The notes under the pieces are model-generated. The model was not told the origin of the DNA. It saw only the letters and a list, made by a program, of their open reading frames with translations, and ran no database searches. Below are positions 1 to 64,000 of a stretch of 64,000 bases of DNA, in pieces. This stretch comes from Methylococcales bacterium (lineage in GTDB: Bacteria > Pseudomonadota > Gammaproteobacteria > Methylococcales > Methylomonadaceae): positions 3,988-67,987 of the forward strand of contig JAQTOX010000001.1 of assembly GCA_028713055.1 (NCBI GenBank), written 5' to 3'. Every line of letters begins with the position of its first letter. The stretch's first letter is position 1. The translations under genes were made by a program, and so were the position numbers.

Positions 1-315
1 GAATGGGTCATTGGAATGTCAATGCTCGCTGGCTTTGTCAGCTTTATAGAAAAGATGAAGCTTTTCAGAATGAAAGAATTCACATGGTGGGGCTTGTTTT
101 TCATGATTGTTGGGTTGGTTTGCGAAGCAATATCAAGTGTTTTCGTAGGGCTGATGGCGTTTGCAATTTGCGAATCTTACGGCATTGAGCAAATCACGTC
201 GGTTGCAATCGTTGGGCTTTCGGCACACATGGGTACGAGAGCCATCATGCAAATGCGTAAATTTATGTCTAAAAAATTAGGTATGGAAGAAGTAACTGAA
301 AATAGCTGGAGGTAA
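1..315 (+). CDS. Class I holin, lambda S family (5'-partial; the frame is open to the window edge)
   Basis: The C-terminal part ITSVAIVGLSAHMGTRAIMQMRKFMSKKLGMEE parallels lambda S [30 protein letters not shown]. It has hydrophobic helices and lies immediately upstream of the lysozyme. Frame +1 has no stop back to nt 1. Confidence 0.6.
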   Translation, partial: EWVIGMSMLAGFVSFIEKMKLFRMKEFTWWGLFFMIVGLVCEAISSVFVGLMAFAICESYGIEQITSVAIVGLSAHMGTRAIMQMRKFMSKKLGMEEVTENSWR

Positions 316-318
316 AAA

Positions 319-798
319 ATGAGTAAAGGAACAGTGCAATTAGGCAGACATGAAGGAATGAGAACCCGTGTTTACAAATGCTCTGAAGGGCATGACACGA
401 TTGGAAAGGGCTATAACTTGGACGCAAATCCAGTACGAATATCGAACCGAGAAATCGTAAATCTTTACAAAAACGGCATAACGGAAGAAAGAGCGGAAGA
501 GCTTTTGCTGGTGCAATGGGAAGAACTCGAACGAGATGCAATCAAGCGTTATTCATGGTTCGAGAAGCTAAATGAAGCGCGTCGAGCTGTTGTACTCAAT
601 ATGGAATTTAACGTTGGACTTCAAAAATTTCTAAATTTCAAAAAAACAATTCAGTTTATTTCGGTCGGTGATTTCGACGGTGCAGCAAAAGAAATGCTAA
701 ACAGTCGTTGGGCAGATCAAGTAGACCCAATTCGAGGTGACTTCAAAGGTCGTGCAGATGAATTGGCTTTGCAAATGAAAACAGGGGAATTTATATGA
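319..798 (+). CDS. Endolysin, GH24 (T4/lambda R-type phage lysozyme fold)
   Basis: N-terminal catalytic signature HEGMRTRVYKCSEGHDTIGKGYNL (E...D...T-I-G-x-G) and typical length (159 aa). It follows the holin. Confidence 0.85.
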   Translation: MSKGTVQLGRHEGMRTRVYKCSEGHDTIGKGYNLDANPVRISNREIVNLYKNGITEERAEELLLVQWEELERDAIKRYSWFEKLNEARRAVVLNMEFNVGLQKFLNFKKTIQFISVGDFDGAAKEMLNSRWADQVDPIRGDFKGRADELALQMKTGEFI

Positions 799-944
799 GC
801 TGGTTATTTTCAAGATTGCATGAACCATCAACAATAATGGCTTTATTTGCGATTGGTAGCGCGTTTTTTGGGCTTGATTTAACGCCTGACCAACAAGCGG
901 CTATTACGATGCTTGCTGCGGCTATTTTTGTGAGCAAGGGGTAG
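795..944 (+). CDS. Small lysis-cassette membrane protein (49 aa, not in the ORF track)
   Basis: Its ATG overlaps the lysozyme stop (ATGA). Translation is MSWLFSRLHEPSTIMALFAIGSAFFGLDLTPDQQAAITMLAAAIFVSKG. It has two hydrophobic segments, and the RLxEPST motif recurs in small proteins next to phage endolysins. Confidence 0.5.
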   Translation: MSWLFSRLHEPSTIMALFAIGSAFFGLDLTPDQQAAITMLAAAIFVSKG

Positions 945-946
945 AA

Positions 947-1135
947 ATGCAAATTATTAGTGTCATCCCAGACAAAACTGATTCTTTTTCAGTGGATACG
1001 AATCACATTACAATCAGCGGTAAAATTGCGTCAGTGCTGCAAACTGAATCATCCGATGCAATAAATTGCGTTGTTGAATTTGCGTTTAATGACTCACAAT
1101 TTAAGCTACTAAAGGCAACTTTAGCTGCAATTTAA
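947..1135 (+). CDS. Hypothetical phage protein (62 aa)
   Basis: The ORF starts 2 nt after the previous stop. No recognisable motif. Confidence 0.4.
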   Translation: MQIISVIPDKTDSFSVDTNHITISGKIASVLQTESSDAINCVVEFAFNDSQFKLLKATLAAI

Positions 1136-1456
1136 ATCTTCCAATCTAGCCGTTGGAAAATCCTCTGCCCTGTCCTCGGATGGGGGTTTTTTGTATGTGA
1201 TTTGGCGCGGTGCTACACTCGATTTTCTTAAAACATAGCAATTGAGGCTAGTCATGCGCGTTGAATTTAAAGTACAAGGCAGTGGAAAAGAACCCTATCG
1301 AGTATCTTTTTGGATTGAAGATGGGCGGTGTAAGTCGCAATGTAGCTTTTGAAGATTTGCTCAATGGCATGAAACGTAGCAATGAGGTTTTTAAAGGCGT
1401 TTTAAAAGCCTAACCTTTCACGCGCCACAAGGACGTGGCACAACAATTTTAACAAC

Positions 1457-1490
1457 AAGCCTCGATGCCGTGATGGTGTCGAGGCTTTTT
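1457..1490. terminator. Rho-independent terminator (hairpin plus T5), between convergent units
   Basis: aagcctcga (1457-1465) pairs with tcgaggctt (1479-1487), followed by a T-run to 1490. It lies 6 nt from the stop of the minus-strand gene 1496..2263. Confidence 0.65.
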
Positions 1491-1495
1491 AGCGT

Positions 1496-2263
1496 TCACA
1501 TGGCTTCTAAAACCTGCAAACATTCACACAGGATTTTAATTTGCACCGATTTATCAAAGGCAGATAGACGGCTGAAAATATCCTCTTTGGCATAGTCGGT
1601 ATATTTTTCGTCATCTTTTAAAAGTAGATCACCTGTTGAAACTGTCGATGGCAGGGCGGTAGTTGAAAATATCGAGGGCTTTGCCACACTTGAAATCATG
1701 GCGCGTGAATGCAGTGGCGGCGTTTTATCTTCACCCGAATCAATCACATGGTATTTTTTCGCATATTCCCCGCGCAATTGTGCCGCGAGTTCGTCTACTT
1801 CTTTTACGGTACGACTTCGCCCCAATGCGAAGTAATAAAGCTGTTTTGCTATATCTCGATTGCGAACTTCCGAAATAACGAATCCGACTGACGGACTAAT
1901 TCCGTTCATATCCTTAATCGCGACGCTGCCATCTTCTTTTTTTGATGTGAAATAACGCGCTAATGCCATAAAACGGTTGCGGTTTTGCTGACTATCGAGT
2001 TCGTTTAATCCAGTTTCAGTAATCCACGCTCCAAATGCCCTATCATTGCCGCCAAAGCGCAAACGCCCTTCTAGCAATAACATCCCTTTAGCAATTGCAA
2101 GGTTTCCATCTAGTATCTTGTAGTTTTGCGCCAGCTCATCATTTGAAAGGTTTTTAAGTTTTAATGCGCCTTTTAGAATCAGCGACGGCGTGTCATCATC
2201 ATCCTTTAACGCTGGCGGTTTAATTTCTCCGCGTGCTTTTGCTCGTTTGTTTATCGTAGCCAT
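1496..2263 (-). CDS. Hypothetical phage protein (255 aa); the central region is reminiscent of DUF3102-type helical DNA-binding proteins
   Basis: Long ORF, last gene of the minus-strand block. The segment LAIAKGMLLLEGRLRFGGNDRAFGAWITETGLN...NRFMALARYF resembles the DUF3102 pattern. This is a weak, by-eye assignment. Confidence 0.6.
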   Translation of the reverse strand: MATINKRAKARGEIKPPALKDDDDTPSLILKGALKLKNLSNDELAQNYKILDGNLAIAKGMLLLEGRLRFGGNDRAFGAWITETGLNELDSQQNRNRFMALARYFTSKKEDGSVAIKDMNGISPSVGFVISEVRNRDIAKQLYYFALGRSRTVKEVDELAAQLRGEYAKKYHVIDSGEDKTPPLHSRAMISSVAKPSIFSTTALPSTVSTGDLLLKDDEKYTDYAKEDIFSRLSAFDKSVQIKILCECLQVLEAM

Positions 2264-2335
2264 GTGAATCCTTTGTTATTTGAAGTCTTTGCCCTAGTCG
2301 AAAACCGTCTATGGCAGACCGTATTGTTAAAAGTT

Positions 2336-3352
2336 TTAGTGTAGCGCGTGTGTTTCGTTGTGTCGATTTATCGGCGGCATTGGTGGCGCGTAATCGTTTC
2401 GGTATTCAATCGGGGCAGATAGCCTATCGAAATCTGAAAGCTGCTTAGGTTGTGGCATGATTGACGTGTACAGCGCGTAGACTTTCGCCCGTTTTGCGTC
2501 ATCGTCACATACTGCAAAGAAGCGCATAAAATCAGCATCTTGTAAGCTATAGAAACCCCATGCCATTTTCAAGCCTTGCGATAAAAACTCGCGGATTTTG
2601 CCTTGTCCTGCTGCATTGAATAATTCCCTAGCTAGATGCCAACCTAAAATCATAATTCCAGCGCGTGCTATTGCTGATAGTTTTGGTTTTTGTTTTGGTG
2701 CTGGTGTTGGTTGTGCGGCTTGTAGTGTGGTGGTTTTTGGTTGCTCTATCATTCGCCACTCGCCACGCTCCAACATAACGCGCACTGTTTGCGTTGTAAC
2801 ATCATTAGCAAATCCGCCGCATTCAACACGATAACCCAGCGCGTTATCGTGCCGAGTTAATGTTGCCGTTTTGAAGTTTTCGGCGTTGTGAATATCTGCA
2901 AATTCAACGTCAAAGATAACCGGTAAGGGTTTTGATACACTTGAAACAGGCGAGGGATTTACGGGTGTTGAAACGGAAAAACCTTCGACGTGTACAACCT
3001 GTAAAACCTTTACCGCACTTAACAAGTGTAAAACATCGTCACGAACCGAAAGGGCAGTGCCTTGTGTGAAATGGTAGGCTGGTACTGGTTTGGTTGGTTG
3101 TTGTGGTGTTGAATCTAAATCACTAAGTAAAACCTCCTTAATTTTTTCGTCAATGTTGCACCATGCTTTTGATGCCGTCTTTCCTTCAAATCCTTTTGAT
3201 TTAACCAGTTCAACACGTTTTGACATTGGCATTAAATCCCAGTTTGTAGCGTTAATTTCAATAGTTACAACCGATTCAATAATCGGCAGTGGGTTCATTA
3301 ACAACCGTAACGGGTTCAAGTTTTGACGCGATAAAATCGGCAACTGAACCAA
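2336..3352 (-). CDS. Hypothetical phage protein (up to 338 aa; the true start is probably at internal Met 3298 or 3232)
   Basis: Long ORF. Its first 77 nt overlap the upstream gene, so a downstream ATG is more likely. No recognisable motif. Confidence 0.6.
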   Translation of the reverse strand: MVQLPILSRQNLNPLRLLMNPLPIIESVVTIEINATNWDLMPMSKRVELVKSKGFEGKTASKAWCNIDEKIKEVLLSDLDSTPQQPTKPVPAYHFTQGTALSVRDDVLHLLSAVKVLQVVHVEGFSVSTPVNPSPVSSVSKPLPVIFDVEFADIHNAENFKTATLTRHDNALGYRVECGGFANDVTTQTVRVMLERGEWRMIEQPKTTTLQAAQPTPAPKQKPKLSAIARAGIMILGWHLARELFNAAGQGKIREFLSQGLKMAWGFYSLQDADFMRFFAVCDDDAKRAKVYALYTSIMPQPKQLSDFDRLSAPIEYRNDYAPPMPPINRHNETHALH

Positions 3353-3974
3353 CTGGTAAAAATTTACTATTGATTTTTACACGTTTAATCAAGCCGTTTT
3401 CGTTTTCGTAGCGTGGATAATATGCACCGTCTTTGCCTTTAATTCCTAAACCTAATTCATCTTTGCTTGCGCTAATCAAGCATAAAACATTGGGCGCAAT
3501 ATCATTAAGGCTTTGCAATGATTCGAAATCATAAGACATAAAACCACTTTCAAAATTAACGCCATCTAACAAATAACCTTCAGCTAATTCAATAGCGGCA
3601 GCATTAACAGAAGGCAACGGTTTTATTTTGTCTTCGCCTTTTAGTGACACACTTCGCATTGCGGAGCGTTTTGATAATTTTAACCACGCACAATACAAGG
3701 ATTTTGTATCGTCAATCACTGACAATTTAAAACCATCAATCTCAAAGTTTAGGCGTGGTGATTTAACATAGACATCGCCTAACCACCCGCCATTTGTGCC
3801 GCCTGATTTTCCGCCACCAGTTATGGCGTGCATTATTTCAATAATTTGAGTGCAATTATCGGCTTTTGGACAGTGAATATGATTGATTAACGCACTAAAT
3901 ACGCGAATTGCAATAGCGTCGACTGCAGCAAAAACAGTTGATTTTTTAACGGTTGGTTTGGTTGTAGCTTTCAT
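3276..3974 (-). CDS. Hypothetical phage protein (232 aa)
   Basis: Long ORF co-directional with its neighbours. No recognisable motif. Confidence 0.6.
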   Translation of the reverse strand: MKATTKPTVKKSTVFAAVDAIAIRVFSALINHIHCPKADNCTQIIEIMHAITGGGKSGGTNGGWLGDVYVKSPRLNFEIDGFKLSVIDDTKSLYCAWLKLSKRSAMRSVSLKGEDKIKPLPSVNAAAIELAEGYLLDGVNFESGFMSYDFESLQSLNDIAPNVLCLISASKDELGLGIKGKDGAYYPRYENENGLIKRVKINSKFLPVGSVADFIASKLEPVTVVNEPTADY

Positions 3975-4068
3975 GGTTTTATCCTCGTTTGAGTGTCCTA
4001 GTTCGCTAGGTCGTTTTTTAAAGTCAGGTTATTTTAACCTTTTATTATGTATTGTCAATACAAAACAG

Positions 4069-4263
4069 TTATGACAATGATTTTACTTTGTTATCGAGTG
4101 TTTTTGTTATCCACGCGCTTAATGGTTCGCCGTTTGCTGCGTTGCAATATGCCGCCTTTTGCTCTTTTGTAACCCTAATATAAAGCGTTGAATCTTTCGT
4201 TATCTCTTTTGCTGCGTAGTTATTACCAATCATTGCATCGCGTTTTTTTGCTTGTTCTGTCAT
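4069..4263 (-). CDS. Small putative ribbon-helix-helix DNA-binding protein (64 aa from Met at 4263)
   Basis: MTEQAKKRDAMIGNNYAAKE...STLYIRVTKEQKAAYCNAANGEPLSAWITKTLD has a GNxxAxK motif followed by a beta-strand/two-helix RHH-like pattern. The annotated 91-aa ORF has an implausible hydrophobic extension. Confidence 0.5.
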   Translation of the reverse strand: MTEQAKKRDAMIGNNYAAKEITKDSTLYIRVTKEQKAAYCNAANGEPLSAWITKTLDNKVKSLS

Positions 4264-4344
4264 GTTATTTAATCCGTTGGTTTGTTTTGGTGTGTTGATT
4301 ATCGCGCATTGTTTTAGCAGTACAAAACAAATAGCAGGTAACAC

Positions 4345-4582
4345 GCCGTAAACTAAGCAACGGCGCGAAAATGACGGCGCAATCGGTGCGGGTTTCGGCA
4401 GGGCGCGTGCTTCGTGGCTCGTGGCGTGTCGATACCTTTAAAGCCGCGCCGTTTCTGGTTTCTGTGTTTTTTTGTCGTGAGACGCAGGCGGGGACCCTAG
4501 GACATTTGCGCCTAACGCAGGTAGAAATACTTTTGACATTTTGGGTGTTACCAAAATTTTCTACCCCCCCCCCCTCTTGATT
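4345..4582. other. G+C-rich non-coding spacer; candidate cos (cohesive-end) region
   Basis: About 240 nt with no credible ORF, visibly richer in G+C than the flanks. It lies directly downstream of terL. ACGCAGG is repeated at 4482-4488 and 4515-4521. Confidence 0.4.
4564..4574. repeat. C11 (G11 on the coding strand of terL) homopolymer tract
   Basis: ctaCCCCCCCCCCCtcttga, 9 nt downstream of the terL stop codon (4583-4585). Confidence 0.9.
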
Positions 4583-6406
4583 TCACCGTTGCCTAACTCT
4601 TCGCTGATAACTTGAAACTTGATTTAATATACGATATTTGCCAGCAAGCATTTTGAACGCCGCATAAGCATAAACACGACAATCTAATGCTTCATTTCGT
4701 GCGCCGTCTGGTTTAATCCATTTTTGAATGCTAAACCCACGCTGATATGTTGTTTTTAATTGTTCAACAGTAAGCTGCTCGTACCAATCAATATGACGTG
4801 TTTTCGGTATGTGCATATAACCCGCTCCTGATTCAGCTATTCCCATGCGTTGATAGATAATTGTCTTTGCTTGGTCAACACCGACTAAAATTGCGTGTCC
4901 ACCTTTGCGTTTTGACTTTAAAGCGCGACGAGTTCTATCCCGTTCATGTTCAATAACAGGGCGTTTTCCGTCCATACCGCGACTAGCATAAACATAAGTT
5001 AATCCCATTCGGTCAATGCACTCATAAACGCGGTGGGTTAAGAATCCACTATCAATTAGACACATTGAAATAGGCAACATTTCGCCATTTTCACGCTCAT
5101 AATTGCTGGTGATATACTCGCTTAATTCATGCCAAACAGCATCTTCGAGTGGATTTCCCCACAAAACTTCATACAAAATTGACCAGCTTTCTTCACACTC
5201 ATTCCATGCCACCATTTCAAACTCTAAACGGTCAGATTGAACATCAACACCAATCGTTAAAGCGACAGCTTCATTTGGTACGCGATAAAATTCCTCAGCA
5301 CGCGATTGTAATTCTGTTGGATTTGCACCTTCTAAACCGTCTTCGTCTGGTTCGCCTAAAGTAGTATTGATAAAAGTCGTTAAAAGTGCAGGGTCTTTGT
5401 AGCAGGTTAGCCATTCCTTCACTAAAGATTGCCATGATTGCATTGGACTGTAAGCCGCCCAAACATGAATTCCAAGTTTTTCAGGCATAGCGATTTGCTG
5501 GTTTTGTGAATCGTAAAACAAGCCGCCAGTGTAATAAACACCCTCATCAGTTTGCATTCTTCCACGTTCCCAAACGCGCAAATACTCATCCTGTCCATAT
5601 CCAGCACCACAACTAGGGCAATGATGTAAAACAGTTTCTGGCAAGTCTTTAGTCCAAATCATACCGCTCCACGTTAGTGGGTGAAGCACCTCACAATATG
5701 GACAAGGAATAAAAAAACGCAATTTAATCTCGTTTTTTTCGTAGCGGTCAGTCATTAAACACGCGCCGCGTTTTCGTGGCGTACTTCCGCAAATCAATTT
5801 AGGTGTTGAACTACCCGATGTTCTCTTTTTGGCTAACAATGCAGGTTCGCCCTCTGCCGTTACCTCAAATCCGCTGTACTCATCCAGCATTGCTACGTCT
5901 AAACTCAATTCTCTATAACTTCGTGCTGTCGAACCGTTCAAAATCCGTAATGTTGTGCCATTTTCAAATTGTTTTAAGCCGATAGTATTGTTAGCGCATT
6001 TCTTACCGTAACTTTTTGAAAAAATAGAACGAAATATCGGTATATCTGTCAGTGCTGCATCAACCTGTGTTTTTGAGAAATTGTTTGCTGACGTACCGCC
6101 TGCTAAATAAATTGCCTGATTACGTTTTTTTACAACTTGGTTATAAGCAATAAATGCTAACAACATTTTGCTAAAACCTACCCGTGCTGCCTTAAGAAAA
6201 TCTACTTCTTCAATTTCATCATTACCCATAATATCTAAAATTGGCGTTTGAAATGGGTAGGACTTCCACGCACCTTGGACATACGAACTACCTGAACTTA
6301 GGTAAAAACAACTGTCGGCAAATTCACTTAACGTTTGAGGAGGGTCGCGCTTAATTGAAAGTAATCCGCGCTCAATAGCTATGTTAATTAGCTCTGTTAA
6401 ACTCAT
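4583..6406 (-). CDS. Terminase large subunit, lambda gpA family
   Basis: 607 aa. The N-terminal pattern W..YPFQ..ILD.M....I..V...K.ARVGFSK is typical of Terminase_GpA. The internal Cys4 zinc-ribbon CPYC...CPSC is also typical. Its start overlaps the stop of the Nu1-like gene (ATGA). Confidence 0.85.
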   Translation of the reverse strand: MSLTELINIAIERGLLSIKRDPPQTLSEFADSCFYLSSGSSYVQGAWKSYPFQTPILDIMGNDEIEEVDFLKAARVGFSKMLLAFIAYNQVVKKRNQAIYLAGGTSANNFSKTQVDAALTDIPIFRSIFSKSYGKKCANNTIGLKQFENGTTLRILNGSTARSYRELSLDVAMLDEYSGFEVTAEGEPALLAKKRTSGSSTPKLICGSTPRKRGACLMTDRYEKNEIKLRFFIPCPYCEVLHPLTWSGMIWTKDLPETVLHHCPSCGAGYGQDEYLRVWERGRMQTDEGVYYTGGLFYDSQNQQIAMPEKLGIHVWAAYSPMQSWQSLVKEWLTCYKDPALLTTFINTTLGEPDEDGLEGANPTELQSRAEEFYRVPNEAVALTIGVDVQSDRLEFEMVAWNECEESWSILYEVLWGNPLEDAVWHELSEYITSNYERENGEMLPISMCLIDSGFLTHRVYECIDRMGLTYVYASRGMDGKRPVIEHERDRTRRALKSKRKGGHAILVGVDQAKTIIYQRMGIAESGAGYMHIPKTRHIDWYEQLTVEQLKTTYQRGFSIQKWIKPDGARNEALDCRVYAYAAFKMLAGKYRILNQVSSYQRRVRQR

Positions 6407-6969
6407 AAATCCTCTACGATAATTGCTTCGGAAATATCTTCGTCAGTGATTTTTATTTCAGAAATGGCATTTTGAACGGCGATAATCTCACGGCTAATTA
6501 TTTCTAAATCCGATACCGTTAATTTTGCTAAACGGCGTTTTAAATTGAGCGGTATCGAGGCTAATTTACCCGCAGCACTTGAACCTATTTTTGTTACGGC
6601 TAATTGTAAGGCATAAATAGGGGCAAGATTTCCCTTTTTTACTTGTACTTTCAATTCCTCACTTTCAGCACGTGCATTTGATAACCGCGTATTCGCAATG
6701 ATTTGTTTATCAGAAAGGCTAAATCCTTCTTCATCAAGATTTTTATCATCTGGTAGACCACGAATTGATTGCTCCGTTAATCGCTTAAAAATAGCATGAC
6801 GCTTTTCTTCAATCGTAGAATCTTTTAAATTAACACCAGCCGCCTTTAAGTGCCGACTAACAGATTCCGTTGAGAGAACTAATCCACCGCCTTTATCTGT
6901 CCCACATAGATGTAGCGATATTTCACGCAAGGTATGTTTTTTTACCCCCATTTTTTTATTTTCAATCAT
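6403..6969 (-). CDS. Terminase small subunit, Nu1-like (start taken at Met 6969; alternative 6951)
   Basis: RLSNARAESEELKVQVKKGNLAPI...AAGKLASIPLNLKRRLAKL parallels lambda Nu1 RLTRAQADAQELKNARDSAEVV...IAGEIASILDGLPLSVQRRFPEL. It is translationally coupled to terL. The upstream 48 codons of the track ORF are hydrophobic junk. Confidence 0.7.
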   Translation of the reverse strand: MIENKKMGVKKHTLREISLHLCGTDKGGGLVLSTESVSRHLKAAGVNLKDSTIEEKRHAIFKRLTEQSIRGLPDDKNLDEEGFSLSDKQIIANTRLSNARAESEELKVQVKKGNLAPIYALQLAVTKIGSSAAGKLASIPLNLKRRLAKLTVSDLEIISREIIAVQNAISEIKITDEDISEAIIVEDL

Positions 6970-7024
6970 GCTATAATTTTCCCAATTAAACCCACCCGAT
7001 AATGCGTGACATGGATTTATTATA

Positions 7025-7264
7025 ATGGCATTCACCCAAGCACAGATTACCAGTTTAGAAAATGCGATTGCGAGTGGTGTGTTAATCGTTGAGTTTTCAG
7101 ACGGTATCAGCAAAACAAAAACACAGTATCAATCAACTGACGCTATGCGTACTGCGCTTGCTATGATGCGTAAAGAAGTCACCGCGAGCAATGCTATTGC
7201 TAATAATTTACAGCAACCAGTTAAAGTCGTACGGCTTTATCGTACTGCGAATAATGGGCTTTAA
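7025..7264 (+). CDS. Head-tail joining (head completion) protein, gpW-like
   Basis: 79 aa, immediately upstream of the portal as in lambda. The pattern L..A..SG.....F.DG...T.Y.S...L......R.E is similar to lambda gpW. Confidence 0.55.
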   Translation: MAFTQAQITSLENAIASGVLIVEFSDGISKTKTQYQSTDAMRTALAMMRKEVTASNAIANNLQQPVKVVRLYRTANNGL

Positions 7265-7266
7265 GC

Positions 7267-8790
7267 ATGAAACGTCCCCGTTCCTTTAGTTGGAAACCAA
7301 AGAATAATCTAACCAAAATGGATGCCGACCCGCAAAGTTTAGCCTTTGATTCGGGTGGTACTGGTAAGCGTTCGCAAGATTGGGGTTATCAATCCTATTC
7401 TCCTAATTCGGCTATTTCAGAAAGCGGCAGTTTAATCGTTGAACGTTCACGCGAAGCAATCCGTAAGAATGCGTTTGTTTATCGCGCACGCTTGAATGTT
7501 ACATCCGATATGATGGGGAGCGAACTTACGCCGCACCCTATTAGTTCGGACGCAAATTTTAATGATAAAATATCAATTTTATGCGATGACCACCAGCACG
7601 ACATTGTTATAGGTGAGCAGGTTGGTTTGCAAGGTTTGTTTTTTATGGCTCTTATGGCTGAACAAACCAGTGGCGAGTGTTTTATCGTCAAAGTAAATCG
7701 CCCATTAAGTACAGACTTAACCTTACCGTATCAGGTTAAAATTCTTGAAAGCGATTTTTGTCCGCTATGGTATAACGCGGTTACTGCCAGTGGAAACATT
7801 GTTAAAAACGGAATTGAATTTAATAAAAATACAGGTGAACGTGTAGCATATTGGCTTTATATGCAGCACCCAAACGAACTAAATTTAACAGAAAGTGTTG
7901 AGTTAGTGCGTGTCCTAGAAAAAGACGTATGCCATTATTACATTCCCGACTTAGGCCGTATCGGACAAATTAGGGCTACCCCGTCAGGAGTTCAGAGTTT
8001 AGTACCTCTCCGTCAACAAGCGCAATTTGAAGATTTCGAGCTTGAAAAAGCAGCTTCAATGGCTGGTTTTGTAGGATTTATTAGGAGAGCAACCCCGCCA
8101 CCAGAAGTTCTAGATCAAATGATTGAACTTGAAAAGTATAGGGGTAAAAACAGTTCAATTTATGATACAAATTTAAGGGCGGATTCAAGTGGTGTAGCAG
8201 ATATTTCTTTAGCACCGAATACAATAAACCTTCTTGCCGACGATGAACAAGATCCAGTTTTCGCACCTGCTTACAATAGCACTGGCGGTAATGATTTTTC
8301 ACGTCGAAACGGGCATCGAACCGCAGCAGGTATGCGTGTGTCATATCACACGATGACAGGAAATTATGAAGGTTTAAATGATAGAATCTTGCGATTTGCG
8401 GCTAATGCTGACCGCAGATTACTTTCAATGCTGCTTAATCTTTTTTTCATCCCGCAAGTTGCTCGTAAAATGCACGGTTGGGCGTGTGATGCAGCGGTTT
8501 TATCGGGAAAAGTAAAAGTTACGGATTATGCTAAAAACCGTCGTGATTACACGCGCGTTGAGTTCGACCCAGAAGCGCAACCTTATCTTTTACCGCTTCA
8601 AGATTTAGGTGCAAAAAAATTAGAGCTAGAGCTTGGATTAGAGGATAAAGATACGATGAGACGAAAACGTAATCGAAATCCTATTGTAGTTGATAAGGCT
8701 CGTGCTGAAATTATGAGGCGTGAAAAAGAATTAGGTCTTGATGTGATTGGTTTGATGAATGATGTTAATAATGCAAAGGCGGCTATGTGA
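7267..8790 (+). CDS. Portal protein, lambda gpB family
   Basis: 507 aa. N-terminal pattern F.....RS.DW......PNSAI.....L..RSR...RKN.F...A of lambda-family portals. Position is between gpW and the protease. Confidence 0.8.
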   Translation: MKRPRSFSWKPKNNLTKMDADPQSLAFDSGGTGKRSQDWGYQSYSPNSAISESGSLIVERSREAIRKNAFVYRARLNVTSDMMGSELTPHPISSDANFNDKISILCDDHQHDIVIGEQVGLQGLFFMALMAEQTSGECFIVKVNRPLSTDLTLPYQVKILESDFCPLWYNAVTASGNIVKNGIEFNKNTGERVAYWLYMQHPNELNLTESVELVRVLEKDVCHYYIPDLGRIGQIRATPSGVQSLVPLRQQAQFEDFELEKAASMAGFVGFIRRATPPPEVLDQMIELEKYRGKNSSIYDTNLRADSSGVADISLAPNTINLLADDEQDPVFAPAYNSTGGNDFSRRNGHRTAAGMRVSYHTMTGNYEGLNDRILRFAANADRRLLSMLLNLFFIPQVARKMHGWACDAAVLSGKVKVTDYAKNRRDYTRVEFDPEAQPYLLPLQDLGAKKLELELGLEDKDTMRRKRNRNPIVVDKARAEIMRREKELGLDVIGLMNDVNNAKAAM

Positions 8791-8807
8791 ATAATACAGA
8801 CAAAATT

Positions 8808-8963
8808 ATGACGCACATTGCTTATGCGGTTTATTTATTAAGTATTGCTATAATTTTCAACATCGTAAGAAAAGTATTTGGAGGTGATGCGCTAATACTA
8901 ACGGCGGCAATTATGACCTATGCAAATTCACTTATTTTTATCAATAAAAGAGCGGATAAATGA
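8808..8963 (+). CDS. Small membrane protein (51 aa, not in the ORF track)
   Basis: MTHIAYAVYLLSIAIIFNIVRKVFGGDALILTAAIMTYANSLIFINKRADK has two hydrophobic helices. Its stop overlaps the start of the protease gene (ATGA). Confidence 0.4.
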   Translation: MTHIAYAVYLLSIAIIFNIVRKVFGGDALILTAAIMTYANSLIFINKRADK

Positions 8964-10231
8964 AGCCACTAAAACTACTTAATCGCTTATTCAGTCGCGG
9001 AGTGAACAGCAATGTTTTATCCGCGCTTTACAGTGAGATTTACAATCAACCCATTTGCGCTGAACCTGCTTTTGCAAAGTCAATTATTGACGGTTACTTG
9101 CACGGCACAATTGAACCTGCGGCTATGTCATCCGATAATGTGTTAGATGGTGAAACACGTTTAACGTACAAATTAACCGATAACATTGCAGTAATGGATA
9201 TTTCAGGCGCGTTATCTTCACGTCGAATTTCAGGGTATTGTGGTAGTGCGCCAATTAGTTACGAGGAAATTCTAAGTGACTTTAGATCGATTCAAGCCAA
9301 TACAAATATCACTGATTTGTTTATTCAATTCTCAAGCGGTGGTGGCAGTGCAATCAATATGTGCGATTTGTCGGACGTTTTCTATAATGCACGCGGTAAA
9401 GGTTTGAAAATAACGGCTATCGTTTCAACGATGGCAGCCTCAGCGGCTTATGGTATTGCGTCAGCGTGTGACGAAATCATTATCACGCGCAATGCCGCCG
9501 TGGGTTCAATCGGGACGTATATTTGTTTGCAAAATGACGTTAAAGCCAATGAAATGGCAGGTATTGAATTTACCTATGTTGTCAGTGACGCACACAAAAT
9601 CGATGGCTCGCCAGACGTACCATTAACCGATTCGGCAAAACAAGGTTTTCAAGATGATGTGATTGCAATTGATACCCTGTTTAAAGAAACTATCGCACGA
9701 AATCGCGGCTTAGATGTCAGTGCAATTTATGCAATGGAAGCGCGTTGTTATCGTGGTGAATTAGCGATTACAGCAGGTTTAGCGGACAGAATTAGTACCT
9801 TTGAAGAAGTTGTAAATGAAATTTTAACCAAAAGTGAGAAACAAAAAATCATGACTATTACCGCAGAAAATTTTGCCGCGCAAGGCGAACAAATCAGTCA
9901 ATTGGTGAAATCAATGTCTGATTTAACGGGCATCGTTTCACAAATGGCACAAGAACCCGCCGCGAAAGCAAATGAATCGGCAATTGCTGATATGTGCGCG
10001 GCGGCAAGTGTCCCCGATACAATAGCGAAATTACTGATTAAGTCAGGCGCAACCATTGAAGAAGTCCGAGCGAGCTTAATTGATTCGCAAGCGGAAAAAA
10101 GTGAAACCATAAAAATAGACGGGTTTTTATCTGCCAAGCTACAAGGTGAACAACCACCCGCTGCTCTTGATTCATTCTCAAGCATTGAAGCATTGGAAGT
10201 GCAACGCAAACAATATATTGGAGCGAAATAA
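8960..10231 (+). CDS. Prohead protease, S49/SppA (lambda gpC-like), with a C-terminal scaffold-like tail
   Basis: The core ...FSSGGGSAINMCDL...STMAASAAYGIASACDEIIITRNAAVGSIGTY matches the S49/ClpP-fold capsid protease. The C-terminal ~130 aa are helical and acidic, like the Nu3 scaffold. Confidence 0.8.
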   Translation: MKPLKLLNRLFSRGVNSNVLSALYSEIYNQPICAEPAFAKSIIDGYLHGTIEPAAMSSDNVLDGETRLTYKLTDNIAVMDISGALSSRRISGYCGSAPISYEEILSDFRSIQANTNITDLFIQFSSGGGSAINMCDLSDVFYNARGKGLKITAIVSTMAASAAYGIASACDEIIITRNAAVGSIGTYICLQNDVKANEMAGIEFTYVVSDAHKIDGSPDVPLTDSAKQGFQDDVIAIDTLFKETIARNRGLDVSAIYAMEARCYRGELAITAGLADRISTFEEVVNEILTKSEKQKIMTITAENFAAQGEQISQLVKSMSDLTGIVSQMAQEPAAKANESAIADMCAAASVPDTIAKLLIKSGATIEEVRASLIDSQAEKSETIKIDGFLSAKLQGEQPPAALDSFSSIEALEVQRKQYIGAK

Positions 10232-11172
10232 TGGCGGCTATCACGAGTATAGAAGGTAATCACAATTTAGAATTTGTGTTGAATATCGAAGAAAACAGCG
10301 TTGATGAAGGAATTATTGCCAGTGGTCAAAACTTAGTTAGCGGCACGGTTTTAGGTAAAATTGTTGCCAATACAACGGCTACGGCAAGTACGGTAACGGG
10401 AACGGGCGTTTTAACGATTACAGCGGGTGCATTAGGTGCAAATGCGATTGTTGGAACGTATAGAGCTACTTGTATTACAGCTGGTGCAACGGCAGTTTAT
10501 GAATTTGAAACGCCAACAGGAGTACAGTTACGCCAAGATATGACCGTTGGTGCAGGTTCGACAGATATTGATGGGCATTTTACAGTCGGTGCAGTAAATG
10601 GGACAAACTCAGTTGTTGGTGATTTTTTCACCTTTACGATTGCATCAAGCACTGTTTCAACAATTTCTGCCAGTGCAGTTGTTGGTACTGGTAACGGGGT
10701 AATTACGGCGGGTGCAGGCGGTGGTTTAGCGTTAGACGGTGCTTATTGCGTTGTTTGTACAACAGCAGCGTTAAATGCAGGTATTTTTACAGTCTATCAA
10801 CCTTTAACCAATGAAGTTATTGGTACAGTAACGGTTTCCGCAGGTGCTACCTCAGTTGCAGGTCACTTTACATTAACCATTGCAGATGGTGCTGCAGATT
10901 TTGTTGTCGGCGACCGCTTTGTTGTAACAGTATCAATCCCAAAACCAACTTATATCTTGCATAACCCAGCGGCAGTTGATGGCTCACAGAATGCTATTGC
11001 TGTTTTATGTCATGCTGTTGATGCAACATCTGGTGCATTACATTCTGATGTCATAGCGCGAAATGCACTGATTTATGACAGCAAATTAACGTGGAAATCA
11101 GGCATTACTGCGGCTCAAAAATTAGCGGCTCTTGCATCGTTAGAATCAAAGTTGATTACTGTTAGAACCTAA
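10231..11172 (+). CDS. Head decoration protein, gpD-like, interrupted by a tandemly duplicated ~85-aa domain
   Basis: The N-terminus (ASGQNLVSGTVLGKIV) and C-terminus (NPAAVDGSQNAIAVLCHAVDATSG...LTW) match the gpD family pattern. aa ~47-240 form two related G/T/A/V-rich repeats. Confidence 0.65.
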   Translation: MAAITSIEGNHNLEFVLNIEENSVDEGIIASGQNLVSGTVLGKIVANTTATASTVTGTGVLTITAGALGANAIVGTYRATCITAGATAVYEFETPTGVQLRQDMTVGAGSTDIDGHFTVGAVNGTNSVVGDFFTFTIASSTVSTISASAVVGTGNGVITAGAGGGLALDGAYCVVCTTAALNAGIFTVYQPLTNEVIGTVTVSAGATSVAGHFTLTIADGAADFVVGDRFVVTVSIPKPTYILHNPAAVDGSQNAIAVLCHAVDATSGALHSDVIARNALIYDSKLTWKSGITAAQKLAALASLESKLITVRT

Positions 11173-11224
11173 ACAAACCCTAAATCTGTCGTGATGATAG
11201 CAATTCCTTTATGGAGCAACAAAA

Positions 11225-12202
11225 ATGGCAAGCAGTCCCTTTAATCTTGATGCGTTTAGCAACGGATCATTAGTCAAAAGTATCGTTAATTCTGATTATG
11301 TCCCAACACAGATTGGCGATTCAGGTTTATTCAAAGCAGAAAGCGTGAATACGTCTACGGTTTCACTTGAAACAGATGGCACGGTGGTTTCATTGGTAGG
11401 CATCAAGCCACGCGGCGCACCTGCTCAAGTTATCGGTTCGCAAAATAAGCGCAAATTAAAAACCTTTACCGTGCCACATTTACCGCAAATCGCAACGGTA
11501 TTAGCGGGTGAAGTTGCAAATGTGCGAGAGTTCGGCACGGCAACAGGTATGCGTACTGTGCAGTCAATTATTGCTAAGAAATCCGCTTTAGCGCGTGCAA
11601 ACATTGATTACACCACCGAAGCACACCGTTTAGATGCCATTATGGGTAATTACAACGATGTGAACGGAACAAAATCAAGCCTTTACACTGAAATGGGAAC
11701 ATCCCAACAAGTTGAAACGATTGATTTAAGTGCGACAACAACCGATTTGTTGAGTGTTTTATTTGACATTCGCTTAAAACAAAAAGCGGCATTAGGCGGT
11801 ATTCCGTCAATTGGTGGTCGTATTTATTACGGCGATGCGAAATGGGCGGAGTTCTTGAAAAGTAAAAGCGTCGCCGCCGCTTATGCGAATTGGCAAAATA
11901 ACGTTTTACCGCGTGACCCTCGCGCTCCTTTGACGTTTGGCGGCTTTGAACACGTTTGGTATTCGGGTAGTTCATTAGTTGAAATCCCTAAAACAGAAGC
12001 CTACGCCGTGCCATTAGGTGTAATTGGTCAGTTTATTCAAGTTTATGCACCCGCAGAAACAATGACCGATATTGGCGGAATGGGAATGCCTTATTACGCT
12101 ACTACTGAATTGATGGATCATAATGCAGGGATTGAAATTAAGTATGAAACAAATGTTTTAACACTAAATATGTTACCCGCCAGCGTGATAAAATTGGCGT
12201 AA
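11225..12202 (+). CDS. Major capsid protein, lambda gpE family
   Basis: 325 aa. The N-terminal pattern F....L...V......P..I...GLF....V.T..V.LE......L....PRGAP......K....F.VPH.....V.A.EV..VREFG is typical of the Phage_cap_E family. Gene order also fits. Confidence 0.85.
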   Translation: MASSPFNLDAFSNGSLVKSIVNSDYVPTQIGDSGLFKAESVNTSTVSLETDGTVVSLVGIKPRGAPAQVIGSQNKRKLKTFTVPHLPQIATVLAGEVANVREFGTATGMRTVQSIIAKKSALARANIDYTTEAHRLDAIMGNYNDVNGTKSSLYTEMGTSQQVETIDLSATTTDLLSVLFDIRLKQKAALGGIPSIGGRIYYGDAKWAEFLKSKSVAAAYANWQNNVLPRDPRAPLTFGGFEHVWYSGSSLVEIPKTEAYAVPLGVIGQFIQVYAPAETMTDIGGMGMPYYATTELMDHNAGIEIKYETNVLTLNMLPASVIKLA

Positions 12203-12291
12203 GCTACTTTTTTCAAGTTAGTTTTTAGCCCGTAGGAATGTAAAAGGTTCACGGGATTTTTAGGTAAAAGTAGCATTGAAATAACGTTAAA

Positions 12292-12585
12292 ATGAATCCT
12301 TATTTATTCGCCGTCGAAGCAAAATACAAAACACCCTTAGCTAGTGACGCGCTTTATAATACGTTTCCGTTAAAAGTGATTTTAAGTCATGGCGCGAAAG
12401 CAGATGATTTAGGATTAGTAAATGTTGATGATATGCAATTTACTTGTCGGGTTTTAAAATCAGAAATTGACCGTTTAGGTATTTTTCCACGCAATAAAAT
12501 TGTGATTGATGGCTTAACGTTCAAAATTACAAAAATTCCAATGGCATTGCAGGGCGAAGTGATTATGTATTTGCAGGAGGATTAG
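12292..12585 (+). CDS. Head-tail adaptor/joining protein (FII-like position)
   Basis: 97 aa. The C-terminal pattern R.K.VIDG..F.I.KI.....GEVIMYL resembles head-tail joining proteins. Position is after the capsid gene. Confidence 0.45.
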   Translation: MNPYLFAVEAKYKTPLASDALYNTFPLKVILSHGAKADDLGLVNVDDMQFTCRVLKSEIDRLGIFPRNKIVIDGLTFKITKIPMALQGEVIMYLQED

Positions 12586-13185
12586 ATGGCAGGTTTTAGC
12601 GTAACCATGCAGGACGCGCAACTTTGGGAATTCGCGCAAAATTATCCAATAGCGTTAAAAAACGCTGTTCGTAGCAGTGTTCGCACAACCACGACATTTG
12701 CTAAAAAACAAACCGATAAACAGCTAACAGACGTTTATTTTACGCCGCCTAAAACACTCAAAAATTTTCGTGATAAATCGAAGTATTATGAACTTAGAGA
12801 TGGTGCAACATTTCGCGGTCGAATCTGGGTGGGTTCTAATGACATTAAAGCCGTATCAAGTGGTGATAATTCATTTTTAGGAAGGTTAAGTGAATTTGAA
12901 GGCGGCGCACAAGCGGGTAAATATCTATTCGCTGGTGGCTTTATTCCGAAACTTAAATCAGGACATAAGGCGATTTTTAAACGGGTTCAACGCGGTACTA
13001 AAATCGGCAAGCGCGGTAAAACGATTATTGATTACGTTTTGCAAAAACAATCTATCGCAATGGATAAAACAGATGCAAAGATCGGTGAAATATCGGTTGA
13101 TATGAGTTTAGAGCTTGCTAATCGTTTTGATGCTAAAATTAGACACTATTTGCAAACAGGTTATATTCCAAGTGGGGATGATTAG
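12586..13185 (+). CDS. Tail completion protein (gpZ-like position)
   Basis: 199 aa, with its start adjacent to the previous stop. Size and order match lambda Z, and there is loose pattern similarity (GGFIPKLKSGHKAIFKRV). Confidence 0.45.
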   Translation: MAGFSVTMQDAQLWEFAQNYPIALKNAVRSSVRTTTTFAKKQTDKQLTDVYFTPPKTLKNFRDKSKYYELRDGATFRGRIWVGSNDIKAVSSGDNSFLGRLSEFEGGAQAGKYLFAGGFIPKLKSGHKAIFKRVQRGTKIGKRGKTIIDYVLQKQSIAMDKTDAKIGEISVDMSLELANRFDAKIRHYLQTGYIPSGDD

Positions 13186-13626
13186 ATGTATTCATGTCAA
13201 CAGCACTTAATTGACCGCATAAAAGCACAAGTGACAGACTTTGCAATCGTTACCAATGCGTCACTATCACCCGATGATAAGACACTAGCAAAGAAGCTAC
13301 CTGCTTGCACCGTATCGATTATGGATAATAAAAATAATGATTTTCCTAACTCATTATCGGGTGACTTTCAAATCATTGAAACAGCACTGGCAATAACGGT
13401 TATAATTTCGCACGAAGCCGACGCTTTAGCGCATGAACAAACTGAAACTATCGGTGGCGCGTTAATGCTTAAAACCTTGAAAGCAGTGCTGAATTATCGA
13501 CCAACAGGTTTTAATGATTCATTTAGCTTAATTGGTGTATTTTCACCTGCTCCTGTTTATTTTGACGAGCAAGGCATGGCGGCATTTACTCGCGCCGTAA
13601 AAATTTGTGATGTAATTATATTGTAA
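13186..13626 (+). CDS. Tail terminator-like protein (gpU position)
   Basis: 146 aa, with its start adjacent to the previous stop. The assignment rests on order and size only. Confidence 0.4.
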   Translation: MYSCQQHLIDRIKAQVTDFAIVTNASLSPDDKTLAKKLPACTVSIMDNKNNDFPNSLSGDFQIIETALAITVIISHEADALAHEQTETIGGALMLKTLKAVLNYRPTGFNDSFSLIGVFSPAPVYFDEQGMAAFTRAVKICDVIIL

Positions 13627-13702
13627 AAAATGCGTCATGTCGTGAGACACACGCGCCCTACTGTCGAGATGACAGCAATTTTCCATTTTGGAGTTTTAAC
13701 AC

Positions 13703-14617
13703 ATGGCACAATCAAAACCGTTCACCTCCAAAAATGCAACACTTCGCATTTTTGATAATTCTACAGCAGCGCAGCAAACGCTTTTAAATACACTGATGAC
13801 TGCGTTACAAAATGCAGGGTCACAAACACCGCTTACCGATGCTCAAAAACAAGGGTATTTTGCAACTTATATTGCAGGAATGGTTGCATTGCAAGGCATA
13901 AGTTATTTTGATACTGCACTTACCTTAACTGGCTCTACTCTTAATGTTACCCCTGCTGCACAAGTAGAAGGGTTTTACTCTGGTTCATTTTCAAAACTAA
14001 TCGGCGGGGTAACTTATGCCGGTACTTGGGTATCGACGGGTACGCAATCTACAACTGCAATGACTGCTAGAATTAACATCACTTCTGTTACTGGTATTCA
14101 AGGTTCTGCAACATCGATTCCTTCATTTGTAATTGCTGACTTCCCAAATTTTGCAACTATCGTGGCTGGAACATCTGCCGTTGCACTTAGCGGGACGGCA
14201 ACAATTCCATTGCAAACAGTAGTTCATTCATTGATTGACGGTATTACGGCTTATGGCGATACAGGCGAAAAAGACAATGTTGTAACTGCAAAGTTAATCA
14301 ACCGATCTGGTACATTCAAAGGTAAAGGTTCAACGGATGGCGGTGATTGGTCGTTTGATATGTTAGAAATCCCAGCGGATGCAGGGCAGCAATTAGTAGT
14401 TGCAGCTAAAGCAGACCAAACAGCAAACGCTAACCGTGTTTGGGTACAAACATTTAATAACAGTAATGACGGATCATCAATTCAACGTTGGTATGGTATT
14501 GGATTAGTTCCTTCAATTACTGCGCCTGCCGCTGTGGATGCTTATGTCTCGTTAAAAGTAACTGTTCCATTACAGGACGGTCAAGTACGTTCATCTGTAT
14601 TTATCGCTGGAATTTAA
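13703..14617 (+). CDS. Major tail tube protein (positional call)
   Basis: 304 aa, immediately upstream of the frameshifted chaperone pair and the tape measure. It is followed by a strong hairpin terminator, as is common for major tail genes. Confidence 0.55.
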   Translation: MAQSKPFTSKNATLRIFDNSTAAQQTLLNTLMTALQNAGSQTPLTDAQKQGYFATYIAGMVALQGISYFDTALTLTGSTLNVTPAAQVEGFYSGSFSKLIGGVTYAGTWVSTGTQSTTAMTARINITSVTGIQGSATSIPSFVIADFPNFATIVAGTSAVALSGTATIPLQTVVHSLIDGITAYGDTGEKDNVVTAKLINRSGTFKGKGSTDGGDWSFDMLEIPADAGQQLVVAAKADQTANANRVWVQTFNNSNDGSSIQRWYGIGLVPSITAPAAVDAYVSLKVTVPLQDGQVRSSVFIAGI

Positions 14618-14626
14618 TTTTTATCT

Positions 14627-14657
14627 ACCGCGTTGCAATGGTGTAACGCGGTTTTTT
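14627..14657 (+). terminator. Rho-independent terminator/attenuator after the major tail gene
   Basis: accgcgtt (14627-14634) pairs with aacgcggt (14645-14652), followed by a T-run to 14657. Confidence 0.7.
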
Positions 14658-14679
14658 ATTCGTTTTTAGGAAAAATATC

Positions 14680-15099
14680 ATGGCACAAAAAGAAGTTTTC
14701 AGAGTAAGTAGACACGGCGAAAATACTGTTATCATCACTATTTTAGACGATGATTACAAACCATTTACTGACAATAACGGTGCTGTTATGGCTGTTAAAC
14801 TCGGTAATATGAAGTCAAAGAAATGGAGTGATGAAGAAAATCGTCAATTTTTAGCGGGTGCAAAAACACGCGGTAAATTGGATAAGTCACTCGATGCGTA
14901 CAAAAAAGAAAATAACAATCAATTGGCTTCTATTTTTGAAGGATTTGTTGAACCATTTGAATTTGATGGTCGCGTTTTAACCAATTCTGCTGACGATTTT
15001 ATTTTCCTTTTAGAAGAGCTGCCGTTCTTTTTCAAGCAGGTAAATGAAACTGTTGCGAACCTTGATTTGTATGTAAAAAAAATCGACGCAATTGCATAG
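14680..15099 (+). CDS. Tail assembly chaperone (gpG-like)
   Basis: 139 aa, acidic, directly upstream of the tape measure. It contains the slippery A8 run near its 3' end. Confidence 0.7.
   Translation: MAQKEVFRVSRHGENTVIITILDDDYKPFTDNNGAVMAVKLGNMKSKKWSDEENRQFLAGAKTRGKLDKSLDAYKKENNNQLASIFEGFVEPFEFDGRVLTNSADDFIFLLEELPFFFKQVNETVANLDLYVKKIDAIA
15075..15082 (+). promoter_or_regulatory. Candidate -1 programmed ribosomal frameshift site (A8 slippery run)
   Basis: In the G frame it reads GT(A AAA AAA) ATC. The -1 frame is open, with no stop, from 15075 through the 15159 ATG to 15485. Confidence 0.6.
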
Positions 15100-15158
15100 A
15101 TTACGCCAAAAAACTCGCATGGATTAACGCAGCACCAGGCGAGAGCAAAGATAAACCG

Positions 15159-15485
15159 ATGAGCCGTCTTGATAATAGAAAGGCGGCTTTAAAGTTTAAG
15201 TTGATGACACAAGAAGAATTTGACACATTCGCCAAAATGCCCGAAATAGACTTTGATTTCCAATACATAATCAAATGGTTTCATGAGTTGGGAATTTGTG
15301 AAAATAATGGCATGGGTACAACGCCTTTTTCACATAAAGAATTGCACTCATGGCGCGAAAATATGCAACTTGATGTATTACCGTGGGATATTTCATTATT
15401 GCGGGAAATGTCAGTGGCGTTTATTTCGATGCAAGAGAAATCAAAAGACCCAGAGCAAATTGATCCATTATTAGATTTTGAATAA
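15159..15485 (+). CDS. gpT-like C-terminal extension; probably expressed as a G-T fusion (14680..15081 joined in the -1 frame to ..15485)
   Basis: The ORF is in the -1 frame relative to the gpG-like gene. The frame is continuous back to the slippery site. The arrangement is conserved in long-tailed phages. Confidence 0.6.
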   Translation: MSRLDNRKAALKFKLMTQEEFDTFAKMPEIDFDFQYIIKWFHELGICENNGMGTTPFSHKELHSWRENMQLDVLPWDISLLREMSVAFISMQEKSKDPEQIDPLLDFE

Positions 15486-15523
15486 AAATAAATTAACGTT
15501 GTGATAACGTAAAGAAGGCGGCA

Positions 15524-18500
15524 ATGGCGCAGCAAAACGCAACACTTGTTATCAATGCAAATACCCAAGATGCAGAAAACGGATTGCGTCGTGTTGGCGT
15601 TGGAATGCAAGAAAATAGACGCGGTGCATTAGAGCTATCAAGTGCATTTAATTCCATGAATTTAGCCATTGCAGGGTCAAGTGGCGCATTAGGCGCATTA
15701 CGTAATTTACTCGGTACATTAGGATTAGGTGTCGGGATTCACCAATTAGCCGAATACATGGATAGTTGGGCGAATCTCAACGCACGTTTAAAACTCGTTA
15801 CAAACTCCTTTCAAGAATTTCAAGCCTCCCAAAAAGGTGTGTTTGACATTGCACAATCCACACGGCAAGGCTTAAAAGAAACCGCTGATTTGTATTACAA
15901 GGTGGCGGACGCAACAAAAGCAATGGGTAAGTCCCAGCAAGATGTTTTACAACACGTCAAAGCTGTAAATCAGGCAATGATTATTTCAGGTTCTTCTCCA
16001 GAATCGGCTAAAGCTGCGATCACTCAGTACATTCAAAGTATTCAAGGTGTTATGCAAGGTGATGAAGCCCGTAGTTTGCGTGAACAAGCTCCGCGTTTAT
16101 TCCGTGCAATTCGTGAAAATATCGAGGTCGAAACAGGCAAGTTCGGTGCTTCACAAATGAAGTTTAAACAACTTTTATCGGATGGTTTTGTCGATACTAA
16201 TAAATTGTTTGGAGCAATGGAACGCGCCGCCCCACAACTCGAAAAAGAATTTTCAAAATTACCGCTCACGATTGGTCAAGCGTGGCAATTACTTGAAAAT
16301 CAAATGTTAAAATTTGTCGGTTCTCAAAGCGAATCGACAGGGATGTTCACAGCGATTGCGAACGGCGTTAAATTGCTGTCTGAAAATATCGATAATTTGG
16401 TTAATGTGCTGGGTATTGCTGTTGCGAGTTGGGCGGCTTACAAAGCAATGGTTTTTCTAAACATTGAAGGAATGATTGCCGCAGGAAAAGAAAATGAAAT
16501 TAGATTAGCAGGTATTGCAGCCGAAACTGCTGCCATTGAAACGAATACAGCGGCTAATTTAGCAAACGCCCAAAGCAATATGGCAAAATCCTCACTGCAC
16601 GGCGCATCTTACCTGAGTAGCAACAAAGGCGATATTCCATCAATTAACGCGACAGCCGTTAAAACTGCAAATGATTTAGCGACTGCAACTAATGGTGTAG
16701 CGTTTGCAAATGCACGTTTAGTTTCGTCAGAAGATGCTCGAATTTTAGCAAGTCAAAATTTAGCAGTCGCAACATCAGAGCGTGTAATTTTAGAACGCTC
16801 TATGGCTGTTGCTCAATCAATGAATATAATCGCTCAAAATAGATTAAATGAGGTTGTAGCCATTGCATCTGGATTAAACACGCAAGATTCAAGGGCATTA
16901 TTTATTCATACTAACGCCATTGAAAACGCACGCATTGCACAAGTACAATTAACCTCATTAAAAGCTAATTACGCCGTAGCTGTTGAAAGAGAAACTGCGT
17001 TGCATTTAATTGAAACAAATGCCGTACGTGCTGAAATTGCTGCAAAAAATAATTTAACCGCCACAAATGCGATTTTGACAGAATCGAAAGTCACGAATAC
17101 CGCCGCTATATCAGCAAAAAAAGGTGCGATGACCGCGCGAATGGCGTTAATGGACGTACAAAATAAGGCAGCAATAGAACTTGCGGCTGCAACAACGGCA
17201 CATACATTAGCCACACAAGCAAATACTGTCGCGCAAGCAGAGGCGGCTTTTGCTGCAAGTTACACAGGTAAAGCGTTTGGATTTTTAAAATCAATTGTTA
17301 TCGGCGTGAAAGATGAGGTACTGATTTTAACCGCTGCCATGATGCGTAATCCATTTGTAGCCGCTGCCGTTGCAATCACAGCCGCAGCAACAGCCTCCTA
17401 TGCTTATCGTGATTCGCTTATCAAAGTTGGTGAGCAAGATGTAACACTTTGGTCGTCCATTAAAGCAAATTGGAACGCTTTTACTGGAATTTTTGAATGG
17501 GCAACAACACCGATTTCAAATTTCTTCGACGATTTTAAAAAAGCAATTGAAGGCGTGATGGTGGTAGCGAGATTCCTAAAAGAATTATTCGTTGCGTTAA
17601 TCCCTGATTCTGTTGTAAGCAAAATTGACTGGGTAAGCAATAAAGTTAGCGCATTGATGCCTGACTGGAAAAAAATAGGTAACGATGCAAAAGCAATGGA
17701 TAAGGCGGATAAACAAGCCGCAGAATATGCTAAATTTCAAGATAAAAATGAAGCGGGTTTTTATTCAACGCCATTGACCGATAAAGTTTCTGCTGGAGAA
17801 GAAATGATGCGCGGTTTAAATACCGTGAAAGCACACCAAGACAAAATTAAAAAACTGAATGATGACGCAATAATCGACTTAAAAAAACAAACTGATTTCA
17901 TTGCTGATTTAACCAAAAAAAGTAACGCTGAACTTGATGCAATTAAAAAACAAGATTTTGAATCCCAGATTGCTCAAGCTAATAAAGAATCAGCAAAGTA
18001 CCTTGAAATAAAAGAAGTAAATATCAAAAAAGAAAACGAGGCGATTGCTCAATTAAATAAAAAAGATTCTGGTAATACCGTATTAGAAAAAGAAATTGCT
18101 GCAAAACGTGCCAACATGAAAGAGTACCAATCATTGATGATTGAAGAACTGGCAATGAAACATGGTGTACCAGCAAATTTAGTTAAAGCAACGGCGACTA
18201 CCGAATCATCATGGAATCCTAATGCAATTAGTCCTGTTGGTGCGCGTGGATTATTGCAAGTTATGCCTGCTAATTTTAAGCATTTGGGCATTGCGCCAGA
18301 GGATGTTCAAAATGAAAAGGTAATGACTGACAAATCAATCACGTTCCTAAAAGAAATTTGGATTGCCGCAGGAAAAGACATTGATAAATTTTGGGTACTT
18401 TGGAATCAAGGGCATTTAAACAAAGATAAAGAAACTGGCGCATTTTCAATGTCATTACAAGCCGAAGAAACACAAAAAGGATTACCAAAACTTAAAGAGG

Positions 18501-21500
18501 CTTATAAACAAGATGGTGGTGAATTAAGTGCATTAACTGACTTAGAACGCGCTCATACAAAAGCATTAACCGAACATGAACAAGCCGCGAAAAAACTCGC
18601 AGACAACGACCGTCAACTTACCGAAAGCACGGCATTTGGTAAATACAACGCAACGATTGATGAATTAACAGAAGCAAACAAAAGATTTATTGATACGCAG
18701 GGAAAGTCTGGAATTTCACAAGCGACTTATTCACAAGGCATAGAAAACGCTAACGAAACGTTGTTCAAAAACACGGATTACGTTCAGGAAAATATCAAAA
18801 TACTAGACCAGCAAGCAAAAGAATATGCCAAAGTTGTAGGTCACGTCCAAGACTACAACGCCATCATTGAAGAATCACAAGCAAATCTAGCGCGTAAAGC
18901 CATTTCACCACAACAACACAGTGTAAATGTCGCGCAAGCTAACGCCAGTTTGTTGAACCAAGTTACCGATAAACAAATTCCTGTTGCTAAAGTTGGTGAA
19001 GTCATTGACGCGCAAAGTGCATTAAAAGCGACCGAAGAAATGGCGAAATTCAAAGATGAAATGGATAAAGCCACCGTTGCTTTTGATTCGTTTGGCAACA
19101 GTGGCAAGATGGCATTCGATGGTATTTTAGGCGGAATTAGCGCGGTTGCCAGCGCGGCAACGTCATTTGCCGATGAAATGGCAAAACTCAATAATCACCA
19201 AGACGAAGCCGCTAAAAAATATGAAGCGGCGATGAATGTCGTTGGTGCAACAGAGCAACAAAAAGCCGATGCCACGAAACAATTCGCCAAAGAAAAAGAA
19301 GTCTACGATTCAAAAGCATTTGCCACTGAAATCAGCGGCGCACGCTCGTTGGCAGGTGCAGCATCAAAGATGTTCAGTGAAAAATCGGCAGCTCGCAAAG
19401 CCTTTCATAGCATCGAAATTGGTCTTGCGGTGGTTGAAATGGCAATGTCTGCGAAAAAGATGATTGTCGATGTTGCGGCGGGTGCTGCAAATATGTTTGC
19501 ACAGGGTGGGTTTGCGGGTTTTGCTGGTGTTGCAGCAATGGCGACCGTCATGGGTGGATTGGGTTTTGCAATGTCAGGCGGTTCAAAACCCGTTGTCGAT
19601 AACACTGCACCTGCCACAAAAGCTGAGGGGACTATTTTAGGTAGCCCAACTGAAACATCGAACAGCCTTGATAACATCATCAAAACTCTAAACAACATTC
19701 ACGATATTGAATACCCTGAACTGAAGGCTATCGGTGATTCGTTTCGCGGTGTTGACCGTTCAATGTATGAATTGCGTCAAAATATGGCTCGTTCAACCGC
19801 CAATTTTAGCAATATGCAAGGTATGGGAATCCCGACTGCACCGACGGGGCAAGGACAATCTAAAAATCCATTGGGTTCAGGTACTGCAATAGCTGGGAGT
19901 TTGATTGGTAGCGTTGCTTTAGGTGCAACTAATGCGGTAGCCGTAGCGGGTTTAGGTGCTGGTGTTGCCTTGGCAAGTGCGGGTGCGACTGCACTAGGAA
20001 CAGGCATGGTCACGGCAGCGGCCGGTGCAATTGGAACAGCAACCGCAGTTGGTGGTTCAGTTGGAATGGCCGCGGGTTCAGCGGCTGCAACAATGGTCGG
20101 TGGTGCAAGTTTAGGATTGGGTGCAGGTTTGGTGTTTGCAGCATTGCAATACGGTTTAGGAAAATTACTCGGTATTGGCAAAGTTAAATATCAACAAATT
20201 GGCGAAGGGATTGTTATCGGATCTGGTAAATTGATTCAGGACGGTATGACTACTGCGCTCGATGCTCAAACGTGGCGTAAAGATTTACAAACAATCAAAG
20301 GCTGGTTTAGCGATAAAAAAACCGTCATTGAAACTTATGGGCAATTAAGCGACGACATTTATAATTCATTGCAAGGCGTATCAAATAATCTAACGCTCGG
20401 CATGATAGGCATTGCGAAACAATTAAACATTTGGGATGCAATCGGCTACAAGCTGACCGACATTGAAAGCCGTCCAATGTTAAAAATGGATTTTTTCAAA
20501 GATGGTAAGCGCGTTGATGACACGGGTAAAGCGATGTCCGACCAAATCAATGCGTGGATGGATAGAATTGCAACAAATGTTTTCGGTATGTTATTTGAAC
20601 AATACCAAAAACTAGGCGAAGGCATGATGGAAACTGTAGTGCGCTTATCGACACAAGTTGCCGCCGTCAAAGGTGCTTATAAAAAAATGGGGCTTGATGT
20701 TGGCGAAACCAATTTAGGGATGGTGCATTTTGCCGACACGATGGTGCAATTCTATCAATCCAGTGCGAAAGCCGACGACGGACTTAAAAACTTTATGTCA
20801 GCGATGGATGCGGTTTATCAATACTCCACCACGAAAGGTCAAAAATCGCAGCTAAATGTGACGCAAGGAAAAGGGGCGTTAGCTTTTCTAGGACTAGGAA
20901 ATATAGACATATTCGATGTTGACGCAACCAAAAAAGCGATTGCCGATTTAGAAAAAATGTCTATAGATAATCTTAATAAACAAACTGCCGAAACAGAAAA
21001 GTTACGCTTGTTGCAACCAGCTGTTACAGATTTTAACAACCCAATGCCAGCAACAACAATGAATGATTTATTTAAAATAATCGGCGGAAATAGAGGCGAC
21101 TGGGAAGCCGTATGGGGTAAAGACCTAAATAAAGCAACAATGGAATCATCGGCGTGGAGCAGGGAGTATTTAGTTGGACTTGGCGAGAAATGGAAACCTG
21201 TTTTAAATTTTTTTGATGAAAAATCCGCTATAAAATCTACGGCCGCATCAAAAGGCGGTGACACTATAGCTCCCGATGTTTTAGCTGCTCAAATTGCCGC
21301 GAGTAACAAAATATTGGAAGGTCTGGCGACTGAAAGTGTCAATCTCGCCACCGCAACAGGATATTTTTCTAGCGTTGAAAAGGACGTTAATAAAATCATC
21401 GCATTGCAGGATATTTATTACAAAAATACGCTTTCACAAAATAATAATTTAGAGCGCGAAAGGGTTCGAATTTTAAAAGATGAATACGTGGGATTCACGG

Positions 21501-24500
21501 AATCGTTTGAAAAAAATCCGCTATTCAAAGATGTTATTGATGCGATGAAAAAGGCAGGTATTACCTCTGATTTCTCAGCAAAAAGTATTCAAAAATTTAT
21601 CTGGTCAATTGAAGACACCGCTAAATCTACCCTTGCGGCTTCTAAAGCAATGAAAGAAGCGAATGATTATGTAAAAGTATCGTTTTCACAATCGATTACC
21701 GATTGGGTGAACAATTTAAAATCAAAAGTGCTTGGATCAACCAAATCACAATTAGATTCGGCTAAATTGCAATTTGAAACAGCAAATTTACGCATTAACA
21801 ATGTAGCGTTGTCGGCAGAAGAAAAACGTATTGATTTATCGAAAATAACGGGACTCGCTGATACTTACATTGGTGCAATTAAGGCATTTTATGGCGCAAA
21901 TAAAGAAGGGGCTGACCTAACTGCACAGGTTGTAGCATCCGTTGAAAAATTACCCGAATCGCTTGATGTGGCTAATTTGCAGCTAAACGTATTGGATGCT
22001 ATCCGTACCAATACCGCGAATTTAAATGGATTTACACCCGCGATTCAATCCATTTTACAAAGCTATCAAGCGCAATATAAATCTGTTTCTGAAAACACAA
22101 ACTTATCTGTTGGCATTGCACAGGCGTTAAAAGATGCGCTGGATAGAACGGCACTTACCGCCATTGGTTCTGTGAATAAATCCCCTGAAATATCAGCACA
22201 AATTGCATCTACTGCGGGTTCTGCGATTGATGCTATTTCTAAGTTGGCAACCGCTACATTGCCAGACAATGCAAAAATAGCCAGTTTGAATGCACTAAAT
22301 AATGGCTTGATTTCGTGGGGAACGGCATTGGCGAATTATGAAGTTGCGCCTTTGATTGAAAAAGTCTCAGGAATGAAAGTGATTACTGAAAGTTTCACTT
22401 CTTTGATCAGCGCGGCGGTAACAAACATTGGTGATAAAAATTTCGGTTATGTCTTTACCTCGGTTATGGGTGCGTTCAATGATGCAGCAGCCGTTGCGCC
22501 AACTGATTTTAGCGCGCTGACTAATTTCATTACGGGTGCAAAATCGGCAATGGCGTTATGGGATGTCGGTGTTGCTCAAGGCGTTAGCAATAGTGGTGCA
22601 AGTGCAGCGGTTAATTATGCAGTCAACGTTAAGACTATTGCACTCGATTACACGCTTGATGAAACGACTAAAACTGCAATGCTGGTTTCTGTGAATAACA
22701 CGATGACTACCGCACTTTCCATTCTAAGCACATCGATTGATTTCAAGGGTGTAACGATTCCTGACAGTGTTAAAACTGCTGTAACCACGTCAGCTACGGA
22801 CGCATTATTGAAAGGTTTGGCGGCGTTAGTACCTGCTAATTTCGCAATAACAGGTGGTTTAACGCCTGAAACAAAAGCCAGTATTTTAGCTAGTGTCGAT
22901 ACAGCGATATTGGAAACATTAAGTGGATTTACACCAGCGCAATTAGGTACAACAGGTGATTTAGTAAGCACGACAACGGCTAAAATACTAGCTGTTACGG
23001 ATAAAAGTATCTATGCAACGCTTGATAATTTGAAAGCAACCGATTTAGGCACAACGGGTAAATTCACAACGGATACGCTTTCTAAAATAAAAGAAACCGC
23101 TGAATCGAATGTTAAAGCCAGTTTAGATGCACTGGGTACGCACACATTTAAAGCGTCCGATTTCAAACCAAAACAGGGTGATATTAAGCAAACTTCTATT
23201 TTTGATGATATTTTGATTTCTGCCATTGCGTCTCAGCATGCAGTTATCTCTAAAATAGGTGAGTTTGCGCCCACGCTAAAAGACGTAAAGCCTATTATCG
23301 ATGACATGTTGAACACGGGTGCAAAAGGAATGTACTCAAGTGTCGCAACATTATTGGGCAATTCAGCAACTAATGGCATAGATATAAAAGACTTGTCAAA
23401 AACTGTTACAGAATTGAATAAAGGTACGCTCGGATTTTATAAAACTGCTAGTGGCATAGTCGCATCGACTGATTTAACTGGCGGAGTTATGGCTAATTCC
23501 ATTGGTTACGTTAAAAACGGCTTGGATTGGTATTTTTATAATGCAGGCACTGTGTTATCTAGTGAAAAATTAACTGCTGAAACATTAAAAACGGGTATCG
23601 GTTCGCTTACGGCGGGTGCAAATGTATTTTTGCAATCGGTTGATGACGTGATAGGCACATTCGTTAAATTAGAAGAAACGGCGGATTTGAACGCAAAAGC
23701 AAATGCGTTAATTGCTGATGCTAATAACTTAGGTATCGGCACGTTTACACTAACTGACTTCAAAACGTTGGCAACAAACGCCAATGATTTAATCACAAAA
23801 GCTAAAGGCGATGGTATTGCACTCGACAGCTTAATGGTCGTTGAATCTATAGCCGCAAACGCAAACGCGCTGTTTCAAAAAGCTAAAGATAACGGTATTG
23901 CCAGCAACACATTTGTAGTTACAACATCATTGAGTACGGATGTTAATGGATTGATAACAAGCGGAAAAGGAAATATCGGAATCTATGCGTCACCTCTCGC
24001 AGAAGGTGTAACACTTGGAACTTTAGGGGGTGGCGTAGTTGGAACAGTTGGCACAGCATTTACATCGGCAAATGCTGACATTATTGCAAAAGATTACAAG
24101 TCATCGCTTACAACAGCAACGGATACGTTTTTTGCAGCTATCATGGCAGGGACTAAAGTCGATGTGGCAGGTTCTGCACTTAACGCAAGTAATAAAGCGG
24201 CTGGTGATGCAGCTATTGCCGATATGCCAAAAGCAGAATTAAAAGATTACAACGCAAACGCACAATGGCAAAAAATTTCAGATAGTCAATTTTCAATGAA
24301 CGCTGCATTTGCAAAAGGTGGACTTGATTTAAGTAAATTTATTCATACTGCAGAAGGCGTAACTGCATCGGCAAAAATCAATTCTGGTGCAAACCAAGTC
24401 ATGCTAAATTTAACGGGTAATGCAGCTAAATTCAGCGATACAACATCATCTATACCATCCGATGCTTTTAAGCTTCGCTTCTCTCCAGAAAACCAGTCTA

Positions 24501-24865
24501 TTCATTTCGCCACAGGCGGTGCATTCACCAATGGCATTGTTGACCGCCCAACCTCATTTAATATGGGTTTGATGGGTGAAGCAGGTAGTGAGGGTATTTT
24601 ACCGCTTAAAAATATCAATGGCTCACTCGGTGTGAATGCAATCTTACCCAAACAAGCCGCCAACGATTCAAATAAAGAAACCGCTGACGAAATCAAACAG
24701 CTACGCACCGAATTAAAAGCCGCTTTGGCTGAACTCAATAAATTCGTGAAAGCGGGTAATGAAATCGCTCAAGATGGCTTTACCCAGACCGTCAAAGAAA
24801 CGAAAAAAACCACGAAAGCTGTGAATGACGCTACTAATACCGGCTTGAAACAGGGGTTGAACTAA
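15524..24865 (+). CDS. Tail tape measure protein (3113 aa) with an embedded lytic transglycosylase (SLT) domain
   Basis: Uninterrupted 9.3-kb ORF after the chaperone pair, with a helical Ala/Lys/Glu/Gln-rich composition. It has Gly/Ala-rich hydrophobic segments (for example GGFAGFAGVAAMATVMGGLGFAMSGG). The SLT motif TESSWNPNAISPVGARGLLQVMP has its catalytic Glu codon at 18203-18205. Confidence 0.9.
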   Translation: MAQQNATLVINANTQDAENGLRRVGVGMQENRRGALELSSAFNSMNLAIAGSSGALGALRNLLGTLGLGVGIHQLAEYMDSWANLNARLKLVTNSFQEFQASQKGVFDIAQSTRQGLKETADLYYKVADATKAMGKSQQDVLQHVKAVNQAMIISGSSPESAKAAITQYIQSIQGVMQGDEARSLREQAPRLFRAIRENIEVETGKFGASQMKFKQLLSDGFVDTNKLFGAMERAAPQLEKEFSKLPLTIGQAWQLLENQMLKFVGSQSESTGMFTAIANGVKLLSENIDNLVNVLGIAVASWAAYKAMVFLNIEGMIAAGKENEIRLAGIAAETAAIETNTAANLANAQSNMAKSSLHGASYLSSNKGDIPSINATAVKTANDLATATNGVAFANARLVSSEDARILASQNLAVATSERVILERSMAVAQSMNIIAQNRLNEVVAIASGLNTQDSRALFIHTNAIENARIAQVQLTSLKANYAVAVERETALHLIETNAVRAEIAAKNNLTATNAILTESKVTNTAAISAKKGAMTARMALMDVQNKAAIELAAATTAHTLATQANTVAQAEAAFAASYTGKAFGFLKSIVIGVKDEVLILTAAMMRNPFVAAAVAITAAATASYAYRDSLIKVGEQDVTLWSSIKANWNAFTGIFEWATTPISNFFDDFKKAIEGVMVVARFLKELFVALIPDSVVSKIDWVSNKVSALMPDWKKIGNDAKAMDKADKQAAEYAKFQDKNEAGFYSTPLTDKVSAGEEMMRGLNTVKAHQDKIKKLNDDAIIDLKKQTDFIADLTKKSNAELDAIKKQDFESQIAQANKESAKYLEIKEVNIKKENEAIAQLNKKDSGNTVLEKEIAAKRANMKEYQSLMIEELAMKHGVPANLVKATATTESSWNPNAISPVGARGLLQVMPANFKHLGIAPEDVQNEKVMTDKSITFLKEIWIAAGKDIDKFWVLWNQGHLNKDKETGAFSMSLQAEETQKGLPKLKEAYKQDGGELSALTDLERAHTKALTEHEQAAKKLADNDRQLTESTAFGKYNATIDELTEANKRFIDTQGKSGISQATYSQGIENANETLFKNTDYVQENIKILDQQAKEYAKVVGHVQDYNAIIEESQANLARKAISPQQHSVNVAQANASLLNQVTDKQIPVAKVGEVIDAQSALKATEEMAKFKDEMDKATVAFDSFGNSGKMAFDGILGGISAVASAATSFADEMAKLNNHQDEAAKKYEAAMNVVGATEQQKADATKQFAKEKEVYDSKAFATEISGARSLAGAASKMFSEKSAARKAFHSIEIGLAVVEMAMSAKKMIVDVAAGAANMFAQGGFAGFAGVAAMATVMGGLGFAMSGGSKPVVDNTAPATKAEGTILGSPTETSNSLDNIIKTLNNIHDIEYPELKAIGDSFRGVDRSMYELRQNMARSTANFSNMQGMGIPTAPTGQGQSKNPLGSGTAIAGSLIGSVALGATNAVAVAGLGAGVALASAGATALGTGMVTAAAGAIGTATAVGGSVGMAAGSAAATMVGGASLGLGAGLVFAALQYGLGKLLGIGKVKYQQIGEGIVIGSGKLIQDGMTTALDAQTWRKDLQTIKGWFSDKKTVIETYGQLSDDIYNSLQGVSNNLTLGMIGIAKQLNIWDAIGYKLTDIESRPMLKMDFFKDGKRVDDTGKAMSDQINAWMDRIATNVFGMLFEQYQKLGEGMMETVVRLSTQVAAVKGAYKKMGLDVGETNLGMVHFADTMVQFYQSSAKADDGLKNFMSAMDAVYQYSTTKGQKSQLNVTQGKGALAFLGLGNIDIFDVDATKKAIADLEKMSIDNLNKQTAETEKLRLLQPAVTDFNNPMPATTMNDLFKIIGGNRGDWEAVWGKDLNKATMESSAWSREYLVGLGEKWKPVLNFFDEKSAIKSTAASKGGDTIAPDVLAAQIAASNKILEGLATESVNLATATGYFSSVEKDVNKIIALQDIYYKNTLSQNNNLERERVRILKDEYVGFTESFEKNPLFKDVIDAMKKAGITSDFSAKSIQKFIWSIEDTAKSTLAASKAMKEANDYVKVSFSQSITDWVNNLKSKVLGSTKSQLDSAKLQFETANLRINNVALSAEEKRIDLSKITGLADTYIGAIKAFYGANKEGADLTAQVVASVEKLPESLDVANLQLNVLDAIRTNTANLNGFTPAIQSILQSYQAQYKSVSENTNLSVGIAQALKDALDRTALTAIGSVNKSPEISAQIASTAGSAIDAISKLATATLPDNAKIASLNALNNGLISWGTALANYEVAPLIEKVSGMKVITESFTSLISAAVTNIGDKNFGYVFTSVMGAFNDAAAVAPTDFSALTNFITGAKSAMALWDVGVAQGVSNSGASAAVNYAVNVKTIALDYTLDETTKTAMLVSVNNTMTTALSILSTSIDFKGVTIPDSVKTAVTTSATDALLKGLAALVPANFAITGGLTPETKASILASVDTAILETLSGFTPAQLGTTGDLVSTTTAKILAVTDKSIYATLDNLKATDLGTTGKFTTDTLSKIKETAESNVKASLDALGTHTFKASDFKPKQGDIKQTSIFDDILISAIASQHAVISKIGEFAPTLKDVKPIIDDMLNTGAKGMYSSVATLLGNSATNGIDIKDLSKTVTELNKGTLGFYKTASGIVASTDLTGGVMANSIGYVKNGLDWYFYNAGTVLSSEKLTAETLKTGIGSLTAGANVFLQSVDDVIGTFVKLEETADLNAKANALIADANNLGIGTFTLTDFKTLATNANDLITKAKGDGIALDSLMVVESIAANANALFQKAKDNGIASNTFVVTTSLSTDVNGLITSGKGNIGIYASPLAEGVTLGTLGGGVVGTVGTAFTSANADIIAKDYKSSLTTATDTFFAAIMAGTKVDVAGSALNASNKAAGDAAIADMPKAELKDYNANAQWQKISDSQFSMNAAFAKGGLDLSKFIHTAEGVTASAKINSGANQVMLNLTGNAAKFSDTTSSIPSDAFKLRFSPENQSIHFATGGAFTNGIVDRPTSFNMGLMGEAGSEGILPLKNINGSLGVNAILPKQAANDSNKETADEIKQLRTELKAALAELNKFVKAGNEIAQDGFTQTVKETKKTTKAVNDATNTGLKQGLN

Positions 24866-26700
24866 TGGAATCGATTAGACAAATTCAAGGCGATTGGATT
24901 GCAACGATTTCAGCGTTAGATGCGTCAAATAATCCTGTGACGTTATATTTCAGCGACAAAGGTTATCGTGACGACTCAGGACGTTATTTTGAAAGCCGCA
25001 TGAAACAACCCGCTGTGATTAACATATCGGGCAATGATGGCGGATTACTGAAAGTGATGGGTAGTTCATCAACGGGCGAAATTATTTTAAATAACATCGA
25101 TGGACGTTTTAATTATCTCGCAGATTACGCACTTGACGGTCGGGATTGCATCCTGCAACTCATTTCGCCACAAGGTGTAGTGACAACATGGTTTCGCGGC
25201 ATGGTCACACGAAATTATGAGCGCGGTAATGAAGTCAGTTTAACGCTCAAGTCGTTATCCGAATCACTTGATACGCCACTTGCATTGTCGCGCTATTTAG
25301 GCACGGGCGGTGTTGAAGGCACAGCGAGTATTGCGGGAAATGTAAAGCCGCGGGTTTACGGTTCACCATTAAATTGCACGCCTATTTTATGTCTTGATAC
25401 GTCACTTGTTTATCAAGTCAGCGATTCTGCTACGACCACGATTACAGGCGTTTTTGATAAAGGTTCAGCATTGACGCTTGGGGTTGTACGTGCAAGTTTA
25501 GCGTTATTACTTTCAACTACACCAGCCGCTGGAACATTCGATACTTATCAAGGTTACTTTCGCTTAGGTTCAGTAGGCGCACAGCAAATTACCTGTGATG
25601 CAACCGATACGCTGATTTTAGCGGGTGATGTTTTTAATCAAATTTGTACTACGATTCAATTTTCAAGCGGTCAAAGAATCATCGGAGAACAACCCGTTAT
25701 CGTCAATAGCGTAACACATGAATATCAAATCTCAGTCCGCGCGGGTTGTGTGATTGATGACGTTTTTAATAACGGTACGCGGTTTACGTGGGACGGTGTG
25801 AGTTACGGCACGATTACAGATTTACGTAACGCTACAATTACAGCGGGTTTTTACGGCAAATTTCAAGGCAGTTTTATTGTCAAACCGTTGATTGATTCAC
25901 AATATCCATTCGGTGAAATCGCGCTCGGTACGATTACTTGCAATGCAACCGATACGACGATTACTTACGCCGATACGAAAACCATTACTGTTAATCCCAC
26001 CGCGATAACAATCTTAAATTCCGTCGGACAAATTGGGTTATTTATTTCAAGCGATACCACGGTTCGTGACGTGTTAGATAAAATCGTCAAAAGTTGCGGA
26101 GGCTATTATTGGCTTGGTGATCGTGCTGACGTTTCGACTTCTTACAACACCAATTTAGTGAATGCAGCACTGTATCAAGAACCGTCTGCCACGGCAGATT
26201 TAACGCTTTATGCGTATCGAATCGAAGGATCAACGATTACCAGAACTGCGACAGGAGCGGGTGAAAATGGCTTGCCACTTTATTCAATCGTAGCGAATTA
26301 CGGTAAAAATGAAACGGTTCAAACGGACGTATTAGGCACAACCACAGCTGCTAGAAAATCATTAGTTGCTGTTGCGTCAAAGATTCAAGAATCGGCGGAT
26401 TTAGCAGTTAAAAACATTCACCCCCAAGCGTTGCGCTTGTCATTTGAGAGCTTGCTCGTTTCACAAGTCAATACTCAAACCGTCACCGATAGATTACTGA
26501 CACTGTTTAAAAAACGATTCGATGTTGTGACGCTGACTTATTTTTTCGATGAGTTGCCACGGTTGACTATTGGTATGACGGTGAAATTACTTTACCCACG
26601 TTTAGGTTATGCCGCTGGAGTGAATATGGTAGTTGCGGGTTATAAGGTCAACGTGCAACTGAAATCAGTCGAATTTAATTTAATCGGGCATAAATTATGA
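24865..26700 (+). CDS. Distal tail/tail-tip structural protein (611 aa, positional call)
   Basis: Its start overlaps the TMP stop (TAATG). It is the first gene after the tape measure. Confidence 0.5.
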   Translation: MESIRQIQGDWIATISALDASNNPVTLYFSDKGYRDDSGRYFESRMKQPAVINISGNDGGLLKVMGSSSTGEIILNNIDGRFNYLADYALDGRDCILQLISPQGVVTTWFRGMVTRNYERGNEVSLTLKSLSESLDTPLALSRYLGTGGVEGTASIAGNVKPRVYGSPLNCTPILCLDTSLVYQVSDSATTTITGVFDKGSALTLGVVRASLALLLSTTPAAGTFDTYQGYFRLGSVGAQQITCDATDTLILAGDVFNQICTTIQFSSGQRIIGEQPVIVNSVTHEYQISVRAGCVIDDVFNNGTRFTWDGVSYGTITDLRNATITAGFYGKFQGSFIVKPLIDSQYPFGEIALGTITCNATDTTITYADTKTITVNPTAITILNSVGQIGLFISSDTTVRDVLDKIVKSCGGYYWLGDRADVSTSYNTNLVNAALYQEPSATADLTLYAYRIEGSTITRTATGAGENGLPLYSIVANYGKNETVQTDVLGTTTAARKSLVAVASKIQESADLAVKNIHPQALRLSFESLLVSQVNTQTVTDRLLTLFKKRFDVVTLTYFFDELPRLTIGMTVKLLYPRLGYAAGVNMVVAGYKVNVQLKSVEFNLIGHKL

Positions 26701-27974
26701 CGGTTAAAAACAATATAACTTTCGTTTATCCGAATCGAACTCGTGAAATTCGACGTAATAATTCAGGAACTATCACAGGTTTGCACAAGTGTAACTTTAC
26801 TGAAAACGTTAATTTACCACTGTCGAACATTCTCACGGATGTCATACCAGAGAAAGCACGAATGGATTTTGCCAGTCCATCACTCAAAAAATGCTCGTTT
26901 GCAATTTCATTACCGAATATCCCTTATCGTGAAATTGGCTGCGTTGCTGTTGCATCTCACAACCTTTCAATCGTTGGTAAATTGCGGATTAGTATTTTTA
27001 ACGAGCCACCCATTGGTTATGCGGTAACGTCTGCGGTTGCAGCAGGTGGTAATATCGCGACCTTTACGTTTGTCGCGGGTGACAAACCCACCTCGTTAGC
27101 TAACGGCACAAAATTAAAATTATTCGCGTGCAGTTCTGACCAAAACGACCGTCACACTGAAACAATTATTTATGCCACCGTCACAGGCTATAACACAGGA
27201 ACTGGTGTAGCGACTTGTACAACAACAGGCGGTTCTCTCCCCACTAATTTAGACACAGTTTCATACGCCAATTGGTTTGTCGGGTATGCCAGTGGCAACG
27301 TGGGTAAAAATGAATCATTACTGCTTAATATCCCTGCGTGGGTGCAAGCGTGGCAACGGATTCATTTACCTGAATCACCCGATTTAACATGGTTTTCGCG
27401 TGAATTCATGACGGGAACGGTTGAAGAGGCGCAACGTTTGGATTACACCGCGTTATCACTCAATTTCATGACGCGAAAAGAAGGCGATGGTTTAGCACCC
27501 GTTGGTACACACGTTAGGATTGATTTAGATGATTCACAAACCACGCAAACTTACAGCGATGGCACGACTAATCCGTCTTATCAGCCTTTTATTGAAGTTG
27601 GTTACGTGATGTTTGGGCAAACGTTCACGGCTGAAAATAATCCCGAATACGGGGCAATCAAACACGGCATCGAAGACCCGTCAGATTATCAAGAGTCTGA
27701 TGGCGGTCAAGAATACTGGCACGAAAAACAAAAACGCCGCACGGTATCCGTGAGTTTTAACCTGCTTGATAAAACCGAAGCCATAGGCAAGGTTCATGAA
27801 ATGCAACGCTTGCAAGGCAAATCAAGACCCGTTATTTACAGTTTTACCAACCGCGATTTTGATGAATTTCATTACGCGCAAAGTTTTATCGGGCGCAATG
27901 TGACGCTAGACCCTATCGGACAACCGGATTACGGAAAATATGACGCAAATATCAATTTAAAGGAGATGATTTAA
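26697..27974 (+). CDS. Tail-tip/baseplate structural protein (425 aa, positional call)
   Basis: 4-nt overlap with the previous gene. No recognisable motif. Confidence 0.45.
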   Translation: MTVKNNITFVYPNRTREIRRNNSGTITGLHKCNFTENVNLPLSNILTDVIPEKARMDFASPSLKKCSFAISLPNIPYREIGCVAVASHNLSIVGKLRISIFNEPPIGYAVTSAVAAGGNIATFTFVAGDKPTSLANGTKLKLFACSSDQNDRHTETIIYATVTGYNTGTGVATCTTTGGSLPTNLDTVSYANWFVGYASGNVGKNESLLLNIPAWVQAWQRIHLPESPDLTWFSREFMTGTVEEAQRLDYTALSLNFMTRKEGDGLAPVGTHVRIDLDDSQTTQTYSDGTTNPSYQPFIEVGYVMFGQTFTAENNPEYGAIKHGIEDPSDYQESDGGQEYWHEKQKRRTVSVSFNLLDKTEAIGKVHEMQRLQGKSRPVIYSFTNRDFDEFHYAQSFIGRNVTLDPIGQPDYGKYDANINLKEMI

Positions 27975-28732
27975 TGGCAGTTCCAACCGTTACCGTACCG
28001 TCTACGATGTCGTATGACGGCGTACAACATATTTACTCTGGTGACGCTGACCCCGTAACAGGAATGCTCGGCGGGATGCACACTGTTAATTTAATCCCGT
28101 CATTTATGGATATGGTGAGCGTGGCGAGTTATGTTGTCACTTTTGGCAATAACGCAAGCGCAGCAGCGGCGGGGGCTTTAGATGCAAAAAATGCCGCTTT
28201 AGGTTCACAGAATGCAGCAGCAAATAGTGCAGCTGCTGCTAGTGGAAGTGCGTCAAGTGCGGCAACAACAGCAAATAATTTTATTGCGAGTGCTTCAAAT
28301 GTCGTCAATGCAGTGATTTCAGCAGGGACTACATCAGTTAACTCGATTATTTCATCTGGAATTCAAACTGTTAATTCAGCCGTTCAAACAGCAACAAATT
28401 CTATTGCACTGACTGCGAGCAATGCAACAAATTCCATTGCCAATGCAACCGCTGTCGCACTAACTTCAACCAGTACAACATCAAACACCATCGTACTCGG
28501 AAGTCTTACTTTTCAAACGCAATCAGGTAAAAATTTTGTCATCGGTCAAACTGTAAAAATTAGTTACGATGCCAATAATTATGTGGTGGGAACGGTTAAC
28601 GGATATGTAGGTACGGCTTTAAATATCGCTGTGAGTGAAATTAAAGGCAGTGGAACTTACGCAATCTGGTCAATCATCCTGAGCCAGCAAAATTCGGGAA
28701 TGAACTTGGGGCTTATGATTGCATTATCTTGA
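27974..28732 (+). CDS. Tail fibre-like protein with an Ala/Ser/Asn-rich repeat shaft
   Basis: AAAAGALDAKNAALGSQNAAANSAAAASGSASSAATTANNF...NSAVQTATNSIALTASNATNSIANA is a periodic low-complexity shaft typical of phage fibres. Confidence 0.55.
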   Translation: MAVPTVTVPSTMSYDGVQHIYSGDADPVTGMLGGMHTVNLIPSFMDMVSVASYVVTFGNNASAAAAGALDAKNAALGSQNAAANSAAAASGSASSAATTANNFIASASNVVNAVISAGTTSVNSIISSGIQTVNSAVQTATNSIALTASNATNSIANATAVALTSTSTTSNTIVLGSLTFQTQSGKNFVIGQTVKISYDANNYVVGTVNGYVGTALNIAVSEIKGSGTYAIWSIILSQQNSGMNLGLMIALS

Positions 28733-28748
28733 AAAATAGGAGTAAAAA

Positions 28749-29066
28749 ATGGCACAAACATTCAATAGTACAGTGGCTGTAGACATTGGCATTGCAGACA
28801 AAATACTGTTCACGGCAACATCAAAAACGATGTTAATTGGCTGTAATTTTTCTAACAAAACAGTCTATGAGTTGCCGATTACGGTGTGGATTGTACGCAG
28901 TACAACTATCATCAATCTTGTCAATGGCTATCGAATTGGCGGGAATCAAAACGACGACATTATCAAAGGCAAAGTCGTATTATTGAACGGCGATATTTTA
29001 AAAGCAAACTGCCCGCTTGATGCTTCTTTTGATGCCCTGATTTCAACTTTAGAAGGATTAGACTGA
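28749..29066 (+). CDS. Hypothetical tail-region protein (105 aa)
   Basis: ORF with an upstream aggag RBS. No recognisable motif. Confidence 0.5.
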   Translation: MAQTFNSTVAVDIGIADKILFTATSKTMLIGCNFSNKTVYELPITVWIVRSTTIINLVNGYRIGGNQNDDIIKGKVVLLNGDILKANCPLDASFDALISTLEGLD

Positions 29067-29239
29067 TGGACAAAGTTTTTTACGGCATTCGTTACGATGC
29101 AGCAACAGGCAGGCTGACTGCTGACCGCATTGACGATAACTCGCCGCGCGAGAAGGCAAAATACGCGGATAGTTTTACTTCAACAAAATACATGACATTT
29201 CATTTTAACGGCGCACATTTGCAAGCGAGTATTTTATGA
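29066..29239 (+). CDS. Hypothetical small protein (57 aa, not in the ORF track)
   Basis: MDKVFYGIRYDAATGRLTADRIDDNSPREKAKYADSFTSTKYMTFHFNGAHLQASIL, with ATGA overlaps at both ends (29064-29068 and 29236-29239). Confidence 0.45.
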   Translation: MDKVFYGIRYDAATGRLTADRIDDNSPREKAKYADSFTSTKYMTFHFNGAHLQASIL

Positions 29240-30891
29240 CAGAGATAGATTTAGGATTATTGCGATTTGCGTTCAAAGGCATATTCGATGCAGCGGTAAC
29301 TTACGAATACAACAACATCGTGCGGTATGGTGGCGGCACTTACGCCTATATTTCACAAGTCAAAACTGCGGGTTTTGTACCGACTAATACGTTGTACTGG
29401 CAAAAAATCATTGAAGGCTACAACTATCGCGGTGACTGGGCAGCAACAACGGCTTATATGACATCCGATGTAGTCACGGACGGCATTAGCACTTTCGTAG
29501 CATTATCTGACCATATTTCGTCTGCAACACTCGCCGCCGACGGAATCTATCCGGCTTCGGGCGCAAAGTGGAAATATCTCGCAAAGGGTGCAGCAGGTGT
29601 ACCTGCATTTACAATGGCAGATAAAGACAAGTCGCTGTTTAATGACGGTACAGGCTTGTACTGGGGAATTTCAAGTTATACCAGCCAATACAACGACAAA
29701 GCCGCTGTTAACAACGTTATCGTTAATAACGCAATCGTTCCGTGTACCACTTTTTCAAGCCAAAAAGTTTATGCTGGCAACGTAATATATATGCGCGTTA
29801 TGCAATTAGCTGATGCAGGGAAGTTCGTCGTTGGTGCAGTACCTGCTGATGGCATTGGAAATATGGAAGCCTGTTTAACGCCGTTTTCAGTTGACCAAAC
29901 CACAGGCGCAATTACACAGGCTGCACCCGCGCGTCAATTCACGCAGGCGGTTAATACGCCAGCGACAACCTGTGAATGGGCGGCAGTGGGTAATCACGTT
30001 TATTTTAGAGGTTCAATACCGAACCCATCTGCAGGTACGGTACCAGACGAATATGCGTTTGCAGCGTCCGTAACCAATAATACAGTCAGCGGTTTTTCGG
30101 GTGTTTTGACTGGAAACTATAATGTTGTTAGCAATTATGACCCGCTCGTTATTCTGAGTGGTACAACCTCGCATAATCGTTTTGCGTCTTATGGAATAAC
30201 GGTCGGCGTTTATTTACATAAAAAGTTGCAATATACAGGGAGCGTGCTGTCTCTAGCCGATGAAGCAGTCCCTAGTCCCGTGTCAAATACATCAACTAAT
30301 TTCGTGATGCCGTGTATCCCGTCATTTGCGAATAGGGGGATTGGGGCGGGCGGATTGATTGGTTATCTAACGGCGACTAGCCCAAGACTTGTCACGCAAA
30401 ACGCTTCTTTAGACCGCGTTGCAGAATATGATTCGCTGGCACTTTTTGGTTTTGGCATGGATTGGAACGCTACAGATGCTGGTTTTGGTTTTCAATTGTC
30501 GAATGGCGAAAAAGTCTATTTCGGAGCTTATGGCAACTACATCAAAGAATCGACGCTTAACGTGTTGAGCAGCTTAGGGCGACCGAATTTGGATTTATAC
30601 CAGATTTTAGGCAACTCTCGCTATTGTAATCGTGAGTTAATTATTCCGCTGCCGACCGCCAATACATGGGCAGCATTTGCTTCCGACGGCTCGTTAATCT
30701 CATTCAAAATTGACCCAGCGACTTATGTTGTAACGATGCTGAAGTCCGTGGGTGTGAAGGCGTTAATACCAGATACAAATAACGCGATGGTCGCGATAAC
30801 TGGTTCAAGCAATCAATTTATGGTCTTGGCGAATTGGGTTACGAGAGGCTCGTATGCAAAAGTTTCTGTTATCAACAATCCATTTATTTAA
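29236..30891 (+). CDS. Tail fibre / receptor-binding protein (551 aa)
   Basis: The N-terminal tandem Y..G..V.Y.G..Y.......G..P.....W..I repeats are carbohydrate-binding-like and common in fibre proteins. It is the last large gene before the fibre chaperone. Confidence 0.55.
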   Translation: MTEIDLGLLRFAFKGIFDAAVTYEYNNIVRYGGGTYAYISQVKTAGFVPTNTLYWQKIIEGYNYRGDWAATTAYMTSDVVTDGISTFVALSDHISSATLAADGIYPASGAKWKYLAKGAAGVPAFTMADKDKSLFNDGTGLYWGISSYTSQYNDKAAVNNVIVNNAIVPCTTFSSQKVYAGNVIYMRVMQLADAGKFVVGAVPADGIGNMEACLTPFSVDQTTGAITQAAPARQFTQAVNTPATTCEWAAVGNHVYFRGSIPNPSAGTVPDEYAFAASVTNNTVSGFSGVLTGNYNVVSNYDPLVILSGTTSHNRFASYGITVGVYLHKKLQYTGSVLSLADEAVPSPVSNTSTNFVMPCIPSFANRGIGAGGLIGYLTATSPRLVTQNASLDRVAEYDSLALFGFGMDWNATDAGFGFQLSNGEKVYFGAYGNYIKESTLNVLSSLGRPNLDLYQILGNSRYCNRELIIPLPTANTWAAFASDGSLISFKIDPATYVVTMLKSVGVKALIPDTNNAMVAITGSSNQFMVLANWVTRGSYAKVSVINNPFI

Positions 30892-30900
30892 GGGGTTCAA

Positions 30901-31119
30901 ATGTTTACTACTATTCAAGAAGCTAAAGCGGCTCGAAATCAAGCGTTGGTGGATTCTGATAGATACATGATTGCAGATTTTGCGATCAGTGAAGCAGATA
31001 AATTGGCAGTTCAAATTTACCGCCGAAACTTGCGTTTTTGCTTAGATGATTTGACTGACGAATCGGTGGTGACGTTTTCATTGCCCGCTGCGCCAAAAAT
31101 AAGTATCTATAAATTATGA
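30901..31119 (+). CDS. Tail fibre assembly chaperone-like protein (72 aa)
   Basis: The pattern ARNQALVDSDRYMIADF.....DKLAVQIYRRNLR resembles the tail fibre assembly (Caudo_TAP-type) pattern R..LL..SD......W..YR..LR. Position fits. Confidence 0.5.
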   Translation: MFTTIQEAKAARNQALVDSDRYMIADFAISEADKLAVQIYRRNLRFCLDDLTDESVVTFSLPAAPKISIYKL

Positions 31120-31348
31120 TTTTAGATAGAAATGGGCGACCGTTATTCCGAAGACAAGTATTTTCAAAGTATGATTTTTAGGTATGACAGAAGTTTGTCA
31201 TGCCGTGTTTTGCTTGATTGTTTTTTTAAGTGCATCGAATTTGCAGCTATGACAAAAACTAATTAGCATAGGTTAAAGTAGGATTAGCTATGTTTTGGGC
31301 GTTTGATTATGTACATCTTATTGTTTATTAAGTTATTTTTTAATGATT

Positions 31349-31399
31349 TGCAGATTCGTAATCAGTAGGTCGCAGGTTCGACTCCCGTCATTGGCTCCA
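31349..31399 (+). other. 3' fragment of a tRNA-Thr(CGU)-like gene; putative attR core of the prophage
   Basis: tgcagATTCGTAATcagtaGGTCGCAGGTTCGACTCCCGTCATTGGCTCCA shows an anticodon-loop-like TTCGTAA, a T-arm GG-TTCGACT-CC, an acceptor 3' strand and CCA. There is no D-arm or 5' acceptor strand upstream. Confidence 0.6.
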
Positions 31400-32447
31400 T
31401 AAATATAGTTATGTTTTCACCATGTAGTCATTTTTTATTTTGGGTAACAAAATGATAGAAACTTAATGTTATCTGATGAAACAATCCCTTCTTATTTTGT
31501 CTAAAATATTTTTAATTTAATTGGCAATCACTGCATATATCGTCAGTAAAATTCCACATGATTTCATGTATCTGATTGTACTGAAAAATATTCACCACTA
31601 TTCTTTTCACTTAAATTTAGCATTTAATTTAATGCAATCTAAAAAAGAAATATCAAAAACTATCGTTCGCACCTCACGAAGAGATTTGTGATTTAAAAAA
31701 ACGGTAATTTAAAATTCAGGGGAGAAAAATAATCAGCGTTGCAGGGTTGCCTAGTTGCTTTTTTGCCCTTACTACTTTTTTAAAAAAGTAAAATTTGATG
31801 TTTTCACAAAAAGTTTTTTGGCGTAGATCGAAAAAAGTGCTATTTAGCTGTTGGCACGGAAACCATGTTTTTGAATCATTATTTCGAGGTGTTATGACCC
31901 AACAAGTATCGTTGGCAGACACATCTCAGAAAATACAAAACACATTACCAAAATTGCCACTTACCATTATTAAAGATGCGATATTGGCGAAATGTCAGTG
32001 TTATTCAACAGACAAAACCCAAATTCCGCACTATTTATCAAGCGATAGTTATTGAAATTACTATCATTGATTATTTGTTCAATGGTTTGAATCAAAACAA
32101 TGACGTAACGCTAATCTGCAGCTATCCTAAGTACGATAACGTGCCATTTACTGGCAATGTCACATTGTTTGCAACAGATGAATTCCCAAAACATCATCTA
32201 AATGATGAATCGCCATAATAATTGATATTGATTTTCCTGACAATGCCCCAGCATTCATGCAACACAAAACAGCAGAAGACGTTTTAGCTGTGTTGGAATC
32301 TGTAGTACCTGGCTGTTCGGATGTGTTAGTTGTAGATGCCCCGAGTTCATCTAATGGGATTACTGCACCAAACAGTACAATTCCAACAGGTAATTACAAA
32401 CGCAATCTTTATTTCCAAACACAGACCAAAATGGCAAAGTTCAAATA

Positions 32448-32930
32448 TTGATTGATAAAAAAGCTGTTTCAAGAGAACGTTTGCGTTATGAAGTTGCCCC
32501 AATTATGAATGGTGGTATCACAAAACAGCCATCACCAATCAGATTACTAGGAACTAAATTACTCGATACTAAGTTATTAGTTGACCCAACGGCTGATGAA
32601 ATTTTTCAGTATGAAAGTATTATGGGTAAAAAACGGCAAATAACCACTGCAAAAAATGGCTCTGTTACTTTTGGAATACCAAATCGGGTATCAGATTTGA
32701 CATGGGATATGGCTGTCACGCTAGTAATTACGCCGCAACAATTCAAAGCTGAAGGTTTAATGGATGAATCTTGTCACTCTCCTTTCAGAATTGATAATAA
32801 TCCCAGTGCCAAAATGGGTTTAGATAAAAATGGAAATCCATACATTTACGATGCTGGTACGGGTGAGAGCCATTTCTTAGTCTTAGAAAAGCCACAACAC
32901 TGGGAGTTGGTGGATACAGAAGCACAGTAA
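32448..32930 (+). CDS. Hypothetical protein with a degenerate primase zinc-binding-like segment (possibly part of a pseudogene)
   Basis: CHSPFRIDNNPSAKMGLDKNGNPYIYDAGTGESHF resembles the CPFH.D..PS....... half of primase CHC2-type zinc fingers, but lacks the second Cys pair. Confidence 0.4.
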   Translation: MIDKKAVSRERLRYEVAPIMNGGITKQPSPIRLLGTKLLDTKLLVDPTADEIFQYESIMGKKRQITTAKNGSVTFGIPNRVSDLTWDMAVTLVITPQQFKAEGLMDESCHSPFRIDNNPSAKMGLDKNGNPYIYDAGTGESHFLVLEKPQHWELVDTEAQ

Positions 32931-32932
32931 AT

Positions 32933-33161
32933 GTCGATGATATGTTTGAGTACACCACCGCTGAAATGAATTCAAATTACGCAATTGTGATGATGGGAGG
33001 AAAGAGCTTAATCATGGGAAAAACTCTTATGATCCAGCGTTAAAATGCAATTGCATAGAGTTTCACCCAACGTCAACATTCGCCGCGTTTAATGCTCACA
33101 AACGTGTAAAAATTGATGATAAGTATCAATCTATTGTGAAGTATTGGCTAAGTCATGAAAC
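32933..33161 (+). pseudogene. Frameshifted, truncated primase-helicase (P4/DUF5906-type N-terminal region) remnant
   Basis: Frame +2 gives EMNSNYAIVMMGGKSLIMGK, then frame +1 gives SYDPALKCNCIEFHPTSTFAAFNAHKRVKIDDKYQSIVKYWLSHE. This matches the N.YA.V..GGK..I....D.....I.F.....F........W..H pattern. It is cut off at the ccmI 3' end. Confidence 0.4.
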
Positions 33162-34376
33162 TTACTGAACACGTTCGTCAATCACCAACTTCACCACACC
33201 ATTATCTACCGACGTTGAAACCTGTTTTTTACCAATCGGTTCACCGGATTGCGCGATGGCATTGCCAGTATGACTAATTCTTGCGCTGATTTGGACACTC
33301 GCTACCGACGAAATTGTCATATTTGGCATCATCGCCATACTGTCATCAAGCGTTACGTCTAATGGCAAATCTTTCACCTGTTTTTTCACGACGGCTAACG
33401 GCATTTTTCCACCTTGCGCCGGTTGTGCATAAATGAAAACAAAATCTTCTGGATTTGTGGCTGCTTTGAATTTTTCGTCTAACGAAATCGCTAAATGAAT
33501 ACTTTTGTTCGTTATCGAGGCTTTCTTTTCTGCCACAGGTACTGGTTGTCCCAAGGCTTCACGCGCTTGATCAATTAGTTTTTGAACTTCCAAATAATCG
33601 GCATCCTCGGGTTTGTAATGCGTTTGCAATTTTTGCCAAAGCCCAATCGCCTCATTGAATTTTCCATCTTCTGCATTTGCCAATCCGTACAACCACAACG
33701 CCATATCGTTATTTGCATCGAGTTCCAAAGCTTCTGCTACCAGTTCAGTCGGTTCACCGAGTAATGTGCCACCTTTTTCCATTGCAATCACGTCCGCCAA
33801 TTGCAATAAAACTTCAGGTTGCTCTCCTGTTAAAGCGCGAGCTTTTCGCAAGGCTTCGACCGCTTCGGGATAACGTTTTAACACTTTGTACGAACGCGCC
33901 AACATAATCCAGCCTTCTGAATCGTTTGGATTTTGTGCCATTTTTTGCGCGAGTTTTTCAACCATACCGTTAATATCGGCAGCCGTTTTTGTCGGCATTT
34001 CACCTTTAATTGCAACATCGTCAAATGCCCGAAAATCACCTTTTACACTATAAATTGCCAATGCCAACAACGGTACAAAAACACCCAATGGAATCGCAAT
34101 CCAACGTCCACTTGATGAAGTGGAACTGGTGGGAATATAACGTAAATCGTGATGCAAATTTAACATCAACTCATTTTTTAATGGTTCATATTGTGCAACT
34201 GTAATCACGCCATTTTCTAAATCCGTTTCAAGCGATTGCAGTTTTTGTTGCGCGAGCCGGATGTTTATTTCTGAATCGTCACTCGACACAATTTTGGGTT
34301 TTAACCACAACGGAATCAGCAAAAAACATAACGCAATCGCAATAAATAACGCGACAAAAATACCAAATTGAATCAT
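33162..34376 (-). CDS. ccmI: Cytochrome c maturation protein CcmI/CycH (TPR protein)
   Basis: N-terminal TM helix, a second TM helix, TPR repeats, and a typical C-terminal domain (VFIYAQPAQGGKMPLAVVKK...). Its ATGA overlaps ccmH. Confidence 0.85.
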   Translation of the reverse strand: MIQFGIFVALFIAIALCFLLIPLWLKPKIVSSDDSEINIRLAQQKLQSLETDLENGVITVAQYEPLKNELMLNLHHDLRYIPTSSTSSSGRWIAIPLGVFVPLLALAIYSVKGDFRAFDDVAIKGEMPTKTAADINGMVEKLAQKMAQNPNDSEGWIMLARSYKVLKRYPEAVEALRKARALTGEQPEVLLQLADVIAMEKGGTLLGEPTELVAEALELDANNDMALWLYGLANAEDGKFNEAIGLWQKLQTHYKPEDADYLEVQKLIDQAREALGQPVPVAEKKASITNKSIHLAISLDEKFKAATNPEDFVFIYAQPAQGGKMPLAVVKKQVKDLPLDVTLDDSMAMMPNMTISSVASVQISARISHTGNAIAQSGEPIGKKQVSTSVDNGVVKLVIDERVQ

Positions 34377-34831
34377 TTTGAATCACTCGTGGTGTGTAAA
34401 AGTTCAGCAATACGAGCGCGTTCGCTCGCGGATAATTGTTCATCAACATTTGTTTTTCGGCGTTTTAATAATGACCAGAAACCTAAACCACCGAGCAACA
34501 AAGTCAAAACTGGTGCAAGCCATAAAATCAAAGTCCGCGCATTAAACGGTGGGCGATACAACACAAAATCACCGTAACGTTCAGTCATGTAATCAATAAT
34601 TTGCGAATTACTTTCGCCACGATTCAGCATTTCGTAAACTTTTCGTCGTAAATCTTGCGCCAGTTCGGCGTGCGAGTCGGCGATGTTTTGATTTTGACAA
34701 ACTAAGCAGCGCAATTCCTCGGTCAAGGTTTGATAACGCAATTCAAGTTCAGACGTAGTGAATTGATAAACTTCAATTTCAGCGTGAACGCTTTGGCTTA
34801 GAAGAAGTAAGCACAATACTAATTTTTTCAT
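34373..34831 (-). CDS. ccmH: Cytochrome c maturation protein CcmH/CycL
   Basis: Signal peptide, the LRCLVCQNQNIADS (LRCxxC) motif, and a C-terminal TM helix. Confidence 0.9.
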   Translation of the reverse strand: MKKLVLCLLLLSQSVHAEIEVYQFTTSELELRYQTLTEELRCLVCQNQNIADSHAELAQDLRRKVYEMLNRGESNSQIIDYMTERYGDFVLYRPPFNARTLILWLAPVLTLLLGGLGFWSLLKRRKTNVDEQLSASERARIAELLHTTSDSK

Positions 34832-34987
34832 TCGGTCTCTAATTTATACTTAAGGGCAATAAAAAGCGGTGGTTCATCAAAAATCTCCCACATCTTGTGA
34901 TTTCAATTATTACATACGATTCGAATCTGTTGGTTTTTTTGCATGACAACGTTAGCTAAATAATACCCTCAAGTTAGTAAAGATAAA

Positions 34988-36493
34988 TCACAAAACAAAA
35001 TCACTCGCAACCAGACTGTTCACGCCGTTCAATTGAATTGAAAATTCGGGTTTATTATCGGCATCGGTACTGCCGTAAAGAATGTGAGTTGTTGCATCAA
35101 AACGTAGTTGACCTGTAGCATCGGTTTTACTGAAGGCTTTTGCGCCAATAAATGTAAAACTTTGGTCGATTTGAAATCCAAAACTGTCCACGTCAGCACT
35201 ATTTGCATCAATATCATACAAATCAATTTTATCGCCGTCGCTGTGTTTAAAATCAGTGATGATGTCGCGTGTTTTGGCGGTCAAACCTGTTTCTTCAACG
35301 TTATGAAAAGAAAATTGATCAGCACCCATTCCGCCCGTCATTTTGTCTACCCCCATGTCTCCGATAATCCAATCATTTCCCGCTGAACCCGAAAGGGTGT
35401 CATTTTCAGAAGTGCCAGTTAGTCCCCACGTTTGTTTCAAATCATTAACCGTAAATGGTGTTGCAAATTGTGTTGAGTTTGCAAAATCAACACCGATGTT
35501 TAACGGTACAGATTTCAAATCTGGATTGATTGCAGACAAATCGAGATGATCGAAAAACACGCTTGCAGTTGTAAATGGTTCATATGTGGTGGAAATCGGT
35601 TCGTGTGTAATTGCATAGTTTGCGAGTTCTTCTGAGCTTGGAGCTTTTGTTCTAAATCCTTTTACCATGTCAACGTCATCGACATTAACGAGTTGTCCCT
35701 TATCATCAAAAGAAATTTTTAGAGGATTAGCTGTGATTTCACCTTCTCCTAAAACCACCGATGATATAACGCCACCGCTTAATGAAAAATACATAGACCG
35801 TTCTTCAGCCGCAGGGGCGGAGCCTTGAAAAATCAATGCACCCGATGCAGCAGAAAATTCATTTGGAAAATAAAGACCTGTTGCGCCAGACACCGAGGAT
35901 AAATCAAGAGACAACGTCGCCAAATCAAGTGGTGGCAATGAATCATTATTAACAGTTTCTGACACTTGCTCTGTTCCTTGATAAACCAAGGGCGCCATAG
36001 GAAAAAAATTAACAGCATCCGTTGATGATAATGTTATGAGAGTTGGTGGATTTGTATCTACGATAGGTGGTAAATCAATTTTAGATAGTGCAGATAAATC
36101 AAGAGGAGGCAATGAATCATTATTAACGCTTGGAAAATTTGTCACGGTGTCGATATTTCGACCATCAATGAAAACATAAGCATTCCATTCATTCGCCACA
36201 GCGGTTTTCGCAAAATACGTTGAGAAAACGTGGTCATTGCCATTTTGGTCAGCAATGTTCATTGAAACAACGTTGGTATATGTGTCAGGATTTGGCACAT
36301 ACGGCGCGGCATCATCAGTGTGTTTCAAAAACGAAAACGCTTTAGTTACAGGTTTATCGGAGCCATTTAAATTTAAAGTCATTTCGACATTGGTTATTGC
36401 ATCGGGTGCAACGATTTTAGGCGCGTGGTTCACGGGTTGGACTGCTGCAATCATTGCGGCAGCAGGTATAATCGCTTTTTTTGGAAGAGTCAT
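34988..36493 (-). CDS. FlgE (hook) core-like protein fused to an RTX/serralysin-type C-terminal secretion domain
   Basis: FlaE/FlgE-like segments are present: ITNVEMTLNLNG, HVFSTYFAKTAVANEWNAYVFIDG, KISFDDKGQLVNV and FANSTQFATPFTVNDLKQ. These are followed by GSAGNDWIIGDMGVDKMTGGMGADQFSF nonapeptide repeats and ...FTFIGAKAFSKTDATGQLRFD...SIQLNGVNSLVASDFVL. Confidence 0.7.
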   Translation of the reverse strand: MTLPKKAIIPAAAMIAAVQPVNHAPKIVAPDAITNVEMTLNLNGSDKPVTKAFSFLKHTDDAAPYVPNPDTYTNVVSMNIADQNGNDHVFSTYFAKTAVANEWNAYVFIDGRNIDTVTNFPSVNNDSLPPLDLSALSKIDLPPIVDTNPPTLITLSSTDAVNFFPMAPLVYQGTEQVSETVNNDSLPPLDLATLSLDLSSVSGATGLYFPNEFSAASGALIFQGSAPAAEERSMYFSLSGGVISSVVLGEGEITANPLKISFDDKGQLVNVDDVDMVKGFRTKAPSSEELANYAITHEPISTTYEPFTTASVFFDHLDLSAINPDLKSVPLNIGVDFANSTQFATPFTVNDLKQTWGLTGTSENDTLSGSAGNDWIIGDMGVDKMTGGMGADQFSFHNVEETGLTAKTRDIITDFKHSDGDKIDLYDIDANSADVDSFGFQIDQSFTFIGAKAFSKTDATGQLRFDATTHILYGSTDADNKPEFSIQLNGVNSLVASDFVL

Positions 36494-36508
36494 CTTGTTG
36501 TCCTTGAG

Positions 36509-37030
36509 TTAATTAAAATTTTGCTGCATTTTTTGCCACACATTCGGTGTTAATGCGCCTATATATCTAGCACGAATGATACCGTTTCCATCTACCAGAT
36601 ACGTTTGTGGCAAACTTTGAATATCTAACGGCATTGCGCTTGCCATTGCACCATCAAACATAATTGCGTCAAACGGATTCCCTTGTTGTTTTAAATAGGT
36701 TTTGGCATTTTCTAAATCGTCTTGATAATCCACGCCATAAATTGTCACGCCTTCTTCTGAAAGTTGTTTTAACAATTCATGTTCCGCCCGACACGCCGCA
36801 CACCATGAAGCCCAAACATTTATCAACGCAGGCTTTTTAAAATCCGTGCTATTCAAAATGATGTCGGTGTTTTCTAGTGAAGGTAAATTCACCACAGGAA
36901 TTTTTTTACCGATTAAACGCGACGGACTTTTATTCGGGTCATACGTCAAACCGTAACCGTACATCACACCTAAAAGTGAAATTAAGATAATCGGCAACGC
37001 CAACAACAAACGCGGCTCAGGCTTTGTCAC
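36509..37030 (-). CDS. ccmG: Thiol:disulfide oxidoreductase CcmG/DsbE
   Basis: N-terminal TM anchor, the NVWASWCAACRAEH thioredoxin motif, and the LPQTYLVDGNGIIRARYIG motif. Its ATGA overlaps the upstream cytochrome gene. Confidence 0.9.
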   Translation of the reverse strand: MTKPEPRLLLALPIILISLLGVMYGYGLTYDPNKSPSRLIGKKIPVVNLPSLENTDIILNSTDFKKPALINVWASWCAACRAEHELLKQLSEEGVTIYGVDYQDDLENAKTYLKQQGNPFDAIMFDGAMASAMPLDIQSLPQTYLVDGNGIIRARYIGALTPNVWQKMQQNFN

Positions 37031-39939
37031 TGTAAATAATCCACAACTTGACGTACTTTTTCTTTATCGTGAAAGTATTTAAATTTTGGCAACGCATTCA
37101 TACCGTGACAATCGATGCAAAATGTCCCTTTCACGCCTTCAGTTCGTAAAAAACTATTGAGTGGCGAACCTTCCACATTCTCAATTTGCCCAAGTGACAA
37201 AATCGATTTTGGTTTTGATTGCAGCGCGTTTTGACGAATTTTCGCGCTCCAAAAATGTGGCTCGTGGCAGGTTTTACAAGCGATTTGTCCGAAATCGTCG
37301 ATTTTTTCTTTGGCATTTAACAGCGGCATAACTTTTTTATCTGACCGTAAAACCATGTCTTTGTGTGGATGATTAAAAAATCTCACAATTTTCTTTTCTG
37401 CAATGCCATTTTTTTGATGGCAGTTAATGCAAAGTTTATCTTCACGCAATTCGCTATGTTGCAATTCTCGGTCAGCAAAATCTTCTACAACCGATTTCAC
37501 CGAAAATAAATGCGGTGGATTTTTATCGCCTTTGTGCAAACTGTGACACGTGCCACAAACGCCACTTTGCGAAGGTTTTTCGTTAAATTGATTTGGTTTA
37601 TTTTTCGCCGTAATTCGCAAATCGTGGTCACTTCCAACTATCGCTTGTTTGCCTTGATGGCAATGTGAACAGAGTTCGCCATTTTGATTATTTTCAACTA
37701 ATGCGGGTGTATCGGTTTTGCCTTCATGCACCGAGTGACACGTTAAGCAACCAATTTCGCGCGTTTTTTTACCAGCGACAATTTCAACGTCATCGTCCAT
37801 TTTTACATTCACAGGATGGACGCCTTTTTGATCTGCATCGTCTTTGTCTTTTGCATGTTGACGTTGATGGCACGTTTTACAAAGTGATTCCGCGTCTTTA
37901 ATCCCTTTGTCGAGCAATGCCGTTTCTGGATTGCCCGAATGAACATTGTGGCAACTTTGACAGGTGACAAATTTCACTTCTTTGTCGTTTTTTTTCATGG
38001 GTTCATCAGGTTTTACGTTTGTTGGATGAATACCTTTGTGACGGGCATCGTCTTTATTTTTCGAGGCTTGTTTATCGTGGCAGGTTTCACAAAGCGCATC
38101 AGAAGTCAGATATTTTTTCTCAAGCAACGCTGAACCAAGTTTGCCATCATGAACAACGTGACAGGTTTGACAACTGACAAACTCAACAGTTTTGCCATCT
38201 TTTTGCATTGGTTTCTGATGTTTTTTTGGATCGGGTTTGATATTGACCGGATGTACGCCTTTTTTATGTGCGTCTTTTTCATTTTCGGAACTCTGCCGTT
38301 CGTGACATTCCAAACATAACGATGCTTTTTCATTTTCCAAAACAGTCAACGCGCCATTATCAAAACCGCCGTGAATTTGGTGACACGTTTGGCAAAGCAT
38401 TTCGTTTTGATTTCCTAAAACACCGCCATTTTTTAGTAACGAATCAGGTAACCCGTGTTGTTGTAATTTTGCCTCTGTTGCAAAACCAAGCGCGTTTTTT
38501 TCCGGCGGCAAGGCTAATTTAATGGCTAACGGATGATTCACACCGCGATTTTTGGCTTCTTTTTCACGGGTATTTTTACCTTTAGATTCATGACATTTTT
38601 CGCACAAATCGCCGTTTTTATTTGGCACACGCAGCCACGCATTGCCATGTTCTTTGTAAAGCGTTTCGTTCTCCAACATTTCACCCCCCTTTGAAAGGGG
38701 GGCTAGGGGGGATTTAGTGTGTGGCGTGTGGCAACTCGCACAATTCAAGTTGTTATGTTCGCCGTGAGGAAAATCCTTTGGTAATTTATCGGTGCGTTTT
38801 TCAACGAAACGTTCTTTTTTTAATTTTTCATCGTCATAAATTGTTGAATGTTGCGCTTTTGTGCCGATTCGCAAACGTGAATCCACAATTGCGCCGTTAT
38901 GACAGCTATAACACATCAAAAATGAACCATCAGGCAAAACGCCATTTTTGTCGGGTTGCGCCGTTTCTTTAACCCACGATAAATGACACGCTAAACAATT
39001 TTTTTGGGAAAGCTCAATTGAAACAGAATTATTTTTAGCAAGTTGTGAAAATTGTGGATTGATTGAAAATTCGACAATTTGATTGCCTAACGTTTCAGCA
39101 AGAAAAAGTTTATTGTCGCGCCATGCCAAGGAAGTCGGTGATTGTAAAACCATTGTTTTGCCGTTGTTATCAGTTAATTCTCCCAATGCTTCGCCATTTT
39201 TGAAGACTTTAATCGTTCCAAAATAACTGTCACTCACAAACAGCAAATCATTTTTTAGGTCGATTGCAATGCCATTTGGACGAAATAACGCCGTTTTGTT
39301 TGTACCGAATTTGCCAATCGTCGAAAAGAATCGCCCGTTTTTATCAAACTGTTGAATGCGTGAATTCATAATATCGACAACATAAAGATAACCGTCGCGG
39401 TCAAACGCCATTTGATACGGATATTGAAATTCATCCTCCATTTCGCCACGTTTTCCAAAGCACGGTAATGCTGAGTTTTTAACTAAATCAAAACGACAAA
39501 TTCTATGATTGGCGCGATCTGACCAATAAATTACATCTTCATAAACTGCAATCGCGACAGGTTCGGGCAAATTTTTGCTTTCTGCTGTTTGCGAAACATC
39601 GATTTTTTTGGTGAGTTTGCCCAAATTATCAACGCTCGTTAGTTCACGTTTTAACGGATTTGCGAGCCACCACCCATTTTTATAAGCAAAAACACTTAAT
39701 GCCGCGCCGTGGTTATCAATCAGATTTGCCGATTCACCAAGATGCAAACCCGAATTATCCAAAAACACCATTTTTTCTGCTGAAACCGCAACACCAACTG
39801 GTTTTTGCAAATTCGCCTCTAAAACACGTTGTGCTGTAATTTCTACCGCCCACGCATTCAAGGCGATAAAAAATAAATAGAACGCTAAAAATAGGCGATG
39901 GTTAACGTAACATTTCACGAATAGTAATCCGTTGGTCAT
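37027..39939 (-). CDS. NHL-repeat beta-propeller fused to a 16-haem c-type cytochrome (970 aa; an alternative GTG start at 39918 gives MKCYVNHRLFL...)
   Basis: N-terminal ~300 aa carry NHL repeats (YVVDIMNSRIQQFDKNGRF, LFVSDSYFGTIKVF). There are 16 CxxCH motifs counted by eye, and repeated CxxCH...KD(D)A..KGVHP.N(V/I)K units. Confidence 0.9.
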   Translation of the reverse strand: MTNGLLFVKCYVNHRLFLAFYLFFIALNAWAVEITAQRVLEANLQKPVGVAVSAEKMVFLDNSGLHLGESANLIDNHGAALSVFAYKNGWWLANPLKRELTSVDNLGKLTKKIDVSQTAESKNLPEPVAIAVYEDVIYWSDRANHRICRFDLVKNSALPCFGKRGEMEDEFQYPYQMAFDRDGYLYVVDIMNSRIQQFDKNGRFFSTIGKFGTNKTALFRPNGIAIDLKNDLLFVSDSYFGTIKVFKNGEALGELTDNNGKTMVLQSPTSLAWRDNKLFLAETLGNQIVEFSINPQFSQLAKNNSVSIELSQKNCLACHLSWVKETAQPDKNGVLPDGSFLMCYSCHNGAIVDSRLRIGTKAQHSTIYDDEKLKKERFVEKRTDKLPKDFPHGEHNNLNCASCHTPHTKSPLAPLSKGGEMLENETLYKEHGNAWLRVPNKNGDLCEKCHESKGKNTREKEAKNRGVNHPLAIKLALPPEKNALGFATEAKLQQHGLPDSLLKNGGVLGNQNEMLCQTCHQIHGGFDNGALTVLENEKASLCLECHERQSSENEKDAHKKGVHPVNIKPDPKKHQKPMQKDGKTVEFVSCQTCHVVHDGKLGSALLEKKYLTSDALCETCHDKQASKNKDDARHKGIHPTNVKPDEPMKKNDKEVKFVTCQSCHNVHSGNPETALLDKGIKDAESLCKTCHQRQHAKDKDDADQKGVHPVNVKMDDDVEIVAGKKTREIGCLTCHSVHEGKTDTPALVENNQNGELCSHCHQGKQAIVGSDHDLRITAKNKPNQFNEKPSQSGVCGTCHSLHKGDKNPPHLFSVKSVVEDFADRELQHSELREDKLCINCHQKNGIAEKKIVRFFNHPHKDMVLRSDKKVMPLLNAKEKIDDFGQIACKTCHEPHFWSAKIRQNALQSKPKSILSLGQIENVEGSPLNSFLRTEGVKGTFCIDCHGMNALPKFKYFHDKEKVRQVVDYLQ
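38679..38718. repeat. Half-copy (single arm) of the 80-nt palindromic element, in-frame inside the NHL cytochrome gene
   Basis: tcacccccctttgaaaggggggctaggggggattt matches the right arm of the copies at 43918-43997 and 47091-47170. It is translated as KSPLAPLSKGGE. Confidence 0.7.
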
Positions 39940-40687
39940 CGTTTTTATAATGTTCTAAAAAGCGTGGAATGATGTGCGTGGTAATCGCTTGAACTTGTTC
40001 TGAAGTTGCACCCAATTTGGACAAATCGAGTTTCGATTTTTTATCATTGTGGCATTCTTGGCAAGGCGTTCCTTGATGTATTTGATCGGTTTTTTGCCAA
40101 TTCATCGGCGCGTGAATTTTTGCGTGCAACGTCACCTTTTCTGAATCATTCGCGTGTTTCCATTGTTCTTCGATTTGATTTGAAAACTCATCACTTTTCA
40201 ACAAGAAAATCCGTACATTATTTAAAAATGGCCCGATTTTAGGATTTGTCAAACGTTGATTTTCGTTATCGATATTTTTGACAATTCGCAATAAATTCTG
40301 TCCTAAAACGGGCTGCTGTTTTTCCATATCAAACCACTGATAAGTAAATTTTTTATTTTCATAATGACACGTTTCACACGCAATAAATCGAACGTGCATA
40401 TTATTAAACGTGCGTGTTCTCAATGCCTTTTGATGTGGTAACGGAGAATGGCATGTTTGGCAAAAACTTTGTGGCGCGGTTTCGAGTTCACCCGTTTGTT
40501 TATGAAACGGTGGAATTACGAATTTTTCTTTAATCTCAATGTCTTTGTGTTCACGCACAGATTTTGCTGATAACTCAACCGCTTTTTGAGTAACTGACGC
40601 ATTTTCGATTTGTTGTTGGTGCAACGGAACATCTGCGGCAAAAGCCGATTTAACGATGAATAAAAATAATAAAAAATAAATTTTCAT
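39902..40687 (-). CDS. Trihaem c-type cytochrome (261 aa), secreted
   Basis: Signal peptide MKIYFLLFLFIVKSAFA and the motifs CQTCH, CETCH and CQECH. Confidence 0.85.
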   Translation of the reverse strand: MKIYFLLFLFIVKSAFAADVPLHQQQIENASVTQKAVELSAKSVREHKDIEIKEKFVIPPFHKQTGELETAPQSFCQTCHSPLPHQKALRTRTFNNMHVRFIACETCHYENKKFTYQWFDMEKQQPVLGQNLLRIVKNIDNENQRLTNPKIGPFLNNVRIFLLKSDEFSNQIEEQWKHANDSEKVTLHAKIHAPMNWQKTDQIHQGTPCQECHNDKKSKLDLSKLGATSEQVQAITTHIIPRFLEHYKNDDQRITIREMLR

Positions 40688-41970
40688 GATTTATCCTCAT
40701 CGTTTTTGGCTTTGGCGAATCGCTTTTTAATTTTCACCCACAAGCCTTCTTTCTTTTTAGGTTTTGAACCGATGATGATGCGTTGAAATTTCTCCGCGCC
40801 CAAAATTGAATTATTGTTGTTTTTGTTCAATTTGCTAGCATCACCAAAAATGCTCCAGGCGATATTTCCAAGCAAAAACACAATGGCAAATGAACCTAAA
40901 ATTGCTGCCAGTTTGTACCAAATCGATAATGTTTTAAACGTTGCAAAGTCGGGTTTTAAAACTTCATTTACTTTTGTTTCGACACCTAACCCAAGTGTTT
41001 GCACACCGTGCATTTCTGAATTTAAAAAGCCTTTGTTAGCCACGCTTTTTGAATAATCTTTATGGCAGTTCGATTGTCCACAAGTTTGCGCTAAATGTGC
41101 GGGATTTACCGACGAATCTACGTTTTCATCTCGTTTAATGCCATGATGTAAACCAGTTGGCGCGTGACATTCAACGCATGAGGCACCTACTAAATTTTCA
41201 TCAGCTAATAATCGTCCGTGTAAGGTTTTGTTATAACTTTCAGTCGAATGAATAAACGCCAAACTCACGGCTTTTTTTTCTTTTGTTTGGGAATCGTCTT
41301 GTTCAATTTTTGCCATTTTTTCAATATTGCCATGACAATCGATACACAATTTATTTGAAACATTTTTGTTCAAATGATTGCCAATATAACGGCGCAAAAT
41401 GTGACCGCTAAATTGATTTCGCCACACATCACCCTCGTGACAAGTGCCGCATTCTGCATCATTGTGAGAAAACTCTTTTTTGAATGCGTCCATTTGCGAT
41501 GCGGCAATGTACGGCGCGTTATCGTGACAACGCCGACACGAAGGCAAGGCAGAATCGGTGTCTTCTTTGATTCGATTTCCCGCCGCAAAATCTTTGCTTA
41601 AACCTTTTCCGTGTGCGGAACTTTCAAATTCTTTGGCAATATCTTTGTGTGTGAATGCCTTGCCATTGGAAGGTTCTTTGACATGACAGGTTTCGCCACA
41701 ATCGACCAAACCATCTTTTTCTTCGTGCGGATAATCAGTGATTTTTCGATGACAATCTTTGCACGGAACAGAACCATGCAACGAACCGTAATAATCGGAT
41801 TTCAAAATCGAAGCCGAACGAATTTGCCCTTGCTTATCGACATATTTCAAATCAGGCAAACCGTGACACGAAAAACAACCATCTGGATCAGGTTGGCGTT
41901 TATCGGCAAAAGTTAGATTGCAAAAAATCAGCAGCAACGCAAAGAAAAAGAATTTAAAACACTTCATCAA
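40684..41970 (-). CDS. Multihaem c-type cytochrome (6 CxxCH + CX3CH + CX4CH) with a C-terminal transmembrane anchor
   Basis: Signal peptide. Motifs CFSCH, CKDCH, CRRCH, CGTCH, CIDCH and CVECH, plus CGETCH (41683-41700) and CGQSNCH (41062-41082). TM helix LSIWYKLAAILGSFAIVFLLGNIAWSIF, then a Lys-rich tail. Confidence 0.85.
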   Translation of the reverse strand: MMKCFKFFFFALLLIFCNLTFADKRQPDPDGCFSCHGLPDLKYVDKQGQIRSASILKSDYYGSLHGSVPCKDCHRKITDYPHEEKDGLVDCGETCHVKEPSNGKAFTHKDIAKEFESSAHGKGLSKDFAAGNRIKEDTDSALPSCRRCHDNAPYIAASQMDAFKKEFSHNDAECGTCHEGDVWRNQFSGHILRRYIGNHLNKNVSNKLCIDCHGNIEKMAKIEQDDSQTKEKKAVSLAFIHSTESYNKTLHGRLLADENLVGASCVECHAPTGLHHGIKRDENVDSSVNPAHLAQTCGQSNCHKDYSKSVANKGFLNSEMHGVQTLGLGVETKVNEVLKPDFATFKTLSIWYKLAAILGSFAIVFLLGNIAWSIFGDASKLNKNNNNSILGAEKFQRIIIGSKPKKKEGLWVKIKKRFAKAKNDEDKS

Positions 41971-43019
41971 TGCACAGCCGTCGCAATTGTTATCATTGTT
42001 AAAAACCCCAACAGCAACGTCGCGTTAATGACTCTTGTCCATGAAATAGTTTGAACAGGCGTTACTTTTGGTTCAAAACGTGGTTTAAAGGTAATCACTT
42101 GCCAATCGGGATCGGGGAAAATTTCTGTACCTTTTTTAACACGCTTCGGTTCTTTGTGACGCGAAGCTGTGGTCCATTCGATTGCGTTCCAATCACACAC
42201 GTCAACACATTCGTGACAATCCATGCACGATGATTGTTCGACAGTGGCGACTTTATCAATCATTTTGATCGCGCCACACATACAATTTCGCGCACAAACA
42301 TTGCAACCTGTACAACGTTCTTTGGCAACGCGAATGCGGTGTGTGCTGCGAAAACGTGAGCCAAAACTGTTCACAACACCGTCGATTGCGCCAATCGGAC
42401 ACATAAATTGGCAATAAGCACGACCTTTGCTTGAGAAAAATCCAAGCAATAAAAGCAACGATAAATTCACTAAACCTACCGCTGAAAAAATAAACGCTAA
42501 ACCACCCGCGCCGCCTGACATCGCTTCGACTAAACGCGGTACAGTCACAAAATTACATAATGTACACGCACTCACACCAATGGCAGGTAAAACAATTAAA
42601 TATGTTCCCAAATAGCTGTAGCGAATTTGAAATTGCGGCAACCAACGGTATTCGATTTTCCATCGGTCATTTAATAAACGGCTGACCAACTCGCTAAATC
42701 CACCGACAGGACATAAAAAACTACACCAAATCCGTCCAAAAAATAATGTCGTTAGCAAAATCAATCCAAACGCAATCACGCCAATCATTGCCGCTGAAAC
42801 GTGCGTAGCAAAATCATCGAGCGACATATTTGGAAAATATAAATAAAACCGTCGCATACACAAACGCCCACATAAATCGCTATTGCCTGCGAGTTTAGGC
42901 AATATCGCCAACGGCGTTAAAAATACAATGCAAGAAACAAAAATCGTCGTGTAACGAAAACGTTGAACTTTTGGGACTTCGCGCCAACGTTGTAAAGTTG
43001 TTTTAAATGGATTCTTCAT
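41967..43019 (-). CDS. NapH/MauN/NosR-type membrane polyferredoxin (4Fe-4S binding integral membrane protein)
   Basis: Two CX3CP motifs (WCSFLCPVGG, YCQFMCPIGA) in TM-flanking loops. Two ferredoxin clusters, CTGCNVCARNC and CMDCHECVDVC. Several TM helices, including an extra C-terminal one. Confidence 0.8.
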   Translation of the reverse strand: MKNPFKTTLQRWREVPKVQRFRYTTIFVSCIVFLTPLAILPKLAGNSDLCGRLCMRRFYLYFPNMSLDDFATHVSAAMIGVIAFGLILLTTLFFGRIWCSFLCPVGGFSELVSRLLNDRWKIEYRWLPQFQIRYSYLGTYLIVLPAIGVSACTLCNFVTVPRLVEAMSGGAGGLAFIFSAVGLVNLSLLLLLGFFSSKGRAYCQFMCPIGAIDGVVNSFGSRFRSTHRIRVAKERCTGCNVCARNCMCGAIKMIDKVATVEQSSCMDCHECVDVCDWNAIEWTTASRHKEPKRVKKGTEIFPDPDWQVITFKPRFEPKVTPVQTISWTRVINATLLLGFLTMITIATAVH

Positions 43020-43022
43020 CGT

Positions 43023-44009
43023 TTAATTCTCAAACTCATGACAACTCAAACATAACGTGCCGTCTTTTGCTGGCAAGCGTAATAAAACTTCATTTTTCAG
43101 GCGTTGATATGGCGGCAAAGTAGTCGCTAATTTTTCTAAACGGTCGAGCTTATCCGCGTCAATAACTTCGCTCCAACTGTGTTTTTCATATTCCACGCCT
43201 TTTTTAATATCGCCATCGATTTGTTTGCTAGCAGGATTTTTTTCACCTAAAACACCTTTTGCGTGTGGCGAATGGCACGTTAAACAAAGCACTTCATCAT
43301 TTTCCGAAAGCGGCAAATGAACACCTTGCTCGGTTTCTATTTTTTGCAAACGCGCTTTCATATTTCGTGCTGAACTTTTCGATTGTTCTAACGTTTTAAG
43401 GTTCGCATCGGTATGTTCAACCGCGTTGAAATGCGGCGTTTTTAAATGGCAACCCAAACACACTTTTTCAACAGGTAAACGCAATCTGGCTTCAACTAAC
43501 GGACGCAATTTGTCGCGCTGTTCGTTGATTTCACTGTGACAAAATAAACAGTTTTCTTTTTTAATCGTACTGTCATCATTCAGCATCAAATGAATGTTTG
43601 GGCGTTCATGGGCTTTTTCATCGTGACAGTTCGCACAAAATGTTTCTAATTTTTTATAACCGTTTTTGCGTAAAAAATCAGGTGCATTCTTATCAATTTT
43701 GTCGTAAGGCGTTTCAGCGATTTTTTCTAAACCGTGGCACGTCTTACAACCGATTTTTCGCCCTTCTTTTAAAACAAATTCAGCAGGTGGGTGCATTTCG
43801 TCTAACAATTTAATATCTACCGCGTGATGCAAATCGGGCAAATGTTTCGATTGTTTATACGATTGCGTTTGCCAATCGGTCGATTCGGCGGCAAAAGGCG
43901 TTGTGCAAATTAACCATAAAACAAATCCTCCAACCCCCTTCAAAAAGGAGGCTTTTTCTTTTTCCCCTTGAAAAGGGGGGCAGGGGGGATTTGCTTTAAA
44001 AACTCTCAT
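43023..44009 (-). CDS. Hexahaem c-type cytochrome (328 aa); the N-terminus is encoded by the palindromic element
   Basis: CKTCH, CANCH, CLFCH, CLGCH, CLTCH and CLSCH. Signal-like GVGGFVLWLICTTPFAAES. A possible internal TTG start gives MKGVGGF... Confidence 0.85.
   Translation of the reverse strand: MRVFKANPPCPPFQGEKEKASFLKGVGGFVLWLICTTPFAAESTDWQTQSYKQSKHLPDLHHAVDIKLLDEMHPPAEFVLKEGRKIGCKTCHGLEKIAETPYDKIDKNAPDFLRKNGYKKLETFCANCHDEKAHERPNIHLMLNDDSTIKKENCLFCHSEINEQRDKLRPLVEARLRLPVEKVCLGCHLKTPHFNAVEHTDANLKTLEQSKSSARNMKARLQKIETEQGVHLPLSENDEVLCLTCHSPHAKGVLGEKNPASKQIDGDIKKGVEYEKHSWSEVIDADKLDRLEKLATTLPPYQRLKNEVLLRLPAKDGTLCLSCHEFEN
43918..43997. repeat. 80-nt palindromic (MITE/RPE-like) element, full copy
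   Basis: aaaacaaatcctccaacccccttcaaaaaggagg...ccccttgaaaaggggggcaggggggatttgcttt. The arms are inverted repeats of each other, and each arm contains its own C5/G5 mini-hairpin. Confidence 0.8.
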
Positions 44010-44995
44010 AATCCTTTCTGCACGCGCTCGCCGTGATTATGACAAGTCACGCAATCCGAACCATTGTTAAAATGCACGCCGCTTAAACCGTTGCCCGTGT
44101 CGATTTCACCACCATCAGAAACCGTTTTCATGTTGTGGCACAACGCACAAAATTGGCTGTAATTCGTGTTGTTTTCGAGTAATTTCACGCTATACGGTTT
44201 GTTACGCATTTTAGAATCAAGAAAAATCGCGCCATTGCGTGAATCATCAATAAGTAAATTCGCATCTGTTGTACCGTGCATGGTGTGACAATCGACACAA
44301 TTAACAATCGTTTTGTACGCATAACCATCGCGCAGACCACTATATAAACCATTGCCCGTGCCTTCTGAAACGCCGTGTTTATCAATTTTCCAATAATCAT
44401 CTTCGGCGGCAATCGATTGATTTCTTCTGCCTGCATGAATAATTGGATAGTTCGTTTGCTGATGATTTCGATTGTGGCAACGCAAACAGAATTCGTTTTG
44501 GTCTTGGTAAGGCAACGGAGTTTCCGTTGGTTTATTAGGTTTGTCGCTAAACATCGTCAAATCAATATCTAACTCAAATTTACCATTCATATTCGAGGCA
44601 TCATGACAAACAACGCATTGCCGACTGGTCGTTGGCAAATCTTTCGACGCATCAAAATCATGCCGATGCTTGCCTGTTCGCATTGGATTCAAAGGCATAT
44701 CTTGCGGATTATGACAAATCAAACATTGCGGCTCGGTTTTTTTCGCACCGTTATCACCGTGACAAGCTGTGCAAGTAGCGAATTTCTTTTTATCTACAAT
44801 TGTTTTTATTTTCGGTACGGTTTCATGCAAACGTTGTAGCGCGTGACAACTTTGGCAATTTGCTTTGCCCCACGCGCTACCCATTCCATGCGACGGTGTT
44901 AAAAGCAAACTACCATTTTGCGAAATCGTTTTGGCGTGAATCGGCATCACGAAAAACAAGAAAATTAAAAAGGGCAGATGTTTAACGTGTCGCAT
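44006..44995 (-). CDS. Octahaem c-type cytochrome (start taken at Met 44995; the track ORF extends to 45049)
   Basis: Eight CxxCH motifs (CQSCH, CTACH, CLICH, CVVCH, CLRCH, CVDCH, CALCH, CVTCH). Signal peptide MRHVKHLPFLIFLFFVMPIHA. Confidence 0.85.
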   Translation of the reverse strand: MRHVKHLPFLIFLFFVMPIHAKTISQNGSLLLTPSHGMGSAWGKANCQSCHALQRLHETVPKIKTIVDKKKFATCTACHGDNGAKKTEPQCLICHNPQDMPLNPMRTGKHRHDFDASKDLPTTSRQCVVCHDASNMNGKFELDIDLTMFSDKPNKPTETPLPYQDQNEFCLRCHNRNHQQTNYPIIHAGRRNQSIAAEDDYWKIDKHGVSEGTGNGLYSGLRDGYAYKTIVNCVDCHTMHGTTDANLLIDDSRNGAIFLDSKMRNKPYSVKLLENNTNYSQFCALCHNMKTVSDGGEIDTGNGLSGVHFNNGSDCVTCHNHGERVQKGL

Positions 44996-45575
44996 GACAG
45001 TCACTGCAATAATTTTCATTGTGGCAACGTCCGCAACGTGCCGAATCAAAACGTGCTTCTAAACCGTGCAACGTGCGATAACCTAACGGATGATAACCCG
45101 CGCCCGACGTGTCACGGCGCAAATGGCAATCGGTACAAAAGTTCACATCTAAATGACACGTTTGGCAGTATTTTTCATTGCCTCGCGCGGCTTCGTTGTG
45201 ATGGTTTTTGTAATCAAATTTATGGTCAGGCGGTTGAATGCGCTCTTTATCGGTGTGACAAACGTCGCAACGCCACGGCGCACGTTGTTCATCCACATGG
45301 CAATTATGGCAAACCGCTTTGAGTGATTCGTTAGCAATGACGGTTAAATTTTTGAGTTTTTTAATATCAACGACATCGGTTTTTGCGTAAGTATGACAAA
45401 GCAAACAACTATCACCTTCTTCTTTCATCACGTCTAAATGTGCGTTGTGCGGATAATAAACGTCGGATTTTTGATTTCGTTTTTCCCACCACGAATTGTC
45501 AGTTTTGGCATCAATCGCAAACACTGAACTCGTCAAAACGAACAATAAACACATTGTGATAATTCGGTAACTCAT
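44982..45575 (-). CDS. Heptahaem c-type cytochrome, very haem-dense (197 aa), periplasmic
   Basis: Signal peptide MSYRIITMCLLFVLTSSVFA. Motifs CLLCH, CHNCH, CDVCH, CQTCH, CTDCH, CGRCH and CSDCH. Encoded directly downstream of the beta-barrel gene. Confidence 0.9.
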   Translation of the reverse strand: MSYRIITMCLLFVLTSSVFAIDAKTDNSWWEKRNQKSDVYYPHNAHLDVMKEEGDSCLLCHTYAKTDVVDIKKLKNLTVIANESLKAVCHNCHVDEQRAPWRCDVCHTDKERIQPPDHKFDYKNHHNEAARGNEKYCQTCHLDVNFCTDCHLRRDTSGAGYHPLGYRTLHGLEARFDSARCGRCHNENYCSDCHATR

Positions 45576-47176
45576 GGTTTTTTCGCCTGAAAATAATCGA
45601 AATAATAAGTGAGTTGCATCGAGCCTAGATATTCATTGGTGAGTTGTGAATTGTTGATATAACTGGCTTTCAACGCCACAACCCAATTGTTTTTAATCAT
45701 CGTTTGCCATTCTGTTTCAACGCCTGTGGCAAAATTTTCGGGATACAAATTTTTCTTTTCATCGCGAAACGCTAGATTCACGCTGTAACGATTTTTACTA
45801 TCGAGTGCGTGGGTATGCGAAACATAAAAACTCGTCGCGTATTCGCCACTGTTCAATTCCAAATAATCGACTGTACCTTGCCAAGTGACATTCGGTTTAA
45901 ATTGGTAACTCACGCTGGCATTCGCGCCATAACCGTTATAACCCGTTTTGCGATCGGCAACTTGAACGCCTGCCGAATAACGCAAATCACTGGAAAAACG
46001 ATGCTCCACCGAACCGCGCCAAATTTGTTGTTCACCCAGCGCGTAAGCCGAATAAAAACGATCTCGAAAGGTGACATAAGGTTGAACAGGTCGATAGGCT
46101 TCGTAATAATTTCGCAACCGCACATTTTTAAAAACATCCCACCATGAATCGACAAACACATTTTCAAGGCGATTTTTTTCACTGGCGTAAGAACCTTTAA
46201 CGTAAATTTCAAACGGCTTTTTTTCACCGAGTAAATTACCCGTTAAATGCGTTGCGGCGTTATAGCGATATGTCGTCAACGTGCGTTTTCTAAGTGTTTG
46301 CGTTGGCATACCTAATACGTCGAAATTCGCATTTGTGGCAGGTTGATTTTCAACAGTTGTCGCTTCAATCGGTTGCGGCGTTTCAATCGCGTCGAAATTG
46401 TTATTGACCAAACTTTCATTAAATGTTGGCGAAAGTAACGTGTCTTCTGGATTGCTTGTGGTTTTTGGTGCTTCAACAACCGCGTTAGTATCAACATCTT
46501 TCACTTCTGTTTTAGGCGAAATTGGTTGAATTACATTTTGTAAAAATGTTTCGTTACGTTGAACCACTTGCATGCCAAAACGGAAATCAGTTTTTTCTAA
46601 TTTAAACCATGAGGTTGAAAAATTTGGAGAAAGATTTAACGCGCTTTCAATGCCTCCAACCAAATTACCGCGTAACGATTGAACGTGATCAACTTGCAAC
46701 GGTCGACCGCCATAAATCTCAAAACTCAACGGCGTTGAAACTTGATATTGTGCTGTTGCGCCATCAACTAAATACAAGCCTAAATTGTCGCTTTTTTCAA
46801 ACCGTCCACCGCGTAATGTCACGGGTAAAAAGTCAAAACTCTTTTCGGCATACGCCTGATAAAGCCGTTGTTTGTCGCGGTAAATATCGGTACTTAAACG
46901 ACTTACTGCGCTAATTTGTGCATTCAACTTTTGATTCGGATTGTTATAAACGAGTTGCCCCCAAACTTCACCCGTGTAATCACCATTTTGCATATCGTAG
47001 CGATTGTCGGTCTGCATTTTTGTACGTATTGAACCCCGCCAACTGTCGTTTTGGTCGGCGGCGAAAGTGTTTGTTGCCAATGCCGACAGCAAAGCAAATC
47101 CCCCAACCCCCTTCAAAAAGGGGGCTTTCTTATCTCTCCCCTTTGAAGGGGGGCGAGGGGGATGTGCTTTAATCAT
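45572..47176 (-). CDS. Outer-membrane beta-barrel protein (porin component; start taken at Met 47176, track ORF to 47224, possible TTG start inside the element)
   Basis: No Cys. Alternating hydrophobic/aromatic beta-strand pattern throughout (for example RYSAGVQVADRK, ANASVSYQF, WQGTVDYLEL, YATSFYVSHTHAL, RYSVNLAFRD, WVVALKASYIN, GSMQLTYYF). Signal-like GVGGFALLSALATNTFA-ADQ. One long P/T/N/E-rich loop. Confidence 0.75.
   Translation of the reverse strand: MIKAHPPRPPSKGRDKKAPFLKGVGGFALLSALATNTFAADQNDSWRGSIRTKMQTDNRYDMQNGDYTGEVWGQLVYNNPNQKLNAQISAVSRLSTDIYRDKQRLYQAYAEKSFDFLPVTLRGGRFEKSDNLGLYLVDGATAQYQVSTPLSFEIYGGRPLQVDHVQSLRGNLVGGIESALNLSPNFSTSWFKLEKTDFRFGMQVVQRNETFLQNVIQPISPKTEVKDVDTNAVVEAPKTTSNPEDTLLSPTFNESLVNNNFDAIETPQPIEATTVENQPATNANFDVLGMPTQTLRKRTLTTYRYNAATHLTGNLLGEKKPFEIYVKGSYASEKNRLENVFVDSWWDVFKNVRLRNYYEAYRPVQPYVTFRDRFYSAYALGEQQIWRGSVEHRFSSDLRYSAGVQVADRKTGYNGYGANASVSYQFKPNVTWQGTVDYLELNSGEYATSFYVSHTHALDSKNRYSVNLAFRDEKKNLYPENFATGVETEWQTMIKNNWVVALKASYINNSQLTNEYLGSMQLTYYFDYFQAKKP
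47091..47170. repeat. 80-nt palindromic (MITE/RPE-like) element, full copy
   Basis: aaagcaaatcccccaacccccttcaaaaaggggg...cccctttgaaggggggcgagggggatgtgcttt. It has the same length and architecture as the copy at 43918-43997. Confidence 0.8.
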
Positions 47177-47402
47177 CTTTAGTGCGGATTTCAAACGGTT
47201 CAAGCCCTTGCTTGCGTTGTTCACGGCGTTTTTTTAATGCCAAACCCGTGAACGTCGCCACTGCAATAATGCAACTTCCGCAACCTGCACACGTTCCAAT
47301 TTTCGGCACAGTGCAAGCCGTCGCTAATAATCCCTGACTCAATGCAACGCCCGAACCTGTGAGCCACGGCAATGATTGGGCGACTAAATCGGATGTTTTC
47401 AT
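47169..47402 (-). CDS. Small Cys-rich membrane protein (77 aa), unknown function
   Basis: Two hydrophobic segments flank CTVPKIGTCAGCGSC (CX8CX2CX2C), with a basic C-terminal tail. Its ATGA overlaps the upstream gene, and its stop lies in the palindromic element. Confidence 0.55.
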   Translation of the reverse strand: MKTSDLVAQSLPWLTGSGVALSQGLLATACTVPKIGTCAGCGSCIIAVATFTGLALKKRREQRKQGLEPFEIRTKDD

Positions 47403-50050
47403 TTTTTCAAATCCACTAAAACCGCACGTTCTGGCAATTGCGTCAGCGATAAAATAACGTAATTCGATTTAACAGCGATAATTTCAGCGGGAATGCGGGT
47501 TTTAGGTGGGTCAATAATGTTGCCGCTAACTAAATTTACCGCGAATAATCCCACTTCATTTGGCGCAGTCGCATAACCGTCGTAAGGTAATTTAACAAAC
47601 AACTTTTCTTTGCCAAGCGAGCAAATTAGCGCATCGTTTAAACAACGTGATTGAAAATAAAATACGGAACTTGAAACTTCACCTTGCGATAATGTGCTAA
47701 CTTTTTTATTTCCAACGAACGCAAAATCCATCCAATCTGAAGCGATAATTTCAAAACGATAATTCGGTAAAATAGCTTTATTTGCATTGGTGTAGTTTGC
47801 AGCCAGCCAGATATTTTTGACGTTGTCGCCTGTTAAATTATTCTTAAAAACAAAGGCTTTTCGAGTAAGTTGCGCGGCAAGTGTTGTTTTTACATCGGTA
47901 TCCAAATCCTTCAAAATATCATCTCGTGCCATGACTTGAAATTCGCCCGAAACGGCATTTATTTTGTTGCTTTGCAATTGTGAGGTAAATGGATTTAGTT
48001 TTGTTTCATACAAAACATCATCGATATTTTCGACAATTTTGCCGTCATCTGAGAGTTTGAAATATGGCATTGCTAATTTCACAACGCCTTCTTTAATCAG
48101 TTTTGGATACGCTGTTTTATCGTTTAATTCTGCGACCACACGAACATTGTTTTTGCCAAAAATTCCCGAGTCAGAAAGTGCCGAATTGATTGAACCGTTA
48201 CGTTTGCGTTCATGACAATCGGTGCAAGGCATCGTATCCGCGATAGGGCGCGTGTTGTGACTGATTAAATACTCATTCGTTTCAGTCCAAATCATTTGTG
48301 CATTGGGCTTTTGAAAACCTTTTGCTTTGAGCAAATCATCAAAACGTTTTTTCAGCTCTTTCACGTCTTGATAACTTTTTGGTTCGCTATCCACTCCGTT
48401 TGTAACTTCTAAACGTTCGGCTTGCGTTAAAACACGCTGATTTGTACTGTCTACCCAATAATAACGGCTCGCAGGATTGTACGGCATAATGCGCGACTTT
48501 CCATCTTCAGAGGGTCGATAACGAAAACGTGGTTTGAGTGGTTTATCTTGATATGCCAATTTATATGCCAATTTTGTGATATGGCACGTTTGACAGGCAA
48601 CGGAATTGAAATGCACTTGCACCGTTCTATCCAGTGTTCGTTCGGCATAACCCACCATATCGCCTCTATTCCGCCACAATTCACGATGGGCATCTAAAAT
48701 TGTCGCCAAACCCGAATGCGGCCATGCTGGTTTTTCAGGACTTCCGTAAGTTTGAACCCCGTGGCAATGCTCACATGACAATGGTTTAGGCTGATTATTC
48801 AAATCGCGACGCACATCTTCATCGGAAAATCCCGTTAAAAACTGATGATCCGCACTTAAATCCAGAGCTTTTTTGTAATAATTTTTTGCGTGACAGGCTT
48901 CGCAATTTTCAATCGAACGAACGGTGCCTTTTTCTGTCCACGATTTGCCTTTGTGAACATCGTCGCGCGTATCTACAACATTTGCGTCTACTTTTGCCGC
49001 GTCGCCAAAACCGTAAAAACCGCGTCGTTGTTCGCTAGTTGAATGACATAACATACAATTTTCGCTGGCTGGAAAACGCAACATAGGAATTTGTGCATCG
49101 CCGTTTGCGTCAAAAGCGGCTTCATCCCATTTCAAAACCGGTTCAGCATGTTCAGGTGTTTCAAGTGTGGCTAACGTTTGACCGTCTACGCTATCAGGCA
49201 ATAAATCTAAAAACGCAAAAATTGCCGAATTCGCATAACGAAACCAGCCGTTTTTGATAATTTGCACGTTGCGTTGTGTTTTCCATTCAGAAACGGGACG
49301 TTTGAACTTAGAAATATCCGCGTGGCAAGCCATACAGTCGGGTTCAATTACCCCGCTTTTTTGCCAATCCCATTGTTCAATTTTTTTGCCATTCCACTCG
49401 AAATAATCGCCGTCTAAAAAAGAAACTGCATTTTCAGGTTGTGAGTCGTAACGTTTTCCAACACGGTCTTTTTCAGCAAACCCCCCGCCAGTGTGACATT
49501 CTTCACAATTTTTAATCAAACCGACTGCGCCGTAGTCTAAAAAATCGGCTTCTTTCGTCGTCATTTTTTTACTTAACCACGAAGGATTATTGCCGTTTTG
49601 GCAACTGTAACCACCGAAATAAGCAGGTGAAGTCAGTGCTGCTAAACCACGACGAAGTCCAAATTTATCATCACTTTCATCGCGTCCCATTTCAAAGTGA
49701 TAAGCGTGACTAATTTTATCAATATCATGACAACCCGCTCCGCCACCACAACTGGTACGAGTGCTATAAGGTTTTTGGGAATCCAAAACGTGTTGCCCAG
49801 TTTCATCTAACAACGGAATTGCGGGATGGATTGTGGGGAAGTCGACGGTATTTCCAATTGCTGAATTTGTTGTGGCAACGACTGGCGGCATCATTGTCAC
49901 AGGCATCGTTATCGATGGTGTTGATATTGGCGCGATTTCATAGGTGGGCGTATATCCAGACAAATCTTCGCCATCGTCAGCCCACACATTTGAAAATGGA
50001 AATGCGAACAATAAAATTGCGAAAAAAAGTTGCTGAATGACGAAGTGCAT
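47399..50050 (-). CDS. Large multihaem c-type cytochrome (883 aa, 7 CxxCH + one CX5CH) with a non-haem C-terminal domain; first gene of the operon
   Basis: Signal peptide MHFVIQQLFFAILLFAFPFSNVWA and a Pro/Thr-rich linker. Motifs CEECH, CMACH, CMLCH, CEACH, CEHCH, CQTCH and CTDCH, plus CGGGAGCH at 49727-49750. The last ~270 aa lack haem motifs. Confidence 0.85.
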   Translation of the reverse strand: MHFVIQQLFFAILLFAFPFSNVWADDGEDLSGYTPTYEIAPISTPSITMPVTMMPPVVATTNSAIGNTVDFPTIHPAIPLLDETGQHVLDSQKPYSTRTSCGGGAGCHDIDKISHAYHFEMGRDESDDKFGLRRGLAALTSPAYFGGYSCQNGNNPSWLSKKMTTKEADFLDYGAVGLIKNCEECHTGGGFAEKDRVGKRYDSQPENAVSFLDGDYFEWNGKKIEQWDWQKSGVIEPDCMACHADISKFKRPVSEWKTQRNVQIIKNGWFRYANSAIFAFLDLLPDSVDGQTLATLETPEHAEPVLKWDEAAFDANGDAQIPMLRFPASENCMLCHSTSEQRRGFYGFGDAAKVDANVVDTRDDVHKGKSWTEKGTVRSIENCEACHAKNYYKKALDLSADHQFLTGFSDEDVRRDLNNQPKPLSCEHCHGVQTYGSPEKPAWPHSGLATILDAHRELWRNRGDMVGYAERTLDRTVQVHFNSVACQTCHITKLAYKLAYQDKPLKPRFRYRPSEDGKSRIMPYNPASRYYWVDSTNQRVLTQAERLEVTNGVDSEPKSYQDVKELKKRFDDLLKAKGFQKPNAQMIWTETNEYLISHNTRPIADTMPCTDCHERKRNGSINSALSDSGIFGKNNVRVVAELNDKTAYPKLIKEGVVKLAMPYFKLSDDGKIVENIDDVLYETKLNPFTSQLQSNKINAVSGEFQVMARDDILKDLDTDVKTTLAAQLTRKAFVFKNNLTGDNVKNIWLAANYTNANKAILPNYRFEIIASDWMDFAFVGNKKVSTLSQGEVSSSVFYFQSRCLNDALICSLGKEKLFVKLPYDGYATAPNEVGLFAVNLVSGNIIDPPKTRIPAEIIAVKSNYVILSLTQLPERAVLVDLKK

Positions 50051-50194
50051 TAAACCTGTTTGTCCAAAAATAAAAGTAAAAGTGAATTTGAACAGTAAGA
50101 GCAGGATTTAATCCAATAACAAAAAAAACCAACTAAATAAATATGTTATTACTAATTTTAAATTTTAAAAAGGCGACGGTGGTGGTCGAATTGC

Positions 50195-50235
50195 GGCATA
50201 TCGCTTACTTGAAAAATAAAACTAGGCGATATACC
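50195..50235. promoter_or_regulatory. Imperfect inverted repeat (ggcatatcgc N20 ggcgatatacc) in the divergent intergenic region
   Basis: Paralogous to the perfect 12-bp inverted repeat at 53441-53483. It lies about 145 nt from the minus-operon start and about 160 nt from the 50395 start. Confidence 0.5.
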
Positions 50236-50394
50236 AGAATAACAAATTGTAAAGAGCAAAAAATACCAAAAATGCGACGTAATAAATTGAATTTAAAAGG
50301 CTATTTTCAAGGGCATAGTTATTGTTAGAAACCTAAATGTTACTAATTTTTAGTAGCGTTTTTACACAAAACTAATTTTAAAAAAGGAGGGTTT

Positions 50395-53355
50395 ATGCCC
50401 GATAGAAAAATTCAGACACATCGGCACAAGCGCAGATTAGGTTTAATCGCGTTTGCGCCGGTGATAGCCGTAATGGCAATCGCATCGCCGATGGTTCAAG
50501 CGGGTGTTGATGTAAAAGCTCCGACTTGCAAAATTCTTACGCCAAAAACGGGTGTCGTTTTTACTGCGAACAAAGACGTTTCATTTTCAGCGCAAGCTTC
50601 GTTAAAAGACCCAATAGCAAATCCGTTGAAATATGAATGGGATTTTTCTGGCGGGGTGATGGGCGAGTTAATTCCTGATTCTAATCCAGCCGTTTATAAA
50701 CGCCCTGACGGTTTAAAAACCACAGTGCAATTTGTCCGAGATAATGCGCGTTACACCGTACATTTCAGCGCAATGGATGCACAAAAACGCCGTTGCGAAT
50801 CTATTATTGAAGTCGTTGTCGGAACACCGCCAACAGGGTTGCCGGATGTATCGGCAATGGTTAAAGATTCACAGAAAAACGCGCCTAAAACTGGCAGTGA
50901 ACTGGCAGGAACTAAGAATGACATAGTTGTTTTGCCGTTTGAAGAATGGACATATCAAAATTCTAGCGATATGCGTTTGTTGTCTAATGGCTGGAGTTCA
51001 GCGTCACCGTTAGTAAATAATCTAAAATCGTATGCGTTTAAAAAAGACCGTTTACCCGTATTTTTAGATGACACCGCTGTAGAATTACGTTATTCCGCCG
51101 CATCAAATCCGGTTGATCCTGTCGGTAAAGATTCGATTAACACCACTAGTCAAAATTATCCATTAACTGCCAATTTGATTGATGCAAAAATTCAGAAAAC
51201 TGATATGTGGCAAATGCCACCTGCACGCACAGCGGCTGAAAAATCCAAGGATTATTTTGCTTGTTCATGGGCAATGACGGCTTATTGGGTTGCATACGGT
51301 TGCGGTGCATCTCAAGGATTGCCAACGGTTGACGAAGGTTATTTTAAAGCAAAAGTAGATAAAGCCACGGGTAAGGTAAGTCCTGATGATCAAAATAATC
51401 TTGAACACGGATTATTTATGCCAGGTAAAACCAAATCGTATGCAACAAATACGGCACAATCATTTTCACAATTTCAGGCAGATGAACAAGTATTTGCTGC
51501 GAATTTTTTACCCGTCACCGATATTGACGACAAAGGGCGCGTAAATCCTTTCCCTTTATGGCGCGTTGAAGCGGTTGATAAAGGATCACAAAAAGTGGTC
51601 GCAAAAACCGATGCTGTCACCAGCACCAGTAAAGACTTTAAGTGTCGTGAATGTCATGCAAAAGGAAAAATAGCTGCAAATCCAGATGCGCCGTACACAA
51701 AAGAAGCCTTCAATTCCAGTGCATACGGTAAGTTTGCGGAAAAACAAAAACCTACATCTGCTGACAAAATCTTAAGTAAACCCAAGTTTTTTAGCGTGGC
51801 TGATTCCAACGGCAAAGAAAACAGTTTATTCGATCAAGAATACGCTGCTGCCTTGAATTATTCGAGCATTCACCAGTTCTACGACAAAATTACTTTTCTC
51901 GACCAAATGTTAGATAAAGACGTGGATGATAAAGGTAAAGTGAACAGAGATACGCCCAGAGCCTGCTATGGTTGTCATGCCACCGCAATAAGTTTTACGC
52001 CGTTCAAAACGCCGTGGTGGGATGAAGAAGGTTTCGACAATAAAAACCCCGCTTATGCCCCTAGTTATTCAATTGCAATGCACCGTTTTCATGGTGAATT
52101 GCAATACAACGACAAAAAAACCGATATTGTCCGTGATAAAACAGGCAAATTTGTACGTTGGGATTGGAAAACGAAAGGCACGAATAATAGCGACAAAAGT
52201 TTATTTCCTGTTTTCGACAAAGAAGGCAAACAGCTTCCGATGGAAGATAACTGTTTGAAATGTCACAGCGGACATCGTGAACAGTTGTATCGTGACCGGA
52301 TGTACACCGCTGGCGTGAGTTGTTTTGATTGTCACGGCGATATGTTAGCAGTAGGTCAAGCCTTCCCTAAAAATTACCTCGATAACAAAGCAAAACTAGG
52401 TTCAACTGAACGTGATGATTATCGCGTGCCTTGGTACGACGAGCCTGATTGTGGTTCTTGCCATGTTGGTAATGCGAATATCGGTAACGATAAAAAGAAC
52501 GGTTTTTTCAGTGCAGGTGTCATGACAAAAGCATTTGATACGACTGATTTATCAGCAACGCCACGCCTTGCAGATAAAGAAAATCCTGACACGCAACGTT
52601 TTACTGCCGCGCCGATAGAAAATTATAAGACGAAGTTTGAAACGGATTTTTACTCTGGAGTCGATACCAAAACAGGCGATTTCCAAACTAAAAAAGTTGA
52701 TACCAAAGTTGATTCTGCTTTGTTTAGACAAGGTAAAGATAGACACGGTAACGTTGCATGCGCGGCGTGTCATGGTGCAGCTCATGCGGTTTGGCCAAAT
52801 CGGGATCCTAACGCAAATGACAACGTGACGGCGTTGCAATTGCAAGGTCACACAGGAACAATTTTGGAATGTAATGTTTGCCACAGCGCGGATTCGTTCA
52901 AAAATGAAGCTGATTTAGATGGCGGTCAATACAGTGGCGATGCAACTGTAGGAATTCTCGGTGGTCCTCATAATACACATCCAGTAAATGATCCGTATTG
53001 GTGGAAAGACTCACAATCTCCAGATGATGTGAACGTGAGTGATGGAAAAACCTATGGTGGTTGGCATAATAATTATGCCCAAAAAGCAGGTGCAAAAGAT
53101 GAAGATCAATGCGCGGCTTGTCATGGTAATGACCATAAGGGTACACGTTTATCAAAAACACCCGTGGATAGAACCTTTGATTTTAGTAGCTTTGATTTCG
53201 CTCGATTACAAAAAGCGGGTTTCAAAGCCAAAGTAATTAACGTTCCAGCGGGAACACCGATCGGTTGCGATACCTGTCATAGCATTAAAACCAGTTGTGT
53301 CAATTCGCCAGCGGGTAGCTCGTGTGGCGTTACTTCAGAAACAGTGACAAAGTAA
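50395..53355 (+). CDS. Giant multihaem c-type cytochrome with an N-terminal PKD-like domain (986 aa, 9 CxxCH)
   Basis: Signal peptide. PKD-like YEWDFSGG region. Motifs CRECH, CYGCH, CLKCH, CFDCH, CGSCH, CAACH, CNVCH, CAACH and CDTCH. RBS aggaggg. Confidence 0.9.
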   Translation: MPDRKIQTHRHKRRLGLIAFAPVIAVMAIASPMVQAGVDVKAPTCKILTPKTGVVFTANKDVSFSAQASLKDPIANPLKYEWDFSGGVMGELIPDSNPAVYKRPDGLKTTVQFVRDNARYTVHFSAMDAQKRRCESIIEVVVGTPPTGLPDVSAMVKDSQKNAPKTGSELAGTKNDIVVLPFEEWTYQNSSDMRLLSNGWSSASPLVNNLKSYAFKKDRLPVFLDDTAVELRYSAASNPVDPVGKDSINTTSQNYPLTANLIDAKIQKTDMWQMPPARTAAEKSKDYFACSWAMTAYWVAYGCGASQGLPTVDEGYFKAKVDKATGKVSPDDQNNLEHGLFMPGKTKSYATNTAQSFSQFQADEQVFAANFLPVTDIDDKGRVNPFPLWRVEAVDKGSQKVVAKTDAVTSTSKDFKCRECHAKGKIAANPDAPYTKEAFNSSAYGKFAEKQKPTSADKILSKPKFFSVADSNGKENSLFDQEYAAALNYSSIHQFYDKITFLDQMLDKDVDDKGKVNRDTPRACYGCHATAISFTPFKTPWWDEEGFDNKNPAYAPSYSIAMHRFHGELQYNDKKTDIVRDKTGKFVRWDWKTKGTNNSDKSLFPVFDKEGKQLPMEDNCLKCHSGHREQLYRDRMYTAGVSCFDCHGDMLAVGQAFPKNYLDNKAKLGSTERDDYRVPWYDEPDCGSCHVGNANIGNDKKNGFFSAGVMTKAFDTTDLSATPRLADKENPDTQRFTAAPIENYKTKFETDFYSGVDTKTGDFQTKKVDTKVDSALFRQGKDRHGNVACAACHGAAHAVWPNRDPNANDNVTALQLQGHTGTILECNVCHSADSFKNEADLDGGQYSGDATVGILGGPHNTHPVNDPYWWKDSQSPDDVNVSDGKTYGGWHNNYAQKAGAKDEDQCAACHGNDHKGTRLSKTPVDRTFDFSSFDFARLQKAGFKAKVINVPAGTPIGCDTCHSIKTSCVNSPAGSSCGVTSETVTK

Positions 53356-53394
53356 CACGAATACCATCGTCAAATTGGTGATTTAAAAAGAGGT

Positions 53395-53421
53395 GAGTCT
53401 ATTTTTAGACTCCCTTTTTTT
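53395..53421 (+). terminator. Rho-independent terminator
   Basis: gagtcta (53395-53401) pairs with tagactc (53406-53412), then a T7 run at 53415-53421. Confidence 0.7.
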
Positions 53422-53440
53422 ATGACCCTATTTTTTAATA

Positions 53441-53483
53441 TGGCATATCGCCTATTCTTCAAAGATAAGTGGGCGATATGCCA
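53441..53483. promoter_or_regulatory. Perfect 12-bp inverted repeat (tggcatatcgcc N19 ggcgatatgcca) in the leader of the second giant cytochrome gene
   Basis: The arms at 53441-53452 and 53472-53483 are exact reverse complements. It is conserved with 50195-50235. Confidence 0.6.
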
Positions 53484-53631
53484 CAATTTGTTGCATATTT
53501 TTCACAAGGTTACGTCTAATAAATTGAATTTTAAGGTTAACTTTAAAGGCGCGATTTTTGCGAATTAAATGGAGTTGCTGGTTCTAGCAGCGTTTTTACA
53601 CAAAAATTATTTTTAAAATCTAGGAGGGCTT

Positions 53632-56600
53632 ATGCCTAATAAACAAATTTCGCCGTATCGGCGCAAGCGCCGATTAGGTTTAATCGCGCTTGCGCCGATA
53701 GTGACTACATTGGTATTTCCGATTGCTCAAGCAGCGGTTTCACCGATTACGGCAACAGCAAAATACGATGTAAAAATTGGTAAAGTTGTTGTTGCTGGTA
53801 AAACTGCAACGACCATTTTAGCTGGCGCGAAAGTTTCCGTGTTGGATGCGTCGAATAACACGATTCTCTACACTATCAACACCGACAAGAAAAACGCCTT
53901 TACTATGAATTTATTGGGTACAACATCTGTGCCTTGTTTAGTGCGCGTTGAAGTCTCAAATCCAAAAGATAATTCAGTATCGCAAGTTTTATTGCCTGTG
54001 AATGGCGCAGACAAATCTTGTTCGACTGTGCCAGCGTGTGCGATTACCAAACCGATTGGTGATACAGAAATTACCGTTGGAAGTTCGGTGGCGTTTGAAG
54101 CATCGAAAATAAAAGGCGATTATTTATGGTCAATTAACGACGGTTCTACCGACACGACCCAAGCTGTTGTAAATCATCAATTCACTGCTGCGGGTAAATA
54201 TCGTGTGACCTTGAAAGTTACCGATGGCGAAAATCAATGTTTAGACGACGTGTTAGTTTCTGTAATTCCACCAAAAGGTACGAATCCTAATGGAAAAGTG
54301 AAAGAACAATCCGCGCCAGTTTTAGGTGGCGCGATGCCGATAGAAAAAGCAGGGAAAGTGACTAATGACACAGATGCTTTAGCTGTTTTGCCGTATGAAG
54401 ACATGGGAATGCAAGGTGGCAGTCAAATTAGTTTGCCATTTAATCCGATGATTAACTACAACGCTTTAAACGCTCAAGTCGTTCAAAAAGTCGAACATAA
54501 ACCTGTGTTACTCGATGATACCAGCGTAAGTGTGGCTTATTCAGCGGCATCGAATGCGAAAGATCCTGCTGGCAAAGATTCGATTAACTCAACCAGTCAA
54601 AATTTGTTCGATAAAAATCAGGTTGGCACAAATTACGATACGAAAGCCAGTAAAATCGATCCTGCGACCGGTAAACCATTGAAAAACGTTTTTATTGATG
54701 GACAAGATTATCAGCAAGCAAAAATCCGTAAATCAGAACAATGGGACAGGATTCATCAGCCTTTAGCCAAAGAACAAGGTATTGATGAAACAGGAATGGC
54801 ATTCGCCGACCAACAAAACCGTTTCATGCCTGCATTTGCGCCAGCGTTACCTGATCAAGGTGTTCGCGGAAATTCAGATAAAGCACAAGGAATGCGGCAA
54901 ATGCCGGGCGTGGCAAATCCATACGTGAAAAATGATCCTCAAACTTTCGCTTACAGTCCTGAAAAACAAAATTTTGCCGCACAATTTATTCCTGCTAGTG
55001 ACATCGACGACCAAGGACGTACAAACCCTTATCCGTTAATGCGTGTCGAAGCAAAAGTGGGGGGTAAAACAGTGGCAAAAACCGATGCGGTTTATACAAC
55101 AGCTTCTGAAACACGCTGCCGTGAATGTCATTCACAAGGCAAAATTGCGGGTGACGAAGATGTATGGCGGATACCGGTTTCAACCGACGAATTGCTGGCA
55201 CCGAATGGCAAGCCAGGTGCTGCAACAGGTGCAGGCAGTTTTGATCCTGGTGCAGATGCAACCAAACCTTGGCCACCTGCGGTTCATAACAAATTCGATG
55301 ACAAAGTCGACGACAATCCTGCGTTCACAAACTTAGCTAAAGAAATGAACGATCCCGCAAACAAAAACTATATTCCACGTGATCAAAATAATTTACGGAC
55401 TGACCGTGTAAAAGAATCACGTTGGGTAAAAGTGGATGCAACTGGTAAACCAACAACCGAAACGAGTCCAACAAAACCCGCAACAGCTGACGGGAGTTGG
55501 AAATTGCAAGTGCGTTTGAATTTCCGCGCACCTGAAGAAGAAGGCGGCACATCGTGGGTTGAACAAGAAAAAGCAGCGTTATTCAACACGTTAGTTATGC
55601 ACGATTATATGGTGTATTTTGGTCCAACACCTGCGACAGGCAAATTATGGCCAGCGAGTTATTCGAGCCAACTTGCAGATGGTTACGCAGACGATAAAGG
55701 TAAATCACGCACTCAACCGATGTATTTCTGTTCTGGACATCATCAAAGTTCGCTTAAATTCGATGTGGGCGTTGTGCCACGTGCTTTCCAAACAAATCGT
55801 TCTGATTATTCTAAAGCCTTCCATGCTTTCCACGGCAAAATGCAAGTGTATAAAGCGGACGTGAGTGCGGCGGTGAGCGCAGACGGTTTAGCGCATAAAA
55901 AAGGCGATTTGATTCGTGACGAACGTGGACATCCTAAAATGTTAGGCGGACGTGGTTGGGATTCTCAACATGACGATGATAATGGCGTACCTTTAACAGC
56001 GGATGCAAATGGTGATTTGACTGTTAAAACTGTTCAACCTTATGACGCAACCAAAAACAACTGGCGACCAGATTTATTCCCCGCAGATAAAAATGGCGAA
56101 CCAATGGTGAAAGTCGGTGAAAAAGTACCCGTCGAAGAAAACTGTAATAAATGTCACACGGGAGCAACTGAAAAAAGCTACCGCGATATTCATCACACTG
56201 CTGGTTTGAAATGCGACAGTTGTCACGGTGATATGTTGGCAGTCGGTAACGTTTATCCAAACAAAGGTTATGATGCAAACTTAACAGGCGGCGGAGCTTA
56301 CACTGGCGATTCTGTTAATTTCCGTAGACCTTGGTTGGACGAACCAAATTGTGGTTCATGCCACATGGGTGATGGAAACTTTGGCAAAGATGGTAAAGGT
56401 GATGCGTTTAGTGCAGGAGTTATGCGCCAAGCCTGGGATGCAAGCGATAAAACGGGTTTTAGTCGTAATCCAATGAATGCACGTTTTGCGGTCATGCCGA
56501 CCAAAGAAAATCGTCTTGAGCCAATTACTGCGCCCGATAAAACACAACCCCCAACAGTTACGGAAGATAAAACGAAACCTGTTGACCCAGTTACTGGCAA

Positions 56601-57387
56601 ATATCCAACCGTCACGACGTATCCTTCGGCAACAAAATATGTAGGTGTTCCGGTATCGCAAGCGTTATATCGAAAAAGTTCGGATGTTCATGGAACTGGC
56701 GCGAATGGGGCATTGAATTGTTCAACCTGTCACGGGGGTTCGCACGCGATTTGGCCTAACCAAGATCCGAATGCTAACGACAACCAAACGTCGAAACAGT
56801 TGCAAGGTTATGACGGCAACATTGCAGAATGTTCGGTTTGTCACATTAAAGACGATTTCAAATCAGGCTTAGTCGCTACCGATGGTGGCGCGAGTGGTTT
56901 GGGTGTTGGACAAGGCGTACGTGACGGAACACCTGTAGATTCAAGTAGTCCAAAAGCCTTCCTCGCAGGACCTCATGGTATGCACCCAGTTGGCGATGCG
57001 TCATGGTATTACGATGCAAAAGGCGCGGCGAAAAACACCGCGAAAGATGCAAGCAGTAAATTCAACGGCGGCTGGCACAATGATTTCGCTAAAAAAGCGG
57101 GACCAGATGGCGAGGATCAATGTGCGGCATGTCATGGCGCGGATCACAAAGGAACTCGTTTATCAAAAGCGTTTGTGGATCGTACGTTAACCGATGCTAC
57201 AGGCAAATCGATTAAAGTGGCGAAAAGTCAAATTATCGGTTGTGATTTATGCCACACGCTGGATAAAAGTTTTACGGGTTCACCCAAAGGCGTAGCGAAA
57301 GAACACGCGCCACCTAAACCCGAAACATTTGTGATTAAAACTGCACCTGTTGCGGCAGCAGGAGGTATGGGGGGAATGAAAATGTAA
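53632..57387 (+). CDS. Giant multihaem c-type cytochrome, paralogue of 50395..53355, with extra N-terminal Ig-like and PKD-like domains (1251 aa, 8 CxxCH)
   Basis: Shared N-terminus (RRLGLIA.AP). Shared blocks: NPYPLMRVEA/NPFPLWRVEA, AKTDAV, CHGDMLAVG, EPNCGSCH/EPDCGSCH, and DQCAACHG.DHKGTRLSK. One ancestral CxxCH is degenerated to CSGHH (55729-55743). Confidence 0.9.
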   Translation: MPNKQISPYRRKRRLGLIALAPIVTTLVFPIAQAAVSPITATAKYDVKIGKVVVAGKTATTILAGAKVSVLDASNNTILYTINTDKKNAFTMNLLGTTSVPCLVRVEVSNPKDNSVSQVLLPVNGADKSCSTVPACAITKPIGDTEITVGSSVAFEASKIKGDYLWSINDGSTDTTQAVVNHQFTAAGKYRVTLKVTDGENQCLDDVLVSVIPPKGTNPNGKVKEQSAPVLGGAMPIEKAGKVTNDTDALAVLPYEDMGMQGGSQISLPFNPMINYNALNAQVVQKVEHKPVLLDDTSVSVAYSAASNAKDPAGKDSINSTSQNLFDKNQVGTNYDTKASKIDPATGKPLKNVFIDGQDYQQAKIRKSEQWDRIHQPLAKEQGIDETGMAFADQQNRFMPAFAPALPDQGVRGNSDKAQGMRQMPGVANPYVKNDPQTFAYSPEKQNFAAQFIPASDIDDQGRTNPYPLMRVEAKVGGKTVAKTDAVYTTASETRCRECHSQGKIAGDEDVWRIPVSTDELLAPNGKPGAATGAGSFDPGADATKPWPPAVHNKFDDKVDDNPAFTNLAKEMNDPANKNYIPRDQNNLRTDRVKESRWVKVDATGKPTTETSPTKPATADGSWKLQVRLNFRAPEEEGGTSWVEQEKAALFNTLVMHDYMVYFGPTPATGKLWPASYSSQLADGYADDKGKSRTQPMYFCSGHHQSSLKFDVGVVPRAFQTNRSDYSKAFHAFHGKMQVYKADVSAAVSADGLAHKKGDLIRDERGHPKMLGGRGWDSQHDDDNGVPLTADANGDLTVKTVQPYDATKNNWRPDLFPADKNGEPMVKVGEKVPVEENCNKCHTGATEKSYRDIHHTAGLKCDSCHGDMLAVGNVYPNKGYDANLTGGGAYTGDSVNFRRPWLDEPNCGSCHMGDGNFGKDGKGDAFSAGVMRQAWDASDKTGFSRNPMNARFAVMPTKENRLEPITAPDKTQPPTVTEDKTKPVDPVTGKYPTVTTYPSATKYVGVPVSQALYRKSSDVHGTGANGALNCSTCHGGSHAIWPNQDPNANDNQTSKQLQGYDGNIAECSVCHIKDDFKSGLVATDGGASGLGVGQGVRDGTPVDSSSPKAFLAGPHGMHPVGDASWYYDAKGAAKNTAKDASSKFNGGWHNDFAKKAGPDGEDQCAACHGADHKGTRLSKAFVDRTLTDATGKSIKVAKSQIIGCDLCHTLDKSFTGSPKGVAKEHAPPKPETFVIKTAPVAAAGGMGGMKM

Positions 57388-57406
57388 CGTTCAAACGTTA
57401 AGGGAA

Positions 57407-57434
57407 GGGAACGTTGTAAAGCGTTCCCTTTTTT
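57407..57434 (+). terminator. Rho-independent terminator
   Basis: gggaacg (57407-57413) pairs with cgttccc (57422-57428), then a T6 run. Confidence 0.7.
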
Positions 57435-57455
57435 ATTTTCAAAAAAGGAAAAAAG

Positions 57456-58808
57456 ATGATTTTTTTATCAAAATTACAGAAAACGATTTTTATCACAGCA
57501 ATATTTTTAACAACAAATGCACAAGCGACAAATCAAAAACCGATTTCCAATGCTGACGCAGACCAAAACGTAGATTTTTCAGCCAGCGTTACGCTTGCTG
57601 GCGCAGAAAGTTCGGATTTCGATGGCGAAATTAAAACCTATCAGTGGTTACAAATCAAAGGCACGAAAGTGGTTTTACAAAATCCAAAAACCGCCGCCCC
57701 AACTTTTATCAGTCCAAAAAAAACAGACTCGTTAATTTTCAAACTCATAGTCACCGATGACAAAAAAGCGACGGCATTCGACACTGTGACAATTAACGTG
57801 GCAGCACAAATCCAAGGGCAATTGAACGACACAGGCATTACGTTTTGTTCAGATGGAGCGTTTAATGTGGCGAGTTGTGGCATTAGCACTTATCCGCGCC
57901 AAGATGCCGAATTTGGACGCGATTTTTTTGATAATGACGATAAAGATGGTCACGCGGGTTTTAGTTTCAATAAAATCAGTGCAACAGGTGAAAATTTGCC
58001 GCTCGATGCAACGCAATGGGCGTGTATCAAAGACAATATCACTGGATTATTGTGGGAAGTTAAAACAACTAAGAATTCAGCGGAAAGTTATCAATTTTCT
58101 GATACAGAAAAATTTGTCAAAACTATAAACGCACAAAAATTATGCGGCGAAACGAATTGGCGATTGCCACAAATTCAAGAGTTACAAAGCATCGTGAATT
58201 ACAGTATGCCGTTGCCTAATCCCAATATCGACAGCAATTTTTTCCCGAATTCAACCAGTAGGATTTATTGGTCATCAACACCTTATGCGAAAAATAAAAA
58301 TGATATGTGGGGAATTTATTTTGAAGATGGGCGCGTTTTTGAACAGGACAAAAAAACCAATGCGGCAATTCGTTTAGTCAATTCAGCAAAAAAATCGATT
58401 GCGAAAAAATATGTCATTTCAAAAGATGGCGCGGAAGTTTTTGACGCACAAACGGGATTAACGTGGCGGCGTTGTGTCGAAGGTATGAAGTGGAATGGTA
58501 AAACATGTAGCGGCTATCCATTTGGCGGAATGTTGATTGAAAGTTTGCAACGTGCGGCGAATGAAGCGAATTTATCGGGCAAAGCGTGGCGGTTGCCGAA
58601 TATCAAAGAATTAGCGAGTTTAGTCGATACATCACAGCCGGGTTTGGCAATAGATTTAACCACGTTTCCCGAAACACCAAATGATCAAATGTGGTCTTCT
58701 TCGCCTTATGCGTCAGATGCTTTTTTTGGTTGGGCGGTACATTTTTACTATGGTTCAAGTTATTACACGTATTTAGAAGACATTGCGATGATGCGATTAG
58801 TTAGATAA
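57456..58808 (+). CDS. Secreted protein with an N-terminal PKD/Ig-like domain and two DUF1566 (Lcl C-terminal-like) domains
   Basis: Signal peptide. PKD-like segment IKTYQWLQIKG...FKLIVTDDKKATAFDTVTINV. Two copies of the WRLP(Q/N)I(Q/K)EL.S(I/L)V signature. Confidence 0.75.
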   Translation: MIFLSKLQKTIFITAIFLTTNAQATNQKPISNADADQNVDFSASVTLAGAESSDFDGEIKTYQWLQIKGTKVVLQNPKTAAPTFISPKKTDSLIFKLIVTDDKKATAFDTVTINVAAQIQGQLNDTGITFCSDGAFNVASCGISTYPRQDAEFGRDFFDNDDKDGHAGFSFNKISATGENLPLDATQWACIKDNITGLLWEVKTTKNSAESYQFSDTEKFVKTINAQKLCGETNWRLPQIQELQSIVNYSMPLPNPNIDSNFFPNSTSRIYWSSTPYAKNKNDMWGIYFEDGRVFEQDKKTNAAIRLVNSAKKSIAKKYVISKDGAEVFDAQTGLTWRRCVEGMKWNGKTCSGYPFGGMLIESLQRAANEANLSGKAWRLPNIKELASLVDTSQPGLAIDLTTFPETPNDQMWSSSPYASDAFFGWAVHFYYGSSYYTYLEDIAMMRLVR

Positions 58809-58855
58809 GTTTTTCCACTCAATTTATTTAGTTCCGTGATATTCAAAAGGTCAGC

Positions 58856-58890
58856 ACACGGATTGCGCCGATTACGCAATCCGTGTTTTT
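58856..58890. terminator. Strong hairpin terminator between convergent genes
   Basis: acacggattgcg (58856-58867) pairs with cgcaatccgtgt (58875-58886), then a T-run to 58890. It is adjacent to the pip stop codon. Confidence 0.75.
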
Positions 58891-59834
58891 CAAAACGCTT
58901 TCAACGATTCCGTTGCGCTCACCAGCGCATCAATCATTTCGTTACCTTGAGCAATATGCCCTGAATTTGGCAAGATGATGTAATTTGCTTGAGGTAATAC
59001 TTGGTGTAGTTGCCATGCCGCTTCTATTGGACAGACTAAATCATTGCGTCCGTGAATAATCGTGATAGGCAAATGGCGCAGTTTTTCACAATGTGTCAGC
59101 AGTTCATTTTCAACCAAAAAGTAGTGATGTTTTGCATAATGTACTTCCATTTGTACCTGTTTAATATCATGTTCAGTAAGATGTCGGTCGTCCGACTGAT
59201 ACACATGACCCAACGCGACTTGTCCGCCCCACGCTTGCCACGCTTTCACCACACGTCGAATTGCTAATTCATCATCGCCCCATAAAACCGTACTCAAATC
59301 GGTAACTAAATCATCCGTGCGATGTTCGATAGGAATGCTATCGTTCAAATGTTTCCACATTTCGGGATAAATTAACGCCACGCCGTGTTGATCTAAAAAC
59401 CAGTCCATATCTTGTAAGCGTGCTAAAAAACTACCACGAAGAATCATCGCTTGAACACGTTTGACATGCTTTTGCGCGTAAGCCAACGCTAGCGTCACGC
59501 CCCACGATCCGCCGAATAAAATCCAATTTTCTAACGTCAAATGTTGTCGAATATGTTCCATATCGGAAATCAAATCGGATAACGTATTGTGTGCTAATTC
59601 GCCGAAGGGCAACGAACGTCCGCAGCCGCGTTGATCAAACAAAATGATGTGGTAATACTCAGGATCAAAAAAACGTCGGTGATCGGGTTTACAACCAGAA
59701 CACGGTCCGCCGTGTAAAAAAATAACCGGTACACCTTGTGGATTTCCGCATTGTTCGACATATATCGAATGCACGCGGTCAGCTTTTAAAAAGAAGTGAT
59801 TAAACGGTTCGAGTTCTGGAAAAAGTGTTTTCAT
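58890..59834 (-). CDS. pip: Proline iminopeptidase (prolyl aminopeptidase, S33 alpha/beta hydrolase); start taken at Met 59834
   Basis: FLHGGP...HRRFFDPEYYHIILFDQRGCGRS and GGSWGVTLALAYAQKH (nucleophile elbow GxSxG). The longer track ORF would run through the rplU promoter. Confidence 0.85.
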   Translation of the reverse strand: MKTLFPELEPFNHFFLKADRVHSIYVEQCGNPQGVPVIFLHGGPCSGCKPDHRRFFDPEYYHIILFDQRGCGRSLPFGELAHNTLSDLISDMEHIRQHLTLENWILFGGSWGVTLALAYAQKHVKRVQAMILRGSFLARLQDMDWFLDQHGVALIYPEMWKHLNDSIPIEHRTDDLVTDLSTVLWGDDELAIRRVVKAWQAWGGQVALGHVYQSDDRHLTEHDIKQVQMEVHYAKHHYFLVENELLTHCEKLRHLPITIIHGRNDLVCPIEAAWQLHQVLPQANYIILPNSGHIAQGNEMIDALVSATESLKAF

Positions 59835-59908
59835 GATTAGTAATGATTGAGAAAGTAAATGTAAAAGCGAACACTTTAACATCAAAGTAACGTCCGCCAA
59901 TCTAAACA

Positions 59909-59937
59909 TTGACGCCACTGCGTTATAAAAATATAAT
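59909..59937 (+). promoter_or_regulatory. Sigma-70 type promoter of the rplU-rpmA operon
   Basis: TTGACG (59909-59914), an exact 17-nt spacer, then TATAAT (59932-59937), about 50 nt upstream of the rplU ATG. Confidence 0.65.
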
Positions 59938-59987
59938 CGCACGCTTACTATATTTTATAGATTAAATGCTTAATGGAGCTTACGCCG

Positions 59988-60299
59988 ATGTATGCGGTAA
60001 TTGAAACAGGCGGTAAACAGTACCGCGTAGAAAATGGTACTTACTTAAAAGTAGAAAAATTAGAACTTGGTGAAGGCGATAGTATCGAATTCGACAAAGT
60101 TTTAATGATTGAAGAAAACGGTGATGTGAAAGTTGGTCTGCCTTTCATCGCAGGCGGGAAAGTGACTGCTACCGTGTTGTCTCAAGGTAGACATAAAAAA
60201 ATTAAAATCGTTAAATTCAGAAGACGTAAACATCACATGAAAACGATGGGACATCGTCAATACTATACTGAAATCCAGATTACTGGCATTTCCGCTTAA
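59988..60299 (+). CDS. rplU: 50S ribosomal protein L21
   Basis: [14 protein letters not shown]... is the canonical L21 N-terminus. A GGAG RBS lies 8 nt upstream of this ATG. The track ORF start (59973) adds five non-conserved residues. Confidence 0.95.
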
Positions 60300-60315
60300 A
60301 AAATAGGAGTTAAAA

Positions 60316-60573
60316 ATGGCTCATAAGAAAGCTGGCGGTAGTACCCGCAATGGTCGTGATTCCCAGTCAAAACGCTTAGGTGTTAAACGTTTCGGTAGCG
60401 AAACAGTTACATCAGGCAGCATTATTGTTCGTCAACGTGGTACGCATTTCCATGCTGGCACAAATGTTGGTATCGGTAGAGATCACACCTTATTTGCGAC
60501 AGCAGATGGCGTGGTGGTTTTCAAAGTACAAGGTTCTAAAAACCGCAAATTTGTTAGTGTTGTAGCCGCATAA
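60316..60573 (+). CDS. rpmA: 50S ribosomal protein L27
   Basis: [27 protein letters not shown]... is canonical L27. Confidence 0.95.
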
Positions 60574-60613
60574 ACAATTCGCTTGCCTTAGGCAAGCTAG
60601 GATGACTTAAAAA

Positions 60614-60642
60614 GCTCCGCCTGTGTTGGTTGGGGCTTTTTT
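60614..60642 (+). terminator. Probable rho-independent terminator after rpmA
   Basis: gctccg pairs with tggggc (two G-U pairs), followed by T6 (60637-60642). A second short hairpin, gcttgcc/ggcaagc, lies at 60581-60597. Confidence 0.5.
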
Positions 60643-60668
60643 CGTTTATATAAGTTCGATTTGAGTAA

Positions 60669-61709
<1,041 letters not shown>

Positions 61710-61823
61710 TAACAGATTTGAGAAATTACTCATTTCAAATAGTTGAACTTTCAATAGCCGCGCCAAAATCGTCAATGAATGCGATAATGGTCAACGGTAA
61801 TTTTAACTTTCGGAGTTTTTTTC

Positions 61824-62216
61824 ATGATTGAAAATCTCAATCCCCAACAAGCGTGGGATATTTTACAAAGTGACGCGAGTGCCGTATTAATTGACGTTCG
61901 AACTAAAATGGAACATTTATTTGTGGGTCATCCGCCACAAGCGATTCATGTTGCGTGGAAAGAAGCACCGGATTGGCAGCTAAATTCACGTTTTATTGAA
62001 AGTGTTCGTCAAATTGTTCCGAATCCAAATACACCAATTTTGTTGTTATGTCGCAGTGGACAACGTTCGTTAGAAGCGGCGGCGGCACTTGAAAAATCAG
62101 GTTATTCGCATTTAATCAACATTATCGATGGTTTTGAAGGCGCGTTAGATGACAATAAACAACGCGGTCATTTAAACGGTTGGCGTTTTTCGGGCTTGCC
62201 TTGGCAACAAAGTTGA
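61824..62216 (+). CDS. Single-domain rhodanese-like sulfurtransferase
   Basis: 130 aa with the active-site loop LLLCRSGQRS. Confidence 0.8.
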   Translation: MIENLNPQQAWDILQSDASAVLIDVRTKMEHLFVGHPPQAIHVAWKEAPDWQLNSRFIESVRQIVPNPNTPILLLCRSGQRSLEAAAALEKSGYSHLINIIDGFEGALDDNKQRGHLNGWRFSGLPWQQS

Positions 62217-62274
62217 AACTTATCTCCATTAAAATAGCGACACCCCCAATTTTATTTAACTAAGAGTACAAAAA

Positions 62275-64000
62275 GTGATTGAAAAACTAAGAAACATTGC
62301 AATTATTGCCCACGTTGATCATGGTAAAACCACGCTGGTGGACAAATTATTGCAACAGTCGGGAACATTCGCGGCGCATACGAAAGTAACTGAGCGCATG
62401 ATGGATTCAAACGACATCGAAAAAGAACGTGGTATTACCATTTTGGCGAAAAACACTGCGTTAGATTGGAACGGCTACCACATCAACATCGTTGATACGC
62501 CAGGACATGCTGATTTCGGTGGCGAAGTTGAACGTGTTTTGTCGATGGTAGATTCAGTTTTATTGTTGGTGGATGCTGTCGATGGTCCAATGCCACAAAC
62601 CCGTTTCGTCACTCAAAAAGCCTTTGCATTAGGTTTGAAACCAATTGTTGTTATTAACAAAGTTGACCGTCCAGGCGCACGTCCTGATTGGGTTGTCGAT
62701 CAAACATTTGATTTATTCGACCGTTTAGGTGCAACTGATGAACAATTAGATTTTCCAATCGTTTATGCGTCAGCAATTAACGGTTACGCCGGTTTAGAAT
62801 CAACAGTTTCAGGCGGCGACATGACTCCGCTATTCCAAACAATTATCGACAAAGTAAGTCCACCGCCAGTAAATATCGATGGTCCTTTCCAAATGCAAGT
62901 CAGTAGTTTGGATTACAACACTTACACCGGCGTTATTGGGATTGGTCGTATTCAACGCGGCGTAATTAAAGCAAATCAGCAACTGGTTATCGTCAACCGC
63001 GAAGGCGTTGAGCGTAAAGGTCGAATGTTGCAAGTTTATGGTTTCCACGGCTTGGATCGTGTTGAAGTTACTGAAGCGCGTGCAGGCGATATTATTGCGT
63101 TCGCTGGTATCGAAAAGTTAGAAATTTCAGATACGATTTGTAGCCCAGAATTAGTCGAAATGATGACTCCGTTGTCAGTCGATGAACCGACTGTTTCGAT
63201 GACGTTCCAAGTTAATAATTCACCGTTTGCAGGACGTGAAGGTAAATACGTTACTACCCGTCAAATTCGGGATCGTTTAGAAAAAGAATTGCAACATAAC
63301 GTTGCATTGAAAGTTGAAGACACCGCTGACCCGGATAAATTCCAAGTTTCAGGTCGTGGCGAATTGCATTTGTCGGTGTTAATCGAAAATATGCGTCGTG
63401 AAGGTTTTGAAATGGGCGTTTCACGTCCTGAAGTAATTTTGAAAGAAATCGACGGCAAAAAATGTGAACCTTTCGAATTAGTCACCATCGAAGTCGAAGA
63501 AGAGCATCAAGGTTCGATTATGGAAAAATTGGGCGATCGCAAAGGTGATTTAACCAATATGGTTCCAGATGGTAAAGGTAGAATTCGTTTGGAATACATG
63601 ATGCCATCACGCGGTTTGATCGGTTTCCAAACAGAATTTATGACAGCAACATCAGGTTCTGGTTTGCTTTATCACGTGTTTGATCATTACGGTCCAATGA
63701 AATCAGGCGATGTCGGTAGTCGAATGCGTGGCGTGTTGATTTCAATGGTCGCAGGTAAAGCGGTAACGTATTCGCTGCATCCGTTGCAAGAACGCGGTGA
63801 TTTGTTATTGGTTAACGGCGACGAAGTTTATGAAGGTATGTTAGTTGGCTTGCATTCACGTACCAATGATTTATGCGTAAATCCTTGTAAACCAAAACAA
63901 TTAACTAATGTTCGCGCGTCAGGAACAGACGAAAGTTTAGTTTTAGCACGGATTCAAAAATTGACGTTGGAACAAGCGTTAGAATTTATCGCTGAAGATG
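62275..64000 (+). CDS. typA: Translational GTPase TypA/BipA (GTG start; 3'-partial, runs off the window)
   Basis: Translation from GTG 62275 gives (M)[29 protein letters not shown]...[14 protein letters not shown]...NKVDR. The frame is open to nt 64000. It is absent from the supplied ORF track. Confidence 0.9.

Follow-up and report, generated by a model that had tools for sequence, protein, structure and literature searches.

The closest described relative of the locus analyzed here is the operon MCA0424-MCA0434 of Methylococcus capsulatus Bath, which comprises eleven genes, including that of the β-barrel MCA0427 and those of eight cytochromes with 58 CxxCH motifs, and has been described as a probable electron-export system (Larsen & Karlsen 2016, PMC4831470). 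The operon is copper-repressed, belongs to copper-responsive cluster CRC1, and yields two products on the cell surface (PMC4831470). Among other conduits, MtrCAB and MtoAB/PioAB combine an outer-membrane barrel, which in MtrB has 26 strands (as cited in the Tenderiales preprint), with an adjacent haem-dense periplasmic cytochrome that inserts 10 haems and a large extracellular cytochrome. The Geobacter OmbB-OmaB-OmcB and Ext clusters contain 3 to 5 genes for 18-21-strand barrels, periplasmic multihaem partners, and variable extracellular components, with lipoprotein cytochromes (PMC6148476), and the inner-membrane cytochromes ImcH and CbcL are encoded elsewhere. PCC3/PCC4, from Fe(II) oxidizers, and Uet, from Tenderiales, are large porin-multihaem clusters with their own inner-membrane component, a 5-TM dihaem b protein with WX3HX13H motifs in PCC3/PCC4 (He 2017). 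Uet joins a 28-strand barrel to small haem-dense cytochromes, a long extracellular cytochrome, and NHL propellers that are separate from the cytochromes (Tenderiales preprint). Here, we analyzed a 64,000-nucleotide window from a Methylococcales bacterium (GCA_028713055.1 JAQTOX010000001.1:3988-67987), a methane oxidizer from a lake, that contains a locus of this general kind.

Organization of the porin-cytochrome operon

The minus strand of the window holds ten co-directional, mostly overlapping genes at 37027-50050, and all ten open reading frames proposed in an earlier sequence-only reading were located where that reading had placed them. The set is a genuine operon around an outer-membrane barrel. 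Six ATGA overlaps had been claimed, and four of these are present (47399/47402, 45572/45575, 44006/44009, and 40684/40687). At 41967/41970 the sequence proved to be TTGA, with an ATG start one codon later that creates a 1-nt TGATG overlap, and at 37027/37030 a GTGA junction connects the operon to an eleventh gene, K. The B77 and barrel genes overlap by 8 nt, D197/E337 and I261/J970 by 38 nt each, and a 3-nt gap separates F328 from the NapH-like gene G. No promoter or terminator signal within the operon exceeded chance, so we infer co-transcription of the ten genes from these overlaps and the conserved synteny. The divergent intergenic region (50051..50394) is AT-rich and presumably carries the promoters; it contains a single sigma-70-like match (minus strand, 50189-50162), and no Fur-box or sigma-54 match in this region upstream of A883 exceeded chance. 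Downstream of the operon on the same strand lie ccmH and ccmI (33162..34831), for cytochrome c maturation.

The eight multihaem cytochromes of the operon contain 53 canonical CxxCH motifs, the number that had been counted by eye, and one more in the second ferredoxin motif of G brings the total for the ten proteins to 54. Residue shuffles of the same ten proteins gave a mean of 0.26 and a maximum of 3. Because H428 also carries one CX3CH and one CX4CH motif, both conserved in its orthologues, we counted it as an octahaem protein, for ∼55 haem sites overall. All of the operon cytochromes possess Sec-type signal peptides with AxA cleavage sites.

Orthology to MCA0424-MCA0434 and distribution

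The operon corresponds one-to-one, with all eleven genes in the same order, to a Methylococcus locus (L022), at identities of 35 to 68% (barrel 35%, D197 64%, NapH-like protein 68%, and H428 49%). The eight cytochromes of the Methylococcus locus contain 7+7+7+8+6+6+3+14 = 58 CxxCH motifs, exactly as published for MCA0424-MCA0434, and L022 was identified with that operon on this basis. By sequence comparison, the operon in the window is the Methylobacter-lineage orthologue of MCA0424-MCA0434. Both encode a large 7-haem surface cytochrome, a small four-Cys protein, the barrel, 7-, 8-, and 6-haem cytochromes, and then a NapH-like polyferredoxin, an octahaem, a trihaem, an NHL-multihaem protein, and a DsbE-like redoxin. 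The count here is 53 rather than 58 because the surface cytochrome, duplicated in Methylococcus (MCA0424 and MCA0426), is single and the NHL protein has 16 rather than 14 haems. In addition, the ∼560-aa flavodoxin/FAD/NAD reductase fused to the Methylococcus octahaem is absent here, TonB/ExbBD then follows in Methylococcus whereas ccmHI follow here, and two PKD-type cytochromes are encoded divergently upstream in this window.

This synteny, which takes in the whole gene set, essentially refutes the earlier suggestion of a candidate new conduit: the cluster is that of a system already described, although never dissected. What stands of the suggestion is the operon type, a porin-multihaem operon with a parts list that is not that of MtrCAB, PioAB, or MtoAB; the novelty does not. 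Genes in this order also appear in the published inventory of a Lake Mendota Methylobacter MAG (He 2019 Table S2). We found the cluster conserved as a unit in at least 19 Methylococcales species genomes, and it also occurs in Methylomonas isolates, in Ca. Thiodiazotropha, on one unassigned metagenome contig, and in one deltaproteobacterial MAG (L029).

The barrel, D197, and B77

The Cys-free barrel gene occupies 45572..47176 on the minus strand. Its longest open reading frame starts at a GTG at 47224, but the ATG at 47176, which is the start in the public record, most likely begins a protein of 534 aa, so the 550 aa of the sequence-only reading is probably too long. The lack of Cys and the predicted barrel fold in that reading were upheld. 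AlphaFold2 predicts 22 β-strands (mean pLDDT of 73.9), arranged as 9 strands, a long loop (residues 212-294) that is disordered and varies between relatives, and 13 strands. The barrel family is small, since an exhaustive profile search of 1.84 billion representatives recovered 89 clusters (50% identity), and it matches no Pfam or NCBIfam model. The barrel and 58 of its relatives gave no match to the MtrB/PioB models. When two barrel profiles were compared with solved chains at E ≤ 10, a set that presumably includes MtrB, profile A1 returned nothing and profile A2 returned one chance match (E 1.4); MtrB also was absent from the best 50 Foldseek matches. The barrel differs from those of MtrCAB and MtoAB/PioAB in having no detectable sequence relationship to them, and from MtrB in having ∼22 predicted strands. 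The Methylococcus barrel has been called "homologous to mtrB" (Tanaka 2018); no such homology appears in the model, solved-chain, or structure comparisons made here.

As had been noticed, the barrel gene is followed directly by one for a cytochrome with 7 haems in 197 aa. D197 (44982..45575, minus strand) has a start that overlaps the barrel stop by 4 nt, and its 7 haem motifs lie within 177 mature residues (one haem per 25 residues, plus 8 extra His) and are all invariant in 11 orthologues. The adjacency of the two genes is kept in every locus covering both, and the 4-nt overlap was found again in most related loci. These features make D197 a candidate for a haem wire inside the barrel, with 7 haems compared to the 10 inserted in MtrCAB, MtoAB, and PioAB. 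D197 does not match TIGR03508, the MtrA/DmsE-family decahaem model, and three other cytochromes score well below its cut-off of 192 bits (E337, 42.8; F328, 24.6; J970, 71.1).

Between the barrel and large-cytochrome genes lies the gene for B77 (47169..47402, minus strand), a 77-aa membrane protein with an invariant PW(L)xGxG...C-x8-C-x2-C-x2-C motif that precedes a TM helix and a basic tail. A B77 with all four Cys is found between these two genes in every locus covering that position, including those of Methylococcus, Thiodiazotropha, and the deltaproteobacterial MAG. It matches nothing in Pfam or NCBIfam.

Probable surface and periplasmic cytochromes

A883 (47399..50050, minus strand) is a secreted 883-aa cytochrome in which 7 CxxCH motifs are spread over residues 182-609 (a low density of 123 residues per haem) and are followed by a haem-free C-terminal domain of ∼270 aa. 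It has a signal-peptidase-I site (VWA|DD) and no lipobox. Its identity to two Methylococcus paralogues, which by sequence correspond to MCA0424 and MCA0426, is 41% and 39% over ∼860 aa. The products of both genes were found in the surface fraction by mass spectrometry (PMC4831470), and A883 is probably a cell-surface cytochrome. It is neither a lipoprotein nor a decahaem protein of the MtrC/OmcA type, reaching only 28.6 bits against the OmcA/MtrC-family model (cut-off of 209.3). Divergent from the operon on the plus strand are the genes for two further secreted proteins, the 9-haem U986 (50395..53355) and the PKD-domain protein V1251 (53632..57387; 8 haems), which are paralogues with 35% identity over the C-terminal half. 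Most related genomes carry a V1251 orthologue upstream of the operon in divergent orientation. Like A883, both have AxA signal-peptidase-I sites with no Cys at +1.

Two periplasmic cytochromes are encoded downstream of D197 on the minus strand: the 8-haem E337 (44006..45019), for which the ATG at 45019 is most likely the start, giving 337 aa and a product shorter than the longest open reading frame, and the 6-haem F328 (43023..44009). The n-region of the F328 signal peptide holds a copy of a repeat element. J970 (37027..39939, minus strand) joins an N-terminal NHL β-propeller (∼residues 40-300) to a 16-haem domain; its orthologues in Methylococcus, Methylomonas, and L029 have 14 haems, and the Uet propellers differ in being separate from cytochromes. 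The J970 stop overlaps the GTG start of K (36509..37030, minus strand), a DsbE/CcmG-like membrane-anchored thioredoxin that is the conserved eleventh gene of the cluster.

The probable inner-membrane module

G (41967..43019, minus strand) is a NapH-type polyferredoxin with 5 predicted TM helices and the most conserved gene product of the cluster, at 81-96% identity across Methylococcales. It contains two CX3CP motifs (CSFLCP at residue 99 and CQFMCP at residue 203), two CxxCxxCxxxC ferredoxin motifs at residues 236 and 265, and two Fer4_5 stretches (E 3e-22). The TM helices, paired CX3CP motifs, and two C-terminal [4Fe-4S] motifs resemble those of NapH in NapGH (TIGR02163). In contrast to NapH, G falls below the family cut-offs (78.9 bits vs 213 for TIGR02163 and 75.2 vs 234 for the NapH equivalog), has an extra C-terminal TM helix, and has two further pairs of conserved Cys (C50/C54 and C152/C155), which would face the periplasm. 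Our search for a structure of a NapH-type membrane domain found none. G also differs from the PCC3/PCC4 inner-membrane protein: it has 5 His in total with no HX13H motif and is an Fe-S protein, and it is the only polytopic membrane protein in the operon.

Its partner appears to be a haem protein rather than the Fe-S protein NapG, and the window contains no nap genes (NapG/NapA/NapB). H428 (40684..41970, minus strand; 6 CxxCH + CX3CH + CX4CH) begins with a signal peptide and ends in a TM helix followed by a conserved cytoplasmic tail (..FQRIIIG..), and I261 (39902..40687, minus strand) is a trihaem periplasmic cytochrome. G and H are fused in P0110 and P0129, and L029 encodes a 968-aa G+H+I fusion in which the I261 equivalent forms the C-terminal part and each TM segment coincides exactly with a terminal helix or signal peptide of the separate proteins. 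In Methylococcus, the reductase fused to the octahaem is CysJ-like, an arrangement that puts the H tail on the cytoplasmic side and connects it with NAD(P)H. The absence of a CymA/NapC-type or NrfD-type protein noted from the sequence was confirmed, in that no NapC/NirT-family protein reaches threshold. Since G, H, and I occur as single fused polypeptides elsewhere, this "missing quinol dehydrogenase" is better read as an inner-membrane module composed of G, the anchored octahaem, and the trihaem, a dedicated Fe-S/haem unit that sets the locus apart from the Geobacter systems. Together, the G+H, G+H+I, and octahaem-NAD(P)H diflavin reductase fusions suggest that these proteins mark the entry module and that electrons flow outward.

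Proposed function and alternatives

We consider it reasonably probable (roughly 0.6) that the products of the operon form a haem wire spanning the entire cell envelope, through which respiratory electrons leave the cell. Electrons would enter through G, with its Fe-S clusters on the cytoplasmic side and its C-terminus in the periplasm, together with the trihaem I and the periplasmic octahaem H, which is anchored in the membrane; by analogy with NapGH quinol dehydrogenases, this unit may take electrons from quinol. In Methylococcus, the octahaem could instead draw on NAD(P)H, as the fused cytoplasmic diflavin reductase indicates. A periplasmic relay of the 8-haem E and 6-haem F, perhaps with the NHL-16-haem protein J as a long bridge, would lead to the outer membrane, where the 7-haem D would thread through the 22-strand barrel C. 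From there, electrons may pass via A883, U986, and V1251 to partner cells, humic substances, or Fe(III)/Mn(IV) minerals. B77 and the DsbE-like redoxin are putative helpers in assembly or maturation. Consistent with outward flow, M. capsulatus reduces ferrihydrite and anodes, and does so more when copper-starved (PMC6281684). Counting against export, the only mutant (dMCA0421) affects a gene neighboring the M. capsulatus operon (PMC6281684), and induction follows copper starvation, not oxygen limitation (PMC4831470). No relatedness was found between MCA0421 and U986 or V1251. The adjoining TonB system of M. capsulatus fits metal acquisition as well as respiration, and the presence of the cluster in the sulfur-oxidizing Ca. 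Thiodiazotropha, for which electron flow into the cell would be sensible, also weighs against export. More tentatively, and with well under even confidence, we suggest that the locus represents a distinct, unnamed class of conduit, defined by an Fe-S/haem entry complex (NapH-type protein, octahaem, and trihaem), that lets Methylobacter-type methanotrophs export methane-derived electrons. If so, iron minerals or humic substances would be the acceptors in anoxic lake water, the conduit would supply the missing mechanism of gamma-methanotroph methane oxidation below the oxycline, and the module would be common to sulfur-oxidizing symbionts and uncultured Deltaproteobacteria.

The separate-class proposal competes with the possibility, somewhat doubtful in our judgment, that the operon belongs, as a divergent representative, to the Geobacter OmbB-OmaB-OmcB (Pcc) family. 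Genes with this order and these haem counts (6, 6, 8, 7, porin, 8) are typed as "ombB-omaB-omcB" in He 2019 Table S2, the barrel size (400-530 aa, ∼22 strands) resembles that of Omb/Oma and Ext (18-21 strands; PMC6148476), and a small haem-dense periplasmic cytochrome comes right after the barrel in those clusters too. The surface cytochromes here, however, lack the lipobox expected from the lipoprotein cytochromes of Geobacter conduits (PMC6148476), and the locus has ten genes. The few barrel relatives recovered also argue against this family: only 89 clusters were obtained, Geobacter was named for 0 of the 20 looked up, and the one remote relative with readable context (L029) sits in the same ten-gene cluster, not a three-gene Pcc; no Geobacter-specific NCBIfam model reached threshold. 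It is unlikely, though less so than inward flow, that an outward conduit serves assimilation by reducing extracellular Cu(II)/Fe(III) so that scarce metals become available for pMMO and for haem synthesis. CcoG, a reported cupric reductase, belongs to the Fer4_5/NapH superfamily, and G weakly matches the ccoG_rdxA_fixG model (E 8.9e-7). In M. capsulatus, the operon lies in CRC1 with TonB-family genes, is induced 2-9-fold without copper, and has a predicted upstream Fur box (PMC4831470), and ExbB/ExbD genes follow the Methylococcus locus. In this window, on the other hand, no TonB/ExbBD or metal-uptake genes adjoin the operon, the Fur box has no counterpart above chance upstream of A883, and ∼55 haems in ten proteins would be costly for trace-metal uptake.

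We regard as quite improbable an inward conduit to the quinone pool, fed by Fe(II), reduced minerals, sulfide-derived solids, or a cathodic partner, as proposed for MtoAB/PioAB and Uet. Haem wires are intrinsically bidirectional, Ca. Thiodiazotropha is a lithotrophic sulfur oxidizer, and a close relative of the NapH-like protein occurs in a MAG of Sedimenticola, another such lithotroph; yet the reductase fused to the Methylococcus octahaem is of an electron-donating, NAD(P)H-dependent class, methanotrophs in hypoxic water are electron-rich and acceptor-limited, and M. capsulatus shows reductive extracellular electron transfer (PMC6281684). Very improbable, finally, is a scheme in which the large cytochromes are enzymes acting on soluble substrates (tetrathionate, nitrite, hydroxylamine, or peroxide) and the barrel is a solute porin. 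The low haem density of A883 would suit an enzyme, and its residues 331-496 partly match the octahaem tetrathionate reductase family (E 3.3e-11), but its score of 42.9 bits lies below the cut-off of 375, and the match is confined to haem-motif regions. A solute porin would leave unexplained why translational coupling between the barrel gene and that of the 7-haem protein is conserved and why ten genes are strictly inherited together across classes, and the A883 orthologues reside on the cell surface (PMC4831470).

Composition of the operon

The operon comprises ten minus-strand open reading frames at window positions 37027-50050, all read in one direction, with products of 883, 77, 550/534, 197, 347/337, 328, 350, 428, 261, and 970 amino acids. 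These are, in order, a multiheme protein (A883), a small four-Cys protein (B77), the barrel, the 7-, 8-, and 6-heme cytochromes D197, E337, and F328, a NapH-type polyferredoxin (G), an octaheme cytochrome (H428), a triheme cytochrome (I261), and an NHL protein with 16 hemes (J970). Four junctions are ATGA overlaps and two more are 4-nt overlaps with a TTG or GTG start; three further pairs overlap by 8-38 nt, and there is a single 3-nt gap. The sequence-only reading had described this arrangement accurately save for minor junction and start-codon details. Motif counting yielded 54 CxxCH in the operon, with the 53 of the earlier count located in the eight cytochromes and one more lying within the ferredoxin motif of the Fe-S protein, compared to a mean of 0.26 in residue shuffles of the same proteins. 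In addition to its CxxCH motifs, H428 has one CX3CH and one CX4CH, both conserved, and is thus an octaheme. Signal peptides of the Sec type with an AxA cleavage site are present in all of the operon cytochromes, and inspection of these peptides revealed a lipobox in none. An eleventh gene, which overlaps that of J970 and is followed by ccmH and ccmI, encodes a DsbE/CcmG-like redoxin, and two secreted multiheme proteins are encoded divergently upstream, one with 9 hemes and the other with 8 hemes and a PKD domain. No Rfam family was matched within the window, and a scan for Fur boxes, sigma-54 or sigma-70 promoters, and terminators returned none beyond chance.

Outer-membrane components

Structure prediction using a 26-sequence alignment yielded 22 strands and one long disordered loop of variable length for the 534-aa barrel protein (pLDDT 73.9), which is Cys-free; both the barrel fold and the lack of Cys had been proposed from the sequence. 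The D197 gene directly follows the barrel gene in every locus covering both, in most cases with a 4-nt overlap with the barrel stop. D197 carries its 7 hemes at 25 residues per heme, with 7/7 motifs invariant and eight additional His. At the heme spacing found in MtrA, a seven-heme chain should be ∼6 nm long, and such a chain in D197 would be long enough to cross the 22-strand barrel. A883 was assigned to the cell surface via its orthologues, and E337 (8-heme) and F328 (6-heme) are presumed to act as periplasmic relays. B77 is strictly conserved, including its four Cys; it was ruled out as a lipoprotein because its orthologues carry N or Q at position -1.

Comparison with known conduit families

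The profile-HMM and structure searches suggested in the sequence-only reading linked the barrel neither to an MtrB/PioB model nor to a related solved chain. For 59 family members (the barrel and 58 diverse relatives) there was no Pfam or NCBIfam match, the MtrB/PioB models included, and membership in that family was rejected. Profiles of the barrel family had no related match among solved PDB chains, the lone hit being a chance one (profile A2, E 1.4), and Foldseek returned only generic barrels (ushers, AlgE, porins) with TM-scores of 0.2-0.4. The Methylococcus barrel has been called homologous to mtrB (Tanaka et al. 2018, PMC6281684), a claim unsupported by sequence since the model, profile, and Foldseek searches lack an MtrB match. 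An exhaustive profile search of 1.84 billion representatives recovered only 89 clusters for the barrel family, demonstrating that it is small as well as unrelated to MtrB. None of the operon cytochromes reached the cut-off of the MtrA/DmsE, OmcA/MtrC, NrfB, NapC, or Geobacter-specific models. Membership in PCC3/PCC4 was ruled out because the window operon lacks their dihaem-b-type inner-membrane protein with WX3HX13H motifs. Simple membership in the Geobacter Pcc group is argued against by the non-lipoprotein surface cytochromes of the window operon and by the genomic context of a remote barrel relative from a deltaproteobacterial MAG (locus L029).

A proposed inner-membrane module defined by gene fusions

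As noted from the sequence, the operon encodes no CymA/NapC or NrfD protein. G exhibits the NapH hallmarks, i.e., two CX3CP motifs, two [4Fe-4S] motifs, and two Fer4_5 stretches, but it scored 78.9 bits against the NapH family model, well under the cut-off of 213. Its structure model contains five transmembrane helices, the fifth located after the ferredoxin domain. Under the positive-inside rule, the ferredoxin domain, the two CX3CP motifs, and the N-terminus of G are predicted to be cytoplasmic, and the C-terminus is predicted to be periplasmic, as are two additional Cys pairs that are nearly invariant (C50/C54 and C152/C155). A solved homologue for the NapH-type membrane domain was not found, as structure matches were confined to ferredoxin domains.

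G is naturally fused to the octaheme in two sequences (P0110 and P0129). A single 968-aa polypeptide encoded at positions 13102-16008 of L029 (Deltaproteobacteria MAG contig Ga0224514_10000005) joins G, the octaheme, and the triheme, and its seven hydrophobic segments coincide precisely with the terminal helices or signal peptides of the separate proteins. In Methylococcus (loci L022/L023, 11103-14021), a 972-981-aa fusion joins the octaheme to a cytoplasmic flavodoxin/FAD/NAD(P) diflavin reductase, which extends the octaheme's C-terminal cytoplasmic tail. These three kinds of natural fusion indicate that G, H428, and I261 act as a single unit with redox-active parts on both membrane faces. 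At least in the Methylococcus lineage, the fused reductase would connect this putative unit to cytoplasmic NAD(P)H, which argues for outward electron flow. NapGH modules are quinol dehydrogenases in nitrate reductase systems, and by analogy the unfused version encoded in the window probably draws on quinol. What emerges from the fusions is an inner-membrane module not described before, together with a concrete, falsifiable wiring diagram. The gene of the octaheme orthologue, MCA0431, had been entered merely as 'multiheme c-type cytochrome' (PMC4831470).

Relationship to the Methylococcus capsulatus operon

The Methylococcus locus is a gene-for-gene match to the window operon. It encodes a 917-aa, 7-heme counterpart of A883, a 101-aa protein with the four-Cys motif of B77, a second A883 copy (916 aa, 7 hemes), a 494-aa barrel, counterparts of D197 (203 aa, 7 hemes), E337 (332 aa, 8 hemes), and F328 (293 aa, 6 hemes), a 349-aa NapH-like protein corresponding to G, the counterparts of H428 (972 aa, 8 hemes) and I261 (268 aa, 3 hemes), a 930-aa NHL protein with 14 hemes matching J970, and a 181-aa redoxin; its eight cytochromes contain 58 CxxCH. 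Exactly this cytochrome and CxxCH content was described for the M. capsulatus Bath operon by Larsen & Karlsen 2016 (PMC4831470). They reported that MCA0427 is its beta-barrel protein, that its genes are upregulated 2.3- to 8.6-fold when copper is absent, and that MCA0424 and MCA0426 are detected in the cell-surface fraction, and they concluded that electron export by the operon is plausible (PMC4831470). M. capsulatus reduces ferrihydrite and anodes, more strongly when copper-starved, and deletion of the neighboring gene MCA0421 lowered both activities (Tanaka et al. 2018, PMC6281684). A Lake Mendota Methylobacter MAG possesses consecutive 6-, 6-, 8-, and 7-heme genes, a porin, and an 8-heme gene (He et al. 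2019, PMC6344600, Table S2), typed by its authors as 'ombB-omaB-omcB'; the gaps in its gene numbering coincide with the places of the NapH-like and small proteins. The cluster had thus been seen twice before and never dissected. A 2026 study of Methylobacter electrogenesis, which states that such conduits are unreported for aerobic methanotrophs, describes a different, four-gene MtrAB-type cluster, so far the sole envelope conduit proposed for Methylobacter, and does not mention the window operon type (PMC13322032).

The sequence-only reading had proposed a new electron-transfer conduit. Its porin-cytochrome conduit assignment is well supported, but the operon is not a new system; it is a new member of an already described, uncharacterized operon type, initially reported in 2016 from M. 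capsulatus. Our analysis ties the M. capsulatus operon to genomes of lake Methylobacter, demonstrates a small barrel family with no relation to MtrB, extends the distribution of the cluster, and uses the fusions to define its inner-membrane module.

Distribution of the operon type

Homologue searches with the barrel matched solely Methylococcales and Methylobacter MAGs of stratified lakes. An identical copy of D197 is found on a contig of MAG GCA_028719025.1, where another protein is labelled Methylococcales. Comparison across related genomes, as earlier suggested, revealed recurring synteny: tblastn across the fetched loci recovered this gene set in unchanged order as far as the contigs reach, down to ∼50% identity, with the redoxin included and, in most cases, the PKD-cytochrome encoded divergently. 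G was the most conserved operon protein (81-96%), and searches with it led to the cultured organisms Methylomonas (CP043929, CP160405) and Methylococcus and, with the same ten-gene order, to Ca. Thiodiazotropha and one unassigned contig. The remote barrel relative labelled Deltaproteobacteria (∼24-34% identical over the aligned parts) has the whole cluster at its locus, including the four-Cys small protein. A large operon unrelated to the MtrAB-type cluster is therefore conserved in many lake genomes of the Methylobacter lineage, and because genetically tractable isolates (Methylococcus, Methylomonas) carry the same type, it is open to direct testing.

Direction of electron flow

An outward, reductive role is favored by the NAD(P)H-reductase fusion, by the reductive extracellular electron transfer (EET) of M. 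capsulatus, and by the hypoxic or anoxic lake water in which the host lineage lives. The copper regulation and TonB neighbors of the M. capsulatus operon could instead point to a conduit serving reductive metal acquisition, which we consider unlikely; neither a Fur nor a sigma-54 signal was detected upstream of the operon in the window. Still less probable is that the conduit runs inward, as might be suggested by the presence of the cluster in sulfur oxidizers as well. EET is one candidate answer to how gammaproteobacterial methanotroph activity survives in anoxic lake water and sediment.

Features surrounding the operon

A Lambda-like prophage or phage region occupies window positions 1500-31000. 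Its terminase gpA gene is on the minus strand at 4583-6406; other genes encode the portal, an S49 protease, head-decoration protein D, and major capsid protein E, and the one at 15524-24865 encodes a giant tape-measure protein of 3113 aa that includes an SLT domain. A further minus-strand gene (34988-36493), situated between ccmH and the gene of the DsbE-like redoxin, encodes a protein of 501 aa that lacks Cys and contains FlgE_D2-like and RTX calcium-binding repeats; none of the related loci compared contained a counterpart. A G/C-hairpin repeat of ∼70 nt with the core CCCCCTTCAAAAAGGGGG (5 matches versus 0 expected by chance) is located at 47100-47170 and 43925-43990, with a half copy at 38684-38702. 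Both full copies are read in frame within the signal-peptide n-region, as MIKAHPPRPPSKGRDKKAPFLKGVGGF in the barrel and MRVFKANPPCPPFQGEKEKASFLKGVGGF in the 6-heme protein, and in several related genomes these genes lack the insert.

The plus-strand region divergent from the operon (50395-58808) encodes two paralogous secreted multiheme proteins, U986 (986 aa) and V1251 (1251 aa), of which V1251 contains a PKD domain, as well as a PKD/Lcl_C protein of 450 aa. PKD-cytochromes form a large family in Methylococcales, where each genome carries several copies, and the single distant homologue of U986/V1251 that was looked up is an isolated gene. The M. capsulatus c553O proteins MCA0421 and MCA0423 have a mutant phenotype on record (MCA0421 deletion, PMC6281684); no tie of U986/V1251 to them was found, as the homologue search retrieved Methylococcales PKD-cytochromes only and no Methylococcus entry. 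Two copies of the motif AAAATTAGTAA are present within the AT-rich divergent promoter region (50150-50360), one of them inside the near-palindrome GCTACTAAAAATTAGTAAC, and these elements may represent a regulator site.

Follow-up and report, generated by a model that had tools for sequence, protein, structure and literature searches.

In-frame palindromic repeats are textbook material mainly for Rickettsia. The Rickettsia palindromic elements (RPEs; Ogata et al. 2000) are short palindromes found in frame in unrelated housekeeping genes (PMC10969869). Intragenic copies have also been reported for REPs (PMC3733652), and MITEs provide further comparators: the Correia elements of Neisseria, QMITE1 of Coxiella and intragenic ERIC (PMC10969869, PMC5896051). 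The repeat described here is found in a Methylococcales operon encoding multihaem cytochromes and a porin. It is probably a small non-coding palindromic mobile repeat, whose recent insertions are carried as tolerated passengers by genes that have kept their ATG starts.

The window is the whole stretch of DNA that was analysed (64 kb). It includes two full copies of the element and one solo arm, all located in genes of the minus strand. Copy A (43918-43997, minus strand) lies in a hexahaem c-type cytochrome gene (43023-44009, minus strand; 328 aa, 6 CxxCH motifs). Copy B (47091-47170, minus strand) lies in a putative outer-membrane beta-barrel gene (45572-47176, minus strand; 534 aa from ATG). 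The solo arm, or half copy (38684-38715, minus strand), reads SPLAPLSKGG inside the product of an NHL-repeat 16-haem cytochrome gene (37027-39939, minus strand; 970 aa). This protein is identical to MDD5227208.1 of a Methylococcales MAG. The two 80-nt palindromes, the half-copy, the peptides that they encode and the haem-motif counts (6 and 16 CxxCH) had been given in an initial annotation of this DNA; all were recovered, the peptides by translation, with the half-copy at the position given above. The annotation also held that all copies are read in the same frame. This is correct for the common ...SKGG part and incorrect at the 5′ side of the solo arm, where the reading is shifted by one base relative to copy B; differences in run length restore the register. 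A repeat search of the window returned copies A and B as an 82-nt pair with 80% identity (43918-43999 and 47091-47172), as well as an arm family of three members, 38687-38715 among them. Arm patterns gave 5 matches in the window (0.00 expected) and, for a second pattern, 5 matches (0.44 expected), one of which is an unrelated site at 7690. An nhmmer arm profile applied to the whole 64-kb window found the five known arms only and no further copy. All copies are within one cytochrome/porin operon, in which the genes overlap and leave no intergenic space.

The full copies include two inverted arms of ~35 nt each, separated by a spacer of 12-14 nt (purine-rich in copy A). Each arm consists of AAAGCAAATCCCCC, 2-3 nt and a CCCCC-loop-GGGGG hairpin. 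The outer ends, AAAGCAAATCCCCC and GGGGGATTTGCTTT, are terminal inverted repeats; taken with the inner hairpins, they give arms of ~35-47 nt. Arm decay is visible in copy A. The element (80-84 nt) has no coding capacity of its own and can only be read through into short peptides; three or four of its six reading frames are stop-free. Both full copies start 0-9 nt from an upstream stop, at cistron junctions, in one orientation. That they share operon, junction position and orientation could hint at function, not neutrality.

The inserts are not found in close orthologues. The six hexahaem orthologues (77-89% identity) have 293-306 aa, the 293-aa member being C-terminally truncated. They start with MKIRFFLLLIC... 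and lack K5-G28, the residues that are translated, together with F29-V30, from copy A. The barrel orthologues (77-86% identity) start with MTKRFCLFLF or MIKRFSLFLF; copy B is translated as K3-A28 of the barrel protein. Orthologues of the NHL protein without the arm read HTKDAPQQTNETLY, with HTK-DAPQQT-NETLY at the solo-arm position. DNA alignments of filled and empty sites concur with the protein comparison. Copy A is a net insert of 72 nt (24 codons) relative to the empty sites of L122 and L125. L122 and L177 carry the insert at the copy B site, which is empty in L125. In L122, the hexahaem site is empty while the barrel site is filled, and an additional solo arm is found in a fourth gene of this operon. 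Filled and empty alleles are found alike in single 90%-identity protein clusters and are intermingled on a neighbour-joining tree built from the mature barrel protein. The initial annotation had considered that orthologues might carry identical residues as ordinary coding sequence; the opposite was found, which supports its proposal of an RPE-like, in-frame insertion of a palindromic repeat. Since the orthologues lack the inserts and both alleles occur within 90%-identity clusters, the copies are interpreted as those of a mobile repeat that inserted recently, in frame, and is tolerated.

At each of the four sites compared, the insert stands in place of 8-24 host nt: host bases are replaced, not duplicated. 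Two filled/empty pairs and about 27 ends gave no clean or unambiguous target-site duplication. TT/AAAGC...GCTTT/AA flanks (TTAA/TA-like) are found in L130, L138 and L142 and are absent from copy B of the window and from L144. Because host bases are replaced and no clean duplication was found, classical cut-and-paste transposition is not demonstrated. The copies would have landed recently in this operon of overlapping genes. Their persistence would depend on a net insert length that is a multiple of three, on the stop-free character of most of the six frames of the element, and on landing sites where added residues do no harm. Two inserts would separate the n-region from the h-region of Sec-type signal peptides and be cleaved off; the solo arm would sit in a loop between haem motifs. 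The signal peptides are presumed to be still functional, with cleavage predicted after FAA. Cleavable signal peptides would be a safe landing zone in an operon without intergenic space.

Folding of the sense strand, a check proposed with the initial annotation, gives a long hairpin for each full copy (-35.6 kcal/mol, z -2.5, and -48.5 kcal/mol, z -4.6). An Rfam scan of 36.0-50.5 kb found no family; the best match was a miRNA model (E 0.61), far under the gathering score. No intrinsic terminator was found on the sense strand of the elements; terminator-like hairpins with T-runs are found only on the plus strand, antisense to the operon. REP/BIME hairpins in E. coli operons affect mRNA stability or coupling between cistrons. 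The element could likewise be an exapted intercistronic RNA element, retained for its effect, whose hairpins at the 77-aa/barrel and 347-aa/hexahaem junctions would tune mRNA stability or translational coupling. The strength of the hairpins, the antisense location of the T-runs, the shared orientation of the full copies and their distance of 0-9 nt from the upstream stops are consistent with this, as is the location in this operon of every window copy and of four distinct sites among relatives. Such a function is nevertheless unlikely. Alleles with and without the element occur inside 90%-identity clusters and are intermingled on the tree, L122 has a filled barrel site and an empty hexahaem site, and the arms of copy A are decayed. 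The family is moreover found wherever it is tolerated, in both orientations: at one site in NadE, the copies of L130 and L142 are in opposite orientations.

As initially annotated, there is no in-frame ATG between the element and the h-region. An in-frame ATG is found directly upstream of each element, 3-4 codons off in both N-terminal cases. The retained ancestral ATG of the hexahaem gene (44007-44009, minus strand) lines up with the initial M of MKIRFFLLLIC... in the orthologues. With the TGA stop (44006-44008) of the 347-aa multihaem gene upstream it forms an ATGA overlap, a junction also present in empty sites. The retained ancestral ATG of the barrel gene (47174-47176, minus strand) lies in a ATGATTAA overlap with the stop of a 77-aa Cys-rich small gene (47169-47402, minus strand). 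Barrel orthologues begin with MIK/MTK at this position, and the empty site is ATGATTAG. The stop of the 77-aa gene was rebuilt by the insertion (TAG empty, TAA filled). It was correctly annotated as lying within the element end: the last two bases of TAA (47169-47171) are the first two of copy B. Since the ancestral ATGs lie upstream and align with the orthologues' start, the element would lengthen the n-region by about 20-24 residues and not donate the start. Judging from the sequence, translation most likely starts at these ATGs, coupled to the upstream stop codons, which argues that the element is a tolerated passenger. The proposal that the element supplies the N-terminus or the translation start is not supported, the ancestral ATGs being kept upstream (MK/MR..., MIK/MTK...). 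What the element does add is ~20-24 n-region residues, some of them just before the h-region.

According to the alternative, the ancestral start is unused and translation begins at a TTG of the element, leading to MKGVGGF... with a lysine n-region. A TTG is in frame in both copies: 43941-43943 (minus strand) in copy A, giving MKGVGGFVLWLIC..., and 47114-47116 (minus strand) in copy B, giving MKGVGGFALLSAL.... The TTG-initiated signal peptides would have 21-22 residues, compared with 19-22 in orthologues. With any duplication included, a canonical copy measures ~80 nt; as this is not divisible by three, insertion would initially have shifted the ATG frame. The use of these internal TTG codons is nonetheless disfavoured, and a start donated by the element is decidedly improbable. 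Homopolymer runs are prone to indels, yet every filled allele sequenced has an open ATG frame. This includes L177, in which the several homopolymer indels add up to multiples of three on either side of the TTG, and whose TTG-initiated variant would begin with MGFALL, without a basic residue. Allele P0278 has TGG instead of the TTG of copy B (L to W), reads APFWKG and keeps the ATG frame. In the predicted hairpin, the TTG is part of the paired stem. A purine-rich stretch had been annotated upstream of it; the 5-10 nt upstream include CCTCC or CCCCC instead, and no Shine-Dalgarno-like sequence. As for ordinary conserved coding sequence that is palindromic by accident, or an assembly artefact, the intact ORFs and nothing else speak for it, and it is already refuted by the orthologue comparison and next to impossible: the residues are missing from orthologues, the same arm is found in unrelated genes and intergenic DNA, and independent assemblies from ENA, NCBI, JGI and Logan data contain the filled barrel allele (at least 14 contigs).

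The family is dispersed: the arm is present in 51 metagenome loci. In NadE, ArgA, MurG, a GT9 heptosyltransferase, a MOFRL protein and an ABC ATPase, copies are found in frame between Pfam domains. Of 44 arms, 13 are located in open frames of 300 codons or more, versus 48% of random positions. Solo arms are common, and size variants (80 to about 155 nt) have like ends. The arm motif (outer C-run, 2-5 nt, C-run/G-run hairpin) is found in many phyla and in viral contigs; the consensus structure of 16 copies from several phyla includes an outer helix and two inner hairpins. No recurrent transposase was found among the ORFs within 2.5 kb of arms at about 170 loci, and the loci with elements, about 1 Mb in all, yielded neither a transposase nor a RAYT gene. 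Recurrent neighbours encode generic proteins (UvrA/ABC, sigma-54 activators, PAS kinases), a repeat-rich adhesin-like protein and an integrase. An element-peptide profile, too short for a census, gave one match in 1.84 billion representative proteins, a spurious ORF over tandem repeats. No Pfam family matches the element-encoded peptides. BLAST of the element against plasmids and phages gave no useful match, the low-complexity filter being probably responsible. Literature searches by sequence strings (AAATCCCCC, GGGGCTAGGGG and others) returned only papers on eukaryotic primers, NF-kB or G-quadruplexes; searches for MITEs in methanotrophs and for boxC/ycjD returned nothing relevant. A role of the widespread single arm as a Shine-Dalgarno-sequestering hairpin in front of genes was rejected: a long ORF starts at most 16 nt from the G-run in 9.6% of hits, versus 15% of control positions.

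The only gene found between arms of the window type is DUF559, which they flank in L136 and L165; no DUF559 gene is found in the window. An analogous repeat architecture surrounds DUF559 in 12 of 12 plasmid or chromosome loci, E. coli ycjD included, and in 10 of 12 viral-contig loci. Of the 37 such hairpins on the viral contigs, 23 are located in the 11% of sequence adjoining the DUF559 gene. Repeat-flanked DUF559 genes range from E. coli to Deinococcus and cyanobacteria. The Deinococcus DUF559 unit is absent from the paaD-paaZ junction of Deinococcus sp. QL22, where the spacer is too diverged to define ends. Because DUF559 genes are flanked by repeats of this architecture, the DUF559 nuclease (Vsr-like PD-(D/E)XK) is the best candidate for the mobilising enzyme. 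The arrangement suggests a REPtron-like organisation (enzyme gene between its own repeats), of which the 80-mers could be internally deleted derivatives. It is tentatively proposed, at somewhat less than even chances, that the 80-nt elements derive from ~0.5-kb arm-DUF559-arm units and that DUF559 proteins create or spread C-run/G-run palindromes that span phyla. The DUF559-flanking palindromes are a grouping proposed here, not an established family. If the proposal is true, the DUF559 system is a second, non-HUH kind of 'REPtron', and break-and-repair copying would account for host bases being replaced rather than the target duplicated, which transposition would not. The link would give a testable function to a widespread domain of unknown function and a candidate origin to a dispersed bacterial repeat class without known mobilising enzyme.

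The element also affects annotation: it creates spurious peptides and ORFs, and gene callers disagree on starts (called lengths of 501-530 aa inside one 90%-identity cluster). More generally, an RPE-type phenomenon would now be found in free-living methanotrophs, with alleles still segregating and housekeeping enzymes among the hosts.

The element shares with MITEs a small size (<about 500 bp), terminal inverted repeats and no coding capacity. As in MITEs, there are insertions into operons, in-frame fusions, size variants with common ends, dispersed copies (51 metagenome loci) and presence/absence polymorphism (90%-identity clusters); the flanks of several copies resemble TTAA/TA-like targets. 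Unlike in MITEs, no target-site duplication is demonstrable at two filled/empty pairs, and no parent IS with a transposase and the same ends was found at about 170 loci. As in REP/REPIN, two inverted units with their own short hairpins and a short spacer lead to a longer hairpin, both singlets and doublets are found, and some copies are intragenic. The two copies differ from REP/REPIN in having neither a GTAG or CGTC tag nor its complement. The REPtron has an enzyme gene between its own repeats, for which DUF559 is the candidate here; in contrast to the REPtron, no RAYT gene was found in the loci examined, and the flanked gene encodes a PD-(D/E)XK Vsr-like nuclease, not an HUH/Y1 enzyme. The palindromic repeat adjoining E. 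coli ycjD, presumably 'Box C', is dispersed (median 16 places per genome) and present in 5426 of 5426 E. coli genomes. It adjoins a DUF559 gene and has the same layout (C-rich stem, loop, G-rich stem, TTA, outer G-run), with a different primary sequence: CCCTCTCCC/GGGAGAGGG there, CCCCC/GGGGG here. As in RPEs, frames are stop-free, the palindromic repeat is in frame at positions of host proteins that tolerate added residues (interdomain by Pfam), and the intragenic fraction is high: ~30% of arms are in long ORFs, and the fraction for RPE-1 is roughly 40%. RPEs are longer (about 100-150 nt) than this 80-84-nt element, whose arms have G/C-runs in a 41% GC genome. Two copies here are in cleavable signal peptides, solo arms are common, and the host is a free-living member of the Methylococcales, not an obligate intracellular alphaproteobacterium. 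Because of this host, the element is best regarded as an analogue of RPEs, not a member.

Repeats in the window pair 43918-43999 with 47091-47172 (82 nt, 80% identity), and 38687-38715 joins them in a three-member arm family. The elements are two full copies, copy A (43918-43997, hexahaem gene) and copy B (47091-47170, barrel gene), and one solo arm (38684-38715, NHL 16-haem gene). Arm: half of the palindromic element, with its own C-run/G-run hairpin. The arm patterns give five matches each (dinucleotide shuffles: 0.00 and 0.44). An nhmmer profile trained on arms from other loci, not on those of the window, finds exactly five arms in 64 kb, two per full copy and one at 38.7 kb. The two full copies and single arm of the initial annotation are borne out by these searches, and its peptides, haem counts and bases shared between TAA and element are all correct. 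On the sense strand, a full copy reads AAAGCA(A/C)ATCCCCC, 2-3 nt, a C-run-loop-G-run hairpin, a purine-rich spacer of 12-14 nt, a second hairpin, 2 nt and GG(G/A)GGATTTG(C/T)TTT. RNA folding of the full copies gives long hairpins (-35.6 kcal/mol, z -2.5; -48.5 kcal/mol, z -4.6). A terminator-like hairpin followed by a T-run is found on the antisense strand only. No Rfam family matches the elements, and the GTAG / CGTC tags are absent from the arms.

The NHL 16-haem protein has the same sequence as MDD5227208.1, 'MAG: cytochrome c3 family protein [Methylococcales bacterium]'; homologues of the three host proteins are found in Methylococcales, Methylococcaceae, Methylomonas and Methylococcus. 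The locus encodes successive multihaem cytochromes, a Fer4 protein and a putative outer-membrane barrel. Every gene of the region is on the minus strand, with overlaps of 4 or 8 nt between most starts and stops of the locus. All five arms lie in this one cytochrome operon (36500-50050), the other ~50 kb having none; with L122:12636-12670 of a relative, the operon has at least four independent insertion sites. Between the genes of an 883-aa cytochrome and the barrel lies a gene for a Cys-rich protein of 77 aa (47169-47402; …CTVPKIGTCAGCGSCIIAV…; no Pfam hit), a position conserved in all related operons seen. Elsewhere in the window, a prophage or phage-tail-like region seems to lie upstream of the cytochrome locus: an ORF of 3113 aa (15524-24865) has a tape-measure (TMP_3) and an SLT transglycosylase domain and is followed, as far as about 32 kb, by several ORFs that have no Pfam hit. 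Two paralogous large multihaem/PKD proteins (986 aa, 50195-53355; 1251 aa, 53442-57387) have duplicated upstream regions, with a common stretch of 76 nt covering RBS and start (repeat families D4, D13, D14).

Orthologues of all three host proteins lack the insert residues, so that all copies are insertions. The six hexahaem orthologues (77-89% identity; 293-306 aa, the one of 293 aa being C-terminally truncated) start MKIRFFLLLICSLAFADE; the window protein starts MRVF-(KANPPCPPFQGEKEKASFLKGVGG)-FVLWLICTTPFAAE, insert in parentheses. This site is empty in the DNA of L122 and L125, two related loci (net insert, 72 nt). Barrel orthologues start MTKRFCLFLFVVSTTNAFATD or MIKRFSLFLF..., and the barrel of the window and of three other lineages starts MIK-(AHPPRPPSKG.DKKAPFLKGVGG)-FA.... 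In the NHL protein, HTK-DAPQQT-NETLY of most orthologues is HTK-SPLAPLSKGGEMLE-NETLY in the window. L122 has a filled barrel site, an empty hexahaem site and an extra in-frame solo arm in a fourth operon gene (TPLFEGGQGGFA vs KPTETPLP in the window). Filled and empty alleles of the barrel and NHL sites are both found inside single 90%-identity clusters, and they interleave in a neighbour-joining tree of the mature barrel protein. Because empty alleles keep host bases that are missing from filled ones, this interleaving would better fit exchange of alleles in the population than excision.

Both N-terminal insertions directly follow an ATG aligned with the initiator Met of the orthologues. The ATG before copy A (44007-44009) overlaps the TGA of the upstream gene (ATGA); the ATG before copy B (47174-47176) overlaps the TAA of the 77-aa gene (ATGATTAA). 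Coupled junctions are also present at empty sites (ATGA, ATGATTAG). The barrel insertion point lies after ATGATTA; the first A of the element therefore rebuilds the stop of the 77-aa gene (TAG to TAA). The initial annotation correctly noted that no in-frame ATG lies downstream of either element; its proposal that the element supplies the N-terminus or start codon is unsupported. Initiation at the TTG inside the element would yield signal peptides of ancestral length, but it is improbable: the ATG-to-TTG stretch is open in all filled alleles, and the several homopolymer-run indels of the filled locus L177 add up to +3 nt before the TTG and to -12 nt after it, keeping the frame. Furthermore, TTG is lost in P0278, a barrel allele (TGG), is preceded at 5-10 nt by CCTCC or CCCCC with no purine tract, and is base-paired in the predicted hairpin. 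The ancestral ATGs are thus probably still in use. With these starts, the element would lengthen the signal-peptide n-region by roughly 20-24 residues (net charge of the extended region, about +2 to +5), the signal peptides presumably ending FAA|E and FAA|D.

TT|AAAGC...GCTTT|AA flanks, found at several copies, resemble TTAA or TA targets. In all four filled/empty comparisons (window 43918-44003, 47091-47173 and 38684-38725; L122:12630-12670), 8-24 nt of host sequence are replaced and the target is not duplicated. This replacement, unusual for a transposon, hints at repair-mediated copying or later in-frame trimming. No recurrent transposase or RAYT (REP-associated transposase) gene was found near arms in about 170 loci.

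With one arm as the exact pattern, a scan of metagenome contigs gave 51 loci, mostly of 40-45% GC. The family includes 80-84-nt elements like those of the window, ~150-nt versions with the same 39-47-nt ends and many solo arms. The ~150-nt elements pile up directly upstream of a tyrosine-integrase gene on four contigs (L128, L136, L164, L165). In-frame copies lie between or beside Pfam domains of their hosts: between CN_hydrolase and NAD_synthase in NadE, between AA_kinase and GNAT in ArgA and between the two domains of MurG; others are found in a GT9 heptosyltransferase, a MOFRL-family protein and at the N-terminus of an ABC ATPase (MSK-ANPPRPLQKGG-DTLF...). A full element occupies the same interdomain site in two NadE orthologues (L130:1628-1711 and L142), in opposite orientations and in frame in both; three or four of the six frames of the element are stop-free. 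Arms are only mildly depleted from long ORFs (13 of 44 in open frames of 300 codons or more, vs 48% of random positions).

A looser arm pattern matches at least 120 loci in more than a dozen phyla of species-representative genomes (chance expectation by our own estimate, roughly 50 hits). The loci listed include Desulfobacterota, Chloroflexota, Nitrospinota, Bacteroidota, Cyanobacteriota, Myxococcota, Elusimicrobiota and several classes of Pseudomonadota. Among the matches listed, an inverted outer repeat closes 29 of 127, and the G-run completing the hairpin, not demanded by the pattern, is present in 113 of 127; the same holds for 34 of 41 matches in IMG/VR viral contigs. In an alignment of sixteen full elements from different phyla, the AAATCC...GGATTT frame is invariant and the consensus structure has three helices; conservation of the sequence itself leaves little covariation. 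Arms are mainly intergenic in the phylum-wide and viral sets. One 19-kb viral contig (IMGVR_UViG_3300002821_000286; L182 and L200) has five copies of the motif. Since 35 viral-contig loci carry it in total, phages are a possible route of spread between phyla.

DUF559 (PF04480) has been classed with Vsr and a group I intron homing endonuclease (PMC3424549). In four element-bearing loci (Bacteroidota and ~41% GC contigs), a DUF559 gene directly abuts arms. In L165 and L136, it has direct copies of a 155-nt element on both sides, and this element has the arms of the window at its ends. DUF559 genes bracketed by C-run/G-run palindromes with the architecture of the window arms are found at L136:1167-1845, L165:150-1054, L226:7917-8416 and L227:4041-4407, and further ones at L223, L219 and L215-L217. 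In the reverse direction, a tblastn search of plasmid records with the L165/L136-type protein gave 31 records; all 12 loci whose flanks were examined have repeats within about 150 nt of the gene. These repeats, usually on both sides as inverted arms, read [outer C-run]-TAG/CAA/CAG-[C-rich stem, loop, G-rich stem], and the 12 loci span Cyanobacteriota, Deinococcota and Alpha-, Beta- and Gammaproteobacteria. The gene of Deinococcus psychrotolerans has one such hairpin on either side, as terminal inverted repeats of 45 nt or more, and the 16 kb around it contain no others; the ~0.5-kb unit fills the paaD-paaZ spacer, a junction that lacks it in Deinococcus sp. QL22. At 12 IMG/VR loci with DUF559 relatives, 23 of 37 such hairpins lie in the 11% of sequence adjoining the gene. 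Repeats of the same architecture lie downstream of the DUF559 gene ycjD of E. coli K-12 and form a dispersed family (median, 16 places per genome; all 5426 complete E. coli genomes); we take them to be 'Box C' elements, first noted near envM/fabI. The association of DUF559 with repeats is thus shown across many phyla and in E. coli; the literature search found no link of DUF559 to flanking repeats, and the window has no DUF559 gene. Tentatively, the 80-mers could derive by internal deletion from [arm]-DUF559-[arm] units and be mobilised in trans by the DUF559 nuclease, whose enzymatic role is conjectural.

The elements are worth following up for their signal-peptide landing sites, alleles that still segregate, an arm that spans phyla and their association with DUF559. 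The literature search found nothing on such elements in methanotrophs. Intragenic REPs are on record (PMC3733652), and in-frame fusions are listed for RPE (Rickettsia palindromic element), ERIC, QMITE1 and others, RPEs being regarded as the extreme case (2024 review, PMC10969869). The elements belong to this known phenomenon of in-frame palindromic insertion: the likeness to RPEs put forward in the initial annotation is supported by orthologues without inserts and by in-frame copies in unrelated genes, and the window elements are the RPE phenomenon in another lineage.

What the first reader, a model, noticed from the sequence alone, without database searches (positions are those of the whole stretch)
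40684..43019. Unusual inner-membrane entry module: NapH-type polyferredoxin paired with a C-terminally anchored octahaem
The 350-aa protein has the NapH/MauN/NosR hallmarks: two CX3CP motifs (WCSFLCPVGG, YCQFMCPIGA) and two ferredoxin-type Cys clusters. There is no NapG-like periplasmic ferredoxin, NapAB, NosZ or MauAB nearby.

Its translationally coupled downstream neighbour is a secreted multihaem protein whose only TM helix lies at the C-terminus (LSIWYKLAAILGSFAIVFLLGNIAWSIF). This is the reverse of NapC/CymA/NirT topology.

Together they could form a quinol (or cytoplasmic Fe-S) to periplasmic haem junction of a type not used by the Mtr, Pio/Mto or Geobacter Cbc/Imc systems as I know them.
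Basis: inference. Interest (0 to 1): 0.6.

Follow-up and report, generated by a model that had tools for sequence, protein, structure and literature searches.

The report
Iron-sulfur/octahaem inner-membrane electron gate
A membrane iron-sulfur protein and an eight-haem cytochrome that always sit side by side, and are fused into one protein in some bacteria, probably carry electrons across the inner membrane of methane-, ammonia- and sulfur-oxidising bacteria into a cytochrome chain leading to the cell surface.

Summary
Gene F (41967-43019, minus strand, 350 aa) is a distant NapH-like polyferredoxin. Gene G (40684-41970, 428 aa) is a secreted cytochrome with 8 haem sites and a C-terminal membrane helix.

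The pair is not a chance neighbourhood:
- In a sample of 201 Methylococcales genomes, the same 29 carry both genes.
- G directly follows F in 76 of 76 informative loci from other species.
- F and G are one polypeptide in 15 of those loci.
- One protein fuses F, G and the next gene H.
- In Methylococcus, Methylothermaceae and Nitrosomonas, G's cytoplasmic tail continues into an NADPH diflavin reductase.

These fusions fix the topology: the ferredoxin domain and tail face the cytoplasm, the haems face the periplasm. They also argue for a cytoplasmic reductant rather than, or besides, quinol.

F carries 16 invariant cysteines. Four face the periplasm and are missing from E. coli NapH, which suggests an iron-sulfur relay across the membrane.

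The locus is the orthologue of the copper-repressed MCA0424-0433 operon of Methylococcus capsulatus. I found no paper that dissects this module.

Verdict: a new cytochrome-coupled variant of NapH-like transmembrane electron-transfer systems. The membrane-crossing step and the donor in this genome, which lacks the reductase fusion, are inferred. The scan had no note of it on other DNA.

The parts
41967..43019 (-). F: 350-aa NapH-like polyferredoxin with five predicted TM helices (about residues 23-44, 78-97, 132-151, 175-197, 327-348) and a cytoplasmic 2x[4Fe-4S] ferredoxin domain between TM4 and TM5.
   Evidence: Pfam Fer4_5 matches twice, plus Fer4_7. TIGR02163 scores 78.9 bits, below its 213 cut-off. 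AF2 helices agree, at pLDDT 66.
42858..42872 (-). Periplasm-facing Cys pair 1 of F (C50-x3-C54, 'DLCGRLC') in the loop after TM1.
   Evidence: Cys in all 80 sequences that cover the position, of 81 aligned. Absent from E. coli NapH.
42708..42725 (-). CX3CP motif 1 of F (C99-P104) at the cytoplasmic end of TM2.
   Evidence: Invariant in 81 of 81 sequences. Shared with E. coli NapH.
42555..42566 (-). Periplasm-facing Cys pair 2 of F (C152-x2-C155, 'ACTLCN') at the outer end of TM3.
   Evidence: Invariant in 81 of 81 sequences. Absent from E. coli NapH. Kept in distant 280-320-aa NapH-like relatives.
42396..42413 (-). CX3CP motif 2 of F (C203-P208) at the cytoplasmic end of TM4.
42165..42335 (-). 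Ferredoxin-type domain of F with two CxxCxxCxxxC motifs, on the cytoplasmic side.
   Evidence: Fer4_7 and Fer4 hits. The PDB sequence search hits only this part of F. The eight Cys are invariant.
41976..42041 (-). Extra C-terminal TM5 of F. Its end faces the periplasm.
   Evidence: Present in F orthologues. In F-G fusions this helix runs straight into G's haem domain. It is missing from E. coli NapH and from the nearest outgroup.
40684..41970 (-). G: 428-aa periplasmic cytochrome c with 8 haem sites (CxxCH at residues 32, 70, 145, 174, 209, 265; CX3CH at 91; CX4CH at 297), a signal peptide and a C-terminal anchor.
40852..40935 (-). G's single TM helix (about residues 346-373).
   Evidence: Hydropathy. 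AF2 helix 350-375 at pLDDT 80-90. Present in all homologues.
40687..40851 (-). G's cytoplasmic tail with the conserved motif G..FQ..(M/I)IG followed by a Lys/Arg run. In relatives it continues into flavodoxin, FAD and NAD(P)H domains.
   Evidence: alignment; the 981-aa and 959-aa fused forms.
39902..40687 (-). H: 261-aa triheme cytochrome, the next gene and a probable third subunit.
   Evidence: H is found just downstream of G (or of G-R) in 63 of the 66 loci in which it was detected; in L032, L041 and L060 a gap of about 290-470 bases separates them. H is fused behind F-G in the 967-aa protein P0226.
36509..50050 (-). Surrounding operon (context).
- A: 883 aa, 7 haems.
- C, D, E: 7, 8 and 6 haems.
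- F, G, H as above.
- I: 970 aa, NHL repeats plus 16 haems.
- J: DsbE/CcmG.
   Evidence: The order is colinear in 80 loci of other species. The operon is orthologous to M. capsulatus MCA0424-0434.

Best explanation
F, G and probably H form one inner-membrane complex. It passes electrons outward from the cytoplasmic face of the membrane to periplasmic haems. These feed the multihaem chain of the same operon, which probably includes an outer-membrane pore (B).

Shown:
- The genes are an obligate, sometimes fused, unit.
- F's 2x[4Fe-4S] domain and G's tail are cytoplasmic, and G's eight haems are periplasmic.
- In a sister clade G's tail carries a complete flavodoxin-FAD-NAD(P)H reductase.

Inferred path: reductant, then F's two ferredoxin clusters, then a centre held by the two CX3CP motifs at the inner face, then a centre held by the four extra invariant Cys (C50, C54, C152, C155) at the outer face, then G's haems, then H and the periplasmic cytochromes.

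In Methylococcus, Methylothermaceae and Nitrosomonas the reductant is NAD(P)H through FAD and FMN. In this genome the reductase domain is absent. The donor here is a soluble flavodoxin, ferredoxin or reductase acting in trans, or possibly quinol.

Electron export from NAD(P)H conserves no energy. The likely role is therefore reductive Fe/Cu acquisition or disposal of excess reducing power under O2 or Cu limitation, not a proton-motive respiration.
For: - Co-occurrence: F and G are each found in exactly the same 29 of 201 Methylococcales genomes, adjacent and co-directional wherever contigs allow.
- Synteny: G lies directly downstream of F in 76 of 76 informative loci, within an A-I operon colinear across Methylococcales, Chromatiales, Thiotrichaceae/Beggiatoa, Oleiphilaceae and Nitrosomonas.
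- F-G fusions: one ORF in 15 loci. F's TM5 runs into G's first haem motif.
- F-G-H fusion: P0226.
- G-reductase fusions: G is fused to Flavodoxin_1, FAD_binding_1 and NAD_binding_1 (E 1e-14 to 1e-33) behind its single TM. This occurs in 15 of the 28 other Methylococcales carriers sampled, in nine of the 80 fetched loci (Nitrosomonas among them), and in the two Methylococcales loci L002 and L005.
- Cysteines: 16 Cys are invariant or nearly so across 81 F sequences (one carries Ser at C203), while the two other Cys vary. The four periplasm-facing ones are absent from E. coli NapH.
- Haem ligands: G has 16-17 invariant His for 8 haem sites, as expected for an all bis-His wire.
- Expression: the M. 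capsulatus orthologues MCA0424-0433 are induced 2-9-fold under Cu limitation, and MCA0424 and MCA0426 are found in the surface fraction (PMC4831470).
- Precedent: NapH-like proteins are already proposed as modular transmembrane electron carriers to periplasmic redox domains (PMC8238504).
Against: - No cofactor, activity or structure was measured.
- This window's G has no reductase domain, and no dedicated partner was found. The one stand-alone CysJ-like gene is widespread regardless of F/G, and it is not found (E <= 1e-60) in two F/G carriers.
- Centres at the two membrane faces could be too far apart for direct tunnelling unless the loops are re-entrant.
- Assembling an Fe-S centre on the periplasmic side of a Sec-inserted protein is unusual.
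- Each fusion type is one clade or grade on the F tree. The fusions are therefore two or three events, not many independent ones.
- NapH proper is regarded as a quinol dehydrogenase.
Confidence: 0.6

Rival explanations
1. F is a NapH-type quinol dehydrogenase. It oxidises (ubi)quinol in the membrane and hands the electrons to G's haems, making a quinol:cytochrome c oxidoreductase that replaces CymA, ImcH or CbcL. The cytoplasmic Fe-S domain, and the fused reductase where present, would be only regulatory, or would feed the quinone pool.
For: - F aligns end to end with NapH/MauN models at E 4e-22.
- F shares the four-TM core, both CX3CP motifs and the ferredoxin domain with E. coli NapH.
- This genome's G lacks any reductase domain.
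- A NapH homologue followed by an 8-haem cytochrome in an ANME-2c genome has been proposed as a quinol:cytochrome c oxidoreductase (PMC9012536).
- A quinol donor would allow energy conservation upstream.
Against: - F scores far below the NapH cut-off (79 against 213 bits), and no NapG-like periplasmic partner is present.
- A complete NAD(P)H diflavin reductase tethered next to F's cytoplasmic clusters in about half of the Methylococcales carriers is hard to explain if electrons enter from quinol.
- The eight invariant ferredoxin-domain Cys point to an essential cytoplasmic electron path.
Confidence: 0.25
2. The module works inward. Electrons taken up by the outer cytochromes pass through G and F to the fused reductase and make NAD(P)H, for example for soluble methane monooxygenase under Cu limitation, as Tanaka et al. 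suggested for EET in M. capsulatus.
For: - The orthologous operon is induced when sMMO, which needs NADH, is used (PMC4831470).
- Inward EET 'to acquire reducing power' was proposed in PMC6281684.
- Diflavin reductases are reversible in principle.
Against: - Inference from energetics: bis-His c-haems are far more positive than NAD(P)+/NAD(P)H, and moving electrons into a negative-inside cell costs further energy.
- No coupling device such as a proton channel is evident in F or G.
- Half of the carriers, this genome included, have no reductase domain.
Confidence: 0.05
3. F is a thiol/disulfide or metal-handling helper, not an electron wire. Its Cys pairs on both faces would relay reducing equivalents to the operon's CcmG/DsbE for maturation of the many, partly non-standard, haem sites, as DsbD/CcdA does. 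Alternatively it would reduce Cu(II)/Fe(III) like the NapH-like cupric reductase CcoG.
For: - CX3C and CX2C pairs face the oxidising periplasm.
- dsbE, ccmH and ccmI end the operon.
- F has a weak CcoG match (TIGR02745, 28 bits).
- The nearest outgroup of F sits beside a TonB-dependent receptor.
- Cu and Fur-box regulation is reported in M. capsulatus.
Against: - The genome has a regular DsbD elsewhere (129 bits).
- F is fused to the octahaem G, not to DsbE, in 15 loci.
- G itself is conserved with all 8 haem sites and 16-17 invariant His, which is more than a maturation client would need.
Confidence: 0.06

Closest known systems
NapH of the NapGH quinol dehydrogenase (E. coli b2204; TIGR02163 NapH/MauN)
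   Same: Both have a four-TM core, a CX3CP motif after TM2 and after TM4, and a C-terminal cytoplasmic 2x[4Fe-4S] domain. They are 26% identical over the whole length.
   Different: - F scores 79 bits against a cut-off of 213.
- There is no NapG, NapAB or NapC.
- F has four extra invariant periplasm-facing Cys and an extra fifth TM helix.
- Its partner is a membrane-anchored octahaem.
- In relatives it is tethered to an NADPH diflavin reductase.
'NapH-like' flavinylation-associated transmembrane electron-transfer systems (NosR, PceC; Meheust et al. 2021, PMC8238504)
   Same: A PF12801 membrane Fe-S protein is thought to carry electrons across the membrane to an extracytosolic redox domain that is fused to it or encoded next to it. 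Usage is modular, and the authors note flavin/cytochrome swaps in other systems.
   Different: Here the periplasmic acceptor is an eight-haem cytochrome c, not an ApbE-flavinylated FMN-binding domain. No FMN_bind domain is found in the ten genes scanned. The output goes to a cytochrome-rich operon that probably includes an outer-membrane pore, not to a soluble reductase.
Methylococcus capsulatus Bath operon MCA0424-MCA0434 (Larsen and Karlsen 2016, PMC4831470)
   Same: It is the orthologous locus, with the same gene order. It is Cu-repressed, holds eight multihaem cytochromes and a beta-barrel protein, and two of its products are found at the cell surface.
   Different: There G (MCA0431 by position) is about 980 aa and carries the diflavin reductase. 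The paper lists it only as 'multiheme c-type cytochrome' and never mentions the Fe-S protein between MCA0429 and MCA0431. The locus-tag mapping is my inference from gene order.
CymA/NapC/NirT, ImcH and CbcL: inner-membrane entry points of the Shewanella and Geobacter EET pathways
   Same: They hold the same position in the pathway, linking the inner membrane to periplasmic multihaem carriers.
   Different: - Those are quinol oxidases with an N-terminal anchor (CymA) or b-haem/NrfD-type membrane parts.
- G scores below the NapC/NirT cut-off (22.4 against 24.1 bits) and is anchored at its C-terminus.
- Here the membrane partner is an Fe-S protein.
NapH homologue followed by an 8-haem cytochrome in one ANME-2c genome (Chadwick et al. 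2022, PMC9012536)
   Same: The same kind of gene pair, proposed there as a quinol:cytochrome c oxidoreductase.
   Different: It is archaeal, sporadic and poorly transcribed. Homology to F and G was not tested here.
Na+-NQR/Rnf and eukaryotic NOX/FRE ferric reductases (functional analogues)
   Same: NAD(P)H feeds flavin(s), then a redox centre within the membrane, then an acceptor on the outer side. NQR and Rnf use an intramembrane Fe-S centre (established knowledge).
   Different: There is no sequence relationship. Those systems use b-haems (NOX/FRE) or NqrD/E-type subunits, and they do not end in c-type multihaem wires.

Membership tests
NapH/MauN (TIGR02163; NF007013 NapH) | Score at or above the curated family cut-off | tested here: not met
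   78.9 bits against 213.05, and 75.2 against 234.
NapH/MauN (TIGR02163; NF007013 NapH) | Four-TM core with two CX3CP motifs and a C-terminal pair of 4Fe-4S motifs | tested here: met
   F adds a fifth TM helix and four further invariant Cys.
NapH/MauN (TIGR02163; NF007013 NapH) | Encoded with NapG and NapAB (or MauAB) | tested here: not met
   None is present among the ten operon genes scanned. F is the only sizeable TIGR02163 match in the genome; the other is a 29-bit match to the ferredoxin-motif end of the model alone.
NapH/MauN (TIGR02163; NF007013 NapH) | Quinol dehydrogenase activity | not testable with these tools
   Needs a membrane or proteoliposome assay.
NapH-like transmembrane electron-transfer systems (PF12801; Meheust 2021) | Multi-TM protein with PF12801 (Fer4_5) above the cut-off | tested here: met
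   78.7 bits against 22, in two stretches.
NapH-like transmembrane electron-transfer systems (PF12801; Meheust 2021) | Extracytosolic ApbE-flavinylated FMN-binding domain fused or adjacent | tested here: not met
   No FMN_bind hit in F or in the other nine genes scanned. The adjacent, and elsewhere fused, periplasmic partner is the octahaem G.
NapC/NirT/CymA tetrahaem quinol dehydrogenases (PF03264) | PF03264 above the cut-off with an N-terminal membrane anchor | tested here: not met
   G scores 22.4 bits against 24.1 with no stretch passing. Its N-terminus is a cleavable-type signal peptide and its only TM helix is C-terminal.
Porin-cytochrome trans-envelope conduits (Mtr/Pcc type) | Outer-membrane beta-barrel encoded with periplasmic and surface multihaem cytochromes | tested here: inconclusive
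   The operon has a 550-aa protein (B) and seven multihaem genes. B matches no MtrB/PioB model and its fold was not modelled. Its M. capsulatus counterpart, MCA0427, is described as a beta-barrel protein.
Membrane-tethered cytochrome/diflavin-reductase fusion (MCA0431 type) | Flavodoxin, FAD and NAD(P)H domains behind G's TM helix | tested here: not met
   The window's G ends 55 residues after the TM helix. The domains are present in relatives.

The most novel reading that the evidence does not exclude
F is a transmembrane iron-sulfur wire with four clusters: two in the cytoplasmic ferredoxin domain, one at each membrane face. It exports electrons from cytoplasmic NAD(P)H, through a fused or free diflavin reductase or flavodoxin, directly to an octahaem cytochrome and on to the cell surface, bypassing the quinone pool. 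That would be a bacterial functional counterpart of NOX/FRE ferric reductases, plugged into a cytochrome chain that probably crosses the outer membrane. It would give aerobic methanotrophs, nitrifiers and sulfur oxidisers a non-respiratory route for Fe/Cu reduction or for dumping electrons in anoxic water.
Probability: 0.35. Interest if true: 0.85.

Novelty: new variant of a known kind. Interest (0 to 1): 0.66.

Why it matters
How 'aerobic' methanotrophs stay active in anoxic lake water and reduce iron minerals or electrodes is an open question. The window's closest relatives are Methylobacter genomes from stratified boreal lakes and Lac Pavin.

Known EET pathways enter the periplasm through quinol-oxidising cytochromes. 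This module offers a different entry point: a membrane Fe-S protein locked to an octahaem. Natural fusions to an NADPH reductase point to a cytoplasmic donor.

The module is conserved across about 270 species-level genomes of methane, ammonia and sulfur oxidisers. It sits in a Cu-regulated operon of a genetically tractable model organism, M. capsulatus Bath, so the hypothesis can be tested directly.

The work also exposes an annotation error: unfused G homologues are labelled 'sulfite reductase flavoprotein'. And it identifies a wider NapH-like subfamily with conserved periplasm-facing cysteines.

Tried and rejected
- AF2 model of F from a 23-sequence alignment: pLDDT 65.9, pTM 0.58, ferredoxin domain below 50. 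No coordinates were returned, so Cys-Cys and cluster distances could not be measured.
- Foldseek of that model against the PDB: nothing better than E = 1.4.
- PDB sequence search with F: only ferredoxin-domain hits, and no solved NapH or NosR membrane part.
- AF2 model of G from 44 sequences: pLDDT 53.6, pTM 0.37. This is too poor for a fold search, so none was run.
- Search for a dedicated reductase acting in trans. The own genome has one CysJ-like gene (573 aa, not next to a CysI, and no true CysI is present). That gene occurs in 127 of 201 Methylococcales genomes regardless of F/G, and was not found in carriers G185 and G089. Rejected as a specific partner.
- Neighbours of the nearest outgroup NapH-like protein (P0078): a TonB-dependent receptor plus unknown small proteins with no Pfam hits. 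No mechanistic lead.
- The Methylobacter porin-cytochrome cluster of PMC13322032 is a different, MtrAB-type locus.
- The Desulfuromonadia cytochrome survey holds nothing on NapH-like partners.
- Literature searches for a cytochrome/diflavin or NapH/multihaem module in methanotrophs found no description.
- A thiol-relay role towards CcmG was considered and down-weighted, because a normal DsbD exists.
- The tree shows each fusion type as a single clade or grade. I therefore do not claim many independent fusions.


Full report
**What is there.** The finding lies inside a long minus-strand operon, 50050 to 36509, with ccmH and ccmI following to 33162.
- A: 883 aa, 7 CxxCH motifs.
- B: 550 aa, no haem motif and no family match above cut-off.
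- C, D, E: 7, 8 and 6 CxxCH motifs.
- F: 350 aa, the Fe-S protein.
- G: 428 aa.
- H: 261 aa, 3 CxxCH motifs.
- I: 970 aa, NHL repeats plus 16 CxxCH motifs.
- J: DsbE/CcmG.

Fer4_5 matches twice at 78.7 bits. F reaches only 78.9 bits on the NapH/MauN model, whose cut-off is 213.

G has a signal peptide, six CxxCH motifs, one CX3CH (CGETCH), one CX4CH (CGQSNCH), a single C-terminal helix and a basic tail of 55 residues. F's stop codon overlaps G's start in the string TTGATG.

**Whose genome.** The window is one contig of a 2.67-Mb Methylococcales assembly that is 96.8% complete. The closest F proteins, at 91-96% identity, come from Methylobacter or Methylococcaceae genomes assembled from stratified boreal lakes and Lac Pavin.

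**Is the pair more than neighbours?** In an even sample of 201 Methylococcales genomes, F is found in 29 and G in exactly the same 29. They are adjacent and co-directional wherever the contigs allow.

A pattern scan of 185,579 species genomes found 272 loci encoding an F relative. I examined the 80 best. G lies immediately downstream of F in all 76 with DNA beyond F. The whole A-I gene order is kept across Methylococcales (including Methyloprofundus and a Bathymodiolus symbiont), Methylothermaceae, Chromatiales, Thiotrichaceae, Halobeggiatoa/Parabeggiatoa, Oleiphilaceae and Nitrosomonas.

**Fusions.** Three kinds of natural fusion tie the parts together.
1. F and G are a single 710-790-aa ORF in 15 loci. 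F's fifth helix runs straight into '...ERxxDPDGCxxCH', which is G's first haem site.
2. A 967-aa protein, P0226, joins F, G and an H-like triheme domain through a further helix.
3. In Methylococcus-like genomes G is about 980 aa. It has the same eight haem sites and one helix (residues 355-377), followed by Flavodoxin_1, FAD_binding_1 and NAD_binding_1 with E-values of 1e-14 to 1e-33. The motifs GSQTGNGE, RLYSIASS and GPGTGIAPFRGF can be read directly in the sequence.

The third form is present in 15 of the 28 other Methylococcales carriers in my sample. It is also present in nine of the 80 fetched loci, including Nitrosomonas.

On a tree of F, the reductase-fused forms make one clade (SH-aLRT 96) that is sister to the window's clade. 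The F-G fused forms are one basal grade. The fusions are therefore few events, but each has been kept through deep divergence, down to about 60% identity in F.

**Topology.** An NAD(P)H-binding domain must be cytoplasmic, so G is oriented with its N-terminus outside and its C-terminus inside. The F-G fusion puts the end of F's TM5 on the haem (periplasmic) side, so the ferredoxin domain between TM4 and TM5 is cytoplasmic.

This agrees with several other observations:
- F's N-terminus carries 7 Lys/Arg.
- The domain behind TM4 carries 20 Lys/Arg.
- F has no Tat or Sec signal.

It follows that both CX3CP motifs sit at the cytoplasmic ends of TM2 and TM4. Two further Cys pairs, C50-x3-C54 after TM1 and C152-x2-C155 at the end of TM3, face the periplasm.

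**The cysteines.** Across 81 F sequences, 15 of these 16 Cys are invariant apart from contig-end gaps, and C203 is replaced by Ser in a single sequence. The two remaining Cys, C30 and C248, vary freely. E. coli NapH keeps the CX3CP and ferredoxin Cys but has no Cys at the four periplasm-facing positions, and it lacks TM5.

A profile search of 1.84 billion representative proteins found 36 relatives at E <= 1e-30. The 280-320-aa NapH-like proteins next in line keep the CxxC at the end of TM3 and at least one loop-1 Cys. F therefore belongs to a wider, uncharacterised branch of NapH-like proteins with periplasm-facing cysteines.

**G as a wire.** All eight haem sites are conserved in 27 diverse homologues. 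Site 3 is always CX3CH. Site 8 is CX4CH, except in Beggiatoa relatives, where it is a plain CxxCH. This argues that site 8 is a real haem site.

Sixteen to seventeen His are invariant in 44 sequences. That is the eight motif His, seven of them invariant and H74 nearly so, plus nine more, as expected for bis-His electron-transfer haems. Behind the helix every homologue keeps a short cytoplasmic motif, G..FQ..(M/I)IG followed by Lys/Arg.

**How it most likely works.**

Shown: F, G and H are a unit, with cytoplasmic Fe-S and flavin on one side and periplasmic haems on the other.

Inferred: electrons enter F's ferredoxin clusters from the cytoplasm. In the fused lineages they come from NAD(P)H through FAD and FMN. 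They cross the membrane through centres held by the CX3CP pairs at the inner face and the extra Cys pairs at the outer face, and they leave through G's haems to H and the periplasmic cytochromes.

The crossing step is the weak link. I could not obtain distances, and a periplasm-side Fe-S centre in a Sec-inserted protein is unusual. Na+-NQR and Rnf do provide a precedent for a membrane-embedded Fe-S centre (established knowledge).

Export from NAD(P)H conserves no energy. I therefore favour reductive metal acquisition or redox balancing over respiration. Three observations fit this:
- The M. capsulatus orthologues are induced under Cu limitation.
- A predicted Fur box lies upstream of MCA0424.
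- ExbB and ExbD genes lie just downstream.

In this genome G has no reductase domain and I found no dedicated partner in trans. The donor here is therefore open. Quinol, as for NapH proper, remains the main rival.

**Comparison with what is known.** The operon is orthologous to M. capsulatus Bath MCA0424-0434. That operon was described in 2016 as eleven genes with eight multihaem cytochromes and a beta-barrel protein (PMC4831470). The paper does not mention the Fe-S protein or the flavoprotein part of MCA0431, and later work on M. capsulatus EET concerns MCA0421 (PMC6281684).

Meheust et al. defined 'NapH-like' systems as transmembrane electron carriers paired with flavinylated periplasmic domains (PMC8238504). 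The present module is the same idea with an octahaem cytochrome as the periplasmic partner. Chadwick et al. noted one ANME-2c NapH homologue followed by an 8-haem cytochrome (PMC9012536).

A survey of boreal-lake genomes flagged 'DFE variants' in Methylococcales without looking at the membrane step. Whether those hits are this operon's cytochromes was not checked. I found no paper that describes this module or the cytochrome-diflavin fusion. Databases call G 'hypothetical', or wrongly 'sulfite reductase flavoprotein'.

**Verdict.** This is a real, strongly conserved inner-membrane module and a new cytochrome-coupled variant of NapH-like electron-transfer systems. The mechanism of membrane crossing and the donor in this organism remain inferences.

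Noticed in passing
window 43918-43999 and 47091-47172: Two copies (80% identical) of an 82-nt G/C-run repeat lie in the 5' ends of the longest ORFs of E and B. They encode the shared 'PP.PP..G..K.A.FLKGVGGF' N-termini. The true starts of E and B are probably downstream, and the element is intergenic.
   Followed up: partly
homologues of G (P0109, P0111, P0115, P0126, P0130 and others): JGI names unfused 420-470-aa G homologues 'sulfite reductase (NADPH) flavoprotein alpha-component'. The label was evidently transferred from the reductase-fused relatives. These proteins have no flavoprotein domain.
   Followed up: partly
G004, G013, G031, G041, G063, G081 (genus g29, Methylococcus-like): In these genomes the only match to a CysJ-type diflavin reductase at E <= 1e-60 is the domain fused to the octahaem G.
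   Followed up: no
G000:C96:1961-3679 (L006:1375-3096): The window's genome has a stand-alone CysJ-like diflavin reductase (573 aa; TIGR01931 609 bits, below its 668 cut-off). It is flanked by a glutamate-synthase fragment and a uracil-DNA glycosylase. No true CysI is found in the assembly.
   Followed up: partly
P0120, P0129 (G homologues of 561-618 aa): Some unfused G proteins carry long cytoplasmic tails with two or three copies of a motif like 'GSTEAG(M/A)LARMERKR(K/L)RAEAAA'.
   Followed up: no
L069, L071, L089, L090 (F-G fusions): In the single-chain forms, F's TM5 ends in an AxA-like sequence (for example VIAAE, SMAAE, AQAKQ) just before the first haem site. The fusion may therefore be cut by signal peptidase into F and G.
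   Followed up: no
L010:3005-6799: The nearest outgroup of F (P0078: 285 aa, 44% identical, all 16 Cys kept, no TM5) is encoded next to a TonB-dependent receptor and two small proteins without family matches.
   Followed up: partly
L079 (JAWKNJ010000008.1): A contig binned as Flavobacteriales carries the operon. Its F sits inside the Nitrosomonas clade, on a short branch. This is probably a binning error or a very recent transfer.
   Followed up: no
window 34988-36493: A 501-aa protein with Gly/Asp-rich RTX-like repeats at its C-terminus lies between dsbE and ccmH at the end of the operon. No family scan was run on it.
   Followed up: no
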